NCBI GenBank assembly: GCA_964551135.1
Contig: CAZKAT010000005.1
Location: 198,522 to 262,521 of the forward strand
Direction: 5' to 3'
From: an uncultured Gammaproteobacteria bacterium
GTDB taxonomy: Bacteria; Cyanobacteriota; Vampirovibrionia; LMEP-6097
Length of the DNA stretch: 64,000 nt
A model generated the notes under the pieces. It did not search any database, was not told the origin of the DNA, and saw nothing but the letters and a program-made list of their open reading frames with translations. The position numbers and the translations under genes are program-made. Below are positions 1-64,000 of this stretch, one piece after another. Numbering within the stretch: position 1 is the stretch's first letter; every line of letters begins with the position of its first letter.

Positions 1-593
1 AATTCCCTAGCAAAAAATTCAAGACTATTAATAGATGTATAGAAAGTAATTGCTAAGCTAATTAAGAAAGATTGAAGGCGATTTGCAACAAAAAATTCTA
101 CTAATAAATTTAAACTCATTATACAAAGAAATACATCAAAACCAACTTGCATGGTTTGTGCTGTGACTGCATCTGCGTTGAATAGGGCTATAAATATGGT
201 ACCGATGAAATCAGTCCCATAATGATAATTTGACATAGTTATATCAAATGTCGAAGGAAATATTGGCGGATAAATATTATTCAAGGCAATACTTGCAGTA
301 AAGGGTATATGAAAATTATCAGGATTACCCCAAAGGCTATCACGTGCAGACATTAAATAAGCTATCAATAAGGCAAATATTAAAACAGCTAAATCCCACC
401 AATTAAACTTAGGTAATTGAACTTTATTTCTTAAGGTAAAGCAGCCGATTATCACCAAACCAATAGAGAGTTTTATTGCGAGGCAGGGGTTCTGAGTTAT
501 AAAAGAGAGTAAATGCGCCAAGAGTAGGGAGGCAGAGAAAATTAGAATAAAAAGTTTGGTTAAATAAGCACTCAAACTTAGAGAAGTTTTCAT
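1..593 (-). CDS. Polytopic membrane protein, N-terminal part only (the gene runs off the window edge). It belongs to the same paralog family as the 26221..28434 and 30103..32400 proteins.
   Basis: Reading the minus strand by hand from ATG 593..591 gives MKTSLSLSAYLTKLFILIFSASLLLAHLL..., with several hydrophobic helices. The loop motif NNIYPPIFPSTFDITMSNYHYGTDFIG matches NDYYPPRLL...FYHYGIDLVG and NNDYPPLLP...FYHYGIDLL in the two full-length paralogs. The ORF is absent from the supplied track because it is truncated by the window edge. Confidence 0.5.
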   Translation of the reverse strand, partial: MKTSLSLSAYLTKLFILIFSASLLLAHLLSFITQNPCLAIKLSIGLVIIGCFTLRNKVQLPKFNWWDLAVLIFALLIAYLMSARDSLWGNPDNFHIPFTASIALNNIYPPIFPSTFDITMSNYHYGTDFIGTIFIALFNADAVTAQTMQVGFDVFLCIMSLNLLVEFFVANRLQSFLISLAITFYTSINSLEFFARE

Positions 594-643
594 ATAATTA
601 TAATACCAGCAGCTGCAATATTTTACTGTTATAATAAGCGTCG

Positions 644-1456
644 ATGAAACAACCTTCAATACTAGTGTTCATACCAATGTATAACTGTGAGAAGCAGATA
701 GTAAGGGTACTGGCCAAGTTTGATGAAGAAACTCAAGCTCTTTTTTCTGAGATTTTAGCGGTTGATAATGGTAGTAAAGATAGAACTTTAGAAGCTACAG
801 AGCAAGCTTTTAAGAATTTAAAGCAAATCAAGACCACGCTGGTACAGAATGTAGATAATTATAGTCTTGGTGGTTCTCATAAAGTAGCTTTTAATTATGC
901 ACTTGCTAATAACTATGATTATGTTGTAGTTCTTCATGGGGATGATCAAGGTGATATCCATGATTTAATACCTTATATTAAGAATGGTGAATACCAAAAT
1001 TACGATTCTATCTTGGGTGCAAGATTTGCTAAAGGATCTAAATTAGTAGGTTATTCATTAATTCGAATCTTAGGTAATTGGGGACTTAATGCTTTCTGCT
1101 CAATAGCTACTGGCAAATGGGTTGCAGATATGGGATCTGGTTTAAATATGTATAAGACAAGCTATTTAAAAGATAGATTTTATCTCTATTTCCCTAATAC
1201 TTTAGCTTATAACGTTTATATGCTTTTTTATGGTATTCATACTAAATCAAAGTTCAAGTTTTTTCCTTTAACCTGGAGAGAAGAAGACCAAGTTAGTAAC
1301 GCTAAGATTTTTGATGTGGGATATAAGATTCTGAAATTGATTATGAAATATATTTTCAAACGTAAGGAATTATTCTCGCGTGAACCAAACCAATTCTCGG
1401 TGATTGATTATCAATCTAGGACTGTGTTTCAGAAAGAAGCTTTTGCAAAGACTTAA
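644..1456 (+). CDS. Family-2 glycosyltransferase, a DPM1/ArnC/GtrB-like polyprenol-phosphate sugar synthase type.
   Basis: Typical GT2 N-terminus (LVFIPMYNCEKQI), a DNGS (DxD-like) motif and HGDDQ. About 60% identical to the ORF at 20876..21685. The 3' end overlaps the SDR gene by 4 nt in a convergent arrangement. Confidence 0.8.
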   Translation: MKQPSILVFIPMYNCEKQIVRVLAKFDEETQALFSEILAVDNGSKDRTLEATEQAFKNLKQIKTTLVQNVDNYSLGGSHKVAFNYALANNYDYVVVLHGDDQGDIHDLIPYIKNGEYQNYDSILGARFAKGSKLVGYSLIRILGNWGLNAFCSIATGKWVADMGSGLNMYKTSYLKDRFYLYFPNTLAYNVYMLFYGIHTKSKFKFFPLTWREEDQVSNAKIFDVGYKILKLIMKYIFKRKELFSREPNQFSVIDYQSRTVFQKEAFAKT

Positions 1457-2130
1457 TTATGCCACTCTAAAGTCGGGAATAATTTAATAGTCTTGAATTC
1501 TATATTTGCTGGGCTGTTTACTATATAGCTTATTAGTTTGCTTATTTCTTGTGTAGGCATAGCTTCTGTTACATCTCCACATGGATATGGATTACTAGGA
1601 TTCCAAAGAGGTGTATTAATTCCGCCTGGATGAATACTAACTACTTTAATTCCTTTACTACGAAGTTCCTTGCCTAATACTCCGGCAAATCCAGTCAGTG
1701 CATACTTAGATGCGCAGTAGATGGACTGTTTCTCTAATTCTTCTAAGCCTGCAACTGAATTGATAAATATAATTCGACTATCTTTAGATAGTAAGTCGAT
1801 AGCATATTTGCAAACATAGAGAGCACCTTTGAGATTGGTATCAATAATGCTGTTAATAGTATCTATATCTGTGTCACAAAACTCTGCCATCGTAAAAGTA
1901 GCTGCATTATTTATTAGTAAGTCTATTGATTCATTTTTAAGTCCTGCAAACGCAGCTTGAACTGATTTGTGATCTTTAATATCAACGATCTTTTGTATAT
2001 AGTTCTTAGAGTCAATTGCAGCTGGCTTTCTTGATAAACCGATAACTCGCCAACCCTCATTTGTAAAATGACGAGCAAGTTCCAAACCCAATCCACTACT
2101 GCTTCCGGTAATGACTACTGTCTTAGGCAT
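1453..2130 (-). CDS. Short-chain dehydrogenase/reductase (SDR) family oxidoreductase.
   Basis: TGSSSGLGLEL Rossmann motif, NNAA motif and the YxxxK catalytic dyad (YCASK). I moved the start to the internal ATG at 2130 (MPKTVVITG) so the gene no longer overlaps the upstream cyclase gene. Confidence 0.85.
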   Translation of the reverse strand: MPKTVVITGSSSGLGLELARHFTNEGWRVIGLSRKPAAIDSKNYIQKIVDIKDHKSVQAAFAGLKNESIDLLINNAATFTMAEFCDTDIDTINSIIDTNLKGALYVCKYAIDLLSKDSRIIFINSVAGLEELEKQSIYCASKYALTGFAGVLGKELRSKGIKVVSIHPGGINTPLWNPSNPYPCGDVTEAMPTQEISKLISYIVNSPANIEFKTIKLFPTLEWHN

Positions 2131-3268
2131 TACACATCCTTTCGTATAATTCTGCTGCTGCTTTAATCTCTTCGACTCTAACATCGTTAAGTATTCTATA
2201 ATTGCCTATCGCTATTGGCACGGGTAAGTATTGATTATCATTTCTATGTTTGCAAGTATCAGCTAAGGCTTCCTGTAATAGATCAATATTGGTGAAGTCT
2301 TTATGGTAAGTTGGTAACCTTAGATTCTTGGCAGTTTTAAATATGCGTAATAAATCCTTGTCATTTAAATATTGACGATTATGTGCCAAGCAAGAGCTAA
2401 GCAAACAATCCATAACTACAGCTTCACCATGAAATATATGTGGAAGATTTCTCATTTCAATTAATGGACTAAATGAATGTCCAAAATCAACACAACGCTC
2501 TAACTTCTTCTCCCAAAGATTCGGAGCTAACTCATCTATCATGCCAGTAATAGCAAGGTTAATGACGCGTACTGGTACTGCACCAAACTGAAACTTCTCG
2601 TCTATCAATTGGTCATAGTTTACTTCTAGTAGTTCAAACAAAGTACTATCTTTAATAAGTGCCAGTTTGAATATCTCTGCAAGTCCGTTGACTATCTCTC
2701 TTTGTTCTTGAGTGTTGATGAATTTCTTATCGATTAATGCTGCAATAGGAGGATAATAACTACCTAAGCGGTTTCTTCTATCTAAGTGATTGATTCCAGT
2801 TTTAGAACCAACACTAGCATCTACTATCGCAAGTAAGGTTGTAGGTACTTTTACGTAAGGTATACCTCTTCTATAAATGCTGGCACAGAATCCCACTAGA
2901 TCCAGTAAAACACCGCCACCTATTGCAATTACGGGTTCTGCACGACGCAGTATGCCTGCTTCTTCAAAAAACTTTAAAACATGATCAGTATTTTCCCAAT
3001 TCTTGTCTTCTTCTTTTGCATCAATAACGCATATTTTCAATTCTGTTTTTAGTGTTGAGAAGTAATTTTTTATATCATCACCATAGAGTTTATAAACGGT
3101 TTTATCAATAACGATTATGCGTCTATTGGAGCTGCCATAATTAAGCAAGTCATGATTATTAGGATTAAAAACATCACTTGAGTATTTTATAGAAAATGAT
3201 ACTGGCAACTCTGCTTGAACAGACCATGCTCTCTTGTAATTATCGAAATTAATTAATATATTTTCCAT
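2123..3268 (-). CDS. Sugar-phosphate cyclase of the 3-dehydroquinate-synthase superfamily (DHQS / EEVS / DOIS-like).
   Basis: GGGVLLDLVGF nucleotide-binding loop, VPTTLLAIVDASVGSKTGIN, and the metal-ligand block VDFGHSF...HGEAVVMD, which follows the DHQS LNFGHT...HGEAVAIG pattern. The start codon shares one nucleotide with the upstream kinase stop (TAATG). Confidence 0.75.
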   Translation of the reverse strand: MENILINFDNYKRAWSVQAELPVSFSIKYSSDVFNPNNHDLLNYGSSNRRIIVIDKTVYKLYGDDIKNYFSTLKTELKICVIDAKEEDKNWENTDHVLKFFEEAGILRRAEPVIAIGGGVLLDLVGFCASIYRRGIPYVKVPTTLLAIVDASVGSKTGINHLDRRNRLGSYYPPIAALIDKKFINTQEQREIVNGLAEIFKLALIKDSTLFELLEVNYDQLIDEKFQFGAVPVRVINLAITGMIDELAPNLWEKKLERCVDFGHSFSPLIEMRNLPHIFHGEAVVMDCLLSSCLAHNRQYLNDKDLLRIFKTAKNLRLPTYHKDFTNIDLLQEALADTCKHRNDNQYLPVPIAIGNYRILNDVRVEEIKAAAELYERMCNA

Positions 3269-4233
3269 TAGTTATAAATTTTACTCAATAAATAGCAAGC
3301 GTGCACATAAAAAAACTTCGCATCATTAAGATTGCCTGCGTAACATTTGAAGGGTAACATTCTAATAAATTGAGTTGCTTCAAGTATATTCACCAATAGC
3401 ATTTCCTTATCATTTAATTCTTGTTTAAGTCTTCCTTCAAAACAAGAATTAAAACTATTAAAGGATGGAGGTATGCTTAAGTTATGTGATACAGTATTCC
3501 CTTGAACTTGCTTTTCATTATCATTCAAGAAACCATAATGACTACGACTGCATTGTAAGACTTGTGAATAATCAAGAAACTTAGAGTCAATAATGCTCTC
3601 TTCATATAAGTCAATAAAAACTATTCGATTCTCTTTCTCTATATAAAGAGTGTTTTCTAAGGTTGGATTACCATGAATAAATTGTTCTTCTGGAAGATTA
3701 ATATGACTAAAAAAAGTTTCTAGTTTATGGAAATGATTTTCTAAGTTAGGAACAGTTTGTCCATTATAAGAGTATATTTCATAGTTACAAAAATCTGAAA
3801 ATTCTTTTGATGCTTGTTTGGCATCTGCAAGTTTTTGACTAACCTCTTCCTTGAAATAAAGTGAGCAAGCTCCTTTGTTAGCAGCAAAAGTCATGGAGTG
3901 TAGTTCATTAAATGCAGACCAAAGTGCAGAGTTAATTTTTTCAATTTCATTTATTTCTAGATTCTTGTTTATAAAAAGATTCTTGATATCTACAGCATCA
4001 GGGAAGTATTCAATATCAAAATATGCTCTATCACCCTTGTAACCTACTTCTAATACTTTGGGAAACAGGTCAGGGAAGCTCTTTGCGTAACGCTGTAGTT
4101 TTTTTAATTGAGAATACCAGCGCACGTAACCGTATTCACGATCAGATTTGGTGCTAATTTCTTTGCGTATAAAACGTTGGTCCACCAAAAAGGTTGAACT
4201 CAAGGAGCCACCTTTTAATTGCACTATACTCAT
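3268..4233 (-). CDS. Protein with the kinase fold of the aminoglycoside phosphotransferase / choline kinase / AmgK family.
   Basis: Gly-rich loop LKGGSLSSTF. The Brenner-like catalytic loop reads IHGNPTLEN, with Asn where the canonical Asp sits. A FIDLYEE (DFG/DxE-like) segment follows. Its stop overlaps the cyclase start, and the upstream nucleotidyltransferase stop overlaps its start. Confidence 0.6.
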   Translation of the reverse strand: MSIVQLKGGSLSSTFLVDQRFIRKEISTKSDREYGYVRWYSQLKKLQRYAKSFPDLFPKVLEVGYKGDRAYFDIEYFPDAVDIKNLFINKNLEINEIEKINSALWSAFNELHSMTFAANKGACSLYFKEEVSQKLADAKQASKEFSDFCNYEIYSYNGQTVPNLENHFHKLETFFSHINLPEEQFIHGNPTLENTLYIEKENRIVFIDLYEESIIDSKFLDYSQVLQCSRSHYGFLNDNEKQVQGNTVSHNLSIPPSFNSFNSCFEGRLKQELNDKEMLLVNILEATQFIRMLPFKCYAGNLNDAKFFYVHACYLLSKIYN

Positions 4234-4964
4234 AAGTTAAGTCTTTTCTTAGCCAGTTCAATTCCATACTCTTGCGGGCTACCGAGAACTATTGTTTCAG
4301 GGAAATGTTCTAGTTCATTTACTGCAATAGTTTTACCATTGCTAAGCATATGAGACATTACGTTTGAAATATATAACTCAGTATCTTTAGCTATGCTGTC
4401 AGAAAAAATATTGTAATTCTCTAAATATGAATTGGCACTTTGAAAACAATACAAGCCAGAACTAGCGAAAGGAGAAATAGCTTTTTTCTCTGCTATCTCT
4501 ACTACCTTACCATCAGAGGATTTGATATAACAATATTTAGGTGAGTTAGCTATGAACACGTCTATAAAAGCATCGTGTTTTTTCAAGGCTTCTTCAATTT
4601 TATTGAAATCGCGATTAATTAATATAGTGTCAGCGTTGTGAATAAAAAGAGGTGCCTTATGATCAGCAACTAATTGAGCACCAATTGCAGCTGTTTCAGC
4701 TTGACCTGTAGTATCCCCAATATAATATATACTTTCTTCATTTAAGCCTAGTGGTTCGATGTTTTCTAATAATTTATTCTTAAAATAGGAATCTCTTTTA
4801 TTAGCAAGTAAAATTACCTGACCAAAATCATAACCTTTCATCAGGTCATTTAATAGTTCTTGAATTATAGTAGTTTCACCCCATGGCAATAAATACTTAG
4901 GAATGTCGAAACCGACATCATGAAATCTTGTATTTAAGCCAGCCATGCATATTATTAAAGCCAT
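4230..4964 (-). CDS. Sugar-phosphate or alcohol-phosphate nucleotidyltransferase (LicC / MurU / IspD-like NTP-transferase fold).
   Basis: N-terminal MAGLNTRF aligns to the (A)AGxGTRL nucleotidyltransferase signature with a Gly-to-Asn change. Size and layout match small nucleotidyltransferases. It is translationally coupled to the kinase gene. Confidence 0.6.
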   Translation of the reverse strand: MALIICMAGLNTRFHDVGFDIPKYLLPWGETTIIQELLNDLMKGYDFGQVILLANKRDSYFKNKLLENIEPLGLNEESIYYIGDTTGQAETAAIGAQLVADHKAPLFIHNADTILINRDFNKIEEALKKHDAFIDVFIANSPKYCYIKSSDGKVVEIAEKKAISPFASSGLYCFQSANSYLENYNIFSDSIAKDTELYISNVMSHMLSNGKTIAVNELEHFPETIVLGSPQEYGIELAKKRLNL

Positions 4965-5269
4965 TAGTAAAATCCTATATAAATCTACAGGCTTAATATT
5001 AGCAGATTAGGGTGGATGAAGGTAAACTTTGGTGTTTTTGGATTGACAACTTAGTAAAGATTCTTTGATCTGGTTATAAAGCAAATACATATATTACTCC
5101 TAATAGCAATGTAGGCATGAAGTAAAGTATTTTTGAAAAATCTAAACCTATCTTGGTTGATATAAACATTAAGAGCTTAGGCTATGAGAGTAAGTTATAT
5201 GGTGATGTCAAAAAAGGCGAGTTAATAGTGATAAGTGTAGTTATAGAGAAGTATAATTATTATAATACG

Positions 5270-5926
5270 ATGAAAAGACTTTTACTTTTTTTATTGATTA
5301 TCATCTCCTGTAGAACTACTTTTGCTAAAAGTTTTTTGGCTAATTTGAATTTTAAAAATATTGATAATGCAACTACACTTGTTACAAATTTAAGTCAAAA
5401 CCCTTCTGGTCAGAATCTGAATGGGTTTGGTATCAGTTTATTTGCAGACATGGCTACAGAAGATTTGCTTGTCCAATTTATTTTAAGTGAGGATGATTTT
5501 AATAATCTTAGTCCTGGAGATACTATTCCTCTTATCTATTTATCGACAACACCAGAACTGGGAATCATTCCAATTGAAGTTGGGCTTGTAAATACCTCAT
5601 TTAACATTACACAAAGAGCTGATATGAAAAAAATAAAAAAAGAAGGTGTTGTAAAAACTGTGACTCAATATATTCAATATGAACCAAGCCCATTAAATGA
5701 AGAAGAATTTGGCAGTTTTACAATAATTCAAAATAATGAAAATATTCTTGAAGCCAATTTTGTAATTAATTATGGAAAATTTATAGCTAGTTATTATAAT
5801 GTAATCATTCAATATGATAGAGGTATTACTTCACAATATATCGTAAGGTCTGATAAAACGAAAAATATTCTTCTAAGAAAAGATCTTAAGATTTCTGGTA
5901 CTTGTGTTGTTGATAAAACGGAATGA
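5270..5926 (+). CDS. Hypothetical secreted protein or lipoprotein.
   Basis: I moved the start to the internal ATG at 5270. The N-terminus is then MKRLLLFLLIIISCRTTFA, a signal-peptide-like stretch with a possible lipobox (IISC). No recognisable domain. Confidence 0.4.
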   Translation: MKRLLLFLLIIISCRTTFAKSFLANLNFKNIDNATTLVTNLSQNPSGQNLNGFGISLFADMATEDLLVQFILSEDDFNNLSPGDTIPLIYLSTTPELGIIPIEVGLVNTSFNITQRADMKKIKKEGVVKTVTQYIQYEPSPLNEEEFGSFTIIQNNENILEANFVINYGKFIASYYNVIIQYDRGITSQYIVRSDKTKNILLRKDLKISGTCVVDKTE

Positions 5927-5954
5927 ATCCAAGTTTAGTTAACTTAAAACCTAG

Positions 5955-6641
5955 TTAATCTATCCAACCTTGTTCTTTTGCATAAGCCTTAAGTTTATCG
6001 AAATTAGACATGGTTTCTTTAATATAATTCAACTCAAAAATTCTTGAACCTGGAGGTATGTCTTTAATAGCGAGATCAAAAAAATCTAAGAATTCTGTTA
6101 CAAGTTCTTTTTCATCTACGCAATAATAAGCCACACAAGTCCTACCCTCTATAACAAGATCATCATGATCATTATTGTTCTTTGTCATTGCTTCTATCAA
6201 AAAATTAATATCCTGAATAGTTTCTATTCTATATGTTCCATCATCATTATAGGGCGCTCCTAATTTCTCTTGACCGTAAAATCCAAATGAAGCATAGAAA
6301 TTAGCTTGATACGGATTTCTTATAACTGTTAATTTAAGTCCATAGGCTTCCTCATAATACTCGGAAAAAACAAACTTACTTAGGTCATCTTGGTCATTAT
6401 TTATAAAAAACTGTATTAAACACATTATGCAAAATATTGCACAAGAAACATAATAACCATGACCTACCATAGTTAAAGCTTTGCCGTCGTATTCACGTTC
6501 CCATGCGAATTGGCCATAATTAGGTATGTTAGAATCACAGGGTTTTTCTCTATTAGTAATTTGAAAGAAGGGTTCCCTATCGTAATTTTTAAAATAACCA
6601 TTAACTACATCGATAGGTTTTTTACGAGTTATATTAAACAT
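5955..6641 (-). CDS. Hypothetical protein co-transcribed directly downstream of the giant gene. It may be a partner or immunity-like protein for the giant protein's C-terminal domain.
   Basis: Its start codon (6641..6639) is separated from the giant gene's TAA stop (6645..6643) by one nucleotide. No recognisable motif. It has one hydrophobic segment (YYVSCAIFCIMCLIQFFI). Confidence 0.5.
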   Translation of the reverse strand: MFNITRKKPIDVVNGYFKNYDREPFFQITNREKPCDSNIPNYGQFAWEREYDGKALTMVGHGYYVSCAIFCIMCLIQFFINNDQDDLSKFVFSEYYEEAYGLKLTVIRNPYQANFYASFGFYGQEKLGAPYNDDGTYRIETIQDINFLIEAMTKNNNDHDDLVIEGRTCVAYYCVDEKELVTEFLDFFDLAIKDIPPGSRIFELNYIKETMSNFDKLKAYAKEQGWID

Positions 6642-6642
6642 T

Positions 6643-9600
6643 TTAAATACCTGGATTATCCTTATATAAAGGGAAAGTTGTAATTATAGAATTCTCTTGT
6701 TTTACATTTGTCGACCTTGTTGGAACTTGTATGCGATTAGAATATAATTGGTCTGAAGGATATTTATTAAAGGACTTAGACTGTCCGATGTTTCTATTAT
6801 ATTTTTTCTGAAAAACAGTATCTAGCTTATTGCTTCCTGCAAATCCTCTATTAGAACTTGTTGAATTTATAATTAGATCCTCAATAAGCTTGACAATATT
6901 CTCAGAACTATAAAATTTAGTGTCGATTTTATCGCTGCCAGCTAATATTCTAGGGATTATTGTTCTCCAGCCATGATTTTCCAGGACATGCTGTAATCCA
7001 CTATAAGTTAACCAATACACCTTATAATTTCTCCATTCCTCTCCAACAATAGATTGTTTAGCATCCCTTGACTCAAAAATTCTAAAAGTTCCTTTTTCTC
7101 TTACACCATGATTTGAATATACAATGTGATCTGCTAAAGAATTACAGAAACCTTTTGCTATAGTAGTTGGTGAACCTCCTTGTTGATTGGCATAATTAGA
7201 ACTAACTGTCACAGTTTCGGGTAAAACTCTTCTCAGATCATCACCGATTGATCCTAATTCATTTGGATATAATGGATAGTTACCATAGCTTGTGCTAACT
7301 CCACTAGCTCTCATCTCAGCATAAGTAAGATTCGCCTGAAAAGCAAAATCAACTATTTCATTCAATGCGGTCGTACTTGAAACAGGTAAAGGACCAAGAA
7401 GTTTTAATCTATTTTCAATTTCATTTGTTATACAAATTGGTATAAAATTACTTTTTTTAGTAAGTTTGACTATCGGTACTCGTTTTATAATCTCGTCCGA
7501 GTCTACATCTGGGAATAAATAAGCCCAATCTTCGTCCATAAGTAGACCCGTATTAGGGATTTCTATACCGTTAGGAATAATAGCAGGCAAGGTTGTTTTG
7601 TAGGAAGTAAGTGATTTTTTGCTTCCATTATCATCAACCGTGAACTCATATTTACCTGATTCTTCAAGCTGTGCAAGATTAATTAGACCACCTTGTATCC
7701 TATTACATGAACCATTGTATTCATCTTCACAAATTACAATCTGACCTTTGTTTGTGGAACTAATAATTTCAAGGCTATATTTCTGTCCTTGTTCTAATAT
7801 AGTGGCTATATTACCAGTCCCGTCTTTATATTTAAGTTCAATATATTTTGTTCGAGTTCCTGCTCCTACTAGACTCATGAAAGGAATCACCTTGCGTTCT
7901 TCATATATTTCGCTAGCACTAGAACTAAGATTTACCTTTTCTGTTTTATTTTCAAGAACAACTTTATATAAGAAGTATCCAGCTGCTACCGTTACACCAG
8001 CAAACACAAATAATGGCACCTCAATTGGAGCTAATATAAAGCTAGCTCCTGCCAATGCAACTCCACCACTAACTGCTACTAAAGCTTGACTGTCATTTGA
8101 AGTATCATCATTTAATAGTAGTTTTTGATCAACCCCAGCCGTTTGCTTACTTGTCAAGATCGCTTTTTTACTTACAGCAGCTTTTTCGCCTGGAGTAGTA
8201 ATATCTAGTTCCGGGTCACCTTCTTGATAAGTAGTTATTTCATAACTTAATTCTCTCGCAAAACCGTTTTCTAGATTAATGAGTGACTGAAACTTTGCTT
8301 CATTTCCTTCTTCTCCAAATTCTAGGAAATCATCGTACTTAACTTTTAGAACAGGATCATCAATAATAAAGAACTCCGCAGTCTGACTTAATCTCTGATT
8401 ATCAAAGTATGCTTCTAGAATATATTCTTTAATATCTTCGATCTGCTTAAATGGAACAATGGTAGAAATATTATAAGTATACTCATCAGTGTTAATAGTT
8501 GGATTTACAGAGCTTACTGTTACTAGGTTTAATGCTTCTTTATTACTAGCTTTATCTATCAGTTTGAAACTGATTTTATTAGCTTCTTCATCTTTAATGC
8601 CTGTAAATGTAATTGTTCTATTGAAAGTATAATCTTCACCAGCTTTAGCATAGATTACATTTGGTTCACCACCATTGTTACCGGAGCCTTGATCACCCAG
8701 ATCATTTATTCCATTGATACCGAAAGTTATGATAGGTTCTGTATCACCCACCAACATAAATCTACGTGAGACTGGTAGATTCCTTACTTCTCTTCCTGGC
8801 TGTGGTGTATGTATTAATTGAGCATTTAATATATATTCTGATCCTGCCTTGCCAGATGTAATATCTTTTAAATTTACTTCTAAGTATTTTCCGTCTAAAT
8901 TTGAAATCCGATTTGATATATAAATTCCAAGTGGATCTATAAGATTATCAGTATTGGTGCTTAGATCATCTATATATAGCTCTACTCCATAAATGGATTC
9001 TGGATCAGGCTCTGTAGTAATGATGACTTTGTAATCCTTGGCTGCTGGAACAGGGTTTGAAATATTTGCTAATAATGCATTATTGAAAATGATATCCCCA
9101 TCAGCAATATTTTTTAAATAAGTTACACCGCAAACTACTGCAGTATTAGTATCAGAATCGGAACTAATAACAGAAGGGTCTGCATTGACTTTAGATACAA
9201 TAAAATTAAAAGTAACTTTATTTGTATTTTCTGGTATATCTAATCTGCTAAGTAAGAGATATCCTTCTCTTACATTCTTGATCGTATAATTAGGAACATC
9301 TAATTCTATACTCTGTCCATCAATTGTTTCAAAATCTGCATATGAATATGCTTGACCATGATTAAAGGTATTGTTGGTAGCTAAATCATCTTGTTTAACC
9401 CATAATCTAGCTCCTTTTCTACTTGCAGATTCAAATTTTACTTTTAGATTTCTGATTTCATTAATATCTGAACTGATATGAGAATGTCTGCGTTTGCTAA
9501 GTGAATCGTTAGTTTCATTCGGAAGTTCAATCCAGCACCTGTTTTGAAAGTCTGCTTTAATTTGTACTTTACGAGTTCGATTCGGATCATTTTCACTTAC

Positions 9601-12600
9601 GAAATAATATTCTTCTACTGAACTAGGATCATCATCAAAGATTTTAGCTAAATATGCATCCTTACTGCGTAATAATTTCATTGATATAGAATCTGCATCA
9701 TTGAATTTGTCTTTGAATTCTTGCGGTGCATTCTTAGTTAGATTTACCTTCATGAAGTTTCTAACCTTAGTATTTACATTAGATAAATAATCCCGACCAA
9801 TGATCTCGCCAGTAACAATTAAAGGAAAACCAATTGCTCTATTAGTTTCATCGAACAATTGGATTTCCATTTCCAGTGGATCAACTGATTTATGTAAAAT
9901 ATTAGAAAAATAAGTCTCTAGCAATAAATCTTGTTTATTATTTGTTTGCTTAAGAGTAACTTTTGGATATTTAGCAACTGTTTGTGATTCTTCGAATTGT
10001 GGATAGTCAATAAAATTAACTTTCTTGTTTAGATAAGTGAGATCATCAGAAGAATAAGAAGATAGGTAATTTTTGTCATAAGAACTATCGCTATAACCAC
10101 CTATTAATTCAATTTGCAGGTTTTTATGGGTCATAGCTAGTACCGCAAACGGCATACCAATTTTTTGTAATTTATCTACTTCGGTTAAGCTTTTATTTTT
10201 TATAAGAGCATTGTTACCTTTATCAATAAAGAAATTTGCCAACATTGAGAAATGCTTTGAATTATTACTTAGCTCTTGAATATCTATAGTTTCTGCTTGA
10301 GGCGCAGCATCAAAGACTAAGCTTGGAATATTATTGTTGTCCTCGTATATACCTGCTGGAATATCTATCCTTCCATGCTCACCTTTCCGGTAGCTATAAG
10401 TAATGCTGCCATATTCAGGGTTATATCCTGCTGCAAATCTAAAATCAATAAACTCAGTTATTTCTTCATCGAATTCATAATCACCAAATAAATGTATATC
10501 ATTTATATTTTGATAAGTTATTCTTGGACTTGAAAGATCCAAATTTGCTGGTTCAAAAATAATTTTGTCTGCTGATATATCATAGTTTTTTAGTTGTACT
10601 GCTTTGGGAGCAATTCGGTATCTCTCAATATCGTAACTGTTGTATGTATCACTTTCTCTATAAGCGACGTTATCAAAAGTAATAGGACCAGTATAAAATC
10701 CTTTTGCAGCAAAATAAGATGTCATATCCATTTTCAACTCTAAATCAGCTGATTCTCTGAAAATAGTACCTCCATTGTCTGACCCTAAAGAAGTATATTT
10801 TGTTTCCCAGTATGTTTCGGGGGATGTATCTAAACTGCCTGACGATAGAAGTGATGATCTACTGATTTCAAATCTCATTTCATCTAAACTAACTAAACCT
10901 ATTTTATTTCCCAGTCGATCATATTTTGTAGTGGTGAGATACTTTAGATATTTTGATTCTGCTCCAGCTTCCTCTTTATCGGATGCATCTCTTCTGTGGT
11001 AAAGAGTCAATTCAAACTTTTTAGGTGAATGCGAAGTGTGGTGTTTATCATCACTGATTTCTTGAAAATTTCCAATAAACATAAGTGGAAGTGGGGTTTT
11101 ATTTACTTCTAGTAGATAGTTAGTCGATGATAATAAATCATTTTCATTTGTTGAATATGAATTAGAGAATAAATTAATTCCTAAAGAATCTCCAGGCTTT
11201 ACATAAATTCCAGTGGAAGAAGGATTATAAACATTCAAGTGTAAATTATAGAGATACTTAGCTTGTGTTCCAGCCGTTGATTGTGGAATTAAGGAATAAG
11301 TATTTTGATTATTAATGATTAGTTGTCTATTAGCAACATCGTTTGAAATATAATAAAATTTAAAATTATTAATACTTGAGATTGGAAGATAAGATTGTAC
11401 TGTTGCATCAATTGTAATGCTTGTAAGAAGGCTACCATTACTCAATGTTGTATTGGGGATTGTAACAATACTATTAACATCTATTGTATTATCGCCAGGA
11501 GTAATCCAAATCTCGATATCGCCTTCAATTGCTGTATCAGTAAACTGACCCAATGCGACATTTCCAGTAATTGAATCAAACTCAACGTCATTATGGAATC
11601 CATAGTAACCAAGAGGCCATTGATCACTTATTGTCTCAGAAGAAAGATCAAAGAATTTCAGTTGACCTTTTTTTGAAGAATTTGAGCTATTGAAATTGTT
11701 CCAGCTAATGTAATGGGTGGTTGGAGAACGTCCTACAATGTTGTATCCAAAATTATATGTATAATAGTCTTCTGTTTCATATAAAGACCATGGATAAGTG
11801 AGTGATTTATGAATAATTGACCTGGAGTCACGTTGAGATACTAGATTTGAATTAAGAGCCTTGTAAAGTATTGTTGGTTGATTCATTTTAAAGTTTGCTT
11901 CTGTTGAACTAACTTCACCACTGTTATCAGAATTGACATCACATACTGCTAGATCAAAATTAAGAACAAATGGATAACCTTGTTTTGCTTCAAAATGTCC
12001 ACTAGTATTTGTAATTAGTCCTGAAGTCGGTGCATAAAATGGAAGGACTTGTAAACTTTCAATATCGTAGGCATTATTCGGGAAGGGTTTAGAGATTAAT
12101 GAAATATTATTGTATAGATAGTATAGGCATTCTTTTTGACCCGGATAATAACATCTTAAGTCATCCTCATCAAAAGTTTGTCCTTTAGGGCAGAAGAACT
12201 CGAATTTTCTCTCCCCTTTAATTAGATTTAATGAGTTGAATTTTGAAACGTTAGATTCATTATTAGATGATGAAATAAAATAAGCATTACTATAATATTG
12301 ATTACCTGCTTTATCTATAGTTCCAACTTCTACAAAATTAACATCTGGCTCTTGTAAGATATCTTTTTCCAATAATTCTATTGCAAACTCAGCAAGTCCA
12401 GGATCATCAGAGTCAATAATAAGATTTCCTTCCTTATATTCATTGCTATTCAATCTATATATAACCTTAGCTATATTTTCATCTTGTACGGTACCTGAAA
12501 CGATGATCTTAGAGTGTTTGTAAATAGAATGATTTACTGGTGTTTCTATTTCTAAGAATGGAACAGTGGAGTCAAGTATAACTTTGTGAGGTCCAATATT

Positions 12601-15600
12601 AATTACTTTACCATTGGGCAAAGTAGCTTTATACGTAAGAGTATTTTCACCTTCATTAAGCTTTGCTATTAATATTTTTTCTTCTGAATTTGCTTCTGTA
12701 ACATTCGGATTTATATTTTTATATGATTGAATTACTGCGTCTGAATTATAGACAATGAATTCTTTAATGCGTTTAGAGATTTTTACTGGAATTTCATATT
12801 GATATTGATTTATATAAGTTGTTTTATTGAGTATTGGTGTTAACCCACTGAAATCAATAGAGCTAGCTGATTTATTGGTTTTGCTCACCCCAAACTCTAT
12901 GCTCTTCGAACCCTCCTGCTCTAAACTGTCATAAACCAACACATCTAAAATATAATTACCAGGTTGTAGGTATAAATCATTGAAAGTTTCTGTGAATTTC
13001 GTTGGTACTTGATCAGTAAAGGTTTTGCTGAATACCACATCATTACTACCTTTGGCGATAACTCTAATCTCTAATCTTTGTAAGGAAACCTTAGTGTCTA
13101 CTTCACCTGCGATATTGATTATCTCCTCATCATTAATTTGAATATCACTTGCTTGTTTATTGATAGTCAGACTTGTAATTAAAGGTGGAGGTGTATCCTT
13201 AATTTCCAGTGGTTTAAGAGTGAAGACTATTGGTTTAGCTTCATCTGTTGTTTTCACCCAGAACTTAATCTGGAATATTCCTAAATTATTATATGTATGT
13301 TTCTTGTCAGTTACTGTATTCTTCAGGAAGTCAGCAGTAGGATTGTTTCCTGAATAAGTCCAGCTGGTGCCATCACCAAAATCCCAGCCAAAGGATTCTA
13401 TAGTGGTCTTATAGATTGCTTTACTCTTGACTTTTAGATCTGCAATGAAGCCTGGATTAGGAATATCTTTCGGAGCTAAATTGGCAATAATCGGTGTGAA
13501 GGCTACATGGGAAGGCAGCTTCGCTATAGTTACTGTGCCGGCAGATACTGTCCAAGTCTCAGAATGCCCGTCTGGGAAGGTTGCATTAACTTCTAGACGT
13601 GGATCATATTCCCCTTGAACGTAGATATGTTTACGATTAGTTAAAGCTACTAGATCAATATATTGATTAATCAGTACTGGTCCGAGGTCAATTGTTCCTG
13701 TCTCTTGAATGCCATCTCCGTATATAAACTTATAATTCAAAGAACTAGGTTTATTGTTCTTAGCAGTAATAATTTTCACCTTGGCTTTGAAACTTATTTC
13801 TTTATTGCCATTAAGCTCAGGCTCAAATATTTTATCAGCGTTAATGACGCTTAATGAAGCTACCAAGTTTTGTCCAGGTCTAATGATTTGTACTGTATCA
13901 GATTGAGCGGTATCAGAATTATTGAAGAAATCTTTTACTGTTAACCCTGCTCTATAGATCCCTGGTTCTTTTCTTGGACCTATATAATAAGTGCTGGCAT
14001 TAGGGTCATAATTGGATGCGATATTAATGAAATCATCTGTTGGATTAGCTTCTAGGCTCTTATATTCTGTAATCCATGAATATGAACCAATACCATCGTT
14101 GACTTGAGAAGCAAAGGTGGCTCTATTTGGATCATAACTATATTGACCAAGGAAGCTCGCCTTATCTGTTGGATTATCACTTGGTTCAAGTATTAATTTA
14201 TTAATATTCTCAGTTACTACTTTGGCTTTAGGGAGAGCATCATCGATTATATGAATCGCAGTTGAAACTTCTCCAACATAAGTTAAATAACTAATTGGAT
14301 CATAATAACGAGCTTTAATTAATAAATTATAGTCTCCTATGTAATCTCTTAATACAGGGAATTTGATTTGCTCTGTTCCTACTTTAATCCATGGCAGATC
14401 TATAGTCTTGGTTGATAAAGTTTCATTTTCAGCATTAAGTAGTTTAACTTCATATTCCCAATTAGCTTTGATTGTTGGATTTGGAGCGTTGCTCTGTAAT
14501 TGAATTATGAAGTCTTGATTATTAGCTTGCTCAATAAATTCAGTAGGAGATTGGATGCTTAACGTCACATTGTGATCTTCATTGAAGCAAACACCATGTT
14601 TAATTGGTAGTGCATTATTCTTTAGATAATCAAAAGTAGTTTGATTAATTGATGCATATTTACCACTGCCAAATGCTTGATTATAAGGTTTAACCAAATT
14701 ATTTTTTATATAATCTTCCATCTGTTCATCAGATTTACTTCCATTAGTTAAATAGAAATAAGTGCAATGAGTACCTGGTTTGAAATTAGTTTCTTTGAAA
14801 ATAATTTCAGCAGCGCCTTCGCTATTAGAATTAGCTGTGTCTGATTGCAGAATAATATACTTATCCTTGTATATTCCTGCGGTTGATTTTCTGTTGATAT
14901 GAACAGCTTGAAGCTTGGTGTTTGAAGTGGTATTCATCGATATACCAACACTCTTTCTTGTTTTAGTACTGCCACCAAATAAATTTAATTTGAGATTGTT
15001 AATGAATGGTTTGCTTGGAGCTGTATAAATAGTTACAGCTTTAATTTGTACGCCATCGTCTGAAGGACCAATAACTTTAATTTTTAGATTGAATGCACCA
15101 GAACTTACATTAAAAGGCTCAGATACGATTTCATAGAATTTATTGCCAGCAGCTGGATCTTTGGAGAGCACTAATGCATCGTTAACCCAGACTCGAATCC
15201 CGTTAAATCTATTGCCATTGAGATGTAGCATTAACCTGGCTTGATTAGCAGTATAAGTCTGTAACTTAAGTTTTTTAGATATTATTAGAGCATCATTAGA
15301 GAATACTGTAGGATAACCATCTTTAAAATAATGATAAGCATTGCCAAAGCCAGTTGATTCATCAAAGAAGAAATAATCTGTATTGAAATCTATATTCAAG
15401 TCTATTTTTTTGGAATTACCATCAAGTACATCAAATGTTTTTTCAGTTGGATTAAATAGATTGTTTGTATAAACTTTATCGACTATATAGAATTTATTGT
15501 CAGCTGCTTTTTGACTAACTCTGATAGTTATATTTGTTCCTTTGAAATCTTCACTTCTGAGTTTAGCTAGAATTTTATTGCTATCAATAAACGTGCTTGG

Positions 15601-18600
15601 TCTATCTATGAAATCACCACTGTCAATTTTAATCCTTACATTATGTTCATTCTTACAGAAATTCGAACCTATGATTTCTATTAAAGCTCCTCCCTTTTCT
15701 TTGGTATGTGCAATATTACCCATAATGAAGTTTATGCTTGTAACTTTGAGACCTGTTCCGTAACTTGTTCTACAGTCACAACTGCCACCACTGCAAGCGC
15801 CTGCTACAGGTAAACTTAAATCACGTATCGGAGTACTATTGTTATCGTTTTTATGATCCGTGATTGAATCAAAATCGCTTATAGGGTCATCTGTAGACTG
15901 TTGCTTTAAACTTGCTTTCAGGTCATTTGGAATATTTTCATCGCCATTCTCTTGATCTATTGGTGTTTTGTAGACTGGAACTGAGTTGCTGATTGCACTT
16001 GCAAAATCACCAACTATAATAGCTTTGCCATAAGCATTCGCTACTTGACCTTTAGCATCAACTACAGTCAATTTGATGTAATAAACGCCTTTACTAGTAT
16101 AGGTATGCGTTGTACTAATACTATTAGAATCGCTACCATCTCCAAAATCCCAATGATAACTTTGTATCTCATAATTTTTAGGATCATAACTTCCATCAGC
16201 ACTCACTGAAACTAAATTAGAGCCAGTATCATGTGTGATTTGTAATTTAGGAATTGGGATTTGATTTGGTAAAACTGTTAAAGTTTCACTCAATACTGGC
16301 TTGTCATCTAATTGATGAACTAATTGATATTGACCAGCTTCTGTGAAGCTTTGTGGAGCATCCAATATACTTGAATTAACTTCGCCATAGGCACTATTAA
16401 AATCATTAGATTTATCTATCAGAACAGTCTTGCCGCTAAGATCTTTTTCATAACCGCGATATATCCATTGATATTGTTCGTTATTAATAGGTCCAATAGT
16501 TACTCCTTTAACAGAACTTGAATCAGTTTCCTCTATTCCAATTAAATTATCAAAACTAAGTGAGCCGACAACAGGTATTTTGGTAGTTACTACTACTGAT
16601 TCTAAGTTTTTAGTACTGAGAATTTTCTTTTCGGCATCATCCTTTCTATAAACACTAAGTACAGGTGAATAAACACCAGGCTTACTATAATTATGAGTCA
16701 GTTCAACTCCATTCGCTGTAAAACCATCTCCCCAATCCCAATTGTAATCCAAGAATTCCGTTCCAGCGTCAAATGGAGTTGCATTGCGGTAATAAATAGA
16801 TGAAGCTCCAGAGAAGCTCATTATCGAACTGCCAAGTACTAAATCATCTACTCTGTTTTTTAACTCAGCATTCAGAATTGGTGGTGGTTCTAGAATGATT
16901 AGTTGAGAACTATAATTACTAATGAGTCCTTTAATGTCAGTAACTTTTAGCACAATATCATAGCTGCCAAATTTATTGAATTTATAAGTAAATTTCGGAC
17001 TAGTTGCCTGAATCAATTGAATTGCTTGATTAGAATTTGCTACTGGGTTATGGTAATTAATAGTCCAGTAATAGTTTCCTATATTGCCGTTAGGATCAGA
17101 GCTAAATAGAGCATCTAATTCAATATTACACGAAAATGTTCCATCAATCTTATATTCAAGGGCTACTTGTCCATTCTCACTAACTCTGCAATCAAAGACA
17201 TTTTTTACAAATTTAGCAACTGGTGGATAGTTTTTCTCTTCCACTACTATATCTTGAAGATTTATTTGAGAGCTTAAGCCTCTAGCATCAGTAACTTTTA
17301 ACCATACTTTGTAAGTACCTGGATCGGTAAAAGTATGACTAATTGTTTTGCTTGATGCTGTGATTGCATTATTGAAGCCCCATTCGTAAGTCAAAGTACC
17401 ATTTTCTGGATCGGAGGACTCGGATGCATCAAAATTTATACTAAGAGGTATTTCACCACTATATTTATCGGCTTTAGCTTTAGCGATGGGAGCTTTATTG
17501 GCTTCTGCAACATTTATGGTTTGTGTATAAGTAGAAGCTTTAAATGATTGTTCGTAAATTTCTAAAGTTACGGTATGTGGTCCGGCTTGATTGAGGTAGA
17601 ATTTGCTGTTTTGATAAATTTGCTCGCGAGGTTCTTCTATTGCCGAATCAATGATAAATCGATATGTTAGATTCTGTCCATTTTGGAAACCACTATTATC
17701 AGCTAGTAATGAAATAAAATTTTGAGCTTCTATGTATTCATTTAATATAGAGAAAGAATTTCCTCTGCAAGCTTTACTGGTACAAGTAACAAATCTCTCT
17801 TCTTCACAGCTATTGACTTGCAATTGTTCGGCAAGGATTCCTCCACAGTTTGCTTGACAAACTCCTTGATTCACCCAAGTATTCCTTGATTCAAGACAAA
17901 CTACACTTTTACTGATAATAATAGGACTTAATTGATACTTTTCACTTAGTCTTCCGTCACTAGTGCGTACTATCAGTGAAGGAATGAAAGTGCCTGGAGA
18001 TCTATATATGTGTGGAACAAGTTTATTAATATTAGTTTCTGCAATTCCATCTCCATAGTCCCAAAGATAAATTAGATTCTCATGAGAATTATTGCGTGGA
18101 TCAAAACTTCCTGAAGCATTGAAATTTATAGTAGCAATATTATTGTCTCTATCATCCACACGAGTATCAATGAGACCTTGAGCTATAGGCTTATCACCTT
18201 GGACTTGAGTAATAATAATAGGGTCCAAAAATCTAAAAACTTTATCAGTTAAATCTGGAGAGTAAGCTATTAATAGTGGCGTATACCTCCCAGCTTTTTT
18301 ATATGCATGGACTATAGATTGTGGAAATTCTGCAAATGGAGCAGTGAAGCTATAATAGTCTTTATAAAAATTATCACCATAAAAAAGAAAAACAGTAAAT
18401 TTTCTCTTGCTTAATGGCATATATGGATTGTCACTGCTAATAGAGTAAGTTATTTTAGAATCCAGTAGGGGAGCCTGGTTGATCCTAGAGAGTAGATTAA
18501 CTTTAAGGTCGCTAGCTTTAACAAACTCATCATAAGGAATGATAGTTTCTTTACTTATTATAATAGGATTGAGAGTAAACTTTGTACTTGTTCTACCATC

Positions 18601-19305
18601 AGGAGTTTTTACAATTAAATTAGGTATATAAGTTCCATGAGCAGTATAAGTATGATCAATTAAAGCTTTGGCTTCGGTTACAACTCCATCCCCAAAATCC
18701 CAGGCATAAGTCATGGCATTGCCATTAAATAAATTTGCTGGATCATAGCTGGCTTTAGCGTCAAAGTTTATTTTAACGACATTGTTTTGATTGTCTTCAA
18801 GTTTATTCGTTATAATGCCGCTTGCTATTGGATTTGGTAGAATAAGTTTTTCAACTTTAATAGGATCCAAGAACTGAAATAGTTTGCTTTTAAGATCATT
18901 CGAATAAATTATTAGTAGAGGTTTATAAAGACCTGGTTTGCTATATTTATAACTAATTAGGGGGAATTGCTCATAGCTTGCTGTAAAGCTTTTGTATGAC
19001 GTATAGAGATTGTCTCCGAAGAATAGAAATACAGTAAATTTGCTATTCCCAGGAGCAATACCATTGTTGGATGCTTGAATTTGAAATTTAATATCACTAT
19101 AACCTTGAGCAAAATTATTTTCCCTATTGATTATATTTGCTGCAAATTTTATTTCATTGGGATTGGGAGTATCTGCATAAGCTGGTAGGAGAAAGAGTTC
19201 CAGGTGAATTTGTTGTAAACTAATTACTACTATAATAAAAATTCTTAAAGCTAAAAATCTTAGCTTCGAAAGAATTTTTTTCATTCGTAGGTTATTTTCG
19301 TTCAA
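6643..19305 (-). CDS. Giant secreted or surface protein (4220 aa) with multiple PKD-like repeats, Cys-rich segments, a C-terminal transmembrane segment and a ~437-aa C-terminal tail.
   Basis: Single uninterrupted 12.66-kb ORF. N-terminal signal-peptide-like stretch (RIFIIVVISLQQI). At least six PKD-type W-x-[FYW]-G-D-G motifs: YAWDFGDG, YLWDYGDG, YNWDWGDG, YHWDFGDG, FGWDFGDG and YEWGFNNA. There is a tandem ~213-aa repeat near the N-terminus. The hydrophobic stretch ALVAVSGGVALAGASFILAPIEVPLFVFAGVTVAAGYFLY sits about 440 aa from the C-terminus. Confidence 0.85.
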   Translation of the reverse strand: MNENNLRMKKILSKLRFLALRIFIIVVISLQQIHLELFLLPAYADTPNPNEIKFAANIINRENNFAQGYSDIKFQIQASNNGIAPGNSKFTVFLFFGDNLYTSYKSFTASYEQFPLISYKYSKPGLYKPLLIIYSNDLKSKLFQFLDPIKVEKLILPNPIASGIITNKLEDNQNNVVKINFDAKASYDPANLFNGNAMTYAWDFGDGVVTEAKALIDHTYTAHGTYIPNLIVKTPDGRTSTKFTLNPIIISKETIIPYDEFVKASDLKVNLLSRINQAPLLDSKITYSISSDNPYMPLSKRKFTVFLFYGDNFYKDYYSFTAPFAEFPQSIVHAYKKAGRYTPLLIAYSPDLTDKVFRFLDPIIITQVQGDKPIAQGLIDTRVDDRDNNIATINFNASGSFDPRNNSHENLIYLWDYGDGIAETNINKLVPHIYRSPGTFIPSLIVRTSDGRLSEKYQLSPIIISKSVVCLESRNTWVNQGVCQANCGGILAEQLQVNSCEEERFVTCTSKACRGNSFSILNEYIEAQNFISLLADNSGFQNGQNLTYRFIIDSAIEEPREQIYQNSKFYLNQAGPHTVTLEIYEQSFKASTYTQTINVAEANKAPIAKAKADKYSGEIPLSINFDASESSDPENGTLTYEWGFNNAITASSKTISHTFTDPGTYKVWLKVTDARGLSSQINLQDIVVEEKNYPPVAKFVKNVFDCRVSENGQVALEYKIDGTFSCNIELDALFSSDPNGNIGNYYWTINYHNPVANSNQAIQLIQATSPKFTYKFNKFGSYDIVLKVTDIKGLISNYSSQLIILEPPPILNAELKNRVDDLVLGSSIMSFSGASSIYYRNATPFDAGTEFLDYNWDWGDGFTANGVELTHNYSKPGVYSPVLSVYRKDDAEKKILSTKNLESVVVTTKIPVVGSLSFDNLIGIEETDSSSVKGVTIGPINNEQYQWIYRGYEKDLSGKTVLIDKSNDFNSAYGEVNSSILDAPQSFTEAGQYQLVHQLDDKPVLSETLTVLPNQIPIPKLQITHDTGSNLVSVSADGSYDPKNYEIQSYHWDFGDGSDSNSISTTHTYTSKGVYYIKLTVVDAKGQVANAYGKAIIVGDFASAISNSVPVYKTPIDQENGDENIPNDLKASLKQQSTDDPISDFDSITDHKNDNNSTPIRDLSLPVAGACSGGSCDCRTSYGTGLKVTSINFIMGNIAHTKEKGGALIEIIGSNFCKNEHNVRIKIDSGDFIDRPSTFIDSNKILAKLRSEDFKGTNITIRVSQKAADNKFYIVDKVYTNNLFNPTEKTFDVLDGNSKKIDLNIDFNTDYFFFDESTGFGNAYHYFKDGYPTVFSNDALIISKKLKLQTYTANQARLMLHLNGNRFNGIRVWVNDALVLSKDPAAGNKFYEIVSEPFNVSSGAFNLKIKVIGPSDDGVQIKAVTIYTAPSKPFINNLKLNLFGGSTKTRKSVGISMNTTSNTKLQAVHINRKSTAGIYKDKYIILQSDTANSNSEGAAEIIFKETNFKPGTHCTYFYLTNGSKSDEQMEDYIKNNLVKPYNQAFGSGKYASINQTTFDYLKNNALPIKHGVCFNEDHNVTLSIQSPTEFIEQANNQDFIIQLQSNAPNPTIKANWEYEVKLLNAENETLSTKTIDLPWIKVGTEQIKFPVLRDYIGDYNLLIKARYYDPISYLTYVGEVSTAIHIIDDALPKAKVVTENINKLILEPSDNPTDKASFLGQYSYDPNRATFASQVNDGIGSYSWITEYKSLEANPTDDFINIASNYDPNASTYYIGPRKEPGIYRAGLTVKDFFNNSDTAQSDTVQIIRPGQNLVASLSVINADKIFEPELNGNKEISFKAKVKIITAKNNKPSSLNYKFIYGDGIQETGTIDLGPVLINQYIDLVALTNRKHIYVQGEYDPRLEVNATFPDGHSETWTVSAGTVTIAKLPSHVAFTPIIANLAPKDIPNPGFIADLKVKSKAIYKTTIESFGWDFGDGTSWTYSGNNPTADFLKNTVTDKKHTYNNLGIFQIKFWVKTTDEAKPIVFTLKPLEIKDTPPPLITSLTINKQASDIQINDEEIINIAGEVDTKVSLQRLEIRVIAKGSNDVVFSKTFTDQVPTKFTETFNDLYLQPGNYILDVLVYDSLEQEGSKSIEFGVSKTNKSASSIDFSGLTPILNKTTYINQYQYEIPVKISKRIKEFIVYNSDAVIQSYKNINPNVTEANSEEKILIAKLNEGENTLTYKATLPNGKVINIGPHKVILDSTVPFLEIETPVNHSIYKHSKIIVSGTVQDENIAKVIYRLNSNEYKEGNLIIDSDDPGLAEFAIELLEKDILQEPDVNFVEVGTIDKAGNQYYSNAYFISSSNNESNVSKFNSLNLIKGERKFEFFCPKGQTFDEDDLRCYYPGQKECLYYLYNNISLISKPFPNNAYDIESLQVLPFYAPTSGLITNTSGHFEAKQGYPFVLNFDLAVCDVNSDNSGEVSSTEANFKMNQPTILYKALNSNLVSQRDSRSIIHKSLTYPWSLYETEDYYTYNFGYNIVGRSPTTHYISWNNFNSSNSSKKGQLKFFDLSSETISDQWPLGYYGFHNDVEFDSITGNVALGQFTDTAIEGDIEIWITPGDNTIDVNSIVTIPNTTLSNGSLLTSITIDATVQSYLPISSINNFKFYYISNDVANRQLIINNQNTYSLIPQSTAGTQAKYLYNLHLNVYNPSSTGIYVKPGDSLGINLFSNSYSTNENDLLSSTNYLLEVNKTPLPLMFIGNFQEISDDKHHTSHSPKKFELTLYHRRDASDKEEAGAESKYLKYLTTTKYDRLGNKIGLVSLDEMRFEISRSSLLSSGSLDTSPETYWETKYTSLGSDNGGTIFRESADLELKMDMTSYFAAKGFYTGPITFDNVAYRESDTYNSYDIERYRIAPKAVQLKNYDISADKIIFEPANLDLSSPRITYQNINDIHLFGDYEFDEEITEFIDFRFAAGYNPEYGSITYSYRKGEHGRIDIPAGIYEDNNNIPSLVFDAAPQAETIDIQELSNNSKHFSMLANFFIDKGNNALIKNKSLTEVDKLQKIGMPFAVLAMTHKNLQIELIGGYSDSSYDKNYLSSYSSDDLTYLNKKVNFIDYPQFEESQTVAKYPKVTLKQTNNKQDLLLETYFSNILHKSVDPLEMEIQLFDETNRAIGFPLIVTGEIIGRDYLSNVNTKVRNFMKVNLTKNAPQEFKDKFNDADSISMKLLRSKDAYLAKIFDDDPSSVEEYYFVSENDPNRTRKVQIKADFQNRCWIELPNETNDSLSKRRHSHISSDINEIRNLKVKFESASRKGARLWVKQDDLATNNTFNHGQAYSYADFETIDGQSIELDVPNYTIKNVREGYLLLSRLDIPENTNKVTFNFIVSKVNADPSVISSDSDTNTAVVCGVTYLKNIADGDIIFNNALLANISNPVPAAKDYKVIITTEPDPESIYGVELYIDDLSTNTDNLIDPLGIYISNRISNLDGKYLEVNLKDITSGKAGSEYILNAQLIHTPQPGREVRNLPVSRRFMLVGDTEPIITFGINGINDLGDQGSGNNGGEPNVIYAKAGEDYTFNRTITFTGIKDEEANKISFKLIDKASNKEALNLVTVSSVNPTINTDEYTYNISTIVPFKQIEDIKEYILEAYFDNQRLSQTAEFFIIDDPVLKVKYDDFLEFGEEGNEAKFQSLINLENGFARELSYEITTYQEGDPELDITTPGEKAAVSKKAILTSKQTAGVDQKLLLNDDTSNDSQALVAVSGGVALAGASFILAPIEVPLFVFAGVTVAAGYFLYKVVLENKTEKVNLSSSASEIYEERKVIPFMSLVGAGTRTKYIELKYKDGTGNIATILEQGQKYSLEIISSTNKGQIVICEDEYNGSCNRIQGGLINLAQLEESGKYEFTVDDNGSKKSLTSYKTTLPAIIPNGIEIPNTGLLMDEDWAYLFPDVDSDEIIKRVPIVKLTKKSNFIPICITNEIENRLKLLGPLPVSSTTALNEIVDFAFQANLTYAEMRASGVSTSYGNYPLYPNELGSIGDDLRRVLPETVTVSSNYANQQGGSPTTIAKGFCNSLADHIVYSNHGVREKGTFRIFESRDAKQSIVGEEWRNYKVYWLTYSGLQHVLENHGWRTIIPRILAGSDKIDTKFYSSENIVKLIEDLIINSTSSNRGFAGSNKLDTVFQKKYNRNIGQSKSFNKYPSDQLYSNRIQVPTRSTNVKQENSIITTFPLYKDNPGI

Positions 19306-19455
19306 ATTTAAATATTTCAGTCGATGTTAATTGCCCAGTAGCGGAACATCATAAAGAAATTCCCGGTGAAATGTCAAGAAATAATTAAAAAATTGCTGAA
19401 AAATTGTTAAGATTTACGTTATTATTAACCACCAGGTAAAAATACCTCATTAAAA

Positions 19456-20847
19456 GTGAATAAAATGAAAAACAAACTTAGTCTTATAGTCTTTTTATTT
19501 CTAGCAATAATCCTAACAATAAAGCAAGTTCAGGCTGTAGATCCTGCTCCAGCAACTAATTTCATTACTATATACACCACAGTTTTCCATCCGGGCCCAC
19601 AATTATTAGCTAATGGGTCAACAGTGCAATGGGATTTTAATGCGGATGGGACAGTTGATTCTACAGATGTCAATGGCTCATATGTCTTTCCTGGACCTGG
19701 TACTTATAATGTAAAGCTCATTACGACAAATAGTTTAGGAGCTAAAAATAGTACTAAAACAATTACTATAAATGAAACTTTAGTTCTTCCACCTCCACCC
19801 GCTCCTTCAAATTGGATGAACACTGCTTGGAAAGAGCGAGTTAAGCTAACGGTGCCGAGTGGCAAAGTAACTGAAGATTTGATTGATTTCCCTGTTTATA
19901 TAAAACTTGCAGATTTAGGAGATGGTCTCTTTAGTAAAACTAATACAAATTGTGGAGATATTAGAATAACCGACAATACTGGTATTACTGAATTACCAAG
20001 GGAAGTTGTTGCTTGTAATATAACTAATAAAACAGGCGAATTATATTTTAAAGCCAGTTCTTTGAAAACAGCTAGCAATAATGATTTCTATATTTACTAT
20101 GGTAATCCTGCTGCTATTAATTATGATAATACTGCCGTTTATGGAAGAAATAAAGTTTGGACTTCTGATTTTGAGTTAGTTGCTCACTTTGAAGAAAATC
20201 CAGGAACAAGTCTTTTTGTAAATTCTACTGGTGGTATTGGAGGTGCTTATACTAATCTTGGAGGCTTGGCGACATCTGCCGGCTTGGTTGGCAACTCTTT
20301 AGATTGTTCTGCTGTATCTCCTGTCGGATATCTAGACTTAGATCCTTTTAGTGCAAATCAAAGTAGAAATTTTGCCTTCTCTGCTTTTGTTAATTTTAGT
20401 TCAACTGCTGTCCCCCAAGTATTTTTTGAATATGCCACACCTGGCGGGCTCAATACAAGACGTGTAGCTGCTATGTTTAATCCAGGGAAAATCAATTGGA
20501 ATCATAATAATTATGATGGCATCGCAGAGCTTAGTACGACTCTGTCTATAGGCACTTGGTATCATATGAGTATTAATTCTTTAGAAGAAGATAGTGCTCA
20601 TTCAAAACTTAGTACATGGATGGACGGTGTAAGCAACATTTCTAAGCCTGGATATGATTCTGATAATATTACTGCTAATTTAGGAGTCATTTGTGCTAAT
20701 AGACTTTTTGGAGAATCTTATAATGGAAAGATAGACGAATTAAGATTTTATAAGAACTTTAAATCTAATGGCTGGATGATTGCAGAAGACAGTAATTTAA
20801 GATCACCAAGTACTTTTTATATAGTAGGCACTAAAGAGTCATTATAA
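19456..20847 (+). CDS. Secreted protein with a PKD domain, a DUF2341-like domain and a LamG / ConA-like lectin domain.
   Basis: Signal peptide KLSLIVFLFLAIILTIKQVQA (the ATG at 19465 is a likelier start than the GTG at 19456). PKD block VQWDFNADGTVD...GTYNVKLITTNSLG. DUF2341-like segment WKERVKLTVPSGKV...DFPVYIKL...DIRITD...YFKA...DFYIYYGNP. LamG-like W-x-H-x block WYHMSINS...STWMDGV. It is transcribed divergently from the giant gene. Confidence 0.6.
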   Translation: MNKMKNKLSLIVFLFLAIILTIKQVQAVDPAPATNFITIYTTVFHPGPQLLANGSTVQWDFNADGTVDSTDVNGSYVFPGPGTYNVKLITTNSLGAKNSTKTITINETLVLPPPPAPSNWMNTAWKERVKLTVPSGKVTEDLIDFPVYIKLADLGDGLFSKTNTNCGDIRITDNTGITELPREVVACNITNKTGELYFKASSLKTASNNDFYIYYGNPAAINYDNTAVYGRNKVWTSDFELVAHFEENPGTSLFVNSTGGIGGAYTNLGGLATSAGLVGNSLDCSAVSPVGYLDLDPFSANQSRNFAFSAFVNFSSTAVPQVFFEYATPGGLNTRRVAAMFNPGKINWNHNNYDGIAELSTTLSIGTWYHMSINSLEEDSAHSKLSTWMDGVSNISKPGYDSDNITANLGVICANRLFGESYNGKIDELRFYKNFKSNGWMIAEDSNLRSPSTFYIVGTKESL

Positions 20848-20875
20848 GTTTTTTTCTTGTTAATTCTACTATTGA

Positions 20876-21685
20876 TTACATCGTTGTAGACTGAGAGAAA
20901 ACTACTTTAGATTGATAATCAATTTTAGACCACTCATTTTCAGTGCAAGAGAAAAGTTGCTTACGCAGGAAAAGATATTCTAGCAGTAAATAAAGTATTC
21001 TAAATCCCTGCTGGAAAACTTTGGCATTACTGATTTGATCCTCTTCCTTCCAGACTAAAGGAAAAAATTTAAAACTAGATTTTACATGACAACCATAGAA
21101 CAGCATAAACACATTGAAAGTAAGATTATTGGGGAAGTATAAATAAAATTTACTCTTAAGATAGTTAGTACTATATATGTTTAAGCCAGCACCCATATCT
21201 GTAATCCAGTAACCAGTTATCATTGAGCATAATAAATTAAGTCCTATATTGCCCCAGGCTCTTATTAAAGGATAATGGATTAGTTTAGAATTTTTATGAA
21301 ATCTTGATCCTAAGAATGAATCATATGCCTGGTATTCACCACTAGTTAAATGAGGCACAAAATCAGCTACTTCACCTTGATCATCACCATGAAGCACTGC
21401 TACATAATCGTAGCCTTGTATTAATGCGTAATTAAAAGCTACTTTATGAGAACCACCTAAATTATAATTGTCACAATTCTGTAGAAGTGTAGTTTTAACA
21501 TATTTAAGTTTCTCAAGTCCCTGCTGAGCTGCACTTAAACTATTGTCCTTACTACCATTGTCAATGATTACAATTTCAGTAAAAAGCTTTTGTATTTCCT
21601 CACTAAATTTACTAAGAACTCTTGGTATCTGCTTTTCGCAGTTATACATTGGGATAAACAACATGAGCTTAGTTTTACTAGGCAT
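20876..21685 (-). CDS. Family-2 glycosyltransferase (DPM1/ArnC-like). It is a paralog of the ORF at 644..1456 in inverted orientation.
   Basis: LMLFIPMYNCEKQIPRVLSKF, IIDNGSKD and HGDDQG. Collinear with the 644..1456 product at roughly 60% identity. Confidence 0.8.
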   Translation of the reverse strand: MPSKTKLMLFIPMYNCEKQIPRVLSKFSEEIQKLFTEIVIIDNGSKDNSLSAAQQGLEKLKYVKTTLLQNCDNYNLGGSHKVAFNYALIQGYDYVAVLHGDDQGEVADFVPHLTSGEYQAYDSFLGSRFHKNSKLIHYPLIRAWGNIGLNLLCSMITGYWITDMGAGLNIYSTNYLKSKFYLYFPNNLTFNVFMLFYGCHVKSSFKFFPLVWKEEDQISNAKVFQQGFRILYLLLEYLFLRKQLFSCTENEWSKIDYQSKVVFSQSTTM

Positions 21686-21716
21686 AAACAGAAATTATAT
21701 AATACAATTCATATAT

Positions 21717-22214
21717 ATGCAGCCTAAGGTCTTTATTCTTGATGTCGATGGAGTTTTAAATACCGGAAGATTTTTTTATAGCGAACAAGGCAAGATGATG
21801 AAAGAGTTTGGAGCAGATGATAATGATGCTCTATCTTTAATAGATGACTTACTTGAAATTCGTTTTGTAAGCGGTGATAAGAGGGGTTTTGCTATTACTA
21901 AGAAGCGAGTAGAAGAGGATATGAACTATCCTCTTGATCTTGTTAGTACATTTGAACGTATTGACTGGATCAAGAAGCGCTATAATCTTGACGAAGTGAT
22001 ATATATGGGAGATGGAGTTTTTGATTATATGGTCTTTAAAGAGGTCGGTTATAGCATTGCTCCAGCTGCCTCTGATGCTTATACTGCGAAACATGCTGAC
22101 TATATCTGTGAGCGTGCTGGCGGTGATAGGGCTGTAGCAGAAGCTTGTAGGCATTTGATGGATAAATTCTTTGGCGGTTATAATCCTGATAAAATATTGC
22201 AAGTTAGGGAATAA
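21717..22214 (+). CDS. HAD-superfamily subfamily IIIA phosphatase, KdsC-like (ulosonate- or sugar-phosphate phosphatase type).
   Basis: DVDGVLN (HAD motif I), MGDGVFD (motif IV) and the overall KdsC-like length. I moved the start to the ATG at 21717 (MQPKVFILDVDGVL), which removes the overlap with the GT2 gene on the opposite strand. Confidence 0.75.
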   Translation: MQPKVFILDVDGVLNTGRFFYSEQGKMMKEFGADDNDALSLIDDLLEIRFVSGDKRGFAITKKRVEEDMNYPLDLVSTFERIDWIKKRYNLDEVIYMGDGVFDYMVFKEVGYSIAPAASDAYTAKHADYICERAGGDRAVAEACRHLMDKFFGGYNPDKILQVRE

Positions 22215-22265
22215 ACCAAAGGGCAATAAAAAATAGTTCGCTATTATCTTGCCGGCTAAACTATA

Positions 22266-23489
22266 ATGATAAAAGATAGACTTGAAAATTTAATGAAGAA
22301 GAGACGCTGTACTCTACTCGGTGTCGGTCCGATGAGTAAGAATTGTGTTGATGCCACGATAGAGCTTGCTAATGATTATCAAGTACCTTTAATGCTTATT
22401 GCTTCTAGACGTCAGATTGATTCTGAAGCTTTTGGTGGTGGCTATGTTAATAACTGGACTACTGAAGAATATTCTCGTTATGTAATTGATCAGGACAAGA
22501 AGGGTTTTATTATTCTTGCTCGTGATCATGGCGGACCTTGGCAGAATACTATCGAGAAAGAACAGAAGCTGAGTTTAAAGCGCGCTATGGAGTCTGCAAA
22601 GAAATCTTATGAAGCTGACATTCTGTCTGGTTTTGAAGTTATTCATATAGATCCAAGTGAAGATATTTTTGGTAATTCTACAACAGATCAGATACTGGAT
22701 AGAGTTTATGAACTTCTAGAATTTTGTACTAGTGTGGCTCAGAGAGCGAGTAAAGATATAGCTTTTGAAATAGGTACTGAAGAGCAAAGTGGTGGTACTA
22801 ATACTCGCGAGCAACTTGAATATGTTTTGCAGAATGTACTGAGTTTTTGCGATAAGAATAAAATTCAAAGACCTACTTTTATAGTTATACAAACTGGTAC
22901 CAAGGTAATGGAGACTAGGAATGTAGGGACTTTTGATTGGCCGCTGAGAATTACTGGTGAGCTGCCAGCTGAGATTCAAGTGCCGCAGATGATAGAGTTA
23001 TGCAATAAATACAATATATTTATGAAAGAGCATAATACTGATTACCTTTCAGATGAAGCTTTGAGCTGGCATCCTAAGTTTGGTATTCATGCTGCTAACG
23101 TTGCTCCAGAGTTTGGAGTAGAAGAGACTAGAGCTTTCTTGAAACTTTTAGAAGACTATAAGTTACCTAAGCTCACTGATAGATTTATTGATCTGGCTTA
23201 TAACTCTCATAAATGGGATAAGTGGATGTTGCCTAATACTAATGCTGGTAAGCGTGAAAGAGCAATCATTGCTGGTCACTATGTTTTTGCTAAGCCTGAA
23301 TTTCAAGAAATAAAACAAGAAGTACAAAAATCTGCAAAAGATGTAGATATAGATCAATATTTAAAAGATAGAGTTAAATTAAGCATTATGAGATACCTTA
23401 AGGCATTTAGACTTTTAGACATATCTAAATATAGTCTTGGTAATGAAATGCTCATCATGAACAAGCAAGAACAGGAGATTAATATATGA
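22266..23489 (+). CDS. GatZ/KbaZ/AgaZ-family protein (tagatose-bisphosphate aldolase accessory subunit / tagatose-6-phosphate kinase family).
   Basis: N-terminal LLGVGPMSKNCVDATIELAND...LMLIASRRQIDSEAFGGGYVNNWTTEEY...ILARDHGGPWQ follows the GatZ family pattern (SVCSAHP...LIEATSNQV...GGYTGMTP...LGGDHLGP). Confidence 0.6.
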   Translation: MIKDRLENLMKKRRCTLLGVGPMSKNCVDATIELANDYQVPLMLIASRRQIDSEAFGGGYVNNWTTEEYSRYVIDQDKKGFIILARDHGGPWQNTIEKEQKLSLKRAMESAKKSYEADILSGFEVIHIDPSEDIFGNSTTDQILDRVYELLEFCTSVAQRASKDIAFEIGTEEQSGGTNTREQLEYVLQNVLSFCDKNKIQRPTFIVIQTGTKVMETRNVGTFDWPLRITGELPAEIQVPQMIELCNKYNIFMKEHNTDYLSDEALSWHPKFGIHAANVAPEFGVEETRAFLKLLEDYKLPKLTDRFIDLAYNSHKWDKWMLPNTNAGKRERAIIAGHYVFAKPEFQEIKQEVQKSAKDVDIDQYLKDRVKLSIMRYLKAFRLLDISKYSLGNEMLIMNKQEQEINI

Positions 23490-24316
23490 AAAGGACTGCT
23501 ACTATAGTTCTGAATAGAAATCTACCTGAAGTTACTAATAAACTTTGTGAAAACATAGAGAAATATAATTCTGAGTTTACTGATGTATATGTAGTAGAAA
23601 GTGGCTCTAATAAAGATTCTCTGTCTAAATATTGTACTTGGCATGCAGCTTGGCCTGAAGCTATAGAAGAGGGTTTGCGCTATCCAAGAGGTTTTAATTA
23701 TGGTTTACATAAATTATATGAAGAGGGTAAGTTTAAACAATATGATTATTTCTTTCTGGTTTGTAATGATGTAGAGTTTTCTACGCCTAATGTTGTTGAG
23801 GTTCTTGAAGAGGAGATTAATAAGCATCCTAGGCTTGGTATTTTGTCACCATGCTCAGAACAATGGGGAGAAAAAATACTTATAACCGGTAATAATGATG
23901 TGAAATATTTTTGGTATACTCAGTTTCTTTCTTGGTTTGTGAGAAGAGAATTTATCGAAGATATATTACCAATGGAAAATTCAAGTCATCTTAATTTCAT
24001 GTTTGATGGTGCTAATTTTAGAGGTTATGGAGTTGATTTAGAGCTGATAGCTAAAGCTTATGCTAATGATTGGGCTTGTGGTATCACTCCTAGAGCTTGG
24101 CAGACAGAGAATGAATCCTACTTAAAGACTAAGGCTGGGATAATGATGACAGATAGTTATGATATAAACATTCAAAAACTACTTGAAGAAGGTAAGAATT
24201 GGATGCGTAATAAATATGGATTTAATAGTCGCTGGCTAATGCAGATGTATTCTAAGAATTTTTATGATAAGTTTTTTGAACACTATCCTGAATTATTGGA
24301 GTATAGAATTAATTAA
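23486..24316 (+). CDS. Hypothetical protein, possibly a divergent GT2-like glycosyltransferase.
   Basis: TIVLNRNLPEVTN...YVVESGSNKD...FFLVCNDVEF loosely follows GT2 beta-strand and DxD spacing. Its start overlaps the upstream stop by 4 nt. Weak call. Confidence 0.3.
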   Translation: MKRTATIVLNRNLPEVTNKLCENIEKYNSEFTDVYVVESGSNKDSLSKYCTWHAAWPEAIEEGLRYPRGFNYGLHKLYEEGKFKQYDYFFLVCNDVEFSTPNVVEVLEEEINKHPRLGILSPCSEQWGEKILITGNNDVKYFWYTQFLSWFVRREFIEDILPMENSSHLNFMFDGANFRGYGVDLELIAKAYANDWACGITPRAWQTENESYLKTKAGIMMTDSYDINIQKLLEEGKNWMRNKYGFNSRWLMQMYSKNFYDKFFEHYPELLEYRIN

Positions 24317-24318
24317 TT

Positions 24319-24666
24319 ATGGTACAAGTAATAAGTAAACCTTGGGGTAAGGAAGAAGTAATAGAAATTAATGATAAGTATATGATGAAGAAACTTACTA
24401 TGCATAAAGGGCATAGATGTAGTATTCAATACCATAATCATAAGAAAGAAACTATTTATGTACTTGAAGGAATTTTAAATATTTATATTGGTAATAGCGT
24501 TGAAACTCTCACTAAGAAACAGTTTCATCCAGGTGAATCTATAACCATTAGTCCTGGTATTGTACATAGGATGGAAGCTGAATTGGGAGATGCTGTCTAT
24601 CTTGAAGCTTCTACTCCAGAAATGGACGATGTGGTTCGTCTAGTTGATGACTATAAACGCAATTGA
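24319..24666 (+). CDS. Cupin-domain protein (mannose-6-phosphate-isomerase-like or sugar-epimerase-like small cupin).
   Basis: PWGKEEVIE...HKGHRCSIQYHNHKKETIYVLEG...GIVHRMEA has the two-His cupin motifs. It ends with a TGA stop that overlaps the TTG start of the next gene. Confidence 0.6.
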   Translation: MVQVISKPWGKEEVIEINDKYMMKKLTMHKGHRCSIQYHNHKKETIYVLEGILNIYIGNSVETLTKKQFHPGESITISPGIVHRMEAELGDAVYLEASTPEMDDVVRLVDDYKRN

Positions 24667-26237
24667 GCTATAAAGTATTAATTCCTACTGCCGGTACTGG
24701 GTCGCGCTTAGCTGATCTTACTAAAAATATAAATAAATCTCTGGTTGCTATTGCTAATAAACCCTGTATCTCACATATTGTAGAAAAATTTCCTAAAGAG
24801 ATAGTGATTGTTATTGCTCTTGGTTATAAGGGTGAACTAGTTAAAGAGTATTTAGAATTAGCTCATTATGATCGTAAGTTTGAGTTTGTAGAAGTAAGTC
24901 CATATGAAGGTGAAGGATCAGGATTAGGTTTGAGCGTGCTTAGATGTAAAGAATATTTGCAATGTCCTTTTGTTTTCTGTTCTTGTGACACCATTGTGGA
25001 TGAAGAGATAGCAGCTCCAGATAGTAATTGGATGGCTTATGCTCAGATAGATGGTCCTGTAGATCAATACCGCACTGTTCTAGTAGAGTCTGGCAAAGTC
25101 TTAAAATTATTAGAGAAGGGAAACAAGGAAAAGAATATTTATCCCTATATAGGACTTGCTGGAATCCATGACTATAAGAGCTTTTGGCAAGCTATGGAAG
25201 CTGGTGATAATGAGGCTATTACTATTGGTGAGAGTTATGGGTTAAGACAATTAGAAAATATTCATGCTTATAAGTTTACTTGGCACGATACTGGTAATCT
25301 TGAGGCTTTAAACAAGGTTCGTGATAAATTTCATGATCTGGATGGTCCTAATATATTAGAAAAACCTACAGAGGCAATTTGGTTTGCTAATGATAGGGTA
25401 ATTAAATTTAATACAGATACTAAATTTATTTCCGACAGAGTCAAACGTACTCAGGTTCTGGGTGATTTTGTGCCGAAAATTATCCAAGCTACAGAACATA
25501 TGTACTGTTATAGAGAAGTCCAAGGCGAAGTACTTTCTAAGATTATCAATTTAAAAATTTTCGAAAACTTACTTAATTATTCTCAAAAATTTTGGAACTC
25601 AACTCCAACTAAACCTAAAAAATTAAGTCCAGAAAAACAAAAATATTTTAAAGATATCTGCACTGATTTCTATAAGATCAAAACATTTCAAAGAGTTGAG
25701 CAATATTACAAAACTTTTGGCAATACTGACAAAGAAGAAAGTATTAATGGTATAAAACATCCAAGCACTAAAACTTTACTTGAAAACCTAGACTGGGACT
25801 GGATTAGCAATGGACTACCTGGTAATTTTCATGGTGATTTTCATTTTGAGAATATTTTATATGATAAAGATGCTCACAAGTTCACTTTTCTTGATTGGAG
25901 ACAAAATTTTGGTGGCGAGATTGAATATGGAGACGTCTATTATGATTTGGGTAAGCTAAATCATGGCATAATCGTTTCCCATGAATTAATAGCAAAAGAC
26001 TTATATGAGGTTAGCATTAATGGTAATGAAGTTAGATATGACCTACATCGTAAGCAGATTTTAGTAGAATGTGAGAGATTCTTTAAAGAATATTTAGAAG
26101 CTAATAGCTATGATTATCAGAAAGTCTATGTAATGACGGCACTAATCTATCTTAATATTGCAGCATTACATCATTATCCTTATTGTCATTTGCTTTATTA
26201 TTTAGGTAAGAGCATGTTGGCTAAGGCTGCGGACTAG
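24663..26237 (+). CDS. Bifunctional N-terminal nucleotidyltransferase fused to a C-terminal APH/ChoK/AmgK-like kinase.
   Basis: N-terminal LIPTAGTGSRLADLT is the canonical AGxGxRL nucleotidyltransferase motif. C-terminal HGDFHFENILYD...FLDWRQNFGG has the Brenner HGDxxxxN motif plus the DW metal-binding segment. It uses a TTG start at 24663 overlapping the upstream TGA stop. Confidence 0.7.
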   Translation: MSYKVLIPTAGTGSRLADLTKNINKSLVAIANKPCISHIVEKFPKEIVIVIALGYKGELVKEYLELAHYDRKFEFVEVSPYEGEGSGLGLSVLRCKEYLQCPFVFCSCDTIVDEEIAAPDSNWMAYAQIDGPVDQYRTVLVESGKVLKLLEKGNKEKNIYPYIGLAGIHDYKSFWQAMEAGDNEAITIGESYGLRQLENIHAYKFTWHDTGNLEALNKVRDKFHDLDGPNILEKPTEAIWFANDRVIKFNTDTKFISDRVKRTQVLGDFVPKIIQATEHMYCYREVQGEVLSKIINLKIFENLLNYSQKFWNSTPTKPKKLSPEKQKYFKDICTDFYKIKTFQRVEQYYKTFGNTDKEESINGIKHPSTKTLLENLDWDWISNGLPGNFHGDFHFENILYDKDAHKFTFLDWRQNFGGEIEYGDVYYDLGKLNHGIIVSHELIAKDLYEVSINGNEVRYDLHRKQILVECERFFKEYLEANSYDYQKVYVMTALIYLNIAALHHYPYCHLLYYLGKSMLAKAAD

Positions 26238-28434
26238 GCAATGCTTGTGTTGTGGCATATATGGCTATAGCTTTATCGGATTTAAGCAATAGTTCCCTGG
26301 CTTTCCCTAAATCAAATTGGGATTGTTCTCTACTTGGAAAAATGAACTTACCATGTTCAGAGTCGAATTGATGGAATTCTCTCGTGGCATCTTGGTAACC
26401 AAGTATCCAAACATAATCGTCATTTGCATATTGATTAATTTTTTCTGTTGTGGCAACAAATTTATACAATCGATACTCGTAAGGTGCTTTATCTGGTATC
26501 TTATCTACTAATTTGAATAAGTTCGGATCTTCAAGCCTTTTCTCTGCTGCCTTAGATAAGGCATTGTTTTTATGAATTAAAATAAAATCTACTCTCAATT
26601 CCTCTAATAGTCTAGGGTTCAAAGTATAAAGAGCTGTTTTTTGCGTAGTATATTCAGGCTTAAGTAATACTCCACCTATATCATAGAACCCTGCGATAAG
26701 CGGACAATCATAAGCCCATGGGATTTGATCTTCGTCATAATGTAGTATTACTCTGCCAGATCTTTGATTAGACTTGAGCATTTTAACTAAGCTTCTTTCA
26801 GTCTTGTTGAATCGATATCCAGTTATCGCAAATCTCTCATTTGGGATGAAATTTGCTAAGCCAGGTAATAAAGAAATTACAAGGCAAACAGGTAAAATGA
26901 ATCGTAGAATTTTTCTCTTGCTGAAAAATTTAAATTCTTTTTCTAAAGCATATAAGCTTATTGCAACAAAAATCATTGCATAAAGCTTAGCTGGGAATAG
27001 GAACCGAGTTAATTCAATAGGTGCAATGCAAAATTCAAAAAGGAAAACTGGAGCAAGGCTGACTAGAGAAGATAGCATTAAAAGTTTTTGTATGAAACTT
27101 AATGATCGTTTTTTGTACCCCCAAATAAATAGAAATATGACTAAGGCTAAGAGGATCATGAAACCAAATTCTCTAAAGGATAAAGAAGAAAACAAAGGTA
27201 CTTCGAATTTATATCTGCCAGCCCTTTCTTCGTAACTTTTGCCTAAGCTAAATAAATACTCGGGCTTATAGAAATAACTTAAATAGCGTAGATAGCCTAC
27301 AGTCCAAGTTAAGTGTGGTTTAAAGCTCATAGCTTCAATACCGTTGATTTTAGATTGACTGCCAGTGAACGTAAGGAGTTTTCCAAGACAAATCATTACG
27401 AAAAATATAACTGTCGGGTTTTGAAAAATTGTTTGAATTTTATTGATGCTTTGTATACTGAAATTAAATAGGAATTTTATTACAAAATAACTAGCTCCTA
27501 GTGTTAATAAGTAGGCTGGGAAAATAAAATAAGACATAAAGGAAACACCTAGAACAGATAAGTAGAAATAGAAGTTTTGTTGTTGATTAGATTCTAATTG
27601 AATGGTCTGTAAAATCAATATGAGTAGATATACTAGACCAAAGAGTATAGGTAGGCTATTAGAACAGCCAGATAAAGCATCAGTTGAAACTTGAGAATTC
27701 ATTAGCCAATCTTTAATGAATTCAAAAAGTTCATATTGCTTCATATTCAATATTTCCCGTACAAGAAAGTCCAGTGAATTAATTGAAGTGAATAATATTA
27801 TTGAAATGCAGGCAAGTAATGAATATTTTTTATTTTCAGCGTCAGAATTAATAATTTTGAAAAGTAATATGGGCAGTAAGAAAGCTGCTATGGCTAATTG
27901 AGCTCCATTTAATGTAAAAGGATCAATATTCTTAGCAAATATTTGAAAGAAAGCACCCACAAGATCAATACCATAATGATAAAAGTTAAAAACTATATCC
28001 TTATTTATTAGAAGTCTAGGAGGGTAATAATCATTCATCGCTATATTTGCCGAATATGCCAGATGTTGTGCGTCACCAATATTCATGAGCTGATTGCGAA
28101 GAAAGCATAATAAGGATAGAAGCATAGAGACTAGTATTAGGATGATCTCGCCTAATTCTGGTTTATTGATTGCAAATGTATTACGATAATTTTTCAGAGC
28201 GAAAACGGCTAAAACTAGCATTGGTATTAAAACAAAATACATAGCTTGCGTGAAGCTGTGTATTAATAAGGCAAGTAAATGCGAAGCTAATATGAATTGC
28301 GATAAGCCAATTAAAATAGAGAGACAAATGAAACTAATTAGTGAACTCTTGAGGTTAGAATTGGATTTTTTATAAATCCAAGCCCCATTGATAAAGATCA
28401 GTCCTAGGACTAGTATTAGGACTATAGAGCTCAT
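26221..28434 (-). CDS. Large polytopic membrane protein (737 aa) with a C-terminal soluble domain. Putative GT-C-like glycosyltransferase or polymerase, one of the paralog family.
   Basis: Many hydrophobic helices in the first ~500 aa. Loop motif NDYYPPRLLINKDIVFNFYHYGIDLVG. The C-terminal domain NPRLLEELRVDFILIHKNNALSKAAEKRLEDPNLFKL is collinear with the 30103..32400 product. Confidence 0.5.
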   Translation of the reverse strand: MSSIVLILVLGLIFINGAWIYKKSNSNLKSSLISFICLSILIGLSQFILASHLLALLIHSFTQAMYFVLIPMLVLAVFALKNYRNTFAINKPELGEIILILVSMLLSLLCFLRNQLMNIGDAQHLAYSANIAMNDYYPPRLLINKDIVFNFYHYGIDLVGAFFQIFAKNIDPFTLNGAQLAIAAFLLPILLFKIINSDAENKKYSLLACISIILFTSINSLDFLVREILNMKQYELFEFIKDWLMNSQVSTDALSGCSNSLPILFGLVYLLILILQTIQLESNQQQNFYFYLSVLGVSFMSYFIFPAYLLTLGASYFVIKFLFNFSIQSINKIQTIFQNPTVIFFVMICLGKLLTFTGSQSKINGIEAMSFKPHLTWTVGYLRYLSYFYKPEYLFSLGKSYEERAGRYKFEVPLFSSLSFREFGFMILLALVIFLFIWGYKKRSLSFIQKLLMLSSLVSLAPVFLFEFCIAPIELTRFLFPAKLYAMIFVAISLYALEKEFKFFSKRKILRFILPVCLVISLLPGLANFIPNERFAITGYRFNKTERSLVKMLKSNQRSGRVILHYDEDQIPWAYDCPLIAGFYDIGGVLLKPEYTTQKTALYTLNPRLLEELRVDFILIHKNNALSKAAEKRLEDPNLFKLVDKIPDKAPYEYRLYKFVATTEKINQYANDDYVWILGYQDATREFHQFDSEHGKFIFPSREQSQFDLGKARELLLKSDKAIAIYATTQALPSPQP

Positions 28435-28435
28435 T

Positions 28436-30073
28436 TCAAATCTTTTCCTTTCTTAACTTAGCAACTCTAAGAGCTATGAACAATAGCATGAAATGTATGA
28501 ATTGTAATCTATATCTTGGTTCACACATGGTTATTAGAATTGGGAAGAATGCAAAATATAGAGCTGAAATTAAGACTATCAATTCAAAAATATCAAATTG
28601 ATGAGTTTTATAGAGATTCAATAAGTACACTATCAAAGCAATTAGAAAAACAGGTAAAATAACCCAAATCCATGGGGTGAATGCAAATAGTCTTTGCCAC
28701 CAAGGTGAGAGACCTTCTACCTTATGCCAAAAGCCATAAGGAGTATCCATATTAACCATAACTAAATATTTATCACTTGGATCCATTTTGAAATAACTAA
28801 AGAAACTATGTGCTTTAGAAAGCTGGTTCTTTTCTATATGTATAACCTGCGCCTCTGAGTGAGCTAATTTGGGATCTAGGTTACTTGTAAGGCTGAAGGG
28901 AACTAGTGTGAATTGTATCGGATTAAATCCAACGTTAGGTCTGATAGAGGACTCATAAACAAAAAGTCCTAGGTCTTCTTTTGCAAACATATTTACCATT
29001 GAAACTCTGAAAATTCTTTTTAAGGTTTTAATTGGTTGTCCTAAGGAAAGATCAAGGAAGTATTCAGTGCAGATCTTAGACCATTCATTAGGAGGAATGG
29101 CTGCTTGAGTATAAGGATGTATTATTCTCCCTTCCCTGCCAGCAACACTGATTCTGGATATCGCTAAATAGAATGGTGATGTAACAGAATTAGTATCGTT
29201 AATAGCAAACTCTTGTTTGAATTTATCCGTAGTGTTAATGAATATATCAGTTAACCAGGGATGCCGAGTTTGAGTTCTGGAGTAGATCATATCTTCCGTT
29301 AAAGCCCAGAGTAGAACACCAGCGCCTGAACGGGCAGCTTCATTGGTGGAGACATCAAAAATCTTAGATTGAGAGTAATTGAAACAACAGATTGGCCATT
29401 TGACAACATAGCTACATGAATAGAAAACAATAGCTGCCAAAATAAACTTGCTGATTTTTTTCTTTAATAGAAAATATAATCCATATAAACCAATCACTAT
29501 TGTGATTGACAGTATCCATAGATCAGAAATCGGTTTGGTAAGGGAAGATAGTCCAGCAGAAAATCCTGCGCTAGCAGCATAGATCCAAAAGAATACTGGA
29601 TTGGAATTATAGAAAATTTCTTGTATTAGTTTAATAGTAAGTAATAAGAAAAATACATGAAAAGCTTCTGGCATAACCACTTGTTCCATATATAGGAGAG
29701 CTGGATTGAGAGAAAATATTATACTTGCTATTAACGCTAATATTCGATTAGAGTTAGCTTGGCAAAGTATCCAGTAGATTAATATAGTGGAAGCTACTCC
29801 ACAAAGTTTATGTAATATGATTACTTCACTAACATCCCCTGTATGGTTAATTTGTATAAAATAATTTATTATCCGATTAAATAATCCAAAGTTAATGCTA
29901 GAAAGTAACCAGCCAAAATTACGTTCATTGATAATTTGCAGAGGGACAAAGTATTTAGGCGAATCTGCTACAAACAATGTAGGTACGTTGGAGCTAAAGC
30001 GTAAAATCAAACTAAATCCAGCAAAGATGAGGAAAGGTAAATGATTATTTAGTATTGTTTTGTTTTTGCTCAT
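28436..30073 (-). CDS. Polytopic membrane protein, putative GT-C-fold glycosyltransferase (ArnT / PMT-like).
   Basis: About 12 predicted transmembrane helices, with a first extracytoplasmic loop carrying VADSPKYF and a large loop in the middle. The layout resembles GT39/GT83 enzymes. Its stop abuts the start of the 737-aa paralog gene (28434/28436). Confidence 0.4.
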   Translation of the reverse strand: MSKNKTILNNHLPFLIFAGFSLILRFSSNVPTLFVADSPKYFVPLQIINERNFGWLLSSINFGLFNRIINYFIQINHTGDVSEVIILHKLCGVASTILIYWILCQANSNRILALIASIIFSLNPALLYMEQVVMPEAFHVFFLLLTIKLIQEIFYNSNPVFFWIYAASAGFSAGLSSLTKPISDLWILSITIVIGLYGLYFLLKKKISKFILAAIVFYSCSYVVKWPICCFNYSQSKIFDVSTNEAARSGAGVLLWALTEDMIYSRTQTRHPWLTDIFINTTDKFKQEFAINDTNSVTSPFYLAISRISVAGREGRIIHPYTQAAIPPNEWSKICTEYFLDLSLGQPIKTLKRIFRVSMVNMFAKEDLGLFVYESSIRPNVGFNPIQFTLVPFSLTSNLDPKLAHSEAQVIHIEKNQLSKAHSFFSYFKMDPSDKYLVMVNMDTPYGFWHKVEGLSPWWQRLFAFTPWIWVILPVFLIALIVYLLNLYKTHQFDIFELIVLISALYFAFFPILITMCEPRYRLQFIHFMLLFIALRVAKLRKEKI

Positions 30074-30102
30074 AAAAGGCCTTACTCTATTATAATAACA
30101 GT

Positions 30103-32400
30103 ATGCTCACTCCTTGTTTATTTATAGCCTACTTAGCTATTCTCCTTATCTTCGGAGATATATTGATTAGTAGATCTTTCGCCACATTAAATTATCCAGC
30201 TAAATTGAGTTCTCGAATTGCAGTAGCATTGCCATTTGGTTTAGCATTCCATTTATTTACTGCTCATATTTTGGCTCTTTTTGCTACACATAGTTATAGA
30301 ATTGCAGCTTGTTTGAGTATTGGTTTAATGTTGCTGATAATTATTATTGCCGAGTTTAAACAATATTATTCATTAAATAACTTAGGTCAAGATTTATTAT
30401 CCTTTGGTAAGTCTAAGGAAGCTTGGGTAATTGTTCTTGGATTATTGATTGCAGTTAGTTGCGGTATCAGAGGACATTTAACTGACTCAGACAATACTCA
30501 TATACCTTGGATGGCAGGCATAGTACTGAATAATGACTATCCGCCATTACTGCCAGTAAATCCAGAATATAATTTGAGTTTTTATCATTATGGAATTGAT
30601 CTTCTCAATTCATCAATTTTCTCAATTACAGGAGCACTTCCTTGGGATGCTATTAGTATGCAAGTTGGCATTGGAGCTTTCTCAGTGTTTCTTGTAATCT
30701 ATGCTATTTATGATTATTTTTTCAAATCATTTGTCATAACTTTTCTGGCAACTTTATTTACTACTTTCTTTACTTCAATAATGGGACTTGAGTTTATTTA
30801 TAAATTTGCTAGTAAGATTTCAGAATGGGGCGTGAAGGGTTTCTTCTATTATTGGCAGCAAGCTAGCTTACCTGCTATTGGACATATACCTTATAATCTA
30901 GTGCTTATATCTCAAGATATGGGAACGGCTCCTTTATTGGTAATACTTCTGTTCTTACTGATTCTTAAAGATCAAACAGATTATAAATTTAGTTTTTTCA
31001 AAATAGGATTGCCAGTTCTGTTACTTTCTTTTCTGACTTATTTTTGTTATGAAGCATATTGGTATGTGAGTTTTGCTGGTCTAGGATTACTTTTTACTTT
31101 AGAAGTACTTGTTGCATTGTTTAGAAATCAGTTTGGTTCAATCCAAGTCCGTCAAAAACTATTAAATTTCTTTTTCTTTATGGCTTGCTATAGCATTGCG
31201 AAGTTTTTAACTTTCAGATCAGGGTTTTCTTCATTCGATAATATTAATGCTCTAGTGATTCATCCAACACTATATTGGGATCACTTTGCGATGCAGTTCT
31301 TGAATTTCTTCCCGCCACCAATGGATAATCATACTGTATTACCAGTGCGTGATTATGTTTCAGGGAAGATTATTCTCAATGTTTACTTATGGTCAATGGT
31401 TAGTTTTCGTAACTGGGGATTTTTGACTATAGTGGTGATTCTACTCAGTGCCTATAAATTATTTAAGAAACAATTTGATAACAGTTTTGTATTTGTGTTT
31501 GCAGGTGCAGCGGGATTGTTTGTGCCATTTATTGTGGACTATGTTGTCAAGCCAAGTGAGACTTATAGATTCCCAGCTTGGACTATGATCATGTTTCTAT
31601 TCTTTGTTGTTATTTCAGTAATCAAATTAGTACAGGAAAATACTAAGTTGCAGAGCTTATTAAAGCCTCTGCCTATAAGGATTTTATTGATAGTCAATTT
31701 GTTGTTTTTCCTATTGCCTGGAGTGGCATCTATAGTTCCTTCCTTCGGACATGTGGCATATGGCGTGGATGATAGGCTTACTAAACCACAGAAATTAGCC
31801 TTAGAAGTAATGATCAAGATTCATAAGCCTGGCGAGATAGGCTTAGCTGCTAGACCTTTTTACTGGATGAGTGATATCGCTAATGTTGCAGGATTCTATG
31901 GTGTTGGAGGACAGATGTCTAAGATGGATATGCTTACAAGGAAAACAGCTATTAATTTAATGAATCCAATCTTGCTTCAGGAATTAAAAGTAAATTATAT
32001 ATTGGTAGATAAGAATGATGTCCTGAGTGAAGCAGCTTTGGAGCGTTTAAAGAACCCAAGCTTGTTTGAAGAGATTACTAAAGTGCATGAACTTAATCCA
32101 GATTGGCATTTCTATCGTTTTGTAAATCAGATAGGCTATGATCCAACTCAGATAAGTTTATTAAAGGATGAGTACGATTGGGTTGTGGGGTCTAAGTTTG
32201 GTTATGAATTTAAACCATTAGTGTTTGAGAATAACGTAATGTACATTGGTGAAGAGAGAAGGGAATTAGAAGGTATAGTGAAGAACTATAAGCAGAAACT
32301 TAAAGTGGACAATATACCAGTTGCTATGTGGCTTGTTGCTGAAGCTATAACAAAACCAGAGCTAGAAGCTGTATTTGAGAGTCAGAGACAGCGGCAATAG
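30103..32400 (+). CDS. Large polytopic membrane protein (765 aa), paralog of the 26221..28434 product.
   Basis: NNDYPPLLPVNPEYNLSFYHYGIDLLN and the C-terminal NPILLQELKVNYILVDKNDVLSEAALERLKNPSLFEE are collinear with the 737-aa paralog. It is transcribed divergently from the 28436..30073 gene. Confidence 0.5.
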   Translation: MLTPCLFIAYLAILLIFGDILISRSFATLNYPAKLSSRIAVALPFGLAFHLFTAHILALFATHSYRIAACLSIGLMLLIIIIAEFKQYYSLNNLGQDLLSFGKSKEAWVIVLGLLIAVSCGIRGHLTDSDNTHIPWMAGIVLNNDYPPLLPVNPEYNLSFYHYGIDLLNSSIFSITGALPWDAISMQVGIGAFSVFLVIYAIYDYFFKSFVITFLATLFTTFFTSIMGLEFIYKFASKISEWGVKGFFYYWQQASLPAIGHIPYNLVLISQDMGTAPLLVILLFLLILKDQTDYKFSFFKIGLPVLLLSFLTYFCYEAYWYVSFAGLGLLFTLEVLVALFRNQFGSIQVRQKLLNFFFFMACYSIAKFLTFRSGFSSFDNINALVIHPTLYWDHFAMQFLNFFPPPMDNHTVLPVRDYVSGKIILNVYLWSMVSFRNWGFLTIVVILLSAYKLFKKQFDNSFVFVFAGAAGLFVPFIVDYVVKPSETYRFPAWTMIMFLFFVVISVIKLVQENTKLQSLLKPLPIRILLIVNLLFFLLPGVASIVPSFGHVAYGVDDRLTKPQKLALEVMIKIHKPGEIGLAARPFYWMSDIANVAGFYGVGGQMSKMDMLTRKTAINLMNPILLQELKVNYILVDKNDVLSEAALERLKNPSLFEEITKVHELNPDWHFYRFVNQIGYDPTQISLLKDEYDWVVGSKFGYEFKPLVFENNVMYIGEERRELEGIVKNYKQKLKVDNIPVAMWLVAEAITKPELEAVFESQRQRQ

Positions 32401-32407
32401 ATTTACT

Positions 32408-33271
32408 CTATTTAACTTTTTTCAGTAAGAATTCGTTGTTTAATAGTCCATTATTACAGATCAAATTCTCTAAGTTAAAACCTTTCTTTTGTAAGAATAG
32501 AAATATCTCTGCAACCGTAGCAAACTCATAAGGATAGCCACCTAGCCAATCAATGATATCTGTTTTCCAGCTCATGCCTCTAAAGTTAATATGATTCTTT
32601 ATTTGTTTGAATGGATTTGTGAAAGTAGCTAAATAGAAGCAGATTAAAGCAGTCATGGCTAAGTAGTCAATAAAAAATTGAAGAAATTTAGGTAAGCTAG
32701 TATAGAATTTCTTTTCGGCAAGCCACATATAAGAATTACCAAACCTGAAATCTGGATAAATATTAAAACCATCAGATTTATTATAGATAGCAATGCACAT
32801 ATATCCATCTGCTTTAACAAGTCTTGCTGCATGATCTATGGCTGTCCACATATTGCCTGTGTGATGTAATACTCCCCATGAATAAACAAAATCATAAGTG
32901 CCAAGGCTATTTACAAAGCTTTCATCTAGTATAGATCCATGAGTTATTTCCCAGTTCTCTGGATTGCCTTCTGCTTCTCTCAATCTCCGGCAACATTCGA
33001 CTGAATTTTCATCAATGTCTAAGCTTAGAATTTTTTTCGCTCCAAGTCTATGAGCAACTAAAGAGAACAGACCGCTGCCGCAACCTATATCAACAAAAGT
33101 TTTCCCTTGAATATTTTCTTCTCCACAGAATTTCTTAGTGGCTTCGATGGCATATTCTATAACGGTATCATTAAGGCAATTATCAAGGTAATGTGACCAA
33201 TTCTCACCAAAACGGAAAAAATTCTTGGGTTTACGTATAGATTCGTTTTTGGTAATTGTCTGAGTATTCAT
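32408..33271 (-). CDS. Class I SAM-dependent methyltransferase.
   Basis: Motif I FVDIGCGSGLFSL and the acidic motif II SLDIDEN. Confidence 0.7.
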   Translation of the reverse strand: MNTQTITKNESIRKPKNFFRFGENWSHYLDNCLNDTVIEYAIEATKKFCGEENIQGKTFVDIGCGSGLFSLVAHRLGAKKILSLDIDENSVECCRRLREAEGNPENWEITHGSILDESFVNSLGTYDFVYSWGVLHHTGNMWTAIDHAARLVKADGYMCIAIYNKSDGFNIYPDFRFGNSYMWLAEKKFYTSLPKFLQFFIDYLAMTALICFYLATFTNPFKQIKNHINFRGMSWKTDIIDWLGGYPYEFATVAEIFLFLQKKGFNLENLICNNGLLNNEFLLKKVK

Positions 33272-33327
33272 TTTCTAGTTTAGTTTATCATTTTTGTGAA
33301 GTAATAAGTGCCATCTTCTCCAAAATC

Positions 33328-34224
33328 CTACCTCTTTGCTACACACATTAGCCCAGTACTGTTCCCTATAAGTCCCTGTAAAAATGCCACTGGGATAAAA
33401 GCCAGACTTAATGGAACCATATAGAATGACATACCATTTCTTAATTGACTATGAAATAACTTAGTATCTTGAAGCATATTCTGTATGGATATAGCCCACT
33501 GAGCTGGATCTAGGTCTGTATAAAATTTAGTAGTAGAAAATTTGCAATTATCAGCTATGAGTTGAAGATTTTGCTTATTGAATAGATGTATATGTCTTGG
33601 AATATGTAATCCTGCCCAATATTTACCAAAGATTGCAAACTCAATTGCTTTAGTATTAGGAGTGAATAAGATTATTTGTCCAGAAGGATTAAGTTTAGCG
33701 TAGCAATTCTTCATAACGGCTATTGGATCAAGGAAGTGTTCTATAACATTATTGAGCAAGATGATATCAAACTTCTCTGCAAAAGGAATTTCCTGTTCTA
33801 CATTGGCTATTTTGACTTGAACCCCATTGTCCATCAGCCTTGCAGCTGCAGCACTACTAAAATCACAGCCGTATAAATTCTGATAACCTAGATCTTTAAA
33901 TGCCATTAACAACTCTCCATTGCCATAGCCAATTTCTAGAATTTTAGAATCCTTGTTGAAAAACTTAGTGAGTTTTTTTGCTTGGTTGCGGAATTTTATT
34001 TTTTTAAGCTGAGAAAAAACTCCTGAGCCGATTGGCAAATAATTCCTATACTCAGATGGATAAAAGCTGCTAATGTCATTAAGCTTAGGAAGCGGCTTTT
34101 GGTATATTAATCCGCAGTTACTACATTGATAGAGGTCAATTGGACTGCAGGTTTCATACTCCCAGTCCTTAAGTCCTGTAAATTTAATGGTGTCTTGATT
34201 GCAACTACAGACAATACAGCTCAT
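33328..34224 (-). CDS. Class I SAM-dependent methyltransferase with an N-terminal Cys4 zinc-ribbon.
   Basis: N-terminal CIVCSC...CSNCG (CxxC...CxxC). Motif I ILEIGYGNGELL and motif II GCDFS. Confidence 0.7.
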   Translation of the reverse strand: MSCIVCSCNQDTIKFTGLKDWEYETCSPIDLYQCSNCGLIYQKPLPKLNDISSFYPSEYRNYLPIGSGVFSQLKKIKFRNQAKKLTKFFNKDSKILEIGYGNGELLMAFKDLGYQNLYGCDFSSAAAARLMDNGVQVKIANVEQEIPFAEKFDIILLNNVIEHFLDPIAVMKNCYAKLNPSGQIILFTPNTKAIEFAIFGKYWAGLHIPRHIHLFNKQNLQLIADNCKFSTTKFYTDLDPAQWAISIQNMLQDTKLFHSQLRNGMSFYMVPLSLAFIPVAFLQGLIGNSTGLMCVAKR

Positions 34225-34914
34225 CTAATGATTCGCAACTCCTGCCTTGTAATCGACGTTATATTCATTATTAGGTATGACTACTGTACTAACATCAGGT
34301 CTAAACATACCTTCATTTTTAATTGTTGGTAGAGAAGGCACTGGCGGCTCAAAAATATATGGACCAGGATTGAGATCAGCAGGTTTAGTTTGTTTCTTAT
34401 TGATCCAGTCTATGCCATGGAAATCCTTAAATCCTAGAGTATGAACTTTCCATCTTCTGTTTCTCATTGGCACATCTTCAGCCCAAGCATTCTTTAACCA
34501 AGAACTGAATACGACTCTAAATGCAGGTTGAAGAAAACCCATCCAGCTAGGTACATGCATATTGTAATAAATTTTCATTCTTGATCTATTATTAGGCAGA
34601 TCAAAGAAGTGTACTTCCATATCTAGCATGCCATAGAGATCCTTATGAACAGTTCTCATAATGTGTGGTTCAGGCATAAATTGGAAACCTATCCCTTCGT
34701 TCTCAAAAGGTACTACAGGAATCTTCGCTCTTCTGTAAACTAGTGCCCAATCATCTCTTTCAGCTAAGATTCTTGCTTCTCTATAAAGCTTCTGGTGAGT
34801 ACCAAGTAAGTGTTCATGGTCATAATAATTCCACATTATTACTTCCTTCGGGCAATCTTGTTCTAGCTCTAATTCTAAAGTAAGTTTAGTTCTACCATTG
34901 TCGTTTTTTGCCAT
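34225..34914 (-). CDS. Rieske-type non-heme-iron oxygenase catalytic domain, encoded separately from its Rieske domain.
   Basis: The mononuclear iron motif D-x2-H-x4-H is present as YYDHEHLLGTH (D32, H35, H40). The ATG lies 5 nt after the stop of the Rieske-domain ORF, in a different frame. Confidence 0.55.
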   Translation of the reverse strand: MAKNDNGRTKLTLELELEQDCPKEVIMWNYYDHEHLLGTHQKLYREARILAERDDWALVYRRAKIPVVPFENEGIGFQFMPEPHIMRTVHKDLYGMLDMEVHFFDLPNNRSRMKIYYNMHVPSWMGFLQPAFRVVFSSWLKNAWAEDVPMRNRRWKVHTLGFKDFHGIDWINKKQTKPADLNPGPYIFEPPVPSLPTIKNEGMFRPDVSTVVIPNNEYNVDYKAGVANH

Positions 34915-34919
34915 AAAAA

Positions 34920-35318
34920 TTATCCTAATAAGTTTACATAAACTTTATTACCATCAACCTTAAGTTGATACTGTCTTAAAGGCAAGCCTGGATTAGTTTT
35001 ACATGAACCATCAGCACAGGAGAATTGCCAATTATGCCAAAGACAAGTAAACACTCCATCCTTAGCCTTACGATAGCCTACTGGTCCACCAAAATGAGGG
35101 CAAATATTGCTGATAGCTTTCAATTCACCTTCATGTTTATAAAGCAAAATATCGTGATCATTAATCCAACGTGATAATTGTCCATGTGGCTCAAGTTCGT
35201 CTATAGTTGCCAAGAATTGAAAATCTTGTCCCTGTTGGTTTTGATTTTTAACTGTTAATAATGTATCTTCGCTAACCATTTCAATCCAGGATTGTAACAC
35301 AGCAGGCTTAATTTTCAA
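34920..35318 (-). CDS. Rieske [2Fe-2S] domain protein, the N-terminal half of the split oxygenase.
   Basis: CPHFGGPV...(17 aa)...CLWHNWQF gives the canonical CxH-x15-17-CxxH Rieske ligand pattern. Confidence 0.8.
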   Translation of the reverse strand: MKIKPAVLQSWIEMVSEDTLLTVKNQNQQGQDFQFLATIDELEPHGQLSRWINDHDILLYKHEGELKAISNICPHFGGPVGYRKAKDGVFTCLWHNWQFSCADGSCKTNPGLPLRQYQLKVDGNKVYVNLLG

Positions 35319-35337
35319 TCAACCTTAGGGATATATG

Positions 35338-37098
35338 TTAAGACCCATTCTTTATTTTATCAAGATCGATAATGGCATAGCCAATTCTTTTCTCAGCCAT
35401 AAATCTTTCTAAGAAAAAAGATTCTCCTGGATTGAGTTTAACTAGTTCTTGAGATAAAGCATTATATGGTTCTAAGTAGACAGGATTATTAATATAAGGT
35501 TGTTGATAGAAATTATATAAAGCCAGAAAATAATTTATGTGATTGGCATCAGCAAGTTTAACAAACTCATCTCTAGACTTGGCATAAGTCATTCTTATAG
35601 CTACTTCATTACGTCTTCTGATTTCAGCAAGAGATTCATGAGTATAAGCCATGCTACGTTCGTAATCTATAAACACTTTGCGTTTACTAGTAATTGAGAC
35701 TGTACTAATATCTGGCAATAGTGGATGGGCGGCAATTAGACTATCTTTAGGAGTTTGTGACAAGACTTCATTAACAGCTGGAGTAACAGAAACATACCTA
35801 GCATGATAAAAGGTACGAGTTATATTCCAATAATAGCCCGTACTAATCAATAAAGCTAGTACAAAAACCTTATCAGCAATTGACTTTGGTAATTCATGAG
35901 ACAGCTGCCATAGCCAGATGCCAACAATTAGAGTTAAGCATATAACAGAAAGTAATAAAGAAGGTACCGCTAGATATCTACTGGGTAAGTATAATACTGG
36001 GAACAGTAATTGTGATGCTATATATAAGGAAATAGCAGCATATAGTAGTGTTGCTGGACTAGAACTAAATATCACAGAAAAAGAATTGTAGAAAATATTT
36101 TTGGTCTTACTGTTTTTTTTAGTATTTATGCCAACTAGTACGAAAAATAAATAAAACAAGCTAGCTACAAAAGCATATTTAATAATAGAGCTAATGGGAA
36201 GGTAACCAATGCCTAGTCCCCAATGTTCATTTTGCCACCAACTACCATCCCAAACAGATGAACCAAATATCGGATGACGTCCTCCAGGATTGAATTCTGG
36301 TAAAGCTTTCATCTCTGCTACAGTGAATGATGTGCCAACACCTTGAGTTTTAATATCTTTGAAAATTACTAGATAAGTAAACGCTACTACTGCTGCATTA
36401 AATAACCAGAGTAAAAATTCTTTGCGTTTAAAATCTATAAAATTAAGACGATATTTAATAATGCCATCAAAAAACTCCATGGCGAAGCAAATTAAGAAAG
36501 CATGCGGACTAACAAAAATACTGATTAGGCATAGTAACCCTGCTGTAATATTTTTGTTAATAAGTTTAAAATACATATAACTCAAGATGCCTAGCCACAC
36601 TAGTGAACGTGAGTGTGCTGCAGAAAGGTGATCAGTACACCATGTAGTCGTTACTAGTGCAGTTGAGAAACATAGAGCCCAGAGATCTATTAATGCAATG
36701 TTAGTACCAAGAATTTTTACTTGATTTAAATTCTTGGTGAAACTTTCATAATGATTAAGTAATGCTTGAAAGAATAAAAACGCAGAAGCTCCTGTTAGGA
36801 TGGCCATGATTAAGGCTAAGAATTTTGAGAAGAAAATTAAGCTTGGAGTAAACAAAGGTGCAAGTTTGTATACCAAAAAAAGTAAAGGAACTCTATAAGT
36901 ATGAGATTCATACATAGGTGCAAAGAAATCATTTTTAAATAATTCTGGATCCCAAAGGCGCCATGTCCAAAACATGCTTTGTCTGAAATCATCCTGTACT
37001 ACCAGCTCATCACCAATAATAGGGCCTAAGATTTGCCAGCTAATAACAAATGCAATGATTGAAGCTAAAATAACATAGTATATTTGAGGTTTTTTCAT
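35338..37098 (-). CDS. Polytopic integral membrane protein (hypothetical). First gene of the oxygenase and methyltransferase operon.
   Basis: 586 aa with more than 10 hydrophobic helices and no recognisable catalytic motif. There is a 19-nt gap to the Rieske gene downstream. Confidence 0.45.
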   Translation of the reverse strand: MKKPQIYYVILASIIAFVISWQILGPIIGDELVVQDDFRQSMFWTWRLWDPELFKNDFFAPMYESHTYRVPLLFLVYKLAPLFTPSLIFFSKFLALIMAILTGASAFLFFQALLNHYESFTKNLNQVKILGTNIALIDLWALCFSTALVTTTWCTDHLSAAHSRSLVWLGILSYMYFKLINKNITAGLLCLISIFVSPHAFLICFAMEFFDGIIKYRLNFIDFKRKEFLLWLFNAAVVAFTYLVIFKDIKTQGVGTSFTVAEMKALPEFNPGGRHPIFGSSVWDGSWWQNEHWGLGIGYLPISSIIKYAFVASLFYLFFVLVGINTKKNSKTKNIFYNSFSVIFSSSPATLLYAAISLYIASQLLFPVLYLPSRYLAVPSLLLSVICLTLIVGIWLWQLSHELPKSIADKVFVLALLISTGYYWNITRTFYHARYVSVTPAVNEVLSQTPKDSLIAAHPLLPDISTVSITSKRKVFIDYERSMAYTHESLAEIRRRNEVAIRMTYAKSRDEFVKLADANHINYFLALYNFYQQPYINNPVYLEPYNALSQELVKLNPGESFFLERFMAEKRIGYAIIDLDKIKNGS

Positions 37099-37146
37099 AG
37101 TGCTCGCATAGTTATCAGTGAATCATTATATAATTAAGCCTCGAGA

Positions 37147-39066
37147 ATGTGCGGAATAGTAGGGTTTACAAGTTTTAAGAATCTGGGTTTTGATAAAGAA
37201 AAAATCCTAACTGCTATGTGCCTTAGTATTGTGCATAGAGGGCCAGATGATGCAGGTATAGAGATCCAGGAGAAGATAAATCTCGGATTTAGAAGGTTAA
37301 GTATTGTTGGTTTAGAAACTGGTCATCAACCGATGTTTTCTTTTGATAAGAAACAGGTCATTGTATTCAACGGTGAAATCTATAATTATAAAGAGTTGAG
37401 AGCTTCATTAGAGAAGCAGGGTTTTCCTTTTAAGACTAATTCAGATACTGAGGTAATTATTAACCTTTATAAAAAATTGGGGCTTGATTTTGTAAAGCAA
37501 CTCAATGGTATGTTTGCTTTTGCTCTCTGGGATATTGATGAAGAGAGGCTCATACTAGCTAGAGATAGAATGGGAGAGAAACCACTCTTCTATCAACGCA
37601 AGGGTAATGAAGTTTTCTTTGCTTCTGAGCTTAAAGCACTGGTTAAGCATCCACATTGCTCGCGTGAGCTATCTAGTGAGGGTCTTAATAAGTATCTTAC
37701 TTATGAATATGTGCCAACGCCCTACACTATCCTTGATCAAGTATGGAAATTAGAAGCAGGTGAGATGGCTGTTATTACTGAACATGAAATGCATAAGAGT
37801 TTTTACTGGCAGCATCCTAATTATGGTTTCCAGGAAGGTACTGTTCATACTGAAAAAGAGGCTATCGAACAGATAGATTCCTTACTTGCTGATTCTATTA
37901 AAATACGTATGCAAGCTGATGTACCTGTAGGAGTGCTGCTTAGTGGTGGTATAGATTCTAGCTTGGTGACTGCAATTGCATCGAAAGTGAAAACCAGTAG
38001 CGAAAGAATTAAAAGTTTCTCTATATATTTTGATGAAGCTAGTTATGATGAATCAAGTTATATCAAGAAGATCGTTTCCAAATATGATCTAGAACATTAT
38101 TCTCAAACAGTTACCTCTAAAGATATGCTTTCTGTCTTTGGTCAGCTCGGTCGTATTATGGATGAGCCTATGGCTGATGCCTCTATAGTACCTACTTACT
38201 TCTTGTCACAGATGACCGCTAAAAATGTGAAGACTGTTATGGGCGGTGACGGTGCAGATGAAATGTTTGCTGGCTATCCAACTTATAGTGCTAATAAATT
38301 AGTGCAAATCTATAATATTATTCCTTATGAGCTTCGCTCTAGATTAACTACCTTATTTAGTAAGGCTCAAGGTTCAATAATCCCCATATCTAATAAAAAT
38401 ATTGCTTTGGACTTTAAGCTTAAGCAGTTTTTTAGAGGTGCAGGTGTGGCTAGTGAAATCCGCTTCTTTAGATGGATGGGTGGCTTTCTTGAGCAAGAGA
38501 AAAAGAACATTCTCAGTGCTCACTATCAGAATAAAATTCTTGGTCAGCTTACCTACTCTGATCTTAATAGATATTTGTCTAGAACTAATATTCATAATGA
38601 AACAGATAGATTACTTTACTTGAGTCAGAAGCTTTATTTAACAGATGATATTTTGGTTAAGTCTGATCGTGCTAGCATGCAGAACTCTCTAGAAATTCGT
38701 TCACCATTTCTAGATCATCGCTTAGTTGAATATGTTTCAATGTTGCCTGATAGGTTTAAATTAAAGACCCTACAAACTAAATATATATTAAAGAAAGTTG
38801 CTGAAAAATATCTTCCAGATGAGGTTATTTATAGACCGAAGAAAGGCTTCGGTATTCCTATAACTCAATGGCTGAGAGAAGATCTTAAGGAGCCAATGCT
38901 GGATTTATTGTCTAAGGATAGACTGGAATCTCAAGGTATTTTTGAATATAGTGGTATTAAGAAGCTTATAGATGATCATCTTGAGCATAAAACTAATAAT
39001 CGTAAATTGCTCTGGGCTTTACTAAGCTTGCAATTATGGATAGAAGAATATAAGCCTAATTTTTAA
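37147..39066 (+). CDS. asnB: Asparagine synthetase (glutamine-hydrolysing), AsnB-like amidotransferase.
   Basis: N-terminal MCGIVGF (class II GATase Cys2 nucleophile). SGGIDSS PP-loop motif. Full-length at about 640 aa. Confidence 0.9.
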   Translation: MCGIVGFTSFKNLGFDKEKILTAMCLSIVHRGPDDAGIEIQEKINLGFRRLSIVGLETGHQPMFSFDKKQVIVFNGEIYNYKELRASLEKQGFPFKTNSDTEVIINLYKKLGLDFVKQLNGMFAFALWDIDEERLILARDRMGEKPLFYQRKGNEVFFASELKALVKHPHCSRELSSEGLNKYLTYEYVPTPYTILDQVWKLEAGEMAVITEHEMHKSFYWQHPNYGFQEGTVHTEKEAIEQIDSLLADSIKIRMQADVPVGVLLSGGIDSSLVTAIASKVKTSSERIKSFSIYFDEASYDESSYIKKIVSKYDLEHYSQTVTSKDMLSVFGQLGRIMDEPMADASIVPTYFLSQMTAKNVKTVMGGDGADEMFAGYPTYSANKLVQIYNIIPYELRSRLTTLFSKAQGSIIPISNKNIALDFKLKQFFRGAGVASEIRFFRWMGGFLEQEKKNILSAHYQNKILGQLTYSDLNRYLSRTNIHNETDRLLYLSQKLYLTDDILVKSDRASMQNSLEIRSPFLDHRLVEYVSMLPDRFKLKTLQTKYILKKVAEKYLPDEVIYRPKKGFGIPITQWLREDLKEPMLDLLSKDRLESQGIFEYSGIKKLIDDHLEHKTNNRKLLWALLSLQLWIEEYKPNF

Positions 39067-39083
39067 CAATATTCATTTCAAAT

Positions 39084-39141
39084 CCCTCAAACCGGGAGGG
39101 GTTTGGTTCCGCCGCTTCGCGGCGGTTGCGCTGCGCGCGGC
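39084..39141. terminator. GC-rich cluster of three short hairpins between convergent genes, a likely bidirectional terminator.
   Basis: CAAACC-GGGAGG-GGTTTG at 39088-39105. CCGCCGC-TTC-GCGGCGG at 39109-39125. GCGC-TGC-GCGC follows. This is roughly 58 nt of about 75% GC inside AT-rich sequence, between the asnB stop at 39066 and the stop of the 39194..40225 gene. Confidence 0.5.
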
Positions 39142-39193
39142 TTAAGAAAAAATATAATGAAATTTAATTCAAATTATTTTTGGATGGGTGCGG

Positions 39194-40225
39194 TTATGCG
39201 TATAATTGATTAATAATTAATGGTTGATGTCTGATATTCAAGTCTCTGAAAATAATTGAAGAGTATATTTTACTATTAGTAATTCTTGTATCTTCCATTA
39301 CTACTGTCTCTTGTAATTCGGAGTTCTCTACTCTGCAACCATCAGCAATAGTAGTGAAAGGTCCAATAATAGAATTGCTGATCTTTACATTCTTGCCGAT
39401 AAACACTGGTCCCATGATATTAGAATCATCTATTACTGTATCGTTATGCACAGCTACATTACCCAGGATATAAGAGTTTCTGACACGTGAATTAACATTG
39501 TCAAACTTGCTTGAATCTATAAGCATAGTTTTATTAGCATCAAGTAAACCAATGCGCGTTCCAGAGTCAAACCAATAAGAGTCAAGTCTTTCTGTTTGTA
39601 CATTGAGTCCTGTTTCTACTTGCAAGGAGATAGCATCAGTAATCTCTAACTCCCCTCTGCCAGAAGGTTTGATTTTGCTAATAGCATCGAATATTTTACT
39701 GTTAAAGAGATAGACTCCGACAATCGCATAGTTAGAAACGAAAGTTTTAGGCTTCTCTACTAAACGTTGAGCCTTGCCACTTTCATCAAACTGCACTACT
39801 CCGAAATCATAAGGACGATCTACTGTCTTAATGAGAATTAAGCTATCAGATTTATTCTTATAGAAAGTCTCTTTTAAATCAACAAGGGGTTTGTCAAAAA
39901 GATTATCACCAAGCAATACCGTGAAATCGGAATTACCAACGAAACTTTTAGTACAATTAATAGCATGTGCTAATCCTAATGGCTCTTCTTGATAAATAAA
40001 ACTTATACGAGCATCGAATTTCGCAGCTGCAATACTTTCTTCGATTTGTTTACCTGTATGTGGGCTGAGAATAATGCAGATCTCATTTATATCTGCACGA
40101 CGCATATAATCAATACAATGAAATAAAATTGGTCTACCTAAAACAGGTACCAATTGTTTCGCATAGTTATTTGTGATAGGAGCGAGGCGCTGTCCTTTAC
40201 CGCCGGATAATATGACACCTTTCAT
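39194..40225 (-). CDS. Sugar-1-phosphate nucleotidyltransferase with a C-terminal left-handed beta-helix domain (RmlA / GMPP / GlmU-like).
   Basis: GVILSGGKGQRLAPIT (GGxGxRL motif). The C-terminal part is rich in hexapeptide-like I/V/L-G-x repeats (VIDDSNIMGPVFIGKNVKISNSIIGPFTTIADGCRVENS). Confidence 0.75.
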   Translation of the reverse strand: MKGVILSGGKGQRLAPITNNYAKQLVPVLGRPILFHCIDYMRRADINEICIILSPHTGKQIEESIAAAKFDARISFIYQEEPLGLAHAINCTKSFVGNSDFTVLLGDNLFDKPLVDLKETFYKNKSDSLILIKTVDRPYDFGVVQFDESGKAQRLVEKPKTFVSNYAIVGVYLFNSKIFDAISKIKPSGRGELEITDAISLQVETGLNVQTERLDSYWFDSGTRIGLLDANKTMLIDSSKFDNVNSRVRNSYILGNVAVHNDTVIDDSNIMGPVFIGKNVKISNSIIGPFTTIADGCRVENSELQETVVMEDTRITNSKIYSSIIFRDLNIRHQPLIINQLYA

Positions 40226-40308
40226 CCTAGTAATATTCCACTTATGTATAGATGTTTAAATATCCTCTATTTGGTGGAGCCTGAGTTCGGGGCATAATAT
40301 AGTAGCCT

Positions 40309-41292
40309 ATGCGTCACGCGAAAAAAATTTTACTCACAGGTTGCAATGGTTTTATTGGAACCAATTTTCTTAATCTTATTTATAAATCTTATCCTGATCT
40401 GGAGATTTTTAATATTGATAATTTAGATTTTGATATATCTAAAAACAATCATAAGGATAAAGATCCAGATAGATATCATTTCGTTCATGGTTCTATTTTG
40501 GATAAAGAATTATTGAATAAAATATTTGTTGCTAATAGATTTGATCAGATCATTAATTTCGCTGCTAACTCGCATGTGGATAATTCTATAACTAACCCAG
40601 AAGCTTTTACTGTTAACAATGTACTTGGTACTCAACGCTTATTAGATATGGCTCTTAAGTTTGAGCCTGAATTATTCTTGCATATTAGCACTGATGAAGT
40701 TTATGGTTCTTTAGATTTCAATTCTCCCTCTACTAAAGAAGATGCTCCTATACAACCTAATAATCCTTACTCAGCTTCTAAGGCTGCTGCTGATTGCCTT
40801 GTAAGATCTTATAATAGAACCTTTAAATTACCTTGTATTATAACTCGTTCTAGTAATAATTTTGGACCTTATCAGTATCCCGAGAAATTTATTCCAGTAG
40901 TTATAAGCAATGCTCTTAATAATCAATCCATCCCTGTCTATGGCACTGGAAACAATGTCAGAGACTGGATTTATGTAGAGGATAATTGTAGAGCTGTAGA
41001 TCTAGTGCGTAATAAAGGACAGATTGGAGAGATCTATAATATTCCTGGACATGAAGAAGTGCAGAATATTGATCTGGCTAAAACTATTCTCCAGGTTTTA
41101 GGTAAGGATGCATCTCTGATTAAGTTTGTAGAAGATCGTAAGGGACATGATCTGCGTTATTCTATGGATGGTTCTAAACTAAAAGCTCTTGGCTTTAAAC
41201 TAGAATCGAGTTTTGAAAATGATTTAGCTAAGACTATTGAATGGTATAAGCTTAATAGCCATTGGCTTAAAGTGAAGCCTGTTTTAGTGTAA
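40309..41292 (+). CDS. rfbB: dTDP-glucose 4,6-dehydratase (extended SDR).
   Basis: ILLTGCNGFIGTNF Rossmann loop, HISTDEVYGS and YSASKAAAD (the TDE...YxxxK catalytic residues typical of RmlB). Confidence 0.8.
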   Translation: MRHAKKILLTGCNGFIGTNFLNLIYKSYPDLEIFNIDNLDFDISKNNHKDKDPDRYHFVHGSILDKELLNKIFVANRFDQIINFAANSHVDNSITNPEAFTVNNVLGTQRLLDMALKFEPELFLHISTDEVYGSLDFNSPSTKEDAPIQPNNPYSASKAAADCLVRSYNRTFKLPCIITRSSNNFGPYQYPEKFIPVVISNALNNQSIPVYGTGNNVRDWIYVEDNCRAVDLVRNKGQIGEIYNIPGHEEVQNIDLAKTILQVLGKDASLIKFVEDRKGHDLRYSMDGSKLKALGFKLESSFENDLAKTIEWYKLNSHWLKVKPVLV

Positions 41293-41337
41293 ATATACTT
41301 TTCCCTTAATTTAGCTTTGCTAGAATAGTTTCTCACT

Positions 41338-42048
41338 ATGATGCCTTTTGCTGCTTTAGCTGTGATTATTGCTGTAAGTTTCAGTCTCTTTTTATTCAAT
41401 ACTTTTACTAGCTTTAAGAATTTTCACCAACAAAGTAAGGTTCTGAGTCTTTGGGATACTATGACCTTAGCTTCTACTAATAGAGTGGTGCATGAGACTA
41501 ATAGTTTTCTTGCGGCTTTGAAAGAATCTCTGCTACAAAGTATCAAATCATATGATCCTAGCAATGGCAGCGTTGATACTAGTCTTAATAGCGAGCGCAT
41601 TACTATTATTCAAGATTATTTATCTAAGTTAGATCTTAGTGCTAATAATCCGCTAAAAAACACTGTAGAATTTGGTTTGCATCCTTATAATAATCAAGGT
41701 TCTAAGAATTACAGTGACTCTTATGCTGCAACCTTGGTTCATTCAGATTATTTACCAATTAAAGTTAATGAAAACGATAAAGCCTATAGTTCATCCTTAA
41801 TTACTGATAATCGAGTGAGAGAGAAGATTGATATTAATGAACTTGAATCGGAAATTATAGATGGTCAGAAGCTTATAATTAGTTCTGATCTTTTAGCTAA
41901 GCTTGTTGATGCTGATTCCTTTAACCTTATAGAAGCTAATCCTGGGCTCTTTAATATAAAGATTAGTGATGAAGGACTGGGTTTAAATAATCTGCCAAAT
42001 GGAGTTGAAATAAATATTACTACTAAGGTAATTTCATCTCAAACATAG
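41338..42048 (+). CDS. Hypothetical membrane-anchored protein.
   Basis: N-terminal transmembrane helix MMPFAALAVIIAVSFSLFLF. No known motif. Confidence 0.35.
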   Translation: MMPFAALAVIIAVSFSLFLFNTFTSFKNFHQQSKVLSLWDTMTLASTNRVVHETNSFLAALKESLLQSIKSYDPSNGSVDTSLNSERITIIQDYLSKLDLSANNPLKNTVEFGLHPYNNQGSKNYSDSYAATLVHSDYLPIKVNENDKAYSSSLITDNRVREKIDINELESEIIDGQKLIISSDLLAKLVDADSFNLIEANPGLFNIKISDEGLGLNNLPNGVEINITTKVISSQT

Positions 42049-42670
42049 CATCAGCACTGGCTCTGGTGTAAAAATGTCCACCATTACGTCCGATGAAATC
42101 AGTTATTAGAGGATCTATTCTAGTGGTACCAGGTTTGAAAATCTTTTCATCAATATGAAACTTAACTACTTCACAGATTGCCATATTGCCGCCACCTGGA
42201 AACTTGCCGAAGTTTTTCATCTCCAGTAATTTACATTCCATCTGGAAGGGAGATTCTTTAACACGTGGAGCTTTAACTATGTCAGAGGCGATAGGAGTAA
42301 ATCCCGAAATCTGGAACTCATCTACTTCAGGAGCTAGATTAGCAGAGCATTTGACCATAGCTTCACCCATATCGTAAGTCACCATTTGAATAACACATTC
42401 TTGAGTGTCTACTAAATTAACATATGTGTCCTTGTATGGTCGCTCTGGATCATCAGTACAAGAAGGTCCAAACACTACTATAGGTGGCTCAGCACTCATG
42501 GCATTGAAGAAAGAATATGGTGCAAGATTGCAGATGCCATTCTTAGAGACTGTAGATACGAAAGCTATAGGACGTGGATTGATGCCACCGATCATAAGAA
42601 AGTACTTCTCGCTGTGATTTAATTCTGCTGCTGTTTTACTGTACATAAGACTTGTCCCGAAATCGCTCAT
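42023..42670 (-). CDS. Flavin reductase-like FMN-binding domain protein.
   Basis: GGINPRPIAFVSTVSKNGICNLAPYSFFNAMSAEPPIVVFGP matches the flavin-reductase-like domain. I moved the start to the ATG at 42670, just outside the inverted-repeat element. Confidence 0.7.
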   Translation of the reverse strand: MSDFGTSLMYSKTAAELNHSEKYFLMIGGINPRPIAFVSTVSKNGICNLAPYSFFNAMSAEPPIVVFGPSCTDDPERPYKDTYVNLVDTQECVIQMVTYDMGEAMVKCSANLAPEVDEFQISGFTPIASDIVKAPRVKESPFQMECKLLEMKNFGKFPGGGNMAICEVVKFHIDEKIFKPGTTRIDPLITDFIGRNGGHFYTRASADAMFEMKLP

Positions 42671-42770
42671 AGCTGCGTTACGCTCGCCCCTCGCCATCCT
42701 CATTTACGTCTAGTAAACTCCGGTGGCTCGGGACTCGCAAGCCTTGCTCTGAGCGATTTGGGAACAAGTC
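42649..42770. repeat. GC-rich element of about 122 bp bounded by 21-bp imperfect inverted repeats. It may be a MITE or REP-like element, or a long-range stem.
   Basis: Left arm GACTTGTCCCGAAATCGCTCA at 42649-42669. Right arm TGAGCGATTTGGGAACAAGTC at 42750-42770. The arms match in 19 of 21 reverse-complement positions. The interior is GC-rich (GCTCGCCCCTCGCC...GGTGGCTCGGGACTCGC). The element covers the called 3' end of the DCC gene. Confidence 0.5.
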
Positions 42771-43127
42771 TATTTTGCAAGCATTACTAATTTTAGATCT
42801 GTATTTGGCTATCACTTTGTAAACAGCCTCTGATACTAATTTAAATCCAGGTAAGTGATTGTAAAATTTCAACCAAATTCCCCAGCCTGATTTATAACTT
42901 AAGGCTTTGAAAATAGCGTGAGCACCAGAATAGACTTGATTATTTTCGACGAACTGGATTGCTCCATTAGATGCTTGGGCTGAGATGCCATACTTGCCAT
43001 CAGCGATATCATTTCTAGGTACATAATTAATTTGATCACCGACAATGCTTTTTAAGCGGGCGATACTGTTCTTGCAGAAGCCACAATCTGAGTCATAAAT
43101 AATAAAGCTCTTGTTAGACTTCTCCAT
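42678..43127 (-). CDS. DCC-family thiol-disulfide oxidoreductase (DUF393).
   Basis: IYDSDCGFCKN is the DxxCxxC signature of the DUF393/DCC family. The last ~29 codons (42678-42764) run through the GC-rich inverted-repeat element, so the native C-terminus is uncertain. Confidence 0.55.
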   Translation of the reverse strand: MEKSNKSFIIYDSDCGFCKNSIARLKSIVGDQINYVPRNDIADGKYGISAQASNGAIQFVENNQVYSGAHAIFKALSYKSGWGIWLKFYNHLPGFKLVSEAVYKVIAKYRSKISNACKIDLFPNRSEQGLRVPSHRSLLDVNEDGEGRA

Positions 43128-43145
43128 TAGCTATAATTCTCCCAT

Positions 43146-43481
43146 ATGGAGACTTTATTTGAGCAGGGTATTCAACTCTTTAACCAAGCTAGATACTTTG
43201 AAGCTCATGAAGTTTTAGAGAAATACTGGAAACAACTTCCAGCAGATGATTATAGGAAATTAGTACAGGGGCTTATTCAATGTGCTGTAGCCTTACATTT
43301 ATTAGACTGCAGTAGGCTTACAGGAGCAGAGAAAGTCTGGCTTAGAGCTCAGAAAAACTTTAAGGATAATACTGCTCACTTAGATAATATAGATCTAGAT
43401 AAGTTAATACAAGACATTTATAAGATTTTTGAGGGGTTTACAGAGGGAAGCGAGATAAATGTTAAAATTGCCTTGCATTAA
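43146..43481 (+). CDS. DUF309-family protein.
   Basis: [22 protein letters not shown] fits the DUF309 FN...YfEaHEvlE..W consensus. Confidence 0.55.
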
Positions 43482-43486
43482 GCGTT

Positions 43487-44410
43487 ATGCCAGTACAGGA
43501 AGATACTAAATTAAACCATCTTAAGCAGCTCGAAGCGGAGTCTATTCATATTATTCGTGAAGTTGCTGCTGAGTTCAAAAATCCAGTCATGCTCTATTCT
43601 GTGGGCAAGGATTCTAGTGTTATGGTGCATTTAGCACGCAAGGCATTTTATCCAGCACCCGTTCCTTTTCCGTTCTTGCATGTGGATACTGGTTATAAGT
43701 TTCCCGAGATGTATGAGTTTCGTGATTGGTTTATTAAGAGTATTGGTGGTAAGCTACTTGTTTATCGTAACGAAGAAGCTATCGCTAATAAAATGAATCC
43801 CTTTAAGTATGGTACTGATAAGTGTTGTGCAGCACTTAAAACTGGTGGACTTCTAAGTGGACTTGAGAAATATGGTTTTGATGCAGCCTTCGGTGGCGCT
43901 CGCAGAGAGGAAGAGAAATCCCGCGCTAAGGAGAGAGTGTATTCTATTAGAGATGAGTTTGGTCAGTGGGATCCGAAGAACCAACGTCCTGAGTTGTGGA
44001 ATCTCTATAATTCTGAGATCAATGAAGGCGAGTCTATTAGAGTGTTTCCGCTTTCTAATTGGACTGAAGTGGATATCTGGGAGTATATTAAGATCGAGAA
44101 TATTCCTATAGTGCCTATTTATTATGCGCAAGATAGAGAAGTAGTAATCCGTAATGGAATAATTATTCCTATAGATAGATCAAGTGAATTCACTAGTCCT
44201 AAGGAAGGTGAAGAAGTAGTAATTCGTAAAACTCGTTTTCGTTCTCTTGGTTGTATGCCATGTACTGGTGCTGTTGTTTCAGATGTAACTACTATAGATG
44301 GCATCATCGAAGAAGCTAAGCTTGCACGTAAATCCGAACGTGAGAACCGGGTCATAGATCTGGGTTCAGACTCTTCAATGGAACAGAAGAAGAAGGAAGG
44401 GTACTTCTAA
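43487..44410 (+). CDS. cysD: Sulfate adenylyltransferase subunit 2.
   Basis: PAPS-reductase-fold PP-loop SVGKDSSV. The CysD-typical [16 protein letters not shown], and ELWNLYN...[15 protein letters not shown]. Confidence 0.9.
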
Positions 44411-45702
44411 TGAATAGTGCGACACTTAATGATAAATGTTCTGATGTGCAAGACATTCTCCGCTTCACTACTGTTGGTAGTGTGGATGATGGTAAGTCTA
44501 CTCTCATTGGGCGCATGCTTTATGATTCTAAGAGTATTTTTGAAGATCAATTAATTGCTGTTGAGAAGACTAGTTCTAAGAAAGGTTTCACCAGTGATGA
44601 AGGTATAGACTTCTCGCTACTTACTGATGGACTTGCTGCTGAGCGTGAACAAGGGATTACTATAGATGTAGCTTATAGATATTTCTCTACGCCTAAGCGT
44701 AAGTTTATTATTGCAGATACTCCTGGTCACGAACAATACACGCGTAACATGGTGACTGGCGCGTCGACAGCGCATCTTACTATCATACTTATAGATGCTC
44801 GTAAGGGTATCTTGAATCAGTCTCGCAGACATGCTTTGATATCAAGCTTGCTTGGCATCCCTAACTTCATCGTCGCTGTTAACAAGATGGATTTAGTAGA
44901 TTATTCTCAAGATGTTTTTAATAATATAGTTAATGATTTTAAAGTTTTGATAGCGAAGCTTGGTATCGATGAGTCTAAATTTAATTTCATTCCGATCTCT
45001 GCGCTTAAGGGTGATAATGTCGTAAATAAAAGTACTAATATGTCTTGGTATCAAGGTCCTAGTATTATTGATATCTTAGAGTCAGTAGATGTGCAGCATA
45101 ATATTACTCATTTACCTTTCCGTTTACCAGTGCAATACGTTATTAGAGTTGATACTCTAGAGAACCCAGATTTCAGAGGCTTTGCTGGGCAGATAGCTAG
45201 CGGTATTGTTAAAGTTGGTGACGAGCTTATAAGTTTACCTTCTGGTATGAAATCTAAGGTTAAGGCTATTGCTGATTTCTCTGGCAATATAGATGAGGCT
45301 ATCGCAAGGCAGTCAGTGACTCTTGTCTTAGAAGATGAGATAGATACTAGCCGCGGAGATATGCTTGCTAAGTTGGGTGAAGAAGTAACCCCAGTAAAAG
45401 AATTTAACGCAAATCTTTGCTGGATGTCAGAACAGAAGTTTGAATCAGGTAAGAAATATTTATTGAAACATACTTCTAATAAAGTTAAAGCAATGGCAAC
45501 CAAAATTAATTACAAGTTAGATATTAATAGTTATGAGAAACAAGACACTACTGAGCTTGGTTTGAATGACATTGCTAATGTAAGTTTTAAGGTTCTTAAA
45601 CCTCTATGTGTAGACAAGTATTCTGAGAATAGAATTACAGGTGCTTTTATACTGATTGACGAAATCACGAATAATACAGTAGCAGCTGGTATGGTTGTAT
45701 AA
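44410..45702 (+). CDS. cysN: Sulfate adenylyltransferase subunit 1 (GTPase). Only 430 aa, with no fused APS-kinase domain.
   Basis: G1 motif GSVDDGKSTL, DTPGHEQY and NKMD. Its start overlaps the cysD stop (TAATG). Confidence 0.9.
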   Translation: MNSATLNDKCSDVQDILRFTTVGSVDDGKSTLIGRMLYDSKSIFEDQLIAVEKTSSKKGFTSDEGIDFSLLTDGLAAEREQGITIDVAYRYFSTPKRKFIIADTPGHEQYTRNMVTGASTAHLTIILIDARKGILNQSRRHALISSLLGIPNFIVAVNKMDLVDYSQDVFNNIVNDFKVLIAKLGIDESKFNFIPISALKGDNVVNKSTNMSWYQGPSIIDILESVDVQHNITHLPFRLPVQYVIRVDTLENPDFRGFAGQIASGIVKVGDELISLPSGMKSKVKAIADFSGNIDEAIARQSVTLVLEDEIDTSRGDMLAKLGEEVTPVKEFNANLCWMSEQKFESGKKYLLKHTSNKVKAMATKINYKLDINSYEKQDTTELGLNDIANVSFKVLKPLCVDKYSENRITGAFILIDEITNNTVAAGMVV

Positions 45703-45710
45703 TATTAAAC

Positions 45711-46505
45711 GTGAGTATTTTAGATGACATAGTCGCCAATAAACGCATAGAAGTAGAAAAGCTGGAGGACTTTGAGGAGCTTGAGGATAAGATCTATGAT
45801 CTTAAAAGCTGTAAGGCTCTACCTAAGACTAGAGGTTTTAAGAAGAAGATTCGTGAAGTTGATGGTCCTGCGTTAATTGCTGAAGTAAAGAAAGCTAGTC
45901 CTAGTAAAGGTGTTATAAGAGAGAATTTTGATATATATGAAATAGCTAAGGCTTATCAAGATGGTGGCGCACATTGTTTTTCAGTGCTAACTGATTCTAA
46001 ATATTTCAAGGGTAGTTATGAGAACTTAATTGCTATCTCTAGTGAATATGATCTACCTTGCCTCTGTAAGGAATTTATAATCGACGCAAGACAAATATTA
46101 CAAGCACGTCTCTCTGGTGCTGATGCTATCTTGCTTATCGCTGCTATTTTAGATGATCTAGAGCTTTCAGAGTTTGGTGCTTTGGCTGATGAGTTTGGTA
46201 TGGATGTTTTATTAGAAGTGCATACTGAAGATGAGATGGATAGAGCCTTGAAACTTGATTTTGATTTGATCGGAATTAATAATCGTGATCTCAATACTTT
46301 TGAAGTGAATCTTGATACTACGGCTAAAATGATTAATAGATTTAAATTTGGTCTTTCTGGGATAACCTTAGTCTCTGAGTCTGGTATTAGTACTAAACAG
46401 GATATTGCCATCTTGCATCAGCTTGGAGTTAAAGGTTTCTTAGTTGGTGAGTCACTTATTAAGCAGCCTGACATCAGAACTGCGGTGCAGAACTTGATTT
46501 ATTAA
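45711..46505 (+). CDS. Indole-3-glycerol-phosphate synthase (TrpC) family protein.
   Basis: IAEVKKASPSKG, FSVLTDSKYFKGS and EVHTEDEMDRALKL...IGINNRDLNTFEVNL match the IGPS signature blocks. Confidence 0.7.
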   Translation: MSILDDIVANKRIEVEKLEDFEELEDKIYDLKSCKALPKTRGFKKKIREVDGPALIAEVKKASPSKGVIRENFDIYEIAKAYQDGGAHCFSVLTDSKYFKGSYENLIAISSEYDLPCLCKEFIIDARQILQARLSGADAILLIAAILDDLELSEFGALADEFGMDVLLEVHTEDEMDRALKLDFDLIGINNRDLNTFEVNLDTTAKMINRFKFGLSGITLVSESGISTKQDIAILHQLGVKGFLVGESLIKQPDIRTAVQNLIY

Positions 46506-47431
46506 TATTCTTCTCTATGTATTTCATCATAGTCTACTTTTATACCATCATGCAGATCCTGAGTAAAAGCAAAAGCTACATCTTGGAAGGGTCTTGCTTC
46601 TGGATCAGCAGGAGCTTTGATGCAAATATTATGTCGTATACCTAAAATCTGCTTAAATTTTTCTATGAAAATATTTCTTAAATCAAACCATCTGACAAAA
46701 TTCTGACATAAAGCACCCTCAGAGTCTTCTGGCACTTTTCTTAAATACAATGGACCTAAATGCTGAAAACGGATAGTATCTACATTATGTTGCTGCCCTT
46801 GATCGGCACAGAATTTCAATGTCTTAAGTGCTTGTTGTTCCGCTTTATTTTCTGCCATGGTACGGAGTTCCTTTAAAGCATCTACATCTTTCATATCTGC
46901 TCTTGCTTTAAGTTCTCTAAGTCTTTCTTCGTATTGAGATATATTATTCTCTTTAAACCATTTAGTGTATAACTCTTTATCCGTAAGGGATTGATCGGTC
47001 TTGTGTATATCAAATTGTCTCCAACTGAAGTAAGGCATTTTAAAACTTTTTGATTTTAAGTATCGATCTATTAAAATTTTAAAAAAATGATAGCTTGTTT
47101 TTGTAGAGTCTAATTTTCCAAATAGTTTCAAATCAGAAATTTGAGCTACCGCTTCTTTGAAACTATTTTTTGGGTATGTACTTGGACAACCTAAAACCAA
47201 AGCAAAGTCTTCGCTTGTTCCTTCTGATTTTTGTAGTTTCGCAACTTCTGCAATAGTTTCAAGAAATCTCATAGTAACTCTTTTTACATCATGTTTTGAA
47301 TGAAGACGTAAAGGTTCATCCCAAGATTTAACGACCTTAGCTTGATCTCTGGAGTCAGATTTAATAATAGTTGTTTGGAACCGAGAACTATCTACATTTC
47401 CTGTTATTGCTGCTGAAATTCCGTAATGCAT
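46502..47431 (-). CDS. Hypothetical protein.
   Basis: 309-aa ORF with no recognisable motif. It is convergent with the trpC-like gene, with a 4-nt overlap. Confidence 0.35.
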   Translation of the reverse strand: MHYGISAAITGNVDSSRFQTTIIKSDSRDQAKVVKSWDEPLRLHSKHDVKRVTMRFLETIAEVAKLQKSEGTSEDFALVLGCPSTYPKNSFKEAVAQISDLKLFGKLDSTKTSYHFFKILIDRYLKSKSFKMPYFSWRQFDIHKTDQSLTDKELYTKWFKENNISQYEERLRELKARADMKDVDALKELRTMAENKAEQQALKTLKFCADQGQQHNVDTIRFQHLGPLYLRKVPEDSEGALCQNFVRWFDLRNIFIEKFKQILGIRHNICIKAPADPEARPFQDVAFAFTQDLHDGIKVDYDEIHREEY

Positions 47432-47488
47432 ATTATCTCAAGGATAATATCATATTATGGTTATTATTTCAGTAATAATTGGTCTATT

Positions 47489-48538
47489 TTATATACTGTT
47501 TATGAGCTGAAGCAATGCTCCCATGCCAATTCCCTCTTTCACATGTCCCTCTTCATAGCGATCAAGAATTGAATTTAGTGTCAGTTGATTCTCACTAAGC
47601 ATACTAATTTGCTGATCTAATAAATGATTGCTTCTTATAGTTTCAGTGTCAGGATATTCTACTTCTAAATCTGGCGAGCAAAGCTGCAGAAGCTCTTGAA
47701 ATTTTGCTGATTTATCATTTGCTACCCAAGGAGTTGTAATGATTTTTACTTTGTTGCTTGTTGCTTGGCTATTGAGTTTTTTGATAAGAGCATAAACGGC
47801 AATCATCTGTGTGCCTCCGGCAAGGGTTACTTGAATATCATTATCCAAGCAAGTTTCAGCTAGTCCAGCAACGAAGGCTTGCATTGGGTCACCCATTGCA
47901 GCTAGTGCGGTTAAAGGATCATTAGTAATTTTTGCTTGGCATAATCCTTCACGAACTAGTTTTTCCTTTAAACTATGATTGCCATCGGGGAAGCTGCTAG
48001 AGAGCATTTGTGAGCATTGGTAACCTAAAGCTTCTAATAAACCTAAAGCTGTAGTTGTACCACCGACAACACATTCAGCAATAATCACATTCTGATATTT
48101 TCCTATGCTTTCTGTAAACTCTTTCCCTGCTTGATATAGTTCTAAGACTTCGCCGTAAGTCATTGCTTGACCGCTACTAATATCAGCACCTGGTTTCTCT
48201 CTGATTGAGATATATGGACACTGTGCTTTGATATGCGCGCCAGTATCTGCTATGAGAATATCTATGCCTAATAAATTTAAACAAGCTTTAGAAATTAATG
48301 CCGGGCTCACTATGCCATTAGGCGAAACAGGTAGAGAGCCTGTCCACAAAGTCCCATCTGCTGTGTTATGCTCGTTCCTCGGACTACTCATTGACGTCCT
48401 ATATCCATAATATATAAACTCAGCATCAAGCGCTGCAGTATAAGGAAGTAAATCATGCGAAGCACCTGCAGCAGAGATACCCTGATGTTTAATGGTGTCT
48501 GTGCCTGAGATTACAAGTAGGAAGAGAGTGTCTTGCAT
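47489..48538 (-). CDS. CobT-like protein of the UPF0284/TIGR00303 type (putative nicotinate-nucleotide:dimethylbenzimidazole phosphoribosyltransferase homolog).
   Basis: LVISGTDT...GISAAGAS, IAECVVGGTTTALG and LAGGTQM are collinear with the archaeal-type CobT-like family. Confidence 0.6.
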   Translation of the reverse strand: MQDTLFLLVISGTDTIKHQGISAAGASHDLLPYTAALDAEFIYYGYRTSMSSPRNEHNTADGTLWTGSLPVSPNGIVSPALISKACLNLLGIDILIADTGAHIKAQCPYISIREKPGADISSGQAMTYGEVLELYQAGKEFTESIGKYQNVIIAECVVGGTTTALGLLEALGYQCSQMLSSSFPDGNHSLKEKLVREGLCQAKITNDPLTALAAMGDPMQAFVAGLAETCLDNDIQVTLAGGTQMIAVYALIKKLNSQATSNKVKIITTPWVANDKSAKFQELLQLCSPDLEVEYPDTETIRSNHLLDQQISMLSENQLTLNSILDRYEEGHVKEGIGMGALLQLINSI

Positions 48539-48619
48539 TAGTTTAATAATACAGTAATGTCATTTATGTTGAAAATGACGCAGACGCGTGCGACGTCAGG
48601 GTGCGTTATAATTAGCTCC

Positions 48620-50215
48620 ATGTCTAACCCCGTTGAAGATTTGAAAATTAAGCACGGAACTTTAGAAGTTTGGTCACATATAGAAGAAGCATCTAAGATT
48701 GGATTCTCGGCTGTGGATCCTGAACGTGTACCTTTATTTAAGTGGTTTGGAATTTATGGACAGAAGCCTAATGAAGAAGGTAACTTCATGATGCGCATTA
48801 AGATTCCAGGTGGTAGATTAACCATTACTCAATTAGAAAAGGTCAATGAAATAGCTGAGCGCTATGCTCGTGGAATAGCTGATATTACAACTAGGCAAGC
48901 AATCCAGCTGCATTGGATAAGAATAGAAAATATTCCTACTATACTCAAGGAACTTGCAAGCGTTGGTATGGATACTGCAGGTGGTTGCGGGGATATATTG
49001 CGTAATGTTACAGGCTGTCCCCTGGCAGGTTTGCTGCCAGATGAGATCTTCGATGCCACTCCAGAGCTGATAAGCATTGATAAGTTTTTTACTCGTAATA
49101 AGGATTTCTCGAATTTGCCGCGTAAGTATAAGATGTCGGTGACTGGTTGTTCTACTTGGTGTTCTCAGCCTGATATCAATTGCATTTCATTAGTTGGAGT
49201 GAAGCATCCAAGTAAGGGTGAGTTAGGTTTCACTCTGAAAGTTGGTGGTGGACTTAGTACTAAGCCAATGATTTCTAAGAATTTCCCGGTCTTTATTAAA
49301 CGCGAGCAAGCACAAGCAGTAACTATAGCTGCGACTACTGTCTATAGAGACCATGGTTTTCGTGATAAGAGAGCTAAATCTCGTATTAAGTTTCTAGTAG
49401 ATGAGTGGGGAGTAGAAAAGTTCTTAGATGAATTAGAAAAAGTTCTCGGTTATAAACTTGAAAGAGTTCCTATGATTCGTACTATGGATACAGGTGTACC
49501 AGAATATTTTCCTAGTCCAGAAGTCTCTCACCATGATCATTTGGGGATAAGTAGATTGAGAAATGGTAATTACGCTGTGGGAGTAGCGTTTATCAGTGGC
49601 AGATCTCATAGTCCTGACTTAGGAAATATCGCGAAACTAGTTCGTCGTTACACTGAGAATGGTGAAGTGCGTACTACTAATAAACAGAACTTGATTATTG
49701 TTAATGTGCCTGAAGAGAATTTAGAGAATCTCTGTACTGAAGCTAAAGTTTTGGGTCTTAAGATCGAACATTCAGCTTTCTATCGCTTAGGTGTAGCTTG
49801 TACTGGAACTGAGTTTTGTAATCTTGCGATCGTGGAGACTAAAAGCAAAGCCAAGAATTTATTAAATTACCTTAATGATAGATTCCCTGATATGCAAGAA
49901 CAGTTAATGATTTCAGTTACTGGTTGTCCTAATAACTGTGCACAGTATTCTATTGCAGATATTGGATTAGTAGGTTGTAAAGTTAAGGGAGATGACTCAG
50001 GTGAAATGCAGGATGCATTTAGAATCTTTTTAGGTGGAAGATTATGTAATAACGCACAGTTCGGTAAACCCCTAGAGGGAAGATTCTTACATAAGGATAT
50101 TGAAATAACACTTAGTACCTTGCTAGAATATTATTTAAATAATAAAAAAGAAACTGAGGTTTTTAGAGACTTCATAGATAGAGTAGGAATCGATACTATT
50201 CAAGTTGCTCTATAA
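48620..50215 (+). CDS. sir: Sulfite reductase hemoprotein (siroheme / 4Fe-4S), ferredoxin-dependent NirA/Sir type.
   Basis: N-terminal KWFGIYGQ block. Two NiR/SiR repeats. The cluster-ligating cysteines are SVTGCSTWCSQPDIN and SVTGCPNNCAQ. I moved the start to the ATG at 48620, which drops a 21-aa extension over a GC-rich leader. Confidence 0.8.
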   Translation: MSNPVEDLKIKHGTLEVWSHIEEASKIGFSAVDPERVPLFKWFGIYGQKPNEEGNFMMRIKIPGGRLTITQLEKVNEIAERYARGIADITTRQAIQLHWIRIENIPTILKELASVGMDTAGGCGDILRNVTGCPLAGLLPDEIFDATPELISIDKFFTRNKDFSNLPRKYKMSVTGCSTWCSQPDINCISLVGVKHPSKGELGFTLKVGGGLSTKPMISKNFPVFIKREQAQAVTIAATTVYRDHGFRDKRAKSRIKFLVDEWGVEKFLDELEKVLGYKLERVPMIRTMDTGVPEYFPSPEVSHHDHLGISRLRNGNYAVGVAFISGRSHSPDLGNIAKLVRRYTENGEVRTTNKQNLIIVNVPEENLENLCTEAKVLGLKIEHSAFYRLGVACTGTEFCNLAIVETKSKAKNLLNYLNDRFPDMQEQLMISVTGCPNNCAQYSIADIGLVGCKVKGDDSGEMQDAFRIFLGGRLCNNAQFGKPLEGRFLHKDIEITLSTLLEYYLNNKKETEVFRDFIDRVGIDTIQVAL

Positions 50216-50251
50216 GCTAAGGAGTATTCTATTATCAAATGAGGATTAGCG

Positions 50252-51097
50252 GTGAATTATTCTGAGAGAAAAATAATCAGTAATATAGAAAATAAATTTA
50301 TTCCGCAGAATCCACCGGAATGGAATTTACTTGGGGAAGATTTTGAAGCTCCTGAGAAAATAGATCCCAATGCAGAATTGGATTTTTATAATCTGAATGT
50401 TATTCATGCTTATCAAATTTTAGAATATACGGTTGCTGAACTGTTAGAAGTTGGGGAAATAGTATTCTTAACTGCTTTTGGTGCGGAAGGTTGTTTGCTT
50501 CTGAAAATTTTGGCTGACTTAAGAGATGCTGGAAAATTTGCTAGAGGTAAATTTATCAATATTGCAAATTTAGATACTGGGTATCAATTTAAGGAAACCC
50601 TAGAGCTGAAAGCTAGACTGGAAGAGCGTTATAAGTTTACTATCAATATGATTCAACCTACATTAACTGTTCCCGAGCAGGATGCTAAATATGGTAAGGA
50701 TCTCTATAATACTGATCCCGATCAATGTTGCTATATGAGGAAGCTGGTGCCTCTAGCTAATTTACTTCAAGGTAAATATGCTTGGATCACTTCTATAAGA
50801 CGTGAGCAGACAGAGTATCGTGCTCGTGCTCAAGCGTTTGAGTATGATTCTAAGTTTAAGCTTGGTAAGATCAATCCACTAATACATTGGACTAAATCTA
50901 ATGTATGGAAATTTATTCATGAAAATAAAGTTCCTTATAATCCTTTATTAGATGAAGGTTACGATAGTATTGGCTGCGAGCCCTGTACTAGTCCTGGTGA
51001 GGGTCGTAAGGGACGTTGGGCAGGTAAGGACAAGATAGAGTGTGGATTGCATATTCAAGATTCTGAGATGAAACAAGGTGGGGAGTTTACTATATGA
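50252..51097 (+). CDS. cysH: Assimilatory APS reductase (CysH family, the iron-sulfur-cluster-containing APS-type).
   Basis: It has the PAPS-reductase fold, plus the CC...CxxC cysteine set (DQCCYMRKLVPL and SIGCEPCT) that marks APS-type rather than PAPS-type CysH. Confidence 0.75.
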   Translation: MNYSERKIISNIENKFIPQNPPEWNLLGEDFEAPEKIDPNAELDFYNLNVIHAYQILEYTVAELLEVGEIVFLTAFGAEGCLLLKILADLRDAGKFARGKFINIANLDTGYQFKETLELKARLEERYKFTINMIQPTLTVPEQDAKYGKDLYNTDPDQCCYMRKLVPLANLLQGKYAWITSIRREQTEYRARAQAFEYDSKFKLGKINPLIHWTKSNVWKFIHENKVPYNPLLDEGYDSIGCEPCTSPGEGRKGRWAGKDKIECGLHIQDSEMKQGGEFTI

Positions 51098-51696
51098 ATA
51101 AACTTTATCCGGTATTTCTCAAGCTTAAGGATAAGAAGGTTCTTATAGTAGGTGGTGGCATGATTGCTTTACAGAAGCTTGTAGGTTTGCTTAACACTGA
51201 AGCTTATATAACTATAATTGCACCTACTATTATTGATGAGATTCGTGCTTGTCGAGGAGAGTTTCCTGATATTAGAAGTATCAAGTTTATCGAGAGAGAT
51301 TATCAGTTCGGTGATGAGAAGGATTTCTATATGGTGATTGCTGCAACTAATCTTCCTGAATTGAATAACAGTATCGCTAATAGATGCAGAGATCAAAATA
51401 TCTTGGTTAATTCTGTTGATCAAGCAGAGTATTGTGATTTCTATGTGCCGAGTATTGTTGATGCTGGTGATATTAAGATAGCTATCAGTACCAATGGCAA
51501 AGCACCTTCTGTGGCTCAGAAAATAAGAAAGGATTTAGAGAATGTTATTCAAGAGAAATATTTATCACTAGTAGATATCATCCATGAATTTAGAGAAAAA
51601 GTTCAAGCTAAAATTGCTGGTGATGATAATGTAGTGCGTAGATCTAAGCTGATACGTTGGTATACAGATAGAGTATTTAGGGAGCGACTGGAATAA
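51094..51696 (+). CDS. Precorrin-2 dehydrogenase / sirohydrochlorin ferrochelatase (the siroheme synthase N-terminal domain type, SirC / Met8-like).
   Basis: VFLKLKDKKVLIVGGGMIALQK matches the Rossmann segment of CysG-N / SirC. Its start overlaps the cysH stop. Confidence 0.7.
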   Translation: MNKLYPVFLKLKDKKVLIVGGGMIALQKLVGLLNTEAYITIIAPTIIDEIRACRGEFPDIRSIKFIERDYQFGDEKDFYMVIAATNLPELNNSIANRCRDQNILVNSVDQAEYCDFYVPSIVDAGDIKIAISTNGKAPSVAQKIRKDLENVIQEKYLSLVDIIHEFREKVQAKIAGDDNVVRRSKLIRWYTDRVFRERLE

Positions 51697-52574
51697 TGTC
51701 TAGAGGTACACAAGCATTACTCAGCTTAGTTGGAGCCGGACCTGGTGATCCAGAGTTGATTACTCTTAAGGCTATCAAGGAACTGAGAAGAGCAGATGTT
51801 ATTCTCTATGATAGTTTGGTGAATCCTAAGATATTTAATCTTGCTTTTGAAGGATTAGATAAATTACCAGAATTAATTTTTGTTGGTAAACGTAAAGGTC
51901 ATAAATCTATTAGCCAAGAAGAGATTAATAAACTTATACTTGAGCAACTTAGATTACATAAATATGTTCTTAGGCTCAAGGGTGGTGATCCTTTTATCTT
52001 CGCTAGAGGAGTGGAAGAACTGGCTGTAGCTAAGAAGCATGGTTATGACTATAAGGTTATACCTGGCTTAACTAGCGGACTTGCAGTACCAGTTGCTCGC
52101 GGTATCTCCTTGACTTTAAGAGAGAGTAGTGACTCAGTTACTTTGGTCACGGGACATAATCCAACTGACGATCAAATAGAAAATTGGGCAAGAATTTTAG
52201 ATAGTGGTGCGACAATTGTGATTTATATGGGACTCAGTAATGTAGTAAAAATTATTGATGGCTTGAAAGAAAATCTTGATCTAAGCTTGCCAGTAATTGC
52301 TATTCATAATGGAACTCTTGATGATGAAAAAGTAGTAACTAGTGTTTTGGGAAGCTTAACTCAGGATATGATTAATAGTGGTATTCAATCTCCTGCTATT
52401 CTAATTTTTGGTCAGCATATTAGTACTAGTTTGCAATATTCTGATAAAGCTGAGCTAAGAAAACTTTACGCTGATGATGCTAGTACTGGACAGTTTACTC
52501 GTCCTTTAGAAAGTAAATTAACTTCAATGTATCTGATTGATCATGCTGATGAGAGTCGGCTGGAATTAGGGTAA
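51696..52574 (+). CDS. cobA: Uroporphyrinogen-III C-methyltransferase (SUMT).
   Basis: LVGAGPGDPELITLKA...ADVILYD, LKGGDPFIFARG and the tetrapyrrole methylase fold. Confidence 0.85.
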   Translation: MSRGTQALLSLVGAGPGDPELITLKAIKELRRADVILYDSLVNPKIFNLAFEGLDKLPELIFVGKRKGHKSISQEEINKLILEQLRLHKYVLRLKGGDPFIFARGVEELAVAKKHGYDYKVIPGLTSGLAVPVARGISLTLRESSDSVTLVTGHNPTDDQIENWARILDSGATIVIYMGLSNVVKIIDGLKENLDLSLPVIAIHNGTLDDEKVVTSVLGSLTQDMINSGIQSPAILIFGQHISTSLQYSDKAELRKLYADDASTGQFTRPLESKLTSMYLIDHADESRLELG

Positions 52575-52632
52575 TTGTATAGGAAATATTAAGAAGCTTA
52601 TACGGCTAAGTCTAATGGGCTAAAATTAAGCT

Positions 52633-53856
52633 ATGAGTAATGCTACATTGAGTCCTGAGTTAAGCACGATGGCTATTGGTCTTGGTAAGAAAACCAGAAG
52701 AGCATACGGTTTTGATGAGATAGCTTTAGTGCCGGCAGGCAATACTTTAGATGTAGAGCTTTGTGATACTAGCTGGGAGTTAGGTGGTTTTAAATTTGAA
52801 GTGCCAATTATCGCAAGTGCGATGGATTCAGTAGTGAGTCCTGGTAACGCAGCTTTCATTGCTGAGCAAGGAGTGATGGCTGTACTTAACTTACTTGGAG
52901 TTTATACTCGCTACGAAGATTATTCAACTGTACTTCTAGAGATGTGCGCTGCTGATAAAACTGAGTTTGTTGAGTTGATGCAGAGAATTTATAAAGAACC
53001 TATCAAGAAAGAATTAATTGCTAAAGTGATTAAACAAATCAAAGCAAGTTATAAAGATAAATCAAAGCCTGTGGTAGTATCGATTGCACCGTATATGGCT
53101 AACGAATATGGTCCAGTAGTAGAAGCAGCTGGCGCTGATATATTAGTGATTCAATCTACAGTAGTAGGACTTGAACATAAAGCATATAAAGCTAAACCTG
53201 GTTATGATCCTCAGTCGGAACTTAATCTAGAAGCATTTTGTAAACAATCTAAGATTCCTGTAGTAGTGGGTAATTGTGTGGATTATAGTATTGCACTTAA
53301 ACTTATGCGTACTGGCATTGCAGGATTGCTAGTAGGAATTGGTCCTGGTGCGGCTTGTACGTCTAGAGGTGTTTTAGGTATCGGTGTGCCTATGGCAACT
53401 GCGATAGCTGATTGTCGTCAAGCACGTGATGATTATTTCCAAGAGTCTGGACGTTACGTACCGATCATTGGTGATGGTGGTATGAATATCGGTGGTGATA
53501 TTTGTAAGGCACTTGCTTGCGGTGCAGATGCAGTGATGATTGGTTCGCCGTTTGCGCGTACTGAAGAAGCTCCTGCTCGTGGTTATCATTGGGGTATGGC
53601 GACTCCTAGTCCGGTATTACCGCGTGGTACAAGAATACACGTAGGAACTGATTGTTCTGTAAATGAACTCATTCACGGACCTGCTCGCAGAGACGATGGT
53701 AGCCAAAACTTATTGGGTGCTATTAAAACATCTATGGCAACTTTAGGTGCAGAGACACTTAAGGACTTTCAAGATGTAGAAGTGATTATCGCTCCAAGTA
53801 TTCTTACCGAAGGTAAGGTTTATCAACAAGCGCAGAAGCTAGGAATGTCTAGATAG
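52633..53856 (+). CDS. IMP dehydrogenase / GMP reductase family protein (GuaB-related).
   Basis: FDEIALVPA, PIIASAMDSV, GIGPGAACTSRGVLGIGVP (catalytic Cys loop) and IGDGGMNIGGDICKALACGADAVMIGS. At 407 aa it is probably too short to carry a CBS pair. Confidence 0.7.
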   Translation: MSNATLSPELSTMAIGLGKKTRRAYGFDEIALVPAGNTLDVELCDTSWELGGFKFEVPIIASAMDSVVSPGNAAFIAEQGVMAVLNLLGVYTRYEDYSTVLLEMCAADKTEFVELMQRIYKEPIKKELIAKVIKQIKASYKDKSKPVVVSIAPYMANEYGPVVEAAGADILVIQSTVVGLEHKAYKAKPGYDPQSELNLEAFCKQSKIPVVVGNCVDYSIALKLMRTGIAGLLVGIGPGAACTSRGVLGIGVPMATAIADCRQARDDYFQESGRYVPIIGDGGMNIGGDICKALACGADAVMIGSPFARTEEAPARGYHWGMATPSPVLPRGTRIHVGTDCSVNELIHGPARRDDGSQNLLGAIKTSMATLGAETLKDFQDVEVIIAPSILTEGKVYQQAQKLGMSR

Positions 53857-53957
53857 AGAGTATTTCCTAACTGTCATTGTGAACAATTGGTATAAACTTA
53901 AATGAATTCGTCATCCTACGGTACTCTCTTTAATGATGCTAGTGATATTATAATTTT

Positions 53958-54563
53958 ATGTCACAGATTCTCACCTCCAAAGAACTAATACTTGCTTCTG
54001 GTTCAGAGACCAGAAAGAAAATGCTTGAATCTCTAGGATTGAGTTTCAGGGTAGTTAAGTCTAATGTCGATGAAGAAGAGTTAAAGAAAACTATTCAAGA
54101 TTTTTCTCTAGTAGAGCAAGGAATGTATTTAGCTAAGGCTAAAGCTCAGTCAGTCTCTATTCTTCTTCCTTATGCATATGTTATTGGTGCTGATCAAGTC
54201 TGTGAATATAATGGACGTATGTTTGAGAAGCCTGGTAATAGAGAGAATGCTATTAAGCAACTTACAGAACTCTCTGGGCAAACGCATTACCAACATTGTT
54301 CAACTGCTGTTTATTTGGCTGATAAATTAATTTGGTCACACCAAGAGACAGCTAAGCTTACTATGCGTGATTTAAGCCGCTCAGAAATCGAAACCTATAT
54401 TGATATAGAACAACCGTTTAATTCTTGTGGTAGTTTTATGTTTGAGCAACATGGTAAACATTTATTCTCTAAGGTAGAAGGTGACCAGGATATAATTCTT
54501 GGTTTACCGTTAGTGCCGATGCTGGCTAAGTTTTATGAACTCAGACTGGTAAAAATGGCTTAA
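53958..54563 (+). CDS. maf: Maf-like nucleoside-triphosphate pyrophosphatase.
   Basis: LILASGSETRKKMLESLGL at the N-terminus and the overall Maf/Ham1 length of about 200 aa. Confidence 0.8.
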   Translation: MSQILTSKELILASGSETRKKMLESLGLSFRVVKSNVDEEELKKTIQDFSLVEQGMYLAKAKAQSVSILLPYAYVIGADQVCEYNGRMFEKPGNRENAIKQLTELSGQTHYQHCSTAVYLADKLIWSHQETAKLTMRDLSRSEIETYIDIEQPFNSCGSFMFEQHGKHLFSKVEGDQDIILGLPLVPMLAKFYELRLVKMA

Positions 54564-54653
54564 TATCTAGCAAATCTTAAAAAATTAGCAAGTATATATA
54601 CATTTTGTTAAAATTATCAATACATAACCTTTGGTTGTTATGTCATTAAAACT

Positions 54654-56093
54654 ATGGCCGCTAGCATCACTAGCTTGAATAGTCGTGCGAGTATTGAACC
54701 GCTTCTTGGGTCAGTGCCTAATTTAGACTTGAAACATGAACGATCTCAGCCAGATTTGGAACTAAGTCATCCTAATATCTCCTTAGATCTTAAACCGAAG
54801 ACTGTAGAAACTCCAACCCAAAGTAAGTTTTGGGATAAAGCAAAAAAATATGCAGGGATTGTTGATTCGCGAGAATCACTTGTGCGTTTAGCACTTGAGT
54901 TTTTTGGTGGTGATATCCCTTGGGTGTTAGCGGGAGCATTAAGGAACCGGGAATCGTTTTTTGAAAAGTTATTTGAGTGTAGTGTTTCTTTATCTTCTTT
55001 CTTGGTTGCACCAGCTTTAACAGGTTGGTTTGCTAAGCTTGGCGGTAAGATCTTTATGCCGGATAAATCTGGAGAAGAAATACTTTCTCTCATCAATCTT
55101 AATCGCCATGAGTTGCGGACTGAGAATGGCTTTAAGGAAGGAGTTAAGCGTGTTTTAGATGAAGAACCAGCAGATAAATTAAGAATAGCCCAGTTATATA
55201 GAGAGATAGGTAAGCAAGGACAAGCTGTTAAATATGATAGTGAAGCTGATAAATTACGAAAATTATTTACTGGACTTGAATACGACAAGGATCTAGCTGC
55301 TAAAGTTAAAAAAATAAAGGAGTTTACTACTTTAGCTGAAAGCCAGTCAGAGGGATTACTCTGGGGTGGATTTGGATTGATGCTTAGAGCATTTAGAAAG
55401 TATGTGCTCAAGCAAGATAGATTTACTGGAACAGAAAAGTATCTCAATGATAAAGAAGCTAAGAAAATTGGTCAGGGAGATGATTTGAAGCTATGGCAGA
55501 AAGTAGGTGGTTTCATGATGATGCCTTTACCTGCGGTTTTAAATTACTTCTTAATGAAACTGACTGACAATGAAGAGTTAGTGAAGAAAAATAAATTCTT
55601 GCAAATGGCAGATAAACATTTAGATATGACGCATGGTTTATTTCCTAAATTGGGCTTGATGTTTACTTATACTTCATTACCTAAGTGGATTGGTACTTTT
55701 ATTACTGCTCAAGGTTGGGATGAACTTGTAGAACGAGTGGTATCTTTTACTGTATTGATTTCATCTTGGTGGCAGGGACATAAACTGTTTAATGGATTTT
55801 TAGCTAAGCATTTTGATAAAAAGCTTTCGAAAGAATTTGGTACTGAACCTGGTCTAATGATAGATAAAGATTTCCATGGTCATACTTTTGTAGAGCCAGC
55901 TAGAATCCATCAGATCTTAGACAAGACTAAGAACAATAAAGCTTTAGAGCTTAAGGCTAAGGATGCTCATGCTAAGACCCTTTATGCGGGTATTACTATG
56001 CACTCAATATTTATATTTATACTGAGCCTTGCTGTTAATGAGTTCACAAGGTGGCGAGTGGAGAGCAAGAAAGCAAAATTAAAAACGGTGTAA
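54654..56093 (+). CDS. Hypothetical protein (orphan). Possibly a secreted effector if the organism is host-associated.
   Basis: 479-aa ORF with coding-like composition and no recognisable domain. Confidence 0.4.
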   Translation: MAASITSLNSRASIEPLLGSVPNLDLKHERSQPDLELSHPNISLDLKPKTVETPTQSKFWDKAKKYAGIVDSRESLVRLALEFFGGDIPWVLAGALRNRESFFEKLFECSVSLSSFLVAPALTGWFAKLGGKIFMPDKSGEEILSLINLNRHELRTENGFKEGVKRVLDEEPADKLRIAQLYREIGKQGQAVKYDSEADKLRKLFTGLEYDKDLAAKVKKIKEFTTLAESQSEGLLWGGFGLMLRAFRKYVLKQDRFTGTEKYLNDKEAKKIGQGDDLKLWQKVGGFMMMPLPAVLNYFLMKLTDNEELVKKNKFLQMADKHLDMTHGLFPKLGLMFTYTSLPKWIGTFITAQGWDELVERVVSFTVLISSWWQGHKLFNGFLAKHFDKKLSKEFGTEPGLMIDKDFHGHTFVEPARIHQILDKTKNNKALELKAKDAHAKTLYAGITMHSIFIFILSLAVNEFTRWRVESKKAKLKTV

Positions 56094-56594
56094 CTTATGT
56101 TCGCAATATTTAATAACGCTAAGCCCAAACTGACTGACTTCTAGTGATTTATTCCTGTCACATTCTCGTGGATCTTTAGTATTAAGATACTGAGGATTAT
56201 AATGACTCTGAAAACCAGGTAAATTTTGGAAGGCAAATTGTTTTAGCTGAAAAAATAATTCAGGTAAAACTTTATAGCGAGCTTTACTAAGTTCATTGGA
56301 GTTATACTTCACAGCTTCATTGCATAAGGCTATAAGATCATGATACATAGTAGTTTTATTCTCAGTGTTAATCTTATTAAGCTTATTAATAAAACTTTGC
56401 TCTATCTCTGTTTGATATTGTTTGTTGCTATCTATAATTTCTTGTTCTTGAGCTAGACTCTGCGCGACTGTACGTGAACTAGGTTGATTTGCTTCTGAAG
56501 TCTCATGACAACCGCTATTCACTAGTAATGTAGTGATTGCTAAGACTGGAAGTAATAAAGTACTCCGATTATAATTATTAATTTGCTGTGGCAC
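56079..56594 (-). CDS. Hypothetical lipoprotein or secreted protein.
   Basis: N-terminal LLLPVLAITTLLVNSGC looks like a signal peptide with a lipobox-like Cys. Confidence 0.4.
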   Translation of the reverse strand: MPQQINNYNRSTLLLPVLAITTLLVNSGCHETSEANQPSSRTVAQSLAQEQEIIDSNKQYQTEIEQSFINKLNKINTENKTTMYHDLIALCNEAVKYNSNELSKARYKVLPELFFQLKQFAFQNLPGFQSHYNPQYLNTKDPRECDRNKSLEVSQFGLSVIKYCEHKLHRF

Positions 56595-56636
56595 TGTTTA
56601 GATAATATACGTTGCTATCTAAGCTTGTCAATGATT

Positions 56637-57581
56637 TTAAGGCAAATCTCTAAGAATATAGTAGTTCGCGATCTTGGTACCATCGAGATTTAAATGATCA
56701 GAGTCACTGAAATACCTCGAAGCTAGTTTAGATCTAAGATCTATATATCTCAATTCTGGATACATAACGTAGATTTCATTTCTTTTATTCTCAAACCATT
56801 GTAGATCGTATTTAGACTTATAAGCTTCCATAAAAGCATCGGTCATAGGTAAAGTGAGAATTACAATTTCTAGGTTTTTAGCTTTGGCTAATGCAATTAA
56901 TTTATGAAAATATATTTCTAGAGTTTTGTCGTAGTTTCCTTTAGGGAAGAGCTCTTGAACACGTTTCTCTGCTTTAGATATTTGTTCTGCTGGAATTAAT
57001 TTGGAGAAATCTTTATTCTCAGTTTCAATGCTCTTAAGCATTTGCTCTTCGTCAAGTTTCTTGCCACCAAAATAATTACTAATCACTTTGGACTTACCTA
57101 GATAAGGAAAAAATGTTCCTAGTGTGTAATTCTTGAGATGTCTAATGTAGTCAGGGTCTAGCTTGGACAATTCTATATAGTCAATGTAATCATTCCAATA
57201 ATAGAGATGAGACTTCTCGGAGAAATCATTCTTTGCAAAGCTATTGATGTTTAGGGGAATGATTATTGTTTTAATCTGATTGTTTTGCTCTAGAGCTTTC
57301 TTGAGCTTGTAGTAAGTTTGCATATAGTTCTCACCACCTGTAGCAAAATTAAAAATACCCAGTTTAGTATTCGTTGCTAGAACTTTCATATTATGCGAAT
57401 CACCAACCACTAAGGTTTGGATTTCAGGAATTGATTCATAGAAAGCCTTGTCCCTTAAAACTACACTGGTTTTAGCGCAGATGATGTTCTTGAAAAAATA
57501 ACTAGGAAGAAAAAGAAAAATAGCTATGTATAAAGCAGTAATAGTGATTCGATAAACATAGTTAGTTTTGGGGTTGTTCAT
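56637..57581 (-). CDS. Hypothetical membrane-anchored protein, possibly an SGNH/GDSL-like hydrolase.
   Basis: N-terminal transmembrane helix (ITITALYIAIFLFL). LVVGDSHN resembles the GDS(L) block I of SGNH hydrolases. Weak call. Confidence 0.3.
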   Translation of the reverse strand: MNNPKTNYVYRITITALYIAIFLFLPSYFFKNIICAKTSVVLRDKAFYESIPEIQTLVVGDSHNMKVLATNTKLGIFNFATGGENYMQTYYKLKKALEQNNQIKTIIIPLNINSFAKNDFSEKSHLYYWNDYIDYIELSKLDPDYIRHLKNYTLGTFFPYLGKSKVISNYFGGKKLDEEQMLKSIETENKDFSKLIPAEQISKAEKRVQELFPKGNYDKTLEIYFHKLIALAKAKNLEIVILTLPMTDAFMEAYKSKYDLQWFENKRNEIYVMYPELRYIDLRSKLASRYFSDSDHLNLDGTKIANYYILRDLP

Positions 57582-57637
57582 GTTCTTAATATTACTAGGG
57601 ATGATGAAACCAAAAGCATGCTATTATTTGACCCGTT

Positions 57638-59665
57638 ATGATAGGGAAGATAAGAGATGCATCTAGTGCAGCAATTAATTCACTGCCAGCTCAAACAGGA
57701 AAGAGTACTGGAATTGTAAATTCTCCAATTGTTACTGAAGATTTATTAAAATCCATTTCTGCAACTGAAGGATCAAAATCAGTTGCAGCTATATTAAACT
57801 TTCTTAGTCAACCTGTTGATCCTAAGAACTATACTCAAGCACTTGGTATTACAGAAGATCAAGCTCATATTTTTTATGATAATTTTTGGAATAGTAGTCG
57901 TATTGATAGAGAAAGTTTCTTTGAAAAATTAATTGAGAAACATGGGAGTAAGAAAAAGTTTTTTGAGGCTAACAATGGAGTTATAAAAAGTCTATTAGAT
58001 AGATTTTTCCCTAATGATCCTAAAATAAAAGCAATCGGACAACATGATGCTCAATTTATAATCACTCATGTTCATACTAATGCTTTAGCGGCAAGTCTGA
58101 TCTCTGGTCTGCTACAAGCTTTGCGTAATGATTCGTTAAATGCTAACAGATCTAAAGATACTCATATAAGATTTGGTCATAAGTTATGTGATTTTTTAAT
58201 AGAGATTGGTGGTACTAAATTAGCACAAGCATTACATAGCTTTAATGATACGAAGGCTCAGTGGAAAGAAGGTTTGGAGAAATCTAAATACGATGCTGAT
58301 CGACTTTCAGAAGGAGAGTTTAAAGAGCTTGCTGAAAAACTAATGAAAGCTAGTGGTCATGATGATTTATGGAAGAATATGACTATCGGTGAATTTATGG
58401 GTAGTGGAACCTATTTAGATACTAGGGAGATTACGTTAAATCAAGACTATAAATGTCAAAAATCGGAATATGCTAAAACCACAGCAGATCAGAAGTTTGT
58501 TTTACAGTTAGTCAAACCTCATACTATAAAGAGATCTCGAGAAATTTTTAATTTAGTAATAAGTCTAATTGAGAATGCTCAGAAAGTTAATAGTGGTGAT
58601 CTTGGTGGGACTATTCCAATGTCAGTCCTCTTGCCAATAATGGAACACTATAAAGCAATGTTGCCTGAAGAAACGAATTTAAATCTTGCTAAAAAGAAAG
58701 CACAAATTGCTGAAGCACTATATAGTGGTGTTAAAGTTCTAAGCAATGATATTAAAAATACAGAAGTAAGAACCCAGTTCTATGCAGCAGGAATGTATGA
58801 GAATGATGAGATGTTTAGAGTTAGTCGTAGAGTAGAAGGTGAGCATTTTGATGATTTTGCCAAAACATATAGAGAGACAAATCCTGCTCTTGTACGAGAA
58901 GTTGCTAAAGCGATTTTTCTAATAGAAATGTATTTTATTCTCTCTGGAAAACCTTTTGATCACGATAGGCACGGTCATAATCAAGGAGTAACTGTTGTGC
59001 CAAGTAAAGAAGGATCTAAGACTATATATACTGTAGTAGTAGGTAATTTTGATGAAAACGGTATTGCTAATCAAGCTCCATCAGATAAGGAGAAGGTACT
59101 ATTTGCAAATATTATAATGGATAGTATTGCAAATGCAGTTACCAATGGAATGGATATTAGGCCTTCTATTAAAAGAATTTTTGGTATTTTACAGAACAAG
59201 AAATTACAAGGCATTAGCAAAAGTGAATATGCAAATATAAATGCGTTTATTAAAGCGCTATTGTCTTTAACCGATTACACCAAATATATGGATCCTGTTG
59301 GTATAACGGATTTTAGACATGCTAGAGAAAGCTATCTGAGAATTGTTAAAGCTATTGTTGATACCGGTGATATAGATCCAGTGATGAAAGATGTTATAGC
59401 AAAAAGGTATAAGTCTATTCGTTTATTTGCAGGAATGGATAAACCCAAAGATACTACCGATGACCAAGTGATTCAAACTGAATCTCAACGTCATCAAGAT
59501 TTTTATCCTAAGCCAGCAACTAAATCTATGTGGGGTAGACCGATGTCTGTTGCTATGCGTTTTGTTGTTAACCGTGCTGCTACTGCTCTAAAATCTGAAC
59601 CTACTAATTATCAGTTTATTAAACCAAGTGGATATGATAAACGTTTGAGTCAGTTAGCATCTTAA
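57638..59665 (+). CDS. Hypothetical protein (orphan, 675 aa).
   Basis: Long ORF with no recognisable motif. Its stop codon sits inside a 30-bp perfect palindrome. Confidence 0.4.
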   Translation: MIGKIRDASSAAINSLPAQTGKSTGIVNSPIVTEDLLKSISATEGSKSVAAILNFLSQPVDPKNYTQALGITEDQAHIFYDNFWNSSRIDRESFFEKLIEKHGSKKKFFEANNGVIKSLLDRFFPNDPKIKAIGQHDAQFIITHVHTNALAASLISGLLQALRNDSLNANRSKDTHIRFGHKLCDFLIEIGGTKLAQALHSFNDTKAQWKEGLEKSKYDADRLSEGEFKELAEKLMKASGHDDLWKNMTIGEFMGSGTYLDTREITLNQDYKCQKSEYAKTTADQKFVLQLVKPHTIKRSREIFNLVISLIENAQKVNSGDLGGTIPMSVLLPIMEHYKAMLPEETNLNLAKKKAQIAEALYSGVKVLSNDIKNTEVRTQFYAAGMYENDEMFRVSRRVEGEHFDDFAKTYRETNPALVREVAKAIFLIEMYFILSGKPFDHDRHGHNQGVTVVPSKEGSKTIYTVVVGNFDENGIANQAPSDKEKVLFANIIMDSIANAVTNGMDIRPSIKRIFGILQNKKLQGISKSEYANINAFIKALLSLTDYTKYMDPVGITDFRHARESYLRIVKAIVDTGDIDPVMKDVIAKRYKSIRLFAGMDKPKDTTDDQVIQTESQRHQDFYPKPATKSMWGRPMSVAMRFVVNRAATALKSEPTNYQFIKPSGYDKRLSQLAS

Positions 59666-59690
59666 ATAGTTAAGTACTTAACTATTTAAG
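59661..59690. promoter_or_regulatory. Perfect 30-bp palindrome overlapping a stop codon, 38 nt upstream of the next gene. Candidate operator or protein-binding site.
   Basis: CTTAAATAGTTAAGTACTTAACTATTTAAG equals its own reverse complement, centred on GTAC. It is followed by the A-run ATAAAAAAAG. Confidence 0.45.
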
Positions 59691-59727
59691 ATAAAAAAAG
59701 ATTCGAAGTTCGTGTTAATATTATCTT

Positions 59728-61107
59728 ATGTCGGCAGGATTATTTATACAAACTATAGGTTCTGAAATAAAAAATATATGGGGTTTAGATCCTCTAGTTA
59801 AAAAGTATCTTACTCGTACTTTAAAACCTAGGGATAGAAGAAATATTGGAAAATTATCGGAGGGAACTTTAGAAAGACTTCATGCGATGGCAGCTAAAGG
59901 TGGGTTGGCTAAGGAATATAAATCGAAAGCAGCAGTAATTTTAGATGCATATGATCGACCTTCTATCAGCGATTTTGCAGATAAACAGTTTGATAAGTGG
60001 GGATATCACACTAGACCTAGTATAAAATCTGATCATAAATATTACGAACCTAAAATTGATGCTTTCAGATTGGGATATTTTCTAGGACTCGTTTCTAAGC
60101 CTCATAGAGCTAGCTTGGTAGATATAGATGACTGTATACAAATTATTAAGCATGCTACAGATTATAAAAATCCAAATCAATCTAATTCTGGAGACTTATC
60201 TCAATGGCAACAGAATCAGGGACCTCAATATCAACAACTCGTTCTAGCTGCTGAACGTATTCTTAAAGCTCATGGATTGCAAGATCGAGAAAAACTTTCT
60301 TGTCCAACACCGTTGATAGAGATTCCTGACGTCTCAGCAGCAGTAGAAAATGAACTAAGAGCTAAATTAGCTGCTGAGGCTAAGTGGGCAATAACAAGTT
60401 TAGATATGGCTATAGGTACTGCTAATACTACTAATGACTCTGTTGTTATACCTCTATCCTCTAATGTAACTGAATCTACTATAAGCTATTTAGGTTTTGG
60501 TAATGATGTTAATAGCTTCTTAGCTTATGTAAGAGATAAGGTTGTATTAGATTTAGGTTCTTCTGGAAATGCTGTTGCCAAATCCTTATATTTATTAGGT
60601 AATAATGCAAAAGTAATTAATGTTAACCCTAGCATGTTATCGCCAGAGATATTGAAAAAACACCAAGATCAAGTCACTTTAGAAAAATTAGGTTTTACTC
60701 CACAAACTGTTCCTTCAGACTATGCAGATAGATTTAAAGAAATAGATACTAATGAAACATTGTTTTGTCCTTGGTCAAATCTCAAGCCGGTACCAAATGA
60801 AAGTGTTGATGTCATTATTTCTAATGGAGCTTTGACACAATATGTTCTTGATGCTAAAGAACTATGCAAATCATTGAATGAAATTGCTAGAGTGCTGAAA
60901 CCGGGTGGTGAAGCTAGATTGAGTCCACTATTTTATGGATCTACTTCGATATCTGGTATTAAGCAATTTTGTATGCTAAAAGATTTTAAATCTATTATGA
61001 GAGAAAATGGAATAGATAAAAAGTTTGAAATTAAGGAAGTACCATTTAACTCTCTCTTGAGACCTCAAGACAAGTTTGTTTGTTTGGTTTTAAAGAAAAA
61101 GAAATAA
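59728..61107 (+). CDS. Hypothetical protein with a C-terminal class-I SAM-methyltransferase-like domain.
   Basis: VVLDLGSSGNAVAKSL (motif I-like), VIISNGALTQYV and ARVLKPGGEARL (motif III / post-III-like) in the last ~200 aa. The N-terminal 250 aa have no recognisable family. Confidence 0.45.
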   Translation: MSAGLFIQTIGSEIKNIWGLDPLVKKYLTRTLKPRDRRNIGKLSEGTLERLHAMAAKGGLAKEYKSKAAVILDAYDRPSISDFADKQFDKWGYHTRPSIKSDHKYYEPKIDAFRLGYFLGLVSKPHRASLVDIDDCIQIIKHATDYKNPNQSNSGDLSQWQQNQGPQYQQLVLAAERILKAHGLQDREKLSCPTPLIEIPDVSAAVENELRAKLAAEAKWAITSLDMAIGTANTTNDSVVIPLSSNVTESTISYLGFGNDVNSFLAYVRDKVVLDLGSSGNAVAKSLYLLGNNAKVINVNPSMLSPEILKKHQDQVTLEKLGFTPQTVPSDYADRFKEIDTNETLFCPWSNLKPVPNESVDVIISNGALTQYVLDAKELCKSLNEIARVLKPGGEARLSPLFYGSTSISGIKQFCMLKDFKSIMRENGIDKKFEIKEVPFNSLLRPQDKFVCLVLKKKK

Positions 61108-61321
61108 AAATAGCAAACCCCTGATAATTATCCTCTTTATAAGCTCGTATTGTAGTATCAATGAGTTTTCAGATTTTGGTGAGGGCTTGTAATTTCTAGT
61201 TCTTTTTATGCTATTATTTATCCCGAGATTATCATGAGTAGAATTAATAGAATTTAGCTTATTAATAAATGAAGTCATTTATATAAATAAAATTCTTACT
61301 CTGTATCCGTATTATCTGAAT

Positions 61322-62167
61322 ATGAATTCTCTGCAAATTCAATTTGTGACTACGAATGAGTTTACTCGTTTAAGAGGAGTAAATAGACATAGCCTGGGTA
61401 CTCACCCAAGTCAAATATATGATCCTAATCTGGTTAAGGGTTGGGCGGCAGCACATGCTGTGGTTAAATCTCGAGCTAACGGTGATGTAAATGATCCAGC
61501 CTATACTACGTTGGTGCAAGCTTGTACGGCTGGATTTTTAAGAGTTCGCTTGGGAATGGAAACTCATAGTCATATGATGCTTCATATTATGGGAGTTGAG
61601 TCTAAAGGTGAAGATCCTATAAAAATGGCTCGTAAGCAGTTACCAGAACTAGTTCAAAATTTTTTCAGTAATTTGGATTATTTAATACAACTAGCTAAGG
61701 ATAAAGGAGAAGTAATCTACATTGATTATGTTCCAGCTGGTTCAATAGAGCGTACAGAGGGAGAGTATCCTCTTGGTATTCCTGCACCTTCTCTTGATAA
61801 AGTTAAAACAAATAGTAAAGGTGTGCGTGAAGTTGTTGAAGAAGTCTTAGCTGAAGAGATTGGAAAATTTAAAAATAAAGCAATTGATTCCGAAGTTCGA
61901 ATTGTGGTTTCATCAAGTAAGTTTACGGGTCAAAAAAGTGTTATAAGAGAAGATCCAAGAGCGTTTGCTGTTGAGGCTGAAATTCCTGTGACTAATATGC
62001 ATTTTGATCCACAGACAAATATTCTTAGTCTTAATGCTCAGCGTAGTTTAATGAGTACAGATGGAACGAATATTCATCTTGGCGATGCTGCTGATAGGTC
62101 TCAGGTTATGAATCATTTCTCTAATGTAGAATTAGGATTGAATCATAATGTGTGCTTTGCGGCTTAA
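61322..62167 (+). CDS. Hypothetical protein.
   Basis: 281-aa ORF with no recognisable motif. Confidence 0.35.
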   Translation: MNSLQIQFVTTNEFTRLRGVNRHSLGTHPSQIYDPNLVKGWAAAHAVVKSRANGDVNDPAYTTLVQACTAGFLRVRLGMETHSHMMLHIMGVESKGEDPIKMARKQLPELVQNFFSNLDYLIQLAKDKGEVIYIDYVPAGSIERTEGEYPLGIPAPSLDKVKTNSKGVREVVEEVLAEEIGKFKNKAIDSEVRIVVSSSKFTGQKSVIREDPRAFAVEAEIPVTNMHFDPQTNILSLNAQRSLMSTDGTNIHLGDAADRSQVMNHFSNVELGLNHNVCFAA

Positions 62168-62216
62168 GAATGGGTACTTGTCGTGGCTAGACATTTTTAA
62201 AATTGCCAATACTTAA

Positions 62217-62268
62217 TTTTATACTCTACTACAAAAAACACCAGTGTTTTTTGTAGTAGAGTATAAAA
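62217..62268. promoter_or_regulatory. 52-bp near-perfect palindrome (25-bp arms with a 2-nt centre). It sits immediately upstream of an extended -10 element.
   Basis: TTTTATACTCTACTACAAAAAACAC-CA-GTGTTTTTTGTAGTAGAGTATAAAA. The arms 62217-62241 and 62244-62268 are exact reverse complements. TGGTATAAT (TGn-TATAAT) lies at 62272-62280. Confidence 0.5.
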
Positions 62269-62286
62269 AAGTGGTATAATATTCTT

Positions 62287-63471
62287 ATGTCTTGTAAGCG
62301 ACGGATTGAACAAGTTATATCTCAAGACTTGATGAAAAAGATGGTTATGCTTGCTGGACCGCGACAAAGTGGTAAAACAACGCTTGCTCTAGGGTTATTA
62401 AAAAAAAATAGTGGTCATTATTATAATTGGGATGATGATCAACATAAAGAATTAATTAGAAAAGGTGATTTAGATCAAAGTTCTAAACTTTGGATCTTTG
62501 ATGAGATTCATAAATATGCACGCTGGCGTAATTGGCTTAAAGGCAAATATGATTTATATCATGATCAGCATAAAATTCTTGTGACTGGCAGTGCTAAGTT
62601 GGATCTATACAATAGGGGTGGAGATTCTTTGCAAGGAAGATACTATTTTCACAGATTACATCCTTTCACTTTATCTGAACTTCAAAATATAAAAATTGCC
62701 AATACTATAGAAGAAATGATGTTAATGGAAAACTCTCCCAGAAAGGATTCTAGTTTAGATGATTTGATGCATTATGGTGGTTTCCCTGAGCCATTGTTTT
62801 CTAACTCAGAGAATGATGCTGCTCGTTGGCGAATAGCTTATGGCTATAGATTAATTAGAGAAGATATTCGTAGTTTGGAGAACATTATTCTGATTGATAA
62901 GATTCAAAATCTTTACGATCAGTTGCCTAGTACTATTGGTTCACCACTATCAATTAATAGTCTGCGAGAGGATTTGGAAGTCAATTTTAGGACGGCAAGT
63001 AATTGGATAGATATCTTTGATAAAAATTATGTTTCATTTAGAGTGCCTCCCTATGGTGCTCCTAAAATTAAGGCTGTTAAAAAAGAACAGAAATTATATC
63101 TTTGGGATTGGGCAAGAGTTGAAAAATCTTCAGCTAGATTTGAAAATCTTATTGCTATGCATCTTTTAAGGCTCTGCCATTGGTTCTTAGATGTAAATGG
63201 CAAAGAATATGAACTAAGATATTTTCGTGATACAGAGAAACGAGAAGTAGATTTTATTATTATGGACAAGAAAAAGCCTTTGATTGCAATAGAAGTAAAG
63301 GAAGCAGAGCAAGGATTGGATTCAAACTTAAAATACTTACTGGAAAGAGTGAAGATACCTTATGCTTTTCAGATTCATCTTAACGGCACTATGCATAAGC
63401 GTTTACCAGATATCAATGGTGCTCAATTATGGTTAATGCCGGCGGCTAAGTTTTTGGCTAATTTGCCGTAA
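62287..63471 (+). CDS. AAA+ ATPase of the DUF4143 family (AAA_14 + DUF4143).
   Basis: Walker A MLAGPRQSGKTTLA and Walker B-like IFDEIHK. Typical length of about 390 aa. The true start may be the internal Met at about 62332 (MKKMVMLAGP). Confidence 0.75.
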   Translation: MSCKRRIEQVISQDLMKKMVMLAGPRQSGKTTLALGLLKKNSGHYYNWDDDQHKELIRKGDLDQSSKLWIFDEIHKYARWRNWLKGKYDLYHDQHKILVTGSAKLDLYNRGGDSLQGRYYFHRLHPFTLSELQNIKIANTIEEMMLMENSPRKDSSLDDLMHYGGFPEPLFSNSENDAARWRIAYGYRLIREDIRSLENIILIDKIQNLYDQLPSTIGSPLSINSLREDLEVNFRTASNWIDIFDKNYVSFRVPPYGAPKIKAVKKEQKLYLWDWARVEKSSARFENLIAMHLLRLCHWFLDVNGKEYELRYFRDTEKREVDFIIMDKKKPLIAIEVKEAEQGLDSNLKYLLERVKIPYAFQIHLNGTMHKRLPDINGAQLWLMPAAKFLANLP

Positions 63472-63586
63472 GTATGGGGTTGTAGCTAGTTTTCGGATTT
63501 TGGTGAGGGATTGTAAGGGTTCGAACATTAAATATCTAACCAATATCATTGAAATTGCTACAATCTTTAATGAAGGGTAATAAATT

Positions 63587-63976
63587 ATGGATTTTAATGA
63601 ACCAGAATACAAGATTTTTATTGCATTAATTATATCTATTATTGGACACACTATCTCTTATGTAAACACTAAAATGGCACAAGTAGATCGCCAAAGTCTC
63701 CATCTAAATATTCTACAGGTTGTTATAAGTACGCTTTCTTTATTAATAGGATTAAGCTTTTGGGTTTGGTTATTTCTTTATATCTCTTGGTTTGCTCCTA
63801 TAGTTGCATTTGTAATTGGTTTTATTAGTTATTTAATTTTTGTTTTTATTGCAACACAAATGTATGGAGCTGATGGAATCAGGAAATTTTTATATGGATT
63901 TGTCTTAAGATATATTACATTGTTTGAAATTATAAATGCTGGATTGACTTTAATTTTGTGGTTTGGTGCAAGTTGA
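63587..63976 (+). CDS. Small hypothetical membrane protein.
   Basis: 129 aa with three or four hydrophobic helices. Confidence 0.3.
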   Translation: MDFNEPEYKIFIALIISIIGHTISYVNTKMAQVDRQSLHLNILQVVISTLSLLIGLSFWVWLFLYISWFAPIVAFVIGFISYLIFVFIATQMYGADGIRKFLYGFVLRYITLFEIINAGLTLILWFGAS

Positions 63977-64000
63977 ATCTCCTGGTTTCGTTTGAAAGCG

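What the first reader, a model, noticed from the sequence alone, without database searches (positions are those of the whole stretch)
21717..26237. Five-gene operon of a KdsC-like phosphatase, a GatZ-like protein, a GT2-like protein, a cupin and a nucleotidyltransferase::kinase fusion. A candidate novel activated-sugar pathway.
The genes are co-directional with overlaps of 0 to 4 nt. The final gene fuses a canonical nucleotidyltransferase domain (AGTGSRL) to an APH-family kinase domain (HGDFHFEN...LDW). It uses a TTG start that overlaps the upstream TGA. APH-family kinases paired with small nucleotidyltransferases are known as LicA/LicC (phosphocholine) and AmgK/MurU (anomeric MurNAc-1-P to UDP-MurNAc). 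A single-polypeptide fusion in the opposite domain order, joined to a GatZ-type aldolase-associated protein, a sugar-phosphate phosphatase and a cupin isomerase, suggests a salvage-like route of anomeric kinase then pyrophosphorylase to an unusual NDP-sugar or NDP-polyol donor. Together with the separate kinase and nucleotidyltransferase pair at 3268-4964, the island encodes two such pairs.
Basis: partly seen in the sequence, partly recalled or inferred. Interest (0 to 1): 0.6.

Follow-up and report, generated by a model that had tools for sequence, protein, structure and literature searches.

The report
Conserved cassette for a rare activated sugar
This is a real five-gene operon, found in the same order in bacteria from many phyla and apparently undescribed, that most likely turns fructose 6-phosphate into a nucleotide-activated rare sugar (best guess D-talose) for a surface glycan.

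Summary
Five co-directional ORFs at 21717-26237 encode a KdsC-like HAD phosphatase, a GatZ-like protein, a 276-aa protein with no Pfam match that models as a GT-A glycosyltransferase, a PMI-type cupin, and a 524-aa nucleotidyltransferase::APH-kinase fusion.

The fusion is not an artefact. More than 1700 homologues of about 522-530 aa exist, and the AF2 model has pTM 0.88.

The same gene order recurs in 34 of 55 complete related loci from many phyla. In 12 loci the GT-A gene is missing. In 4 loci GatZ and the cupin are replaced by a ribulose-phosphate-3-epimerase-like gene and a HxlB-like SIS isomerase. Some relatives fuse the cupin to the fusion protein.

GatZ's C4-epimerase residues and PMI's Gln/His/Glu/His metal ligands are conserved.

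Best reading (inferred): F6P is epimerised to tagatose-6-P, isomerised to talose-6-P, has its phosphate moved from C6 to C1 by the kinase and phosphatase instead of a mutase, and is then nucleotidylated. The logic resembles the NDP-heptose pathway. The sugar, the nucleotide and the step order are unproven.

I found no paper or curated family model for the cassette.

The parts
21717..22214 (+). KdsC/YrbI-like HAD phosphatase (165 aa), with motif I 'DVDGV'.
   Evidence: NCBIfam TIGR01670 (KdsC subfamily) E 5e-19 but 68.7 bits, below the 106.95 cut-off. It also hits KDN-9-P phosphatase (E 7e-15). Pfam Hydrolase_3 is above its cut-off. A homologue lies near the fusion gene in 52 of 55 complete loci.
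22266..23489 (+). GatZ/KbaZ-like class-II-aldolase-fold protein (407 aa), a predicted Zn-dependent ketose-phosphate C4 epimerase.
   Evidence: Pfam PF08013 31.8 bits, above the 26.7 cut-off. A family profile hits E. coli GatZ 2FIQ at E 6e-7 and 3TXV. D87, H88 and H256 are invariant and E172 is >=90% conserved in 21 homologues. They align to GatZ Asp87/His88/Glu171/His257, the proposed catalytic and Zn set of the F6P<->T6P epimerase (PMC11907403).
23486..24316 (+). Soluble GT-A-fold protein (276 aa), a probable glycosyltransferase. It is an accessory member of the cassette.
   Evidence: No Pfam, NCBIfam or PDB sequence hit. There are 1239 homologues, all unnamed or called 'hypothetical'. The AF2 model has pLDDT 90.2 and pTM 0.91. 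Foldseek against the PDB gives WrtF, PcManGT, TarP, SpsA and GalNAc-T2 at E ~5e-7 and TM ~0.55. No TM segment is predicted. It is absent from 12 four-gene cassettes.
24319..24666 (+). Single-domain cupin (115 aa) of the type II phosphomannose-isomerase kind, a predicted ketose-P/aldose-P isomerase.
   Evidence: Pfam MannoseP_isomer E 4e-12. It matches the C-terminal PMI part of GMP_PMI (TIGR01479 positions 359-467). Q37, H39, E44, H83 and 'HRM' are invariant in 18 homologues. Homologous cupins are fused N-terminally to the NT::kinase in P0371 (38% identity, E 9e-23) and P0311.
24663..25337 (+). Nucleotidyltransferase domain of the fusion (residues ~1-225), of the sugar-1-phosphate NT type.
   Evidence: Pfam NTP_transferase. 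A10, G11, G13, R15, L16, K25, D109 and the W207-x-D209-x-G211 motif are invariant. Best PDB hits of the profile are HddC 5XHW at E 8e-8 and RfbF at 2e-7. The best single-sequence hit is mannose-1-P guanylyltransferase 7X8J at 2e-4. Foldseek gives RmlA-like, MurU, GalU, HddC and LicC at E 1e-12 to 1e-10.
25338..26237 (+). APH/choline-kinase-fold kinase domain of the fusion (residues ~226-524).
   Evidence: Pfam APH hits 20 of 20 family members, best E 1.5e-10. K248, H390-G-D392-x4-N397 and D411 ('LDW') are invariant. No solved structure is detectable by sequence profile. The whole-protein AF2 model has pLDDT 91.5 and pTM 0.88.
20876..21685 (-). GT2 glycosyltransferase (269 aa), divergent from the operon. 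It is a tentative user of the product, possibly a polyprenyl-phosphate glycosyltransferase.
   Evidence: Pfam Glycos_transf_2 E 3e-11. There are weak NCBIfam hits to PpgS, ArnC and dolichyl-P hexose transferase. Homologues adjoin the cassette in L004 (89%), L023, L036, L045 and L046, which all lack the methyltransferase gene.
26221..30073 (-). Two large polytopic membrane proteins (737 aa with ~13 TM segments; 545 aa with a PMT/GT-C hit), convergent with the operon. The link to the cassette is tentative.
   Evidence: PMT PF02366 E 6e-8 for the 545-aa protein. TM counts are from a hydropathy script. Homologues of the 737-aa protein lie next to the fusion gene in L004 (27%) and L005 (43%).
21674..21703 (+). 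Promoter-like site 14 nt upstream of the first gene.
   Evidence: The consensus scan gives 10 of 12 matches, but the number of such sites in the region equals the shuffle expectation. This is weak evidence.

Best explanation
The operon is one copy of a widespread, modular cassette that makes a nucleotide-activated rare aldose for a surface glycan, starting from a central ketose phosphate.

Proposed route for this window:
1. The GatZ-like enzyme epimerises fructose-6-P at C4 to tagatose-6-P by a Zn-dependent retro-aldol/aldol mechanism.
2. The PMI-type cupin isomerises tagatose-6-P to the manno-series aldose, D-talose-6-P.
3. The phosphate is moved from C6 to C1 without a mutase. The APH-type kinase domain phosphorylates O1 and the KdsC-like phosphatase removes the 6-phosphate. 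The order could be kinase first (via a 1,6-bisphosphate, as HldE/GmhB do for heptose) or phosphatase first (via the free sugar).
4. The nucleotidyltransferase domain makes NDP-D-talose. GDP is a weak guess for the nucleotide.
5. The GT-A protein, and/or the adjacent GT2, then transfers the sugar.

Shown: gene content, domain families, conserved catalytic residues, synteny, module swaps and fusions. Inferred: every substrate, the step order, the nucleotide and the acceptor.
For: - Synteny. Of 55 loci with complete flanks, 34 have HAD-GatZ-GT-A-cupin-fusion, 12 lack only the GT-A gene, and 4 have HAD+fusion plus an RPE-family epimerase (Pfam Ribul_P_3_epim E 3e-49) and an HxlB-type SIS isomerase (TIGR03127 175 bits, cut-off 160) instead of GatZ+cupin. 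An epimerase+isomerase pair is thus swapped for another such pair around a constant phosphatase+kinase+NT core.
- Catalytic residues. GatZ's D87/H88/E171/H257 equivalents are conserved. The cupin keeps invariant Q37/H39/E44/H83, which I read as the PMI Gln/His/Glu/His ligand pattern (own knowledge). The kinase Lys, HGDxxxxN and D, and the NT GxGxR, K and WxDxG motifs, are invariant.
- The NT domain resembles sugar-1-P nucleotidyltransferases. The best sequence matches are manno-type guanylyltransferases: HddC at 8e-8 and GMPP at 2e-4.
- Rosetta-stone fusions join the cupin to the NT::kinase.
- In 36 of 55 loci the next gene is a methyltransferase related to the NDP-sugar C-methyltransferase MtmC (4RV9, E 8e-6), with the Methyltransf_14 domain. 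This argues the product is NDP-linked.
- The loci are polysaccharide loci, with GTs, DegT, Gmd, ABC transporters and WbsX.
- In L036, HAD-cupin-fusion without any epimerase sits beside a Gmd-like dehydratase and a DegT aminotransferase. This fits a mutase-free GDP-mannose supply, of which talose is the C4 epimer.
Against: - No enzyme was assayed. All family hits are weak and far below the NCBIfam equivalog cut-offs.
- The kinase's substrate cannot be read from sequence, and no solved kinase is detectable by profile.
- To my knowledge, the characterised APH-type anomeric kinases act on free sugars, and KdsC-type phosphatases act on 8-9-carbon ulosonate phosphates.
- The RPE+HxlB variant has no cupin. 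RPE acting on 3-hexulose-6-P would itself give a net C4 epimerisation, which would leave no aldose-forming step, so the true product could be a ketose.
- A GT-like neighbour family (c6, ~405 aa) accompanies both variants, which hints that the two variants could make the same product.
- I know of no bacterial polysaccharide containing D-talose as a hexose (own knowledge). The full-text search surfaced mainly papers on O-antigens and 6-deoxy-sugar pathways, not hexose D-talose.
- The MtmC-like methyltransferase would need a keto sugar if it is a true C-methylase.
Confidence: 0.5

Rival explanations
1. The logic is the same but the substrate is a heptulose. Sedoheptulose-7-P is C4-epimerised and isomerised to an unusual heptose-7-P (for example D-glycero-D-talo-heptose), phosphorylated at O1, dephosphorylated at O7 and activated as an NDP-heptose. 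This would be a non-orthologous copy of the GmhA/HddA/GmhB/HddC pathway.
For: The best PDB match of the NT-domain profile is HddC, the heptose-1-P guanylyltransferase (E 8e-8). KdsC-family phosphatases prefer longer sugars (KdsC and KDN-9-P phosphatase hits). In Chlorobium an HldE-like gene (PfkB + CTP_transf_like) and an NT lie just upstream of the cassette. By stereochemical reasoning, a PMI-type isomerase on S7P would do what GmhA does.
Against: The only GatZ-family activity reported in the paper I read is on hexose 6-phosphates. The HddC match is only marginally better than those to RfbF, GalU and RmlA. The Chlorobium locus already has its own heptose genes, so the cassette would be redundant for heptose.
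Confidence: 0.15
2. The product keeps a keto group. It would be an NDP-ketose such as NDP-tagatose or a 3-hexulose derivative, or a sugar that is C-methylated next to the carbonyl in relatives. The cupin then has another role.
For: The RPE+HxlB variant lacks any cupin. HxlB interconverts 2- and 3-ketoses, so RPE plus HxlB could amount to a C4 epimerisation ending at tagatose-6-P (chemical reasoning). The usual sixth gene resembles C-methyltransferases that need a keto sugar. The GT-like c6 family is shared by both variants.
Against: The cupin keeps a full PMI-type metal site and is fused to the NT::kinase in some organisms, so it is catalytic and central. NTs of this class normally take aldose-1-phosphates (own knowledge). 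No APH-type kinase for a ketose anomeric OH is known to me.
Confidence: 0.12
3. A LicA/LicC-like head-group pathway. The kinase phosphorylates a small alcohol or polyol made by the other enzymes, the NT makes a CDP-alcohol, and a phospho-substituent rather than a glycosyl residue is transferred to a glycan.
For: JGI names several homologues 'choline kinase'. LicC is among the NT matches (E 7.5e-5; Foldseek). LicCA-type NT-kinase fusions exist (own knowledge).
Against: No LicD-type or CDP-alcohol phosphotransferase and no choline transporter appears among the recurrent neighbours. The partners are sugar-phosphate epimerases and isomerases. An NDP-sugar-type methyltransferase and glycosyltransferases are the usual neighbours.
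Confidence: 0.07
4. A catabolic or salvage module for an imported free sugar, not a de novo biosynthetic route.
For: To my knowledge, APH-type anomeric kinases paired with NTs (AmgK/MurU, NahK) are salvage enzymes. GatZ works in galactitol and tagatose catabolism.
Against: No sugar transporter or regulator is conserved with the cassette. It always sits in glycan-assembly loci. A phosphatase is a constant member, which makes no sense for salvage of a free sugar.
Confidence: 0.04

Closest known systems
NDP-heptose pathway (GmhA isomerase, HddA or HldE kinase, GmhB phosphatase, HddC or HldE nucleotidyltransferase)
   Same: The logic is the same: ketose-P to aldose-P isomerase, anomeric kinase, removal of the distal phosphate by a HAD phosphatase, then an NT. 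In HldE the kinase and NT are also fused although they catalyse non-adjacent steps. The NT domain's best profile match is HddC.
   Different: Except for the NT, every protein comes from a different family or subfamily: cupin instead of SIS, APH fold instead of GHMP/PfkB, and KdsC-like instead of the HAD-IIIA GmhB. An extra C4 epimerase step precedes the isomerase. The substrate is probably a hexose.
E. coli GatZ/KbaZ C4 epimerase, with the F6P -> tagatose-6-P -> tagatose route via a HAD phosphatase (PMC11907403)
   Same: The fold is the same, and the proposed Asp/His/Glu/His catalytic and Zn set is conserved. The epimerase is likewise paired with a HAD phosphatase.
   Different: The relationship is distant (NCBIfam 27 bits against a 569-bit cut-off). 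Here the enzyme is embedded in a glycan-biosynthesis cassette, not in galactitol or GalNAc catabolism.
AmgK/MurU and NahK (APH-fold anomeric sugar kinases feeding a small NT)
   Same: An APH-fold kinase is paired with an RmlA/MurU-type NT. MurU is among the top structural matches.
   Different: Those are separate proteins in salvage of free amino sugars. The NCBIfam MurU score is 25 against a cut-off of 250. Here the kinase is fused to the NT and coupled to de novo enzymes and a phosphatase.
Bifunctional FKP (fucokinase/GDP-fucose pyrophosphorylase) and LicCA (CTP:phosphocholine cytidylyltransferase-choline kinase)
   Same: These are single polypeptides with an N-terminal NT and a C-terminal kinase, so this domain order has precedent (the FKP abstract shows it is bifunctional; the domain order and LicCA are from my own knowledge).
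   Different: FKP's kinase has the GHMP fold, and LicCA acts on choline. Neither is associated with an epimerase, an isomerase or a phosphatase.
ManA/ManB/ManC route to GDP-mannose (type II PMI cupin fused to ManC)
   Same: The cupin matches the PMI part of GMP_PMI and keeps invariant Q37/H39/E44/H83, which fit PMI's Gln/His/Glu/His ligands as I know them. The HAD-cupin-fusion variant next to a Gmd-like gene (L036) looks like a GDP-mannose supply.
   Different: There is no phosphomannomutase; a kinase plus a phosphatase stand in for it. In this window an added C4 epimerase would shift the product to the talo series.

Membership tests
KdsC/YrbI phosphatase (TIGR01670; NF007019 KdsC equivalog) | Score at or above the curated cut-off of the subfamily or equivalog model. 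| tested here: not met
   68.7 bits against 106.95 for the subfamily, and 57.1 against 208 for the KdsC equivalog. The protein is KdsC-like, not KdsC.
KdsC/YrbI phosphatase (TIGR01670; NF007019 KdsC equivalog) | HAD motif I, DxDG(V/T), at the N-terminus. | tested here: met
   'FILDVDGVLNTG' in the translation. The same motif is present in homologues.
GatZ/KbaZ family (PF08013) | Pfam gathering score. | tested here: met
   31.8 bits against 26.7, but only over the N-terminal half (residues 13-181). The family profile hits GatZ 2FIQ at E 6e-7 over residues 22-262.
GatZ/KbaZ family (PF08013) | Asp87/His88/Glu171/His257 of E. coli GatZ (catalytic base and Zn ligands of the C4 epimerase, PMC11907403). 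| tested here: met
   D87, H88 and H256 are invariant and E172 is >=90% conserved in 21 cassette homologues, and they align to the GatZ residues.
GatZ/KbaZ family (PF08013) | Orthology to GatZ/AgaZ/KbaZ (NCBIfam equivalog cut-offs). | tested here: not met
   27.4 bits against 568.8 and 27.3 against 707. This is a distant branch of the family.
GatZ/KbaZ family (PF08013) | F6P<->T6P epimerase activity. | not testable with these tools
   This needs an enzyme assay.
Glycosyltransferase family 2 / GT-A fold (for the 276-aa protein) | Sequence match to PF00535 or another GT model. | tested here: not met
   No Pfam hit even at E<=10, no NCBIfam hit and no PDB sequence hit.
Glycosyltransferase family 2 / GT-A fold (for the 276-aa protein) | GT-A fold. 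| tested here: met
   The AF2 model has pLDDT 90.2. All top Foldseek PDB matches are GT-A glycosyltransferases (WrtF, PcManGT, TarP, SpsA), at E ~5e-7 and TM ~0.55.
Glycosyltransferase family 2 / GT-A fold (for the 276-aa protein) | A DxD-type acidic motif after strand 4 and an early nucleotide-binding acidic residue. | tested here: inconclusive
   The alignment shows invariant E38 ('VVESGS'), invariant N94 and >=90% D95 ('NDxEF'), and invariant D174 and E186. The motif is ND rather than DxD.
Type II phosphomannose isomerase cupin (PF01050) | Pfam gathering score and the Gln/His/Glu/His metal-ligand pattern. | tested here: met
   46.8 bits against 23.6. Q37, H39, E44 and H83 are invariant in 18 homologues. 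The ligand identities of PMI are from my own knowledge.
Type II phosphomannose isomerase cupin (PF01050) | Membership of the bifunctional GMP/PMI equivalog (TIGR01479). | tested here: not met
   44.8 bits against 372.95. Only the C-terminal cupin part matches.
Sugar-1-phosphate nucleotidyltransferase (PF00483) | Gathering score, the N-terminal GxG(T/S)R(L/M) loop, a conserved Lys, and the WxDxG motif. | tested here: met
   30 bits against 21.2. 'AGTGSRL', K25, D109 and W207-H-D209-T-G211 are invariant or nearly so.
APH/choline-kinase-like phosphotransferase (PF01636) | Gathering score, the Brenner motif HxDxxxxN, a downstream metal-binding Asp, and the ATP-binding Lys. | tested here: met
   26.3 bits against 23.2, with 20 of 20 homologues hitting. 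H390, D392, N397, D411 and K248 are invariant.
AmgK/MurU | Score at the MurU equivalog cut-off. | tested here: not met
   NF045761 gives 25.3 bits against 250.
LicA/LicC (phosphocholine) system | A LicD-type phosphocholine transferase and a choline transporter in the locus. | tested here: not met
   The eleven window neighbours scanned against Pfam include no LicD-type or LicB-type protein. No such family is among the recurrent neighbour clusters that were annotated.
NDP-heptose pathway (works-like comparison) | The set isomerase + anomeric kinase + HAD phosphatase + NT encoded together. | tested here: met
   The set is present in the window and in 46 of 55 complete loci. The proteins are not orthologues of GmhA, HddA or GmhB.

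The most novel reading that the evidence does not exclude
The cassette is an undescribed and widespread route to a nucleotide sugar not known in nature, NDP-D-talose (methylated in most relatives). A GatZ-type C4 epimerase is recruited to glycan biosynthesis, and a kinase/phosphatase pair replaces the phosphomutase. In this window the product would feed the adjacent GT2 and the GT-C-like membrane proteins, giving periplasmic glycosylation through a lipid carrier, possibly of the neighbouring 4220-aa PKD-rich surface protein.
Probability: 0.22. Interest if true: 0.75.

Novelty: new variant of a known kind. Interest (0 to 1): 0.6.

Why it matters
If the model is right, it adds a rare-sugar donor and a mutase-free 6-P to 1-P activation module. 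That module appears portable across phyla, and a distant homologue occurs in phages. It would give a function to three protein families now annotated as 'hypothetical' or just 'phosphotransferase'. It would extend the newly recognised GatZ C4-epimerase activity from catabolism to glycan biosynthesis. It would also supply enzymes for one-pot synthesis of talo-, manno- or allo-configured NDP-sugars from fructose-6-phosphate. The swap of GatZ+cupin for RPE+HxlB is a natural experiment showing how sugar identity is set by exchangeable epimerase/isomerase modules around a constant activation core.

Tried and rejected
- Sequence searches of the PDB found nothing useful with the single GatZ-like protein, the GT-A protein, or a kinase-domain profile. 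Only a family profile recovered GatZ.
- Foldseek with the whole fusion model returned only NT-domain matches in its top 50, so the nearest solved kinase stays unknown.
- The exhaustive HMMER search with the kinase domain listed only members of the same fused family in its top 150, so it did not reach any characterised kinase.
- Four full-text searches found no paper on the cassette: GatZ+NT+cupin; bifunctional anomeric kinase/NT; GatZ with O-antigen or capsule; D-talose with O-antigen.
- The plasmid collection had only remote hits.
- I considered and rejected a missed-stop artefact for the fusion.
- I considered and rejected GatZ as a non-catalytic aldolase partner, because no GatY-type aldolase is in the cassette and the catalytic residues are kept.
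- I considered and rejected the GT-A protein as a glycosyl-3-phosphoglycerate synthase working with the HAD phosphatase, because the HAD gene is present whether or not the GT-A gene is.
- I could not confirm the 321-aa ORF at 3268-4233 as a kinase.

Full report
OBSERVATION

- 21717-22214: HAD phosphatase, 165 aa from the ATG.
- 22266-23489: GatZ-like protein, 407 aa.
- 23486-24316: 276-aa protein.
- 24319-24666: cupin, 115 aa.
- 24663-26237: fusion, 524 aa, TTG start.

The junctions are a 51-nt gap, an ATGA overlap, a 2-nt gap and a TTGA overlap. So "overlaps of 0 to 4 nt" is true for three junctions, not four. The TTG start is right, because the N-terminus MSYKVLIPTAGTGSRL aligns to residue 1 of 19 homologues.

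Pfam places four proteins above gathering score: Hydrolase_3, GatZ_KbaZ-like, MannoseP_isomer, and NTP_transferase plus APH. NCBIfam adds a KdsC-subfamily match for the first protein, at E 5e-19 but below the cut-off. The third protein matches nothing by sequence.

THE FUSION IS REAL AND COMMON

- The word-indexed search found 1745 homologues. The top 120 are 520-575 aa long and about 55% identical. They come from Sulfuriflexus, Chlorobium, Bdellovibrionales and a Pacearchaeota bin, and carry no better name than 'phosphotransferase' or 'choline kinase'.
- An exhaustive HMMER search with the kinase domain alone found 402 clusters (at 50% identity) with E<=1e-30. Nearly all have the kinase at residues ~230-520 of a ~520-aa protein.
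- The AF2 model has pLDDT 91.5 and pTM 0.88.
- The NT motifs (A10, G11, G13, R15, K25, D109, W207-x-D209-x-G211) and the kinase motifs (K248, H390-G-D392-x4-N397, D411) are invariant.
- The NT domain resembles sugar-1-phosphate nucleotidyltransferases: Foldseek gives RmlA-like, MurU, GalU, HddC and LicC, and the profile's best PDB hit is HddC at 8e-8.
- The kinase domain is seen only by Pfam APH (20 of 20 members). No solved structure is detectable by profile.

THE CASSETTE IS CONSERVED AND MODULAR

A scan of one genome per species found 182 relatives, and 80 loci were fetched. They come from Proteobacteria of all classes, Campylobacterota, Chlorobi, Bacteroidota, Planctomycetes, Verrucomicrobia, Cyanobacteria (including Prochlorococcus and Synechococcus), Melainabacteria, Clostridia, Spirochaetes, candidate phyla and others.

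Among 55 loci with complete flanks:
- 34 have the window's five genes in the window's order.
- 12 have HAD-GatZ-cupin-fusion without the 276-aa gene. These include Campylobacter concisus, Marinomonas, Wolinella and Aliiglaciecola.
- 4 have HAD+fusion followed by a ribulose-phosphate-3-epimerase-family gene and an HxlB-type SIS isomerase, with neither GatZ nor cupin. Five more loci of this kind lie at contig ends.
- 1 has HAD-cupin-fusion only.

In short, a constant phosphatase+kinase+NT core is combined with exchangeable epimerase+isomerase pairs. Two relatives carry a homologous cupin fused N-terminally to the NT::kinase: P0371, 38% identity to the window's cupin with E 9e-23, and P0311.

In 36 of 55 loci the next gene is a 377-aa methyltransferase. 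Its best solved relative is the NDP-sugar C-methyltransferase MtmC (E 8e-6), and it carries the Methyltransf_14 domain. The window lacks this gene. Instead it has, divergently upstream, a GT2 gene whose homologues adjoin the cassette mainly in loci without the methyltransferase. All these loci are polysaccharide loci.

THE INDIVIDUAL ENZYMES

GatZ-like protein. A profile of 21 cassette homologues hits E. coli GatZ (2FIQ, E 6e-7). GatZ and KbaZ were recently shown to be C4 epimerases interconverting F6P and tagatose-6-P. The proposed Zn ligands are His88, His257 and Glu171, with Asp87 as base (PMC11907403). The window protein has D87, H88, E172 and H256 at the aligned positions, invariant or nearly so across the family.

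Cupin. It matches the PMI part of bifunctional GMP/PMI. It keeps Q37, H39, E44, H83 and 'HRM' invariant. That is the Gln/His/Glu/His ligand pattern of phosphomannose isomerase (own knowledge), which argues for a phosphosugar substrate.

276-aa protein. It models with pLDDT 90 as a GT-A fold. Its structural neighbours are all glycosyltransferases, at TM ~0.55. So 'GT2-like' holds at fold level, but it is not a recognisable GT2 by sequence.

MECHANISM (INFERRED)

1. F6P is epimerised to tagatose-6-P by the GatZ-like enzyme.
2. Tagatose-6-P is isomerised to D-talose-6-P by the PMI-type cupin. This parallels F6P to mannose-6-P, since talose is the C4 epimer of mannose.
3. The phosphate is moved from C6 to C1 by the kinase plus the phosphatase.
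4. NDP-talose is made by the NT domain.

Either order of kinase and phosphatase is possible. Kinase first would go through a 1,6-bisphosphate, as in HldE/GmhB, where kinase and NT are also fused around a phosphatase step. That order also suits a KdsC-like enzyme, whose normal substrate carries an anionic group at the anomeric end. Phosphatase first would go through the free sugar, as KdsC precedes KdsB, and the APH-type anomeric kinases I know of take free sugars. I cannot decide between these orders.

Locus L036 supports the frame. There, HAD-cupin-fusion without an epimerase sits next to a Gmd-like dehydratase and a DegT aminotransferase. This is as expected if the epimerase-less version supplies GDP-mannose. 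The best single-sequence and profile matches of the NT domain are manno-type guanylyltransferases, which is a weak hint for GDP.

CAVEATS AND RIVALS

- The substrate could be sedoheptulose-7-P, giving an unusual NDP-heptose.
- The RPE+HxlB variant has no cupin. By chemical reasoning, HxlB followed by RPE acting on 3-hexulose-6-P and then HxlB again would amount to a C4 epimerisation ending at tagatose-6-P. A GT-like family (c6, ~405 aa) accompanies both variants with intermixed similarity. The product could therefore be a ketose or keto sugar, which would also suit a true C-methyltransferase.
- A LicCA-like phospho-alcohol pathway and a salvage role are unlikely given the partners and the neighbourhoods.

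No enzyme was tested, and all family matches are far below the equivalog cut-offs.

- NT-then-kinase fusions are precedented by FKP and LicCA (for FKP being bifunctional; the domain order and LicCA are own knowledge).
- The 'second pair' at 3268-4964 has a genuine NT at 4230-4964. The 321-aa ORF has no family hit, carries HGNPTLEN with Asn replacing the catalytic Asp, and gives only a weak profile alignment.
- That ORF sits with a DHQ-synthase-like cyclase and an SDR, which suggests a different, cyclitol-type pathway.

NOVELTY

I found no paper, Pfam family or NCBIfam model for the cassette, the 276-aa protein or the fused kinase family. The parts belong to known superfamilies and the logic mirrors the NDP-heptose pathway. 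I therefore rate it a new variant of a known kind. It is of real but moderate interest, and would rank higher if the product proves to be NDP-D-talose.

Noticed in passing
window 1453-4964 (- strand): A second small cassette: an SDR (1453-2184), a 3-dehydroquinate-synthase-like sugar-phosphate cyclase (2123-3268; aroB 214 bits, below the 305 cut-off; AroB-related TIGR04425 176 bits), a 321-aa ORF with no family hit that carries HGNPTLEN...IDL (Asn in place of the catalytic Asp), and a 244-aa NTP_transferase. It looks like an NDP-cyclitol or carbasugar-type pathway.
   Followed up: partly
L084 (Enterococcus phage 9183, MT939241.1) 4645-6620; also phages Planchet and TJE4, and Marine virus AG-345-E15: Phages encode a full-length NT::APH-kinase homologue (23% identity over 542 aa, E 6e-27; HGDLFFGN and IDPRG motifs). 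It directly follows and overlaps a small HAD hydrolase gene. Both lie inside a nucleotide-metabolism block (thymidylate synthase, dUTPase, dTMP kinase, 'nucleotide sugar synthetase-like'), which suggests sugar modification of phage DNA or of a nucleotide. The phage HAD is not similar to the window's HAD.
   Followed up: partly
P0371 (773 aa) and P0311 (820 aa), relatives from the 50%-identity library: These are triple fusions in which a cupin homologous to the window's cupin (and probably a second cupin-like domain before it) is joined to the NT::kinase.
   Followed up: yes
Related loci such as L001 11568-12704 and L060 11568-12710; absent from the window: A 377-380-aa methyltransferase related to the NDP-sugar C-methyltransferase MtmC follows the fusion gene in 36 of 55 complete loci. 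The window, L004, L005 and the loci with the GT2 neighbour lack it.
   Followed up: partly
window 26221-32400: Three large polytopic membrane proteins lie in a row (737 aa with ~13 TM segments; 545 aa with a PMT/GT-C hit; 765 aa with ~14 TM segments), each with a soluble C-terminal part. This architecture resembles GT-C glycosyltransferases that use lipid-linked sugars.
   Followed up: partly
window 6643-19305 (-) and 19456-20847 (+): A 4220-aa ORF, with repeated regions read by eye from the translation as PKD-like (not scanned against Pfam), and a 463-aa PKD + DUF2341 + LamG protein lie immediately upstream of the glycosylation genes. They are possible glycosylation targets.
   Followed up: no
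window 39105-39153; L004 7233-7273 and 9548-9596: A ~45-nt element in a window intergenic region occurs twice in the related MAG locus L004 (90-98% identity). There it is inserted in the HAD/GatZ and GT-A/cupin intergenic spacers of the cassette, so it may be a small dispersed repeat.
   Followed up: no
window 644-1456 (+): This region shows 67% nucleotide similarity to the cassette-adjacent GT2 gene of L004, so the window probably holds a second paralogue of that GT2. It was not checked against Pfam.
   Followed up: no
L004 (CAYPGT010000002.1, 'uncultured Gammaproteobacteria' MAG): This is the closest relative of the window. The cassette is 80-87% identical in DNA, and the flanks matching window 33352-40978 are syntenic, but the membrane-protein block differs. 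Both sequences have about 33-37% G+C.
   Followed up: partly
20 related loci, such as L030 12758-13975 and L048 8098-9309: A ~405-aa GT-like family (weak Glyco_trans_1_2 and GT90 hits) accompanies both the GatZ+cupin and the RPE+HxlB versions of the cassette, with intermixed similarity. This may mean that both versions make the same sugar.
   Followed up: partly

Follow-up and report, generated by a model that had tools for sequence, protein, structure and literature searches.

Enzymes of the GT-C fold make extracytoplasmic glycoconjugates, which include protein N-, O-, and C-glycans, lipid A modifications, and mycobacterial arabinan. Their N-terminus lies on the cytoplasmic side (N-in), and new families with this fold are hard to spot by sequence. 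The OST catalytic subunits (STT3/PglB/AglB, GT66) carry a WWDYG motif in the C-terminal domain, and PglB, AglB, and PglL/WaaL are en bloc glycan transferases. GtrB and ArnC are known to make the polyprenyl-phosphate sugars on which GT-C enzymes draw, and the bacterial proteins carry two C-terminal TM helices. The three components of GtrA/GtrB/GtrC periplasmic glycosylation are a flippase, an Und-P-sugar synthase, and a GT-C enzyme.

The whole stretch of DNA analysed here (the window) is 64,000 nucleotides in length and contains three paralogous genes, labeled A, B, and C. From their models and sequences, the products are probably three active members of an unannotated GT-C-fold family that uses polyprenyl-phosphate sugars and forms a branch of the DUF2298 superfamily. 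The genes, their conserved segments, and the associated glycosyltransferase genes are as follows.

1 to 593, minus strand: paralog C, N-terminal 197 aa, with the gene cut at the left window edge.
644 to 1456, plus strand: GT2 no. 1, 270 aa, Pfam GT2, divergent from C and separated from it by 50 bp; a candidate for the synthesis of polyprenyl-phosphate sugars.
20876 to 21685, minus strand: GT2 no. 2, 269 aa, Pfam GT2, 63% identical to GT2 no. 1.
26221 to 28434, minus strand: paralog A, 737 aa, with a predicted 14 TM helices and, after them, a C-terminal alpha/beta domain predicted to be periplasmic (residues ~530-737).
27922 to 28086, minus strand: signature loop of A, residues 117-171, with D121, H124, N134, Y137-P-P, Y152-H-Y-G, and D157.
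28436 to 30073, minus strand: PMT/ArnT-like GT-C, 545 aa, Pfam PMT, with a periplasmic insert of ~240 aa.
30103 to 32400, plus strand: paralog B, 765 aa, organized like A.
30472 to 30639, plus strand: signature loop of B, residues ~124-179, with D130, H133, N143, Y146-P-P, Y161-H-Y-G, and D166.
31735 to 32397, plus strand: C-terminal soluble domain of B, residues ~545-765, with AGFYGVGG, T615, NPxLLxEL, and W693.

The ORF calls for A, B, C, and the 545-aa protein agree with the positions given in the original prediction, and the paralogy that it proposed is borne out by BLASTP. A aligns with B over the full length (E=6e-57, 26% identity), and C aligns with B (E=9e-21) and with A (E=1e-19). Identities in the family alignment are 24% for A-B, 28% for A-C, and 29% for B-C. 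A, B, and C are true paralogs, with similarity far above chance. The public protein P0014 is identical to A. Full-length C is the public protein P0022 (705 aa), which matches all 197 window residues (197/197, 100%). Beyond the left window edge lie the remainder of C and then citrate synthase. B has 13 close homologs, none of which is named.

The original prediction could not place the family. This holds for direct searches: for A, B, C, and 48 core-family members there were no matches to Pfam or NCBIfam models, and phmmer and profile searches of PDB sequences with the family returned only noise. When 1.84 billion representatives were searched exhaustively, ~54 family clusters were recovered at E <1e-30, and a profile search of genome contigs with a narrower family alignment gave four loci. 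The family is rare and unnamed. It is not an orphan, however. The distant tail of the profile search consists of proteins of ~620-1000 aa, mostly 640-680 aa, and among 61 of these, 14 match PF10060 (DUF2298) and six match TIGR03662 (Chlor_Arch_YYY), with a best value of 2e-15. The core family aligns by hhalign with the DUF2298-matching relatives at probability 100 and E=5.6e-58; the alignment spans 625 columns, takes in the C-terminal domain, and has an identity of ~17%. The relatives retain the loop pattern DDxxH..GNFPP..YHYGxDLL, and their genes also adjoin NDP-sugar genes and GT2s.

By sequence comparison, the family is a divergent branch of the DUF2298 (PF10060)/TIGR03662 Chlor_Arch_YYY superfamily. 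None of the 48 core members, A, B, and C included, matches the PF10060 or TIGR03662 models, even at E=0.1-1. The kinship is visible only through intermediate sequences and hhalign, so the family is treated as a sister family within the DUF2298 superfamily and not as a member. DUF2298 and TIGR03662 are families of unknown function, and the kinship therefore assigns no function; the literature searches yielded no study of function for DUF2298, TIGR03662, or PF10060. DUF2298 is presumably a member of Pfam clan CL0111. Searches on the clan were uninformative, and it is not used as evidence here.

The AlphaFold (AF2) models are of good confidence, with a pLDDT of 91.2 and pTM of 0.92 for A, and 78.8 and 0.83 for B. 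When model A was compared by Foldseek with 350,542 PDB chains, the best matches were all GT-C enzymes (17/17), with E from 2e-6 to 0.6. They include DPY19 (2e-6), PglB (6e-6), STT3A, Stt3, AglB, AftA, ArnT, Pmt4, Pmt1/2, and ALG3. The top 11 have a probability of 1.00 and E <=6e-4, and after the 17 GT-C matches the probability is <=0.14. Model B was built independently, and its best matches are likewise all GT-C (8/8). Global TM-scores against solved GT-C structures are low to modest (0.28-0.47; 0.41/0.47 by Foldseek for A against AftA). The GT-C reading of the original prediction is thus upheld at the level of predicted structure, and a GT-C fold for the family is supported. The family appears to be a new one within this known fold class. 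A transporter or unrelated fold, which the original prediction had set against the GT-C reading, was rejected on the Foldseek ranking, in which no transporter scored; the helical transporters MFS, LeuT, and ABC have a probability of <=0.14 against A.

The TM profile and the AF2 model of A both give 14 TM helices. The predicted topology is N-out, with apparently three extra N-terminal helices, and differs in this from the N-in arrangement of GT-C enzymes. Cytoplasmic loops contain 18.9 K/R per 93 residues (20%), while periplasmic loops contain 12.3 per 217 (5.7%). Because of this positive-inside bias, the signature loop, the beta insert, the ExxRF motif, and the C-terminal domain are assigned to the periplasmic side.

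Conservation was read from family alignments of 46-48 sequences. In the loop, Y-P-P is conserved at 100/100/94% and Y-H-Y-G at 96/98/79/98%. The Asp ahead of the motif (D121 in A, D130 in B) is D in 90% and D/E in 94%, the His is conserved at 79%, and the Asn at 90%. All signature residues are retained in A, B, and C. The loop motif of the original prediction is real and is a family signature, with the exception of its final [IV]G, which fails for B (HYGIDLLNS). The proposed check for a conserved Asp/Glu in a periplasmic loop leads to this same D121/D130, which directly follows a TM helix at the start of the loop assigned to the periplasm. In the model of A, a juxtamembrane helix (residues 123-133) follows TM4. 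The signature loop of A may be catalytic and is the putative counterpart of EL1 in GT-C enzymes. Given the low global TM-scores, D121/D130 is a putative counterpart of the GT-C catalytic Asp.

The ExxRF motif is also conserved, with E474 and R477 among the signature residues. The shared C-terminal motif described originally, NPxLL[EQ]EL..V.[FY]IL, was recovered with conservation of P 96%, L 100%, L 96%, E 92%, and L 98%. It lies within an alpha/beta domain of ~210 aa that is present in the models of both A and B, and a conserved aromatic/Gly motif, AGFYGVGG, lies near the start of the domain. The C-terminal domain alone has no relatives in Pfam or among PDB sequences.

The 545-aa protein was described as ArnT/PMT-like, and it matches Pfam PMT (PF02366) at 32.9 bits against a cut-off of 22.7, over residues 84-214 only. 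Its D37, located after TM1, is invariant in seven orthologs. The Pfam PMT model does not match A, B, or C, and hhalign finds no relation between the family and the neighboring PMT-like family, nor between either of these and a 586-aa membrane protein. A distance of 1 bp separates the stop codon of the PMT-like gene from the start of A, and this spacing indicates an operon. B is divergent from the PMT-like gene, with start codons 29 bp apart. Gene order is conserved among relatives. A B-type gene adjoins a PMT-like GT-C gene in all seven distinct loci with sufficient flanking sequence (L001, L003, L004, L005, L007, L008, and L011/12). In L016, the PMT-like gene is ~9 kb from the B-type gene.

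A/C-type genes are paired divergently with a 270-aa GT2 in the window and in L005, L008, and L015. The two GT2s of the window were originally called DPM1-like. Both genes exist, but the likeness to DPM1 is weak, with matches to DPMS (5mlz) at E ~1e-6 over residues 4-149 and to ArnC at ~4e-3. Their best NCBIfam matches, to AglJ, PpgS, Dol-P-hexose transferase, and ArnC, are weak; those to PpgS, AglJ, and ArnC are at 1e-6 to 1e-8 and far below the cut-offs. No TM helix is predicted in either. In the related clusters L012 and L016, the GT2s match GtrB sll0501 (E ~1e-58) and ArnC (1e-31 to 1e-42), and the GT2 of the DUF2298-relative cluster L019 is 35% identical to that of L012. Each of these three has two C-terminal TM helices, and by sequence they are clearly of GtrB/ArnC type. 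Nucleotide-sugar genes vary among the clusters, while the GT2 and GT-C genes are constant. Independently of the fold, the genomic context speaks for lipid-linked glycosylation.

The family resembles GT-C enzymes (ArnT/PMT/PglB-STT3/DPY19/AftA) in its polytopic fold by Foldseek, in an acidic residue at the head of a long, predicted extracytoplasmic loop that includes a juxtamembrane helix, in conserved Arg/Glu on a later loop predicted to be periplasmic, and in the coupling of its genes to GT2s that in related clusters are of the polyprenyl-phosphate sugar synthase type. The soluble, probably periplasmic C-terminal domain is a likeness to the OSTs. The family differs from GT-C enzymes in having no detectable sequence similarity to them, different signature motifs, a predicted N-out topology across 14 TM helices, and a C-terminal domain without a recognizable relative. 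The gene logic of the Gtr system, a GT2 synthase beside a GT-C gene, is shared, and true GtrB homologs are present in related clusters. Unlike the Gtr system, the window cluster has several GT-C genes (the three paralogs, the PMT-like gene, and perhaps the 586-aa protein), its GT2s are of the soluble-looking 270-aa type, and it contains no GtrA-like flippase gene. There is no room in the cluster for this or any other dedicated flippase, since the longest intergenic gap between 1 and 44 kb is 188 bp.

On the models, the most likely role of A, B, and C is glycosylation of a surface molecule on the outer side of the cytoplasmic membrane. The nucleotidyltransferases, kinases, and modifying enzymes of the cluster would make NDP-sugars, and the GT2s would load the sugars onto polyprenyl phosphate at the cytoplasmic face. 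Once flipped, the lipid-linked sugar would be exposed on the periplasmic side, where each paralog would pass its sugar to a growing glycoconjugate. The D..H..N..YPP..YHYGxD loop and ExxRF may bind the lipid phosphate and activate the acceptor, which the C-terminal domain may help to hold. The PMT-like GT-C would be part of this pathway and possibly its priming enzyme, and a difference in linkage or position is most likely what sets the three paralogs apart.

Alternatively, the paralogs could be OST- or ligase-like enzymes that move a whole, preassembled glycan from undecaprenyl-diphosphate to a protein, such as the giant PKD protein, or to another acceptor. PglB, STT3A, Stt3, and AglB are among the best Foldseek matches (E 6e-6 to 6e-4), the putative periplasmic C-terminal domain follows the last TM helix with AGFYGVGG near its start, and a giant secreted PKD protein of 4220 aa is encoded nearby in the window, as one also is in L001. 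In related clusters, however, the conserved partner GT2s are of the polyprenyl-monophosphate synthase type, and no initiating phosphoglycosyltransferase or Wzx-type flippase was recognized in the window. The family has no Pfam STT3 match and no match by sequence to a PDB OST chain. A reading of the family alignment showed no WWDYG among the conserved positions; those in the C-terminal domain are AGFYGVGG, NPxLLxEL, and a W. Three paralogs and a PMT-like enzyme also fit stepwise addition better, and en bloc transfer is considered unlikely.

A GT-C-like fold could also serve another role, with A, B, and C as polysaccharide polymerases, exporters, or structural/scaffold proteins for glycan machinery. 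The original prediction had raised a polymerase role, and DUF2298 has no known function. Three copies are compatible with an exopolysaccharide locus, as is the AsnB-type amidotransferase, which resembles an EPS-associated XrtA-system enzyme (572 bits, short of the cut-off of 817). Against this, no transporter, Wzy, or WaaL structure is among the significant Foldseek matches, and the strictly conserved D, H, N, H, E, and R appear to cluster on the periplasmic side as an active site would, which makes such a role quite improbable. It is very improbable that the GT-C likeness arises spuriously when large all-helical membrane models are compared and that the true function is unrelated. Two independent models place only GT-C enzymes on top, the drop after these matches is abrupt, the helical transporters remain below it, and the genomic context points the same way as the fold.

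Stepwise transfer from polyprenyl-phosphate sugars is the preferred reading, and it gives a family lacking any public model an assigned fold and a probable reaction class. By extension, the same may apply to the long-standing DUF2298/Chlor_Arch_YYY families. Both acceptors named in the original prediction, the giant PKD protein and LPS, are speculative, and the PKD protein is a guess. In a more specific and rather doubtful proposal for these Melainabacteria, the PMT-like enzyme would prime O-glycosylation of the PKD protein, and the three GT-C paralogs would extend the glycan stepwise, with polyprenyl phosphate as the carrier. An unusual sugar or cyclitol, produced through the adjacent DHQS-like, kinase, and nucleotidyltransferase genes, could be among the donors. 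If true, this would be the first function for the whole DUF2298/Chlor_Arch_YYY superfamily. Experimental handles are D121, H124, N134, YPP, YHYG, E474, and R477, together with the pairing of PMT-like with B-type genes and of GT2 with A/C-type genes. The locus also suggests that the poorly studied Melainabacteria, which are non-photosynthetic cyanobacteria, have a variable glycan island whose chromosomal position is fixed.

The three paralogous membrane proteins and the PMT-like GT-C protein are encoded as follows:

1-593, minus strand: paralog C, 197 aa, cut by the window edge
26221-28434, minus strand: paralog A, 737 aa
28436-30073, minus strand: PMT-like protein, 545 aa, above the Pfam PMT threshold
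30103-32400, plus strand: paralog B, 765 aa

The ORF map agrees with the coordinates in the original prediction, and the paralogy proposed there was confirmed by alignment. The A-B alignment spans both proteins in full (E=6e-57, 26% identity), while C aligns to B and A with E=9e-21 and 1e-19, respectively. Over its 197 window residues C is identical to P0022, a 705-aa protein in public data; the third paralog is therefore complete. The C gene is followed by citrate synthase, just beyond the window.

The predicted loop and C-terminal motifs are present, except that B departs from the loop pattern at its final two positions. These motifs have the highest conservation of the entire family alignment: YPP 100/100/94%, YHYG 96/98/79/98%, a preceding acidic residue (D/E) in 94%, and NPxLLxEL 96-100%. 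Every signature residue is present in A, B and C, and thus no paralog resembles a decayed copy. Family members can be sorted into three groups, A-like, B-like and C-like.

A, B and C have no matches to Pfam, NCBIfam or PDB sequence models, and a Pfam scan of 48 family members placed none (0/48) in any family. Only 13 relatives of B, all unnamed, came out of a word-indexed search in 5.8 billion proteins. A profile search run exhaustively against 1.84 billion cluster representatives returned 144 matches at E<=1e-3, only 54 of which reach E<=1e-30. The source is a metagenome-assembled genome with 34.5% GC. Records of relatives are labeled Melainabacteria, Caenarcanales or "uncultured Gammaproteobacteria", and homologs of one neighboring gene are labeled Melainabacteria or Cyanobacteria; the lineage is therefore most likely non-photosynthetic cyanobacteria.

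The weak tail of the profile search is composed of membrane proteins of about 620-1000 aa, the majority 640-680 aa. Pfam DUF2298 is matched by 14 of 61 weak-tail proteins and TIGR03662 (Chlor_Arch_YYY) by 6 of 61, with a best E of 2e-15. The weak-tail consensus retains DDxxH..GNFPP..YHYGxDLL, and when the core family is compared with the weak-tail set in hhalign, the alignment extends over 625 columns and takes in the C-terminal domain (probability 100, E=5.6e-58). Judged from these profile comparisons, the core family is a divergent sister of DUF2298/Chlor_Arch_YYY. The literature search found no functional study of either family. An appendix table lists a Chloroflexi locus with a DUF2298 gene alongside PMT_2-type genes (PMC8756737). 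Among the homologous loci (numbered with L), L018 and L019 carry Pfam-DUF2298-matching proteins within glycan operons. L018 contains an NTP-transferase, an epimerase and DUF2298 in series; L019 contains DUF2298, a GT2, a 597-aa membrane protein, a GtrB-like GT2, an SDR and a split transketolase.

AlphaFold2 models were obtained for A (46 sequences, pLDDT 91.2, pTM 0.92) and B (15 sequences, pLDDT 78.8, pTM 0.83). In a Foldseek search of 350,542 PDB chains, the best 17 matches of the A model are all GT-C glycosyltransferases (17/17). These include DPY19 (E 2.3e-6), PglB (6e-6) and human STT3A (1e-5), with yeast Stt3 and AglB within the top 11 (E<=6e-4) and ArnT, Pmt4, Pmt1/2 and ALG3 at ranks 12-17. 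The best TM-score, 0.41/0.47, belongs to AftA. The paralog trio is real and the GT-C reading of the original prediction essentially right: the core family is a new, unannotated family within a known kind (GT-C fold, DUF2298 superfamily).

Topology was assigned from the 14 helices of the A model, with K/R counted over 46 sequences. One loop set has 18.9 K/R per 93 residues and the alternate set 12.3 per 217. By the positive-inside rule, the N-terminus and signature loop (A 117-171), the beta-rich insert (354-416), the loop carrying E474-x-x-R477-F478 and the C-terminal domain are predicted to be periplasmic. A TM helix immediately precedes D121 of A (D130 of B), and this residue caps a short juxtamembrane helix. 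ArnT, PglB and PMT structures show the same arrangement in the first external loop of GT-C enzymes. Unlike these, the core family has three helices ahead of this element and an N-terminus predicted outside.

The PMT-like gene ends 1 bp before the start of A, and B starts 29 bp from the PMT-like gene on the opposite strand. In independent loci, a B-type gene consistently adjoins a PMT-like homolog directly: L001, L003, L004, L005, L007, L008 and L011/12; in L016 they are about 9 kb apart in one cluster. In the window (50-bp gap) and in L005, L008 and L015, a second paralog forms a divergent pair with the 270-aa GT2. The GT2s of the window resemble polyprenyl-phosphate sugar synthases only weakly, with no TM helix predicted. 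The cluster GT2s of L012, L016 and L019 have two C-terminal TM helices. Those of L012 and L016 match GtrB (sll0501) at ~1e-58 and ArnC at 1e-31 to 1e-42, and the L019 GT2 is 35% identical to that of L012. No room for a GtrA-like gene was found within the window.

The GT2s would make polyprenyl-phosphate sugars, from which glycosyl units would be transferred in the periplasm one step at a time. This pathway would also include the PMT-like enzyme, with the three paralogs providing different linkages or positions. We consider this scheme likely. The main rival is en bloc transfer of an OST or ligase type, favored by the OST structures among the Foldseek matches and by the C-terminal domain. Arguing against it are zero sequence matches to OSTs, no recognized initiating phosphoglycosyltransferase or Wzx flippase, and partners of the GtrB type. 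The family represents no new principle; it is of moderate interest because a set of DUFs gains a testable function.

Candidate acceptors and one further membrane protein are:

6643-19305, minus strand: giant PKD-repeat protein, 4220 aa, N-terminal hydrophobic anchor or signal
19456-20847, plus strand: secreted PKD/DUF2341/LamG protein, 463 aa
35338-37098, minus strand: polytopic membrane protein, 586 aa, DD pair after TM1, soluble C-terminal domain

The giant protein co-occurs with GT-C genes in the window and L001, the smaller one in four loci, and PKD-type homologs adjoin GT-C genes in L001, L004 and L005. Neither was seen in the retrieved 10-kb flanks of L011/12 and L016, so their role as acceptors is only suggestive. 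The 586-aa protein has no Pfam or NCBIfam match, and hhalign found no relation to A/B/C or the PMT-like family. Its 82 homologs, all "hypothetical", come from Melainabacteria/Cyanobacteria MAGs, and L001 retains it. It may be an additional unrecognized GT-C-like enzyme.

Between clusters, nucleotide-sugar genes vary while GT2 and GT-C genes stay. Citrate synthase borders three cluster versions, that of the source genome (left window edge/L013) and those of two relatives with different sugar genes (L012 and L016, the latter with DegT, PglD-like, ATP-grasp and MBOAT genes, for example). Such an arrangement suggests a glycan island of variable content whose chromosomal site is conserved. Other segments noted in the window are:

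2123-4964, minus strand: four-gene operon beside the GT2 at 644-1456
21543-26237: second set for sugar activation
32408-39066: two SAM methyltransferases, a Rieske protein with a 229-aa family-less partner, an AsnB-type amidotransferase
43487-50215, right cluster border: sulfate assimilation genes (PAPS-reductase-family CysD-like protein, CysN-like GTPase, sulfite/nitrite reductase)

The operon encodes an NTP-transferase (244 aa), a kinase-like protein (321 aa, HGNPTLEN motif, no Pfam match), an SDR and a DHQS-like, sugar-phosphate-cyclase-type enzyme. The last scores 214 bits with the aroB model, below the 305 cut-off, and also matches "AroB-related sugar phosphate phospholyase". From its gene content, the operon appears to supply an NDP-activated cyclitol or unusual sugar. 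The second set contains a KdsC-like phosphatase, a GatZ-like protein, a 276-aa protein of no family, a small cupin of mannose-6-P-isomerase type and a 524-aa nucleotidyltransferase and APH-type kinase fusion. The listed phosphatase ORF overlaps the GT2, so its true start is probably near 21705. In L001, L005 and L011 the methyltransferase, Rieske, partner and amidotransferase genes of 32408-39066 accompany the GT-C pair, suggesting that they tailor the glycan by methylation, oxygenation and amidation; the best NCBIfam match of the amidotransferase, below cut-off, is the XrtA/PEP-CTERM system amidotransferase. The sulfate assimilation genes may be ordinary housekeeping or tied to glycan sulfation.

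Follow-up and report, generated by a model that had tools for sequence, protein, structure and literature searches.

The N7-demethylase NdmCDE of Pseudomonas putida CBB5 was described as the first reported case where an oxygenase has its Rieske domain split off (PMC4408171). According to the passage of PMC9615114 that cites Kunugi et al. 2013, the chlorophyllide a oxygenase (CAO) of Micromonas pusilla also occurs naturally as two polypeptide chains. Split Rieske oxygenases (ROs) are thus already known, and the split itself has precedent.

Here we analyzed an operon at positions 32408-37098 of a 64,000-nt stretch (the window) from an uncultured Gammaproteobacteria bacterium (GCA_964551135.1 CAZKAT010000005.1:198522-262521). 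An earlier note on this DNA had described a membrane protein gene, a Rieske protein gene followed by a separate gene for a non-heme-iron catalytic domain, and two methyltransferase genes, with AsnB and RmlB nearby. All its ORF positions were borne out, with the operon ORFs on the minus strand, and domain searches recovered both the AsnB-like gene and an RmlB-like dehydratase gene (Table 1). Its term "island" found no support, as GC content ranges from 0.32 to 0.40 across the whole window without a compositional sign. Taking all evidence together, the best explanation, which we consider quite probable, is that the pair forms a constitutively two-polypeptide Rieske non-heme-iron oxygenase in a putative glycan-tailoring setting.

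Table 1. Features of the operon and its surroundings, with positions in the window
Feature	Position	Strand	Basis
Membrane protein with predicted GT-C fold, 586 aa, first operon gene	35338-37098	-	ORF reading, predicted fold
Rieske [2Fe-2S] protein on its own chain, 132 aa with TTG start at 35318	34920-35318	-	Pfam Rieske
Rieske/catalytic junction	34915-34926	-	Read directly from sequence
Predicted Rieske-less RO-type catalytic subunit, 229 aa	34225-34914	-	Predicted fold, invariant residues
Predicted metal-site residue N29	34828-34830	-	Superfamily invariance
Predicted metal-site residue D32	34819-34821	-	Superfamily invariance
Predicted metal-site residue H35	34810-34812	-	Superfamily invariance
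Predicted metal-site residue H40	34795-34797	-	Superfamily invariance
Predicted metal-site residue D147	34474-34476	-	Superfamily invariance
Class I SAM methyltransferase with N-terminal 4-Cys Zn ribbon, 298 aa	33328-34224	-	Methyltransf_23, conserved cysteines
Class I SAM methyltransferase, 287 aa, last operon gene	32408-33271	-	Pfam
AsnB-like glutamine amidotransferase, 639 aa, divergent from operon	37147-39066	+	Asn_synthase, GATase_7
RmlB-like dehydratase	40309-41292		Domain search
Flavin_Reduct-domain protein, 226 aa, outside operon	42023-42703	-	Pfam PF01613

The junction of the Rieske and catalytic genes

The junction reads TTA GGA TAA TTTTT ATG. As the earlier note had stated, the two ORFs are 5 nt apart: the Rieske TAA (34920-34922) is followed on the minus strand by a TTTTT spacer (34915-34919) and the catalytic ATG (34912-34914). 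An AGGA Shine-Dalgarno-like element (34923-34926) falls within the Leu-Gly codons that end the Rieske gene, 8 nt before the catalytic ATG. Related loci have a like layout, with a ...GG(A/G) T(A/G)(A/G) stop a few nucleotides 5' of the ATG. The two genes are likely to be translationally coupled.

The pair could also be a single RO gene that a nonsense or frameshift mutation broke recently, or the product of an assembly or sequencing error. The summed length (132 + 229 = 361 aa) and the gene order do resemble an alpha-only RO, and the gap is only 5 nt. However, the junction recurs in two independent public assemblies, which agree over 2490 and 1619 nt with 0 mismatches, so that an assembly error, a concern raised earlier, is very unlikely. 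Moreover, in 57 of the 58 testable loci, which represent at least six phyla, a separate Rieske ORF lies directly upstream. The gap ranges from -8 to +143 nt, and each of the three stop codons and each of the three relative frames occurs; one chain with an N-terminal Rieske domain was found neither here nor in those 57 loci. The catalytic protein's homologs, all 128 of them 165-245 aa long, carry no Rieske domain; an N-terminal Rieske domain is likewise absent from the 150 best representative clusters. Both proteins are also well kept, with median identities of 60% and 50%. An interrupted or misassembled gene is thus an explanation of negligible probability, and a recent break is ruled out by the comparative data on split loci and homolog architecture.

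Of the two origins considered at first, the natural split holds and the recent nonsense or frameshift event does not. Comparison with orthologs upheld a uniform split, not a uniform spacing. Since the orthologs are uniformly split, the pair is an established two-gene system. As judged by sequence, it belongs to an ancient and widespread family, as yet without a name, whose two chains are always encoded separately and whose genes usually lie beside genes for sugar modification.

The Rieske protein and its proposed catalytic partner

The 132-aa ORF matches the Pfam Rieske domain (PF00355, E = 2.5e-16) and contains the perfect ligand set claimed for it, C73-P-H75 ... C92-L-W-H95 (CPH-x16-CLWH, 35034-35102). 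The RO pattern C-x-H-x15-17-C-x2-H is therefore present, though on a separate polypeptide. On the evidence of sequence and model, this small protein is predicted to bind a Rieske [2Fe-2S] cluster via C73, H75, C92, and H95. Translation more likely starts at ATG 35279 (M14) than at TTG 35318, and the resulting length of 119 aa is backed by homologs and by the public gene call. We found 308 homologs, and the 120 listed are all single-domain proteins of 107-154 aa. The best PDB sequence matches were to soluble Rieske proteins of small size, led by 8hn2 (5e-9) and followed by T4moC, CarAc, and TodB (1e-5 to 3e-4); RO alpha subunits matched at 1e-4 to 1e-3. By sequence, the protein is thus no closer to RO N-terminal domains than to soluble Rieske ferredoxins, and for this reason a stable complex with the catalytic protein stays putative.

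The 229-aa protein had no match in Pfam, NCBIfam, or among PDB sequences. Models of RO catalytic domains (Ring_hydroxyl_A, PaO, KshA_C, VanA_C, LigXa_C; NCBIfam) gave no match at E <= 10 with this protein or any of the 35 family members, and hhalign against one canonical RO found nothing. Neither the protein nor its homologs match a Rieske domain model or share an invariant cysteine. Its AF2 model (pLDDT 82) has a beta-alpha-alpha-beta6-long alpha topology, that is, a helix-grip (SRPBCC) fold. Foldseek matched this model to KshA, SxtT, and GxtA at E of about 5e-6, along with other START-fold proteins. Metal-free START and polyketide-cyclase proteins rank equally high, so the fold alone cannot tell them from ROs.

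In a superfamily alignment of 65 sequences (mean column identity 19%), N29, D32, H35, H40, and D147 are the sole invariant residues. The D-x2-H-x4-H motif reported earlier, YYDHEHLLGTH, was found as D32-x2-H35-x4-H40. By itself, this string is too short for significance. It is not a chance match, because these five residues alone are invariant at such low identity. When the superfamily profile was compared with 177,635 PDB sequences, GxtA and SxtT alone matched, with E values (0.17 and 3) that are not significant by themselves. The profile alignment places N158, D161, H164, and H169 of SxtT/GxtA onto N29, D32, H35, and H40. We paired D147 with their third ligand D280 by its spacing (107 residues from H40, versus 111 between H169 and D280) and its position in the long C-terminal helix. 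The roles of these metal-site residues in SxtT/GxtA, including D280, are documented (PMC7293229).

The protein thus has both the RO metal-site signature N/E-x2-D-x2-H-x4-H ... D and the helix-grip fold, and sequence and model together identify it as a predicted Rieske-less RO-type catalytic subunit. H35, H40, and D147 form its predicted 2-His-1-carboxylate iron site; D32 is the predicted counterpart of the bridging Asp between Rieske cluster and iron in SxtT/GxtA, and N29 that of the Asn holding the iron-bound water. Alternatively, it could be a metal-free START/SRPBCC protein of ligand-binding or cyclase type that is encoded beside a Rieske gene without any catalytic significance, as the aromatase/cyclases TcmN, WhiE, and ZhuI and START proteins among the top Foldseek matches and the absence of a Pfam RO match might suggest. 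We regard this as very unlikely, given that the five sole invariant residues coincide exactly with the RO metal-site set, that linkage to the Rieske gene is obligatory, and that fusions to a Rieske domain occur in nature.

Remote relatives show either the same split or a fusion in reverse order (catalytic domain, then Rieske). In the split ones the Rieske gene is again upstream, overlapping the catalytic gene by 4-8 nt; the fused ones sit inside nucleotide-sugar clusters. Across 56 loci, the identities of the two partners correlate (r = 0.87), with the Rieske protein being the more conserved. These observations bear on a further possibility, that the small protein is a diffusible ferredoxin like T4moC, CarAc, or TodB, which would visit its partner transiently and serve the same chemistry without a permanent heteromer. 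Its nearest PDB sequences, 8hn2 first, would fit such a role. On the other hand, the strict adjacency of the two genes with frequent overlaps, the natural fusions, the invariance of the bridging D32, and the higher conservation of the Rieske protein suggest a fixed Rieske-catalytic interface, and we consider the ferredoxin role unlikely.

Gene context, electron supply and proposed reaction

Both methyltransferases encoded after the pair were confirmed by Pfam as class I SAM enzymes, as had been proposed. The 298-aa protein matches generic class I models alone (Methyltransf_23, E = 1.9e-22; also Methyltransf_11, _12, _25, and _31). Its Zn-ribbon cysteines C3, C6, C34, and C37 are 100% conserved in 22/22 sequences. 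The earlier comparison with sugar methyltransferases was therefore borne out for the 4-Cys ribbon and not supported for the C-methyltransferase families, as the protein has no Pfam match to PF08421/PF08484 (Methyltransf_13 Zn-binding N-domain and Methyltransf_14, TylC3 type). A true Methyltransf_13/14 enzyme neighbours a remote family member in another locus (L069). The start codon of the 298-aa methyltransferase gene abuts the stop of the catalytic gene, and a Zn-ribbon methyltransferase gene adjoins the Rieske/catalytic pair in 27 loci and on further contigs. The conserved core is a triad of Rieske protein, catalytic protein, and Zn-ribbon methyltransferase. The 287-aa methyltransferase lies outside this core, and in the closest relatives (L001, L002) the AsnB-like gene is its neighbour instead.

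The 586-aa membrane protein had no Pfam or NCBIfam match, including none to a Pfam GT-C model, and its 82 homologs are all unnamed. Hydropathy gives about 10 TM segments, after which a soluble domain of about 190 aa forms the C-terminal part; in the first loop, D37 is invariant and D36 at least 90% conserved. The AF2 model (pLDDT 92.4, pTM 0.92) matched GT-C enzymes in all of the top 24 Foldseek PDB hits (DPY19, STT3/PglB/AglB, AftA, Pmt4, ALG9). The protein thus combines a multi-TM core, first-loop acidic residues, a soluble C-terminal domain, and the fold of GT-C enzymes, and is a predicted GT-C-fold glycosyltransferase.

The AsnB-like protein (Asn_synthase E = 6.6e-95, GATase_7 E = 1e-47) is encoded in 25 of 62 loci, in Gamma- and Alphaproteobacteria and Acidobacteriota. 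In Acidobacteriota, Alphaproteobacteria, and SAR11, the module is flanked by genes for AsnB-like proteins, ArnC-like GT2, PMT_2 GT-C, small EamA proteins, and epimerases, so that the glycan context noted at this locus recurs in other phyla. In Melainabacteria, the triad lies among housekeeping-type genes that are not obviously glycan genes. The recurrent AsnB-like, ArnC-like GT2, and GT-C neighbours and the GT-C fold of the operon's membrane protein make it plausible, though unproven, that the pair and the methyltransferase tailor a glycan by hydroxylation and methylation, a role suggested by gene neighbourhood only.

A genuine two-chain RO might instead be a demethylase or act on a non-sugar, such as polyprenyl or some other lipid of the membrane, or on an acyl substituent; it would then not be a sugar hydroxylase that supplies an O-methyltransferase. 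Among alpha-only ROs, many remove methyl groups from O or N (DdmC, VanA, NdmA/B) or have lipid substrates (KshA), the pocket of a helix-grip protein is as a rule hydrophobic, and the Melainabacteria setting would fit such a role. But a methyltransferase, the most constant neighbour, fits poorly with demethylation, and split and fused members repeatedly occur within nucleotide-sugar, GT2, and GT-C gene sets. We therefore think a demethylase or non-sugar role improbable and favour glycan tailoring.

No reductase gene was found in the operon. About 5 kb away, a Flavin_Reduct protein is encoded (PF01613, E = 4.7e-20); genes for close homologs (E about 1e-87) lie right beside the module in two loci (L013 and L058), and two further loci have other Flavin_Reduct genes no more than about 7 kb from it. 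We tentatively regard this protein as a candidate electron donor for the oxygenase pair.

We propose the following route. The Rieske and catalytic proteins would be made by coupled translation, through the Shine-Dalgarno-like element and the short gap, and would form a two-protein complex with the same head-to-tail Rieske/iron interface as in an alpha3 oxygenase, whose trimer places the Rieske cluster about 12 A from the neighbouring iron. Electrons from NAD(P)H would arrive via a reductase encoded outside the operon, possibly the Flavin_Reduct protein; the iron would activate O2, and the substrate would be hydroxylated at a C-H bond. Judging from the neighbouring genes, the substrate may be a cytoplasmic sugar precursor, nucleotide-linked or polyprenyl-phosphate-linked. 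The Zn-ribbon methyltransferase encoded directly downstream would methylate the hydroxylated product, and GT-C enzymes, such as the first gene product of the operon, would finally move the sugar to a periplasmic acceptor.

Comparison with known systems

The 229-aa protein shares with the alpha3 ROs SxtT, GxtA, KshA, and dicamba monooxygenase the helix-grip catalytic fold and the N-x2-D-x2-H-x4-H ... D signature at similar spacing. Unlike this family, those enzymes carry an N-terminal Rieske domain on the same chain, and their sequence similarity to it is undetectable beyond the motif. The 132-aa protein is like the ferredoxins T4moC, CarAc, TodB, and BphF, its top sequence matches, in size and single-domain architecture. 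However, the partners of those ferredoxins have their own Rieske or di-iron centre, whereas the catalytic protein here would have a mononuclear site only, so the small Rieske protein must fill the role of the alpha-subunit Rieske domain.

As in NdmCDE, where the non-heme-iron subunit NdmC lacks a Rieske cluster (PMC4408171), the catalytic protein would rely on a cluster supplied by another polypeptide. NdmCDE has its Rieske domain in a fusion with the reductase NdmD and needs the GST-like NdmE, whereas here that domain is a free 119-132-aa protein encoded directly upstream; a scan of eight genes (operon, AsnB, two upstream membrane proteins) found no reductase or GST-like domain. A further difference is that the 229-aa protein matches no Pfam RO model. 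The Micromonas CAO is likewise a Rieske oxygenase naturally in two chains. That case is a eukaryotic, lineage-specific split of the single-chain PaO/CAO type, while the present family is split in each member examined across many bacterial phyla and has no PaO Pfam match.

The ArnC-like GT2 (about 315-340 aa), small EamA-type, and PMT_2/GT-C neighbours recall the Gtr, Arn, and Lgm/Flm systems, which consist of a polyprenyl-phosphate GT2, a flippase, and a GT-C enzyme, and the operon itself opens with a predicted GT-C-fold protein. We know of no Rieske oxygenase in these three-component lipid-linked glycosylation systems. CMP-Neu5Ac hydroxylase (CMAH), a single-chain enzyme of animals with a catalytic part unlike the helix-grip domain of ROs, is a Rieske-cluster enzyme that hydroxylates a nucleotide sugar, and it is the nearest functional analogy for the proposed substrate class.

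Operon structure and the Rieske/catalytic gene junction

Five closely packed ORFs occupy 32408-37098 on the minus strand, and their positions are collected in the table together with those of nearby genes. The Rieske gene and the catalytic gene meet at the sequence TTA GGA TAA TTTTT ATG. Read directly from the sequence, this agrees exactly with the TAA stop, 5-nt gap and ATG described in the earlier note, and an AGGA element lies 8 nt upstream of the catalytic ATG, within the final two sense codons of the Rieske gene. We found the identical junction in two independently produced public assemblies, with 0 mismatches over 2490 and 1619 nt; therefore, an assembly artefact at this site is very unlikely. 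A promoter and terminator scan of 32000-37400 gave counts equal to those of shuffled controls, so it was uninformative on the operon boundaries.

Features of the operon and of other genes in the window (window positions)
Feature	Size (aa)	Position	Strand	Remark
Membrane protein	586	35338-37098	-	ORF 1 of the operon
Rieske protein	132	34920-35318	-	Pfam Rieske E = 2.5e-16
Catalytic protein	229	34225-34914	-	contains YYDHEHLLGTH
Class I SAM methyltransferase	298	33328-34224	-	downstream of the catalytic gene
Class I SAM methyltransferase	287	32408-33271	-	second of two downstream methyltransferase ORFs
Polytopic membrane protein	765	30103-32400	+	adjoins the operon
Polytopic membrane protein	545	28436-30073	-	only one of the three with a Pfam PMT match
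Polytopic membrane protein	737	26221-28434	-	adjoins the operon
Flavin_Reduct protein		42023-42703	-	~5 kb from the operon
NTP_transferase and APH-type kinase domains	524	24663-26237	+	
PKD, DUF2341 and Laminin_G_3 (lectin-like) domains	463	19456-20847	+	beside glycosyltransferase genes
Single ORF	4220	6643-19305	-	

The Rieske ligand set reported earlier was confirmed as C73-P-H75-x16-C92-L-W-H95. Since this protein measures 107-154 aa in its homologs and 119 aa in the public gene call, M14 (35279) is a more probable start than the TTG (35318). We found 308 Rieske homologs, and all 120 among those listed are small, single-domain proteins. Many of them (P0132-P0220) bear the JGI names "methionine sulfoxide reductase heme-binding subunit" or "sulfoxide reductase heme-binding subunit YedZ", which looks like a propagated mis-annotation; otherwise, the records label the protein "ferredoxin". 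By sequence, it matches soluble Rieske ferredoxins at least as well as the N-terminal domains of Rieske oxygenases (ROs), and it may be either a fixed subunit or a visiting ferredoxin.

Conservation of the split and the predicted metal site of the catalytic protein

The earlier note had considered that a single gene might recently have been broken by a nonsense or frameshift event. We gathered 62 genomic loci, 58 of which were testable for an upstream Rieske ORF, and in 57 of these a Rieske ORF ends just upstream of a separate catalytic ORF. They include Gammaproteobacteria, Melainabacteria, Acidobacteriota, Planctomycetota, Verrucomicrobiota, Myxococcota and Alphaproteobacteria, Pelagibacterales among them. 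The Rieske genes stop at TGA (25), TAA (23) or TAG (9), and the pairs fall into the three relative frames in 21, 19 and 17 cases, the in-frame ones always with a stop. With stops and frames so scattered, both a recent lesion and a conserved recoding event are ruled out. Programmed frameshifting or readthrough to a fused protein was also rejected, given the even use of frames and the invariable stop in frame. As to the comparison with orthologs, the split recurs in relatives, but the same fixed spacing does not, the gap ranging from -8 to +143 nt (median 7). The sole exception, L029 (5605-5976, an Acidoferrales MAG), has a Rieske gene in which CLWR replaces CLWH; the exchange of the second His ligand for Arg is either a sequencing error or the mark of a decayed copy.

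Homologs of the catalytic protein number 128; all are 165-245 aa long, and none contains a Rieske domain. When 1.84 billion representative proteins were searched exhaustively with an HMM, only 176 clusters (50% identity) came up at E <= 0.001, with no N-terminal Rieske domain among the best 150. Across 56 loci, the identity of one partner to its window protein was correlated with that of the other (r = 0.87), with medians of 60% for the more conserved Rieske protein and 50% for the catalytic protein. Taken together, these comparisons indicate that the split is ancient and stable; judged by the refuting condition set in the earlier note, the pair is an established two-gene system, albeit one of variable spacing.

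The 229-aa protein has no Pfam or NCBIfam match, and 35 members of its family gave no Pfam match even at E <= 10; being invisible to both databases, the catalytic half is labelled "hypothetical". No PDB sequence matched the protein itself (phmmer) or its close-family profile (hmmsearch), and hhalign produced no alignment of this profile with one canonical RO from locus L051. An AlphaFold2 model built with 35 homologs (pLDDT 82, pTM 0.77) shows a helix-grip topology of beta, alpha, alpha, six beta strands and a long alpha helix (123-159). In Foldseek searches against the PDB it matched the single-chain ROs KshA, SxtT and GxtA at E ~5e-6, as well as metal-free START proteins and polyketide cyclases. 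The modelled fold is thus compatible with an RO, not diagnostic of one.

The metal site was assessed in a superfamily alignment of 65 sequences (19% mean column identity), which leaves exactly five positions invariant: N29, D32, H35, H40 and D147. Searched against 177,635 PDB sequences, the superfamily profile matched GxtA and SxtT only, with weak E-values (0.17 and 3), and placed N158/D161/H164/H169 in exact register on N29/D32/H35/H40. In SxtT and GxtA, the facial triad consists of H164, H169 and D280, D161 forms the bridge between Rieske cluster and iron, and N158 holds the iron-bound water (PMC7293229). D147 lies within the long C-terminal helix, and the 107 residues between H40 and D147 compare with 111 between H169 and D280. 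Because the fold, the five invariant residues and the GxtA/SxtT alignment agree, we conclude that the 229-aa protein is a predicted catalytic subunit of RO type, which lacks a Rieske domain but has its metal site complete. Sequence and model together show, for the small protein, a putative site for the Rieske cluster and, for the 229-aa protein, a putative 2-His-1-Asp iron site with its bridging Asp.

Gene neighbourhood and a possible glycan pathway

The most constant neighbour of the pair is the 298-aa methyltransferase, present in 27 loci and on further contigs, with four N-terminal cysteines that are 100% conserved. Both methyltransferases of the operon are class I SAM enzymes as noted earlier; the 298-aa protein has no match to the sugar C-methyltransferase families Methyltransf_13 and Methyltransf_14. 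An AsnB-like amidotransferase neighbours the pair in 25 loci. In Acidobacteriota, Alphaproteobacteria and SAR11, the recurrent neighbours are GT2 proteins of ~315-340 aa (the ArnC/GtrB size class), GT21, NAD-dependent epimerases/dehydratases, PMT_2 proteins of the integral-membrane glycosyltransferase fold (GT-C), LPG_synthase_TM and small EamA-type proteins. Another PMT-like protein, a GT2, two NTP-transferases and an RmlB-like dehydratase surround the window operon. In Melainabacteria, the triad of Rieske, catalytic and 298-aa methyltransferase genes lies among unrelated genes.

The 586-aa membrane protein has no Pfam match and belongs to a family of 82 unnamed, Pfam-less proteins. Its model (pLDDT 92) found GT-C glycosyltransferases in all of its best 24 PDB structure matches, and its first loop contains a DD motif with an invariant D37 and a D36 conserved to at least 90%; judged by the model, the protein may represent an undescribed GT-C family. 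In related loci, the 737- and 765-aa membrane proteins hit the same ORFs, and the two look like paralogs; hhalign detected no relationship among the three large window membrane proteins. The 524-aa protein may be a sugar kinase/nucleotidyltransferase fusion.

Since glycan-type neighbours recur, oxidative and methyl tailoring of a glycan, as the earlier note suggested, is a reasonable reading of the gene neighbourhood and gains strength from being seen in several phyla. The "island" of the earlier note was not borne out: GC is flat across the window, composition gives no sign of one, and a horizontally acquired island was rejected. Our literature search found no bacterial precedent for a Rieske enzyme acting with a nucleotide sugar or O-antigen.

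We propose that the Rieske and catalytic proteins would be made by coupled translation and form a heteromer recreating the alpha3-type Rieske/iron interface. With electrons from an unlinked reductase, the complex would use O2 to hydroxylate an activated sugar in the cytoplasm. The hydroxylated sugar would then be methylated by the adjacent methyltransferase, and GT-C enzymes would move the modified sugar via a polyprenyl-phosphate carrier. The Flavin_Reduct protein of the window is a tentative candidate for the missing reductase and electron donor. Its close homologs (E ~1e-87) directly flank the module in L013 (9443-10072) and L058 (1178-1795), and unrelated Flavin_Reduct genes lie within ~7 kb of the module in two further loci.

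Remote relatives and known split oxygenases

Distant stand-alone relatives of ~200 aa have a small Rieske gene directly upstream, with a 4-8 nt overlap (L068, L069). P0249 and P0247 are tandem catalytic-catalytic duplications on one chain (408 and 429 aa), and P0249 (L068, 6687-8227) is preceded by one 105-aa Rieske gene with a 4-nt overlap. Radical SAM, carbamoyltransferase, GT2 and GMC oxidoreductase genes neighbour it.

In ~14 representative clusters (294-338 aa), the N-terminus matches the catalytic domain, and all five of those scanned with Pfam have a C-terminal Rieske domain (CPHEG...CPWHG), the reverse of the canonical RO order. Such fusions include P0326, P0352, P0357, P0376, P0382 and others, as well as L066 8001-8930 and L067 3913-4890. 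As far as sequences can tell, these natural fusions independently confirm that the Rieske and catalytic modules would work together. They sit within nucleotide-sugar clusters containing NTP-transferase, 4,6-dehydratase, DegT aminotransferase, TPP enzyme, DHQ-synthase-like, SDR, GT2 and NeuB genes. A literature search found no mention of a C-terminal Rieske domain in an RO.

It is conceivable, though rather doubtful, that these proteins form a separate ancient RO lineage dedicated to activated-sugar C-H oxidation for bacterial cell-surface glycans, with modules never joined canonically, two chains as the default and fusion only in reverse. If so, the RO architecture would have been assembled more than once. 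To our knowledge, no bacterial RO is currently assigned to such oxidation for surface glycans.

A small but widespread family would join the RO superfamily, with 176 clusters (50% identity, E <= 0.001) and members in Gamma- and Alphaproteobacteria (SAR11 among the latter), Acidobacteriota, Melainabacteria, Planctomycetota, Verrucomicrobiota and Myxococcota. With its centres on separable proteins, the pair would offer a natural system for inter-subunit Rieske-to-iron electron transfer, for which the reverse-order fusions may serve as comparators. It also suggests that lipid-linked glycan pathways include an oxidative tailoring step that has gone unrecognised.

By definition and in annotation, ROs are single alpha chains with both metal centres. 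A literature phrase search for split or Rieske-less ROs returned nothing relevant. Split ROs have two precedents, NdmCDE among them. There, NdmC is without a Rieske cluster, the cluster is on the reductase NdmD, and the GST-like NdmE is required; this system was described as the first report of such a Rieske split (PMC4408171). In the present family, unlike in the precedents, the gene immediately upstream encodes the Rieske module as a free protein, all members are split across many bacterial phyla, and neither Pfam nor NCBIfam covers the catalytic protein. The family further differs in having fused relatives in reverse domain order and a context of glycan biosynthesis.
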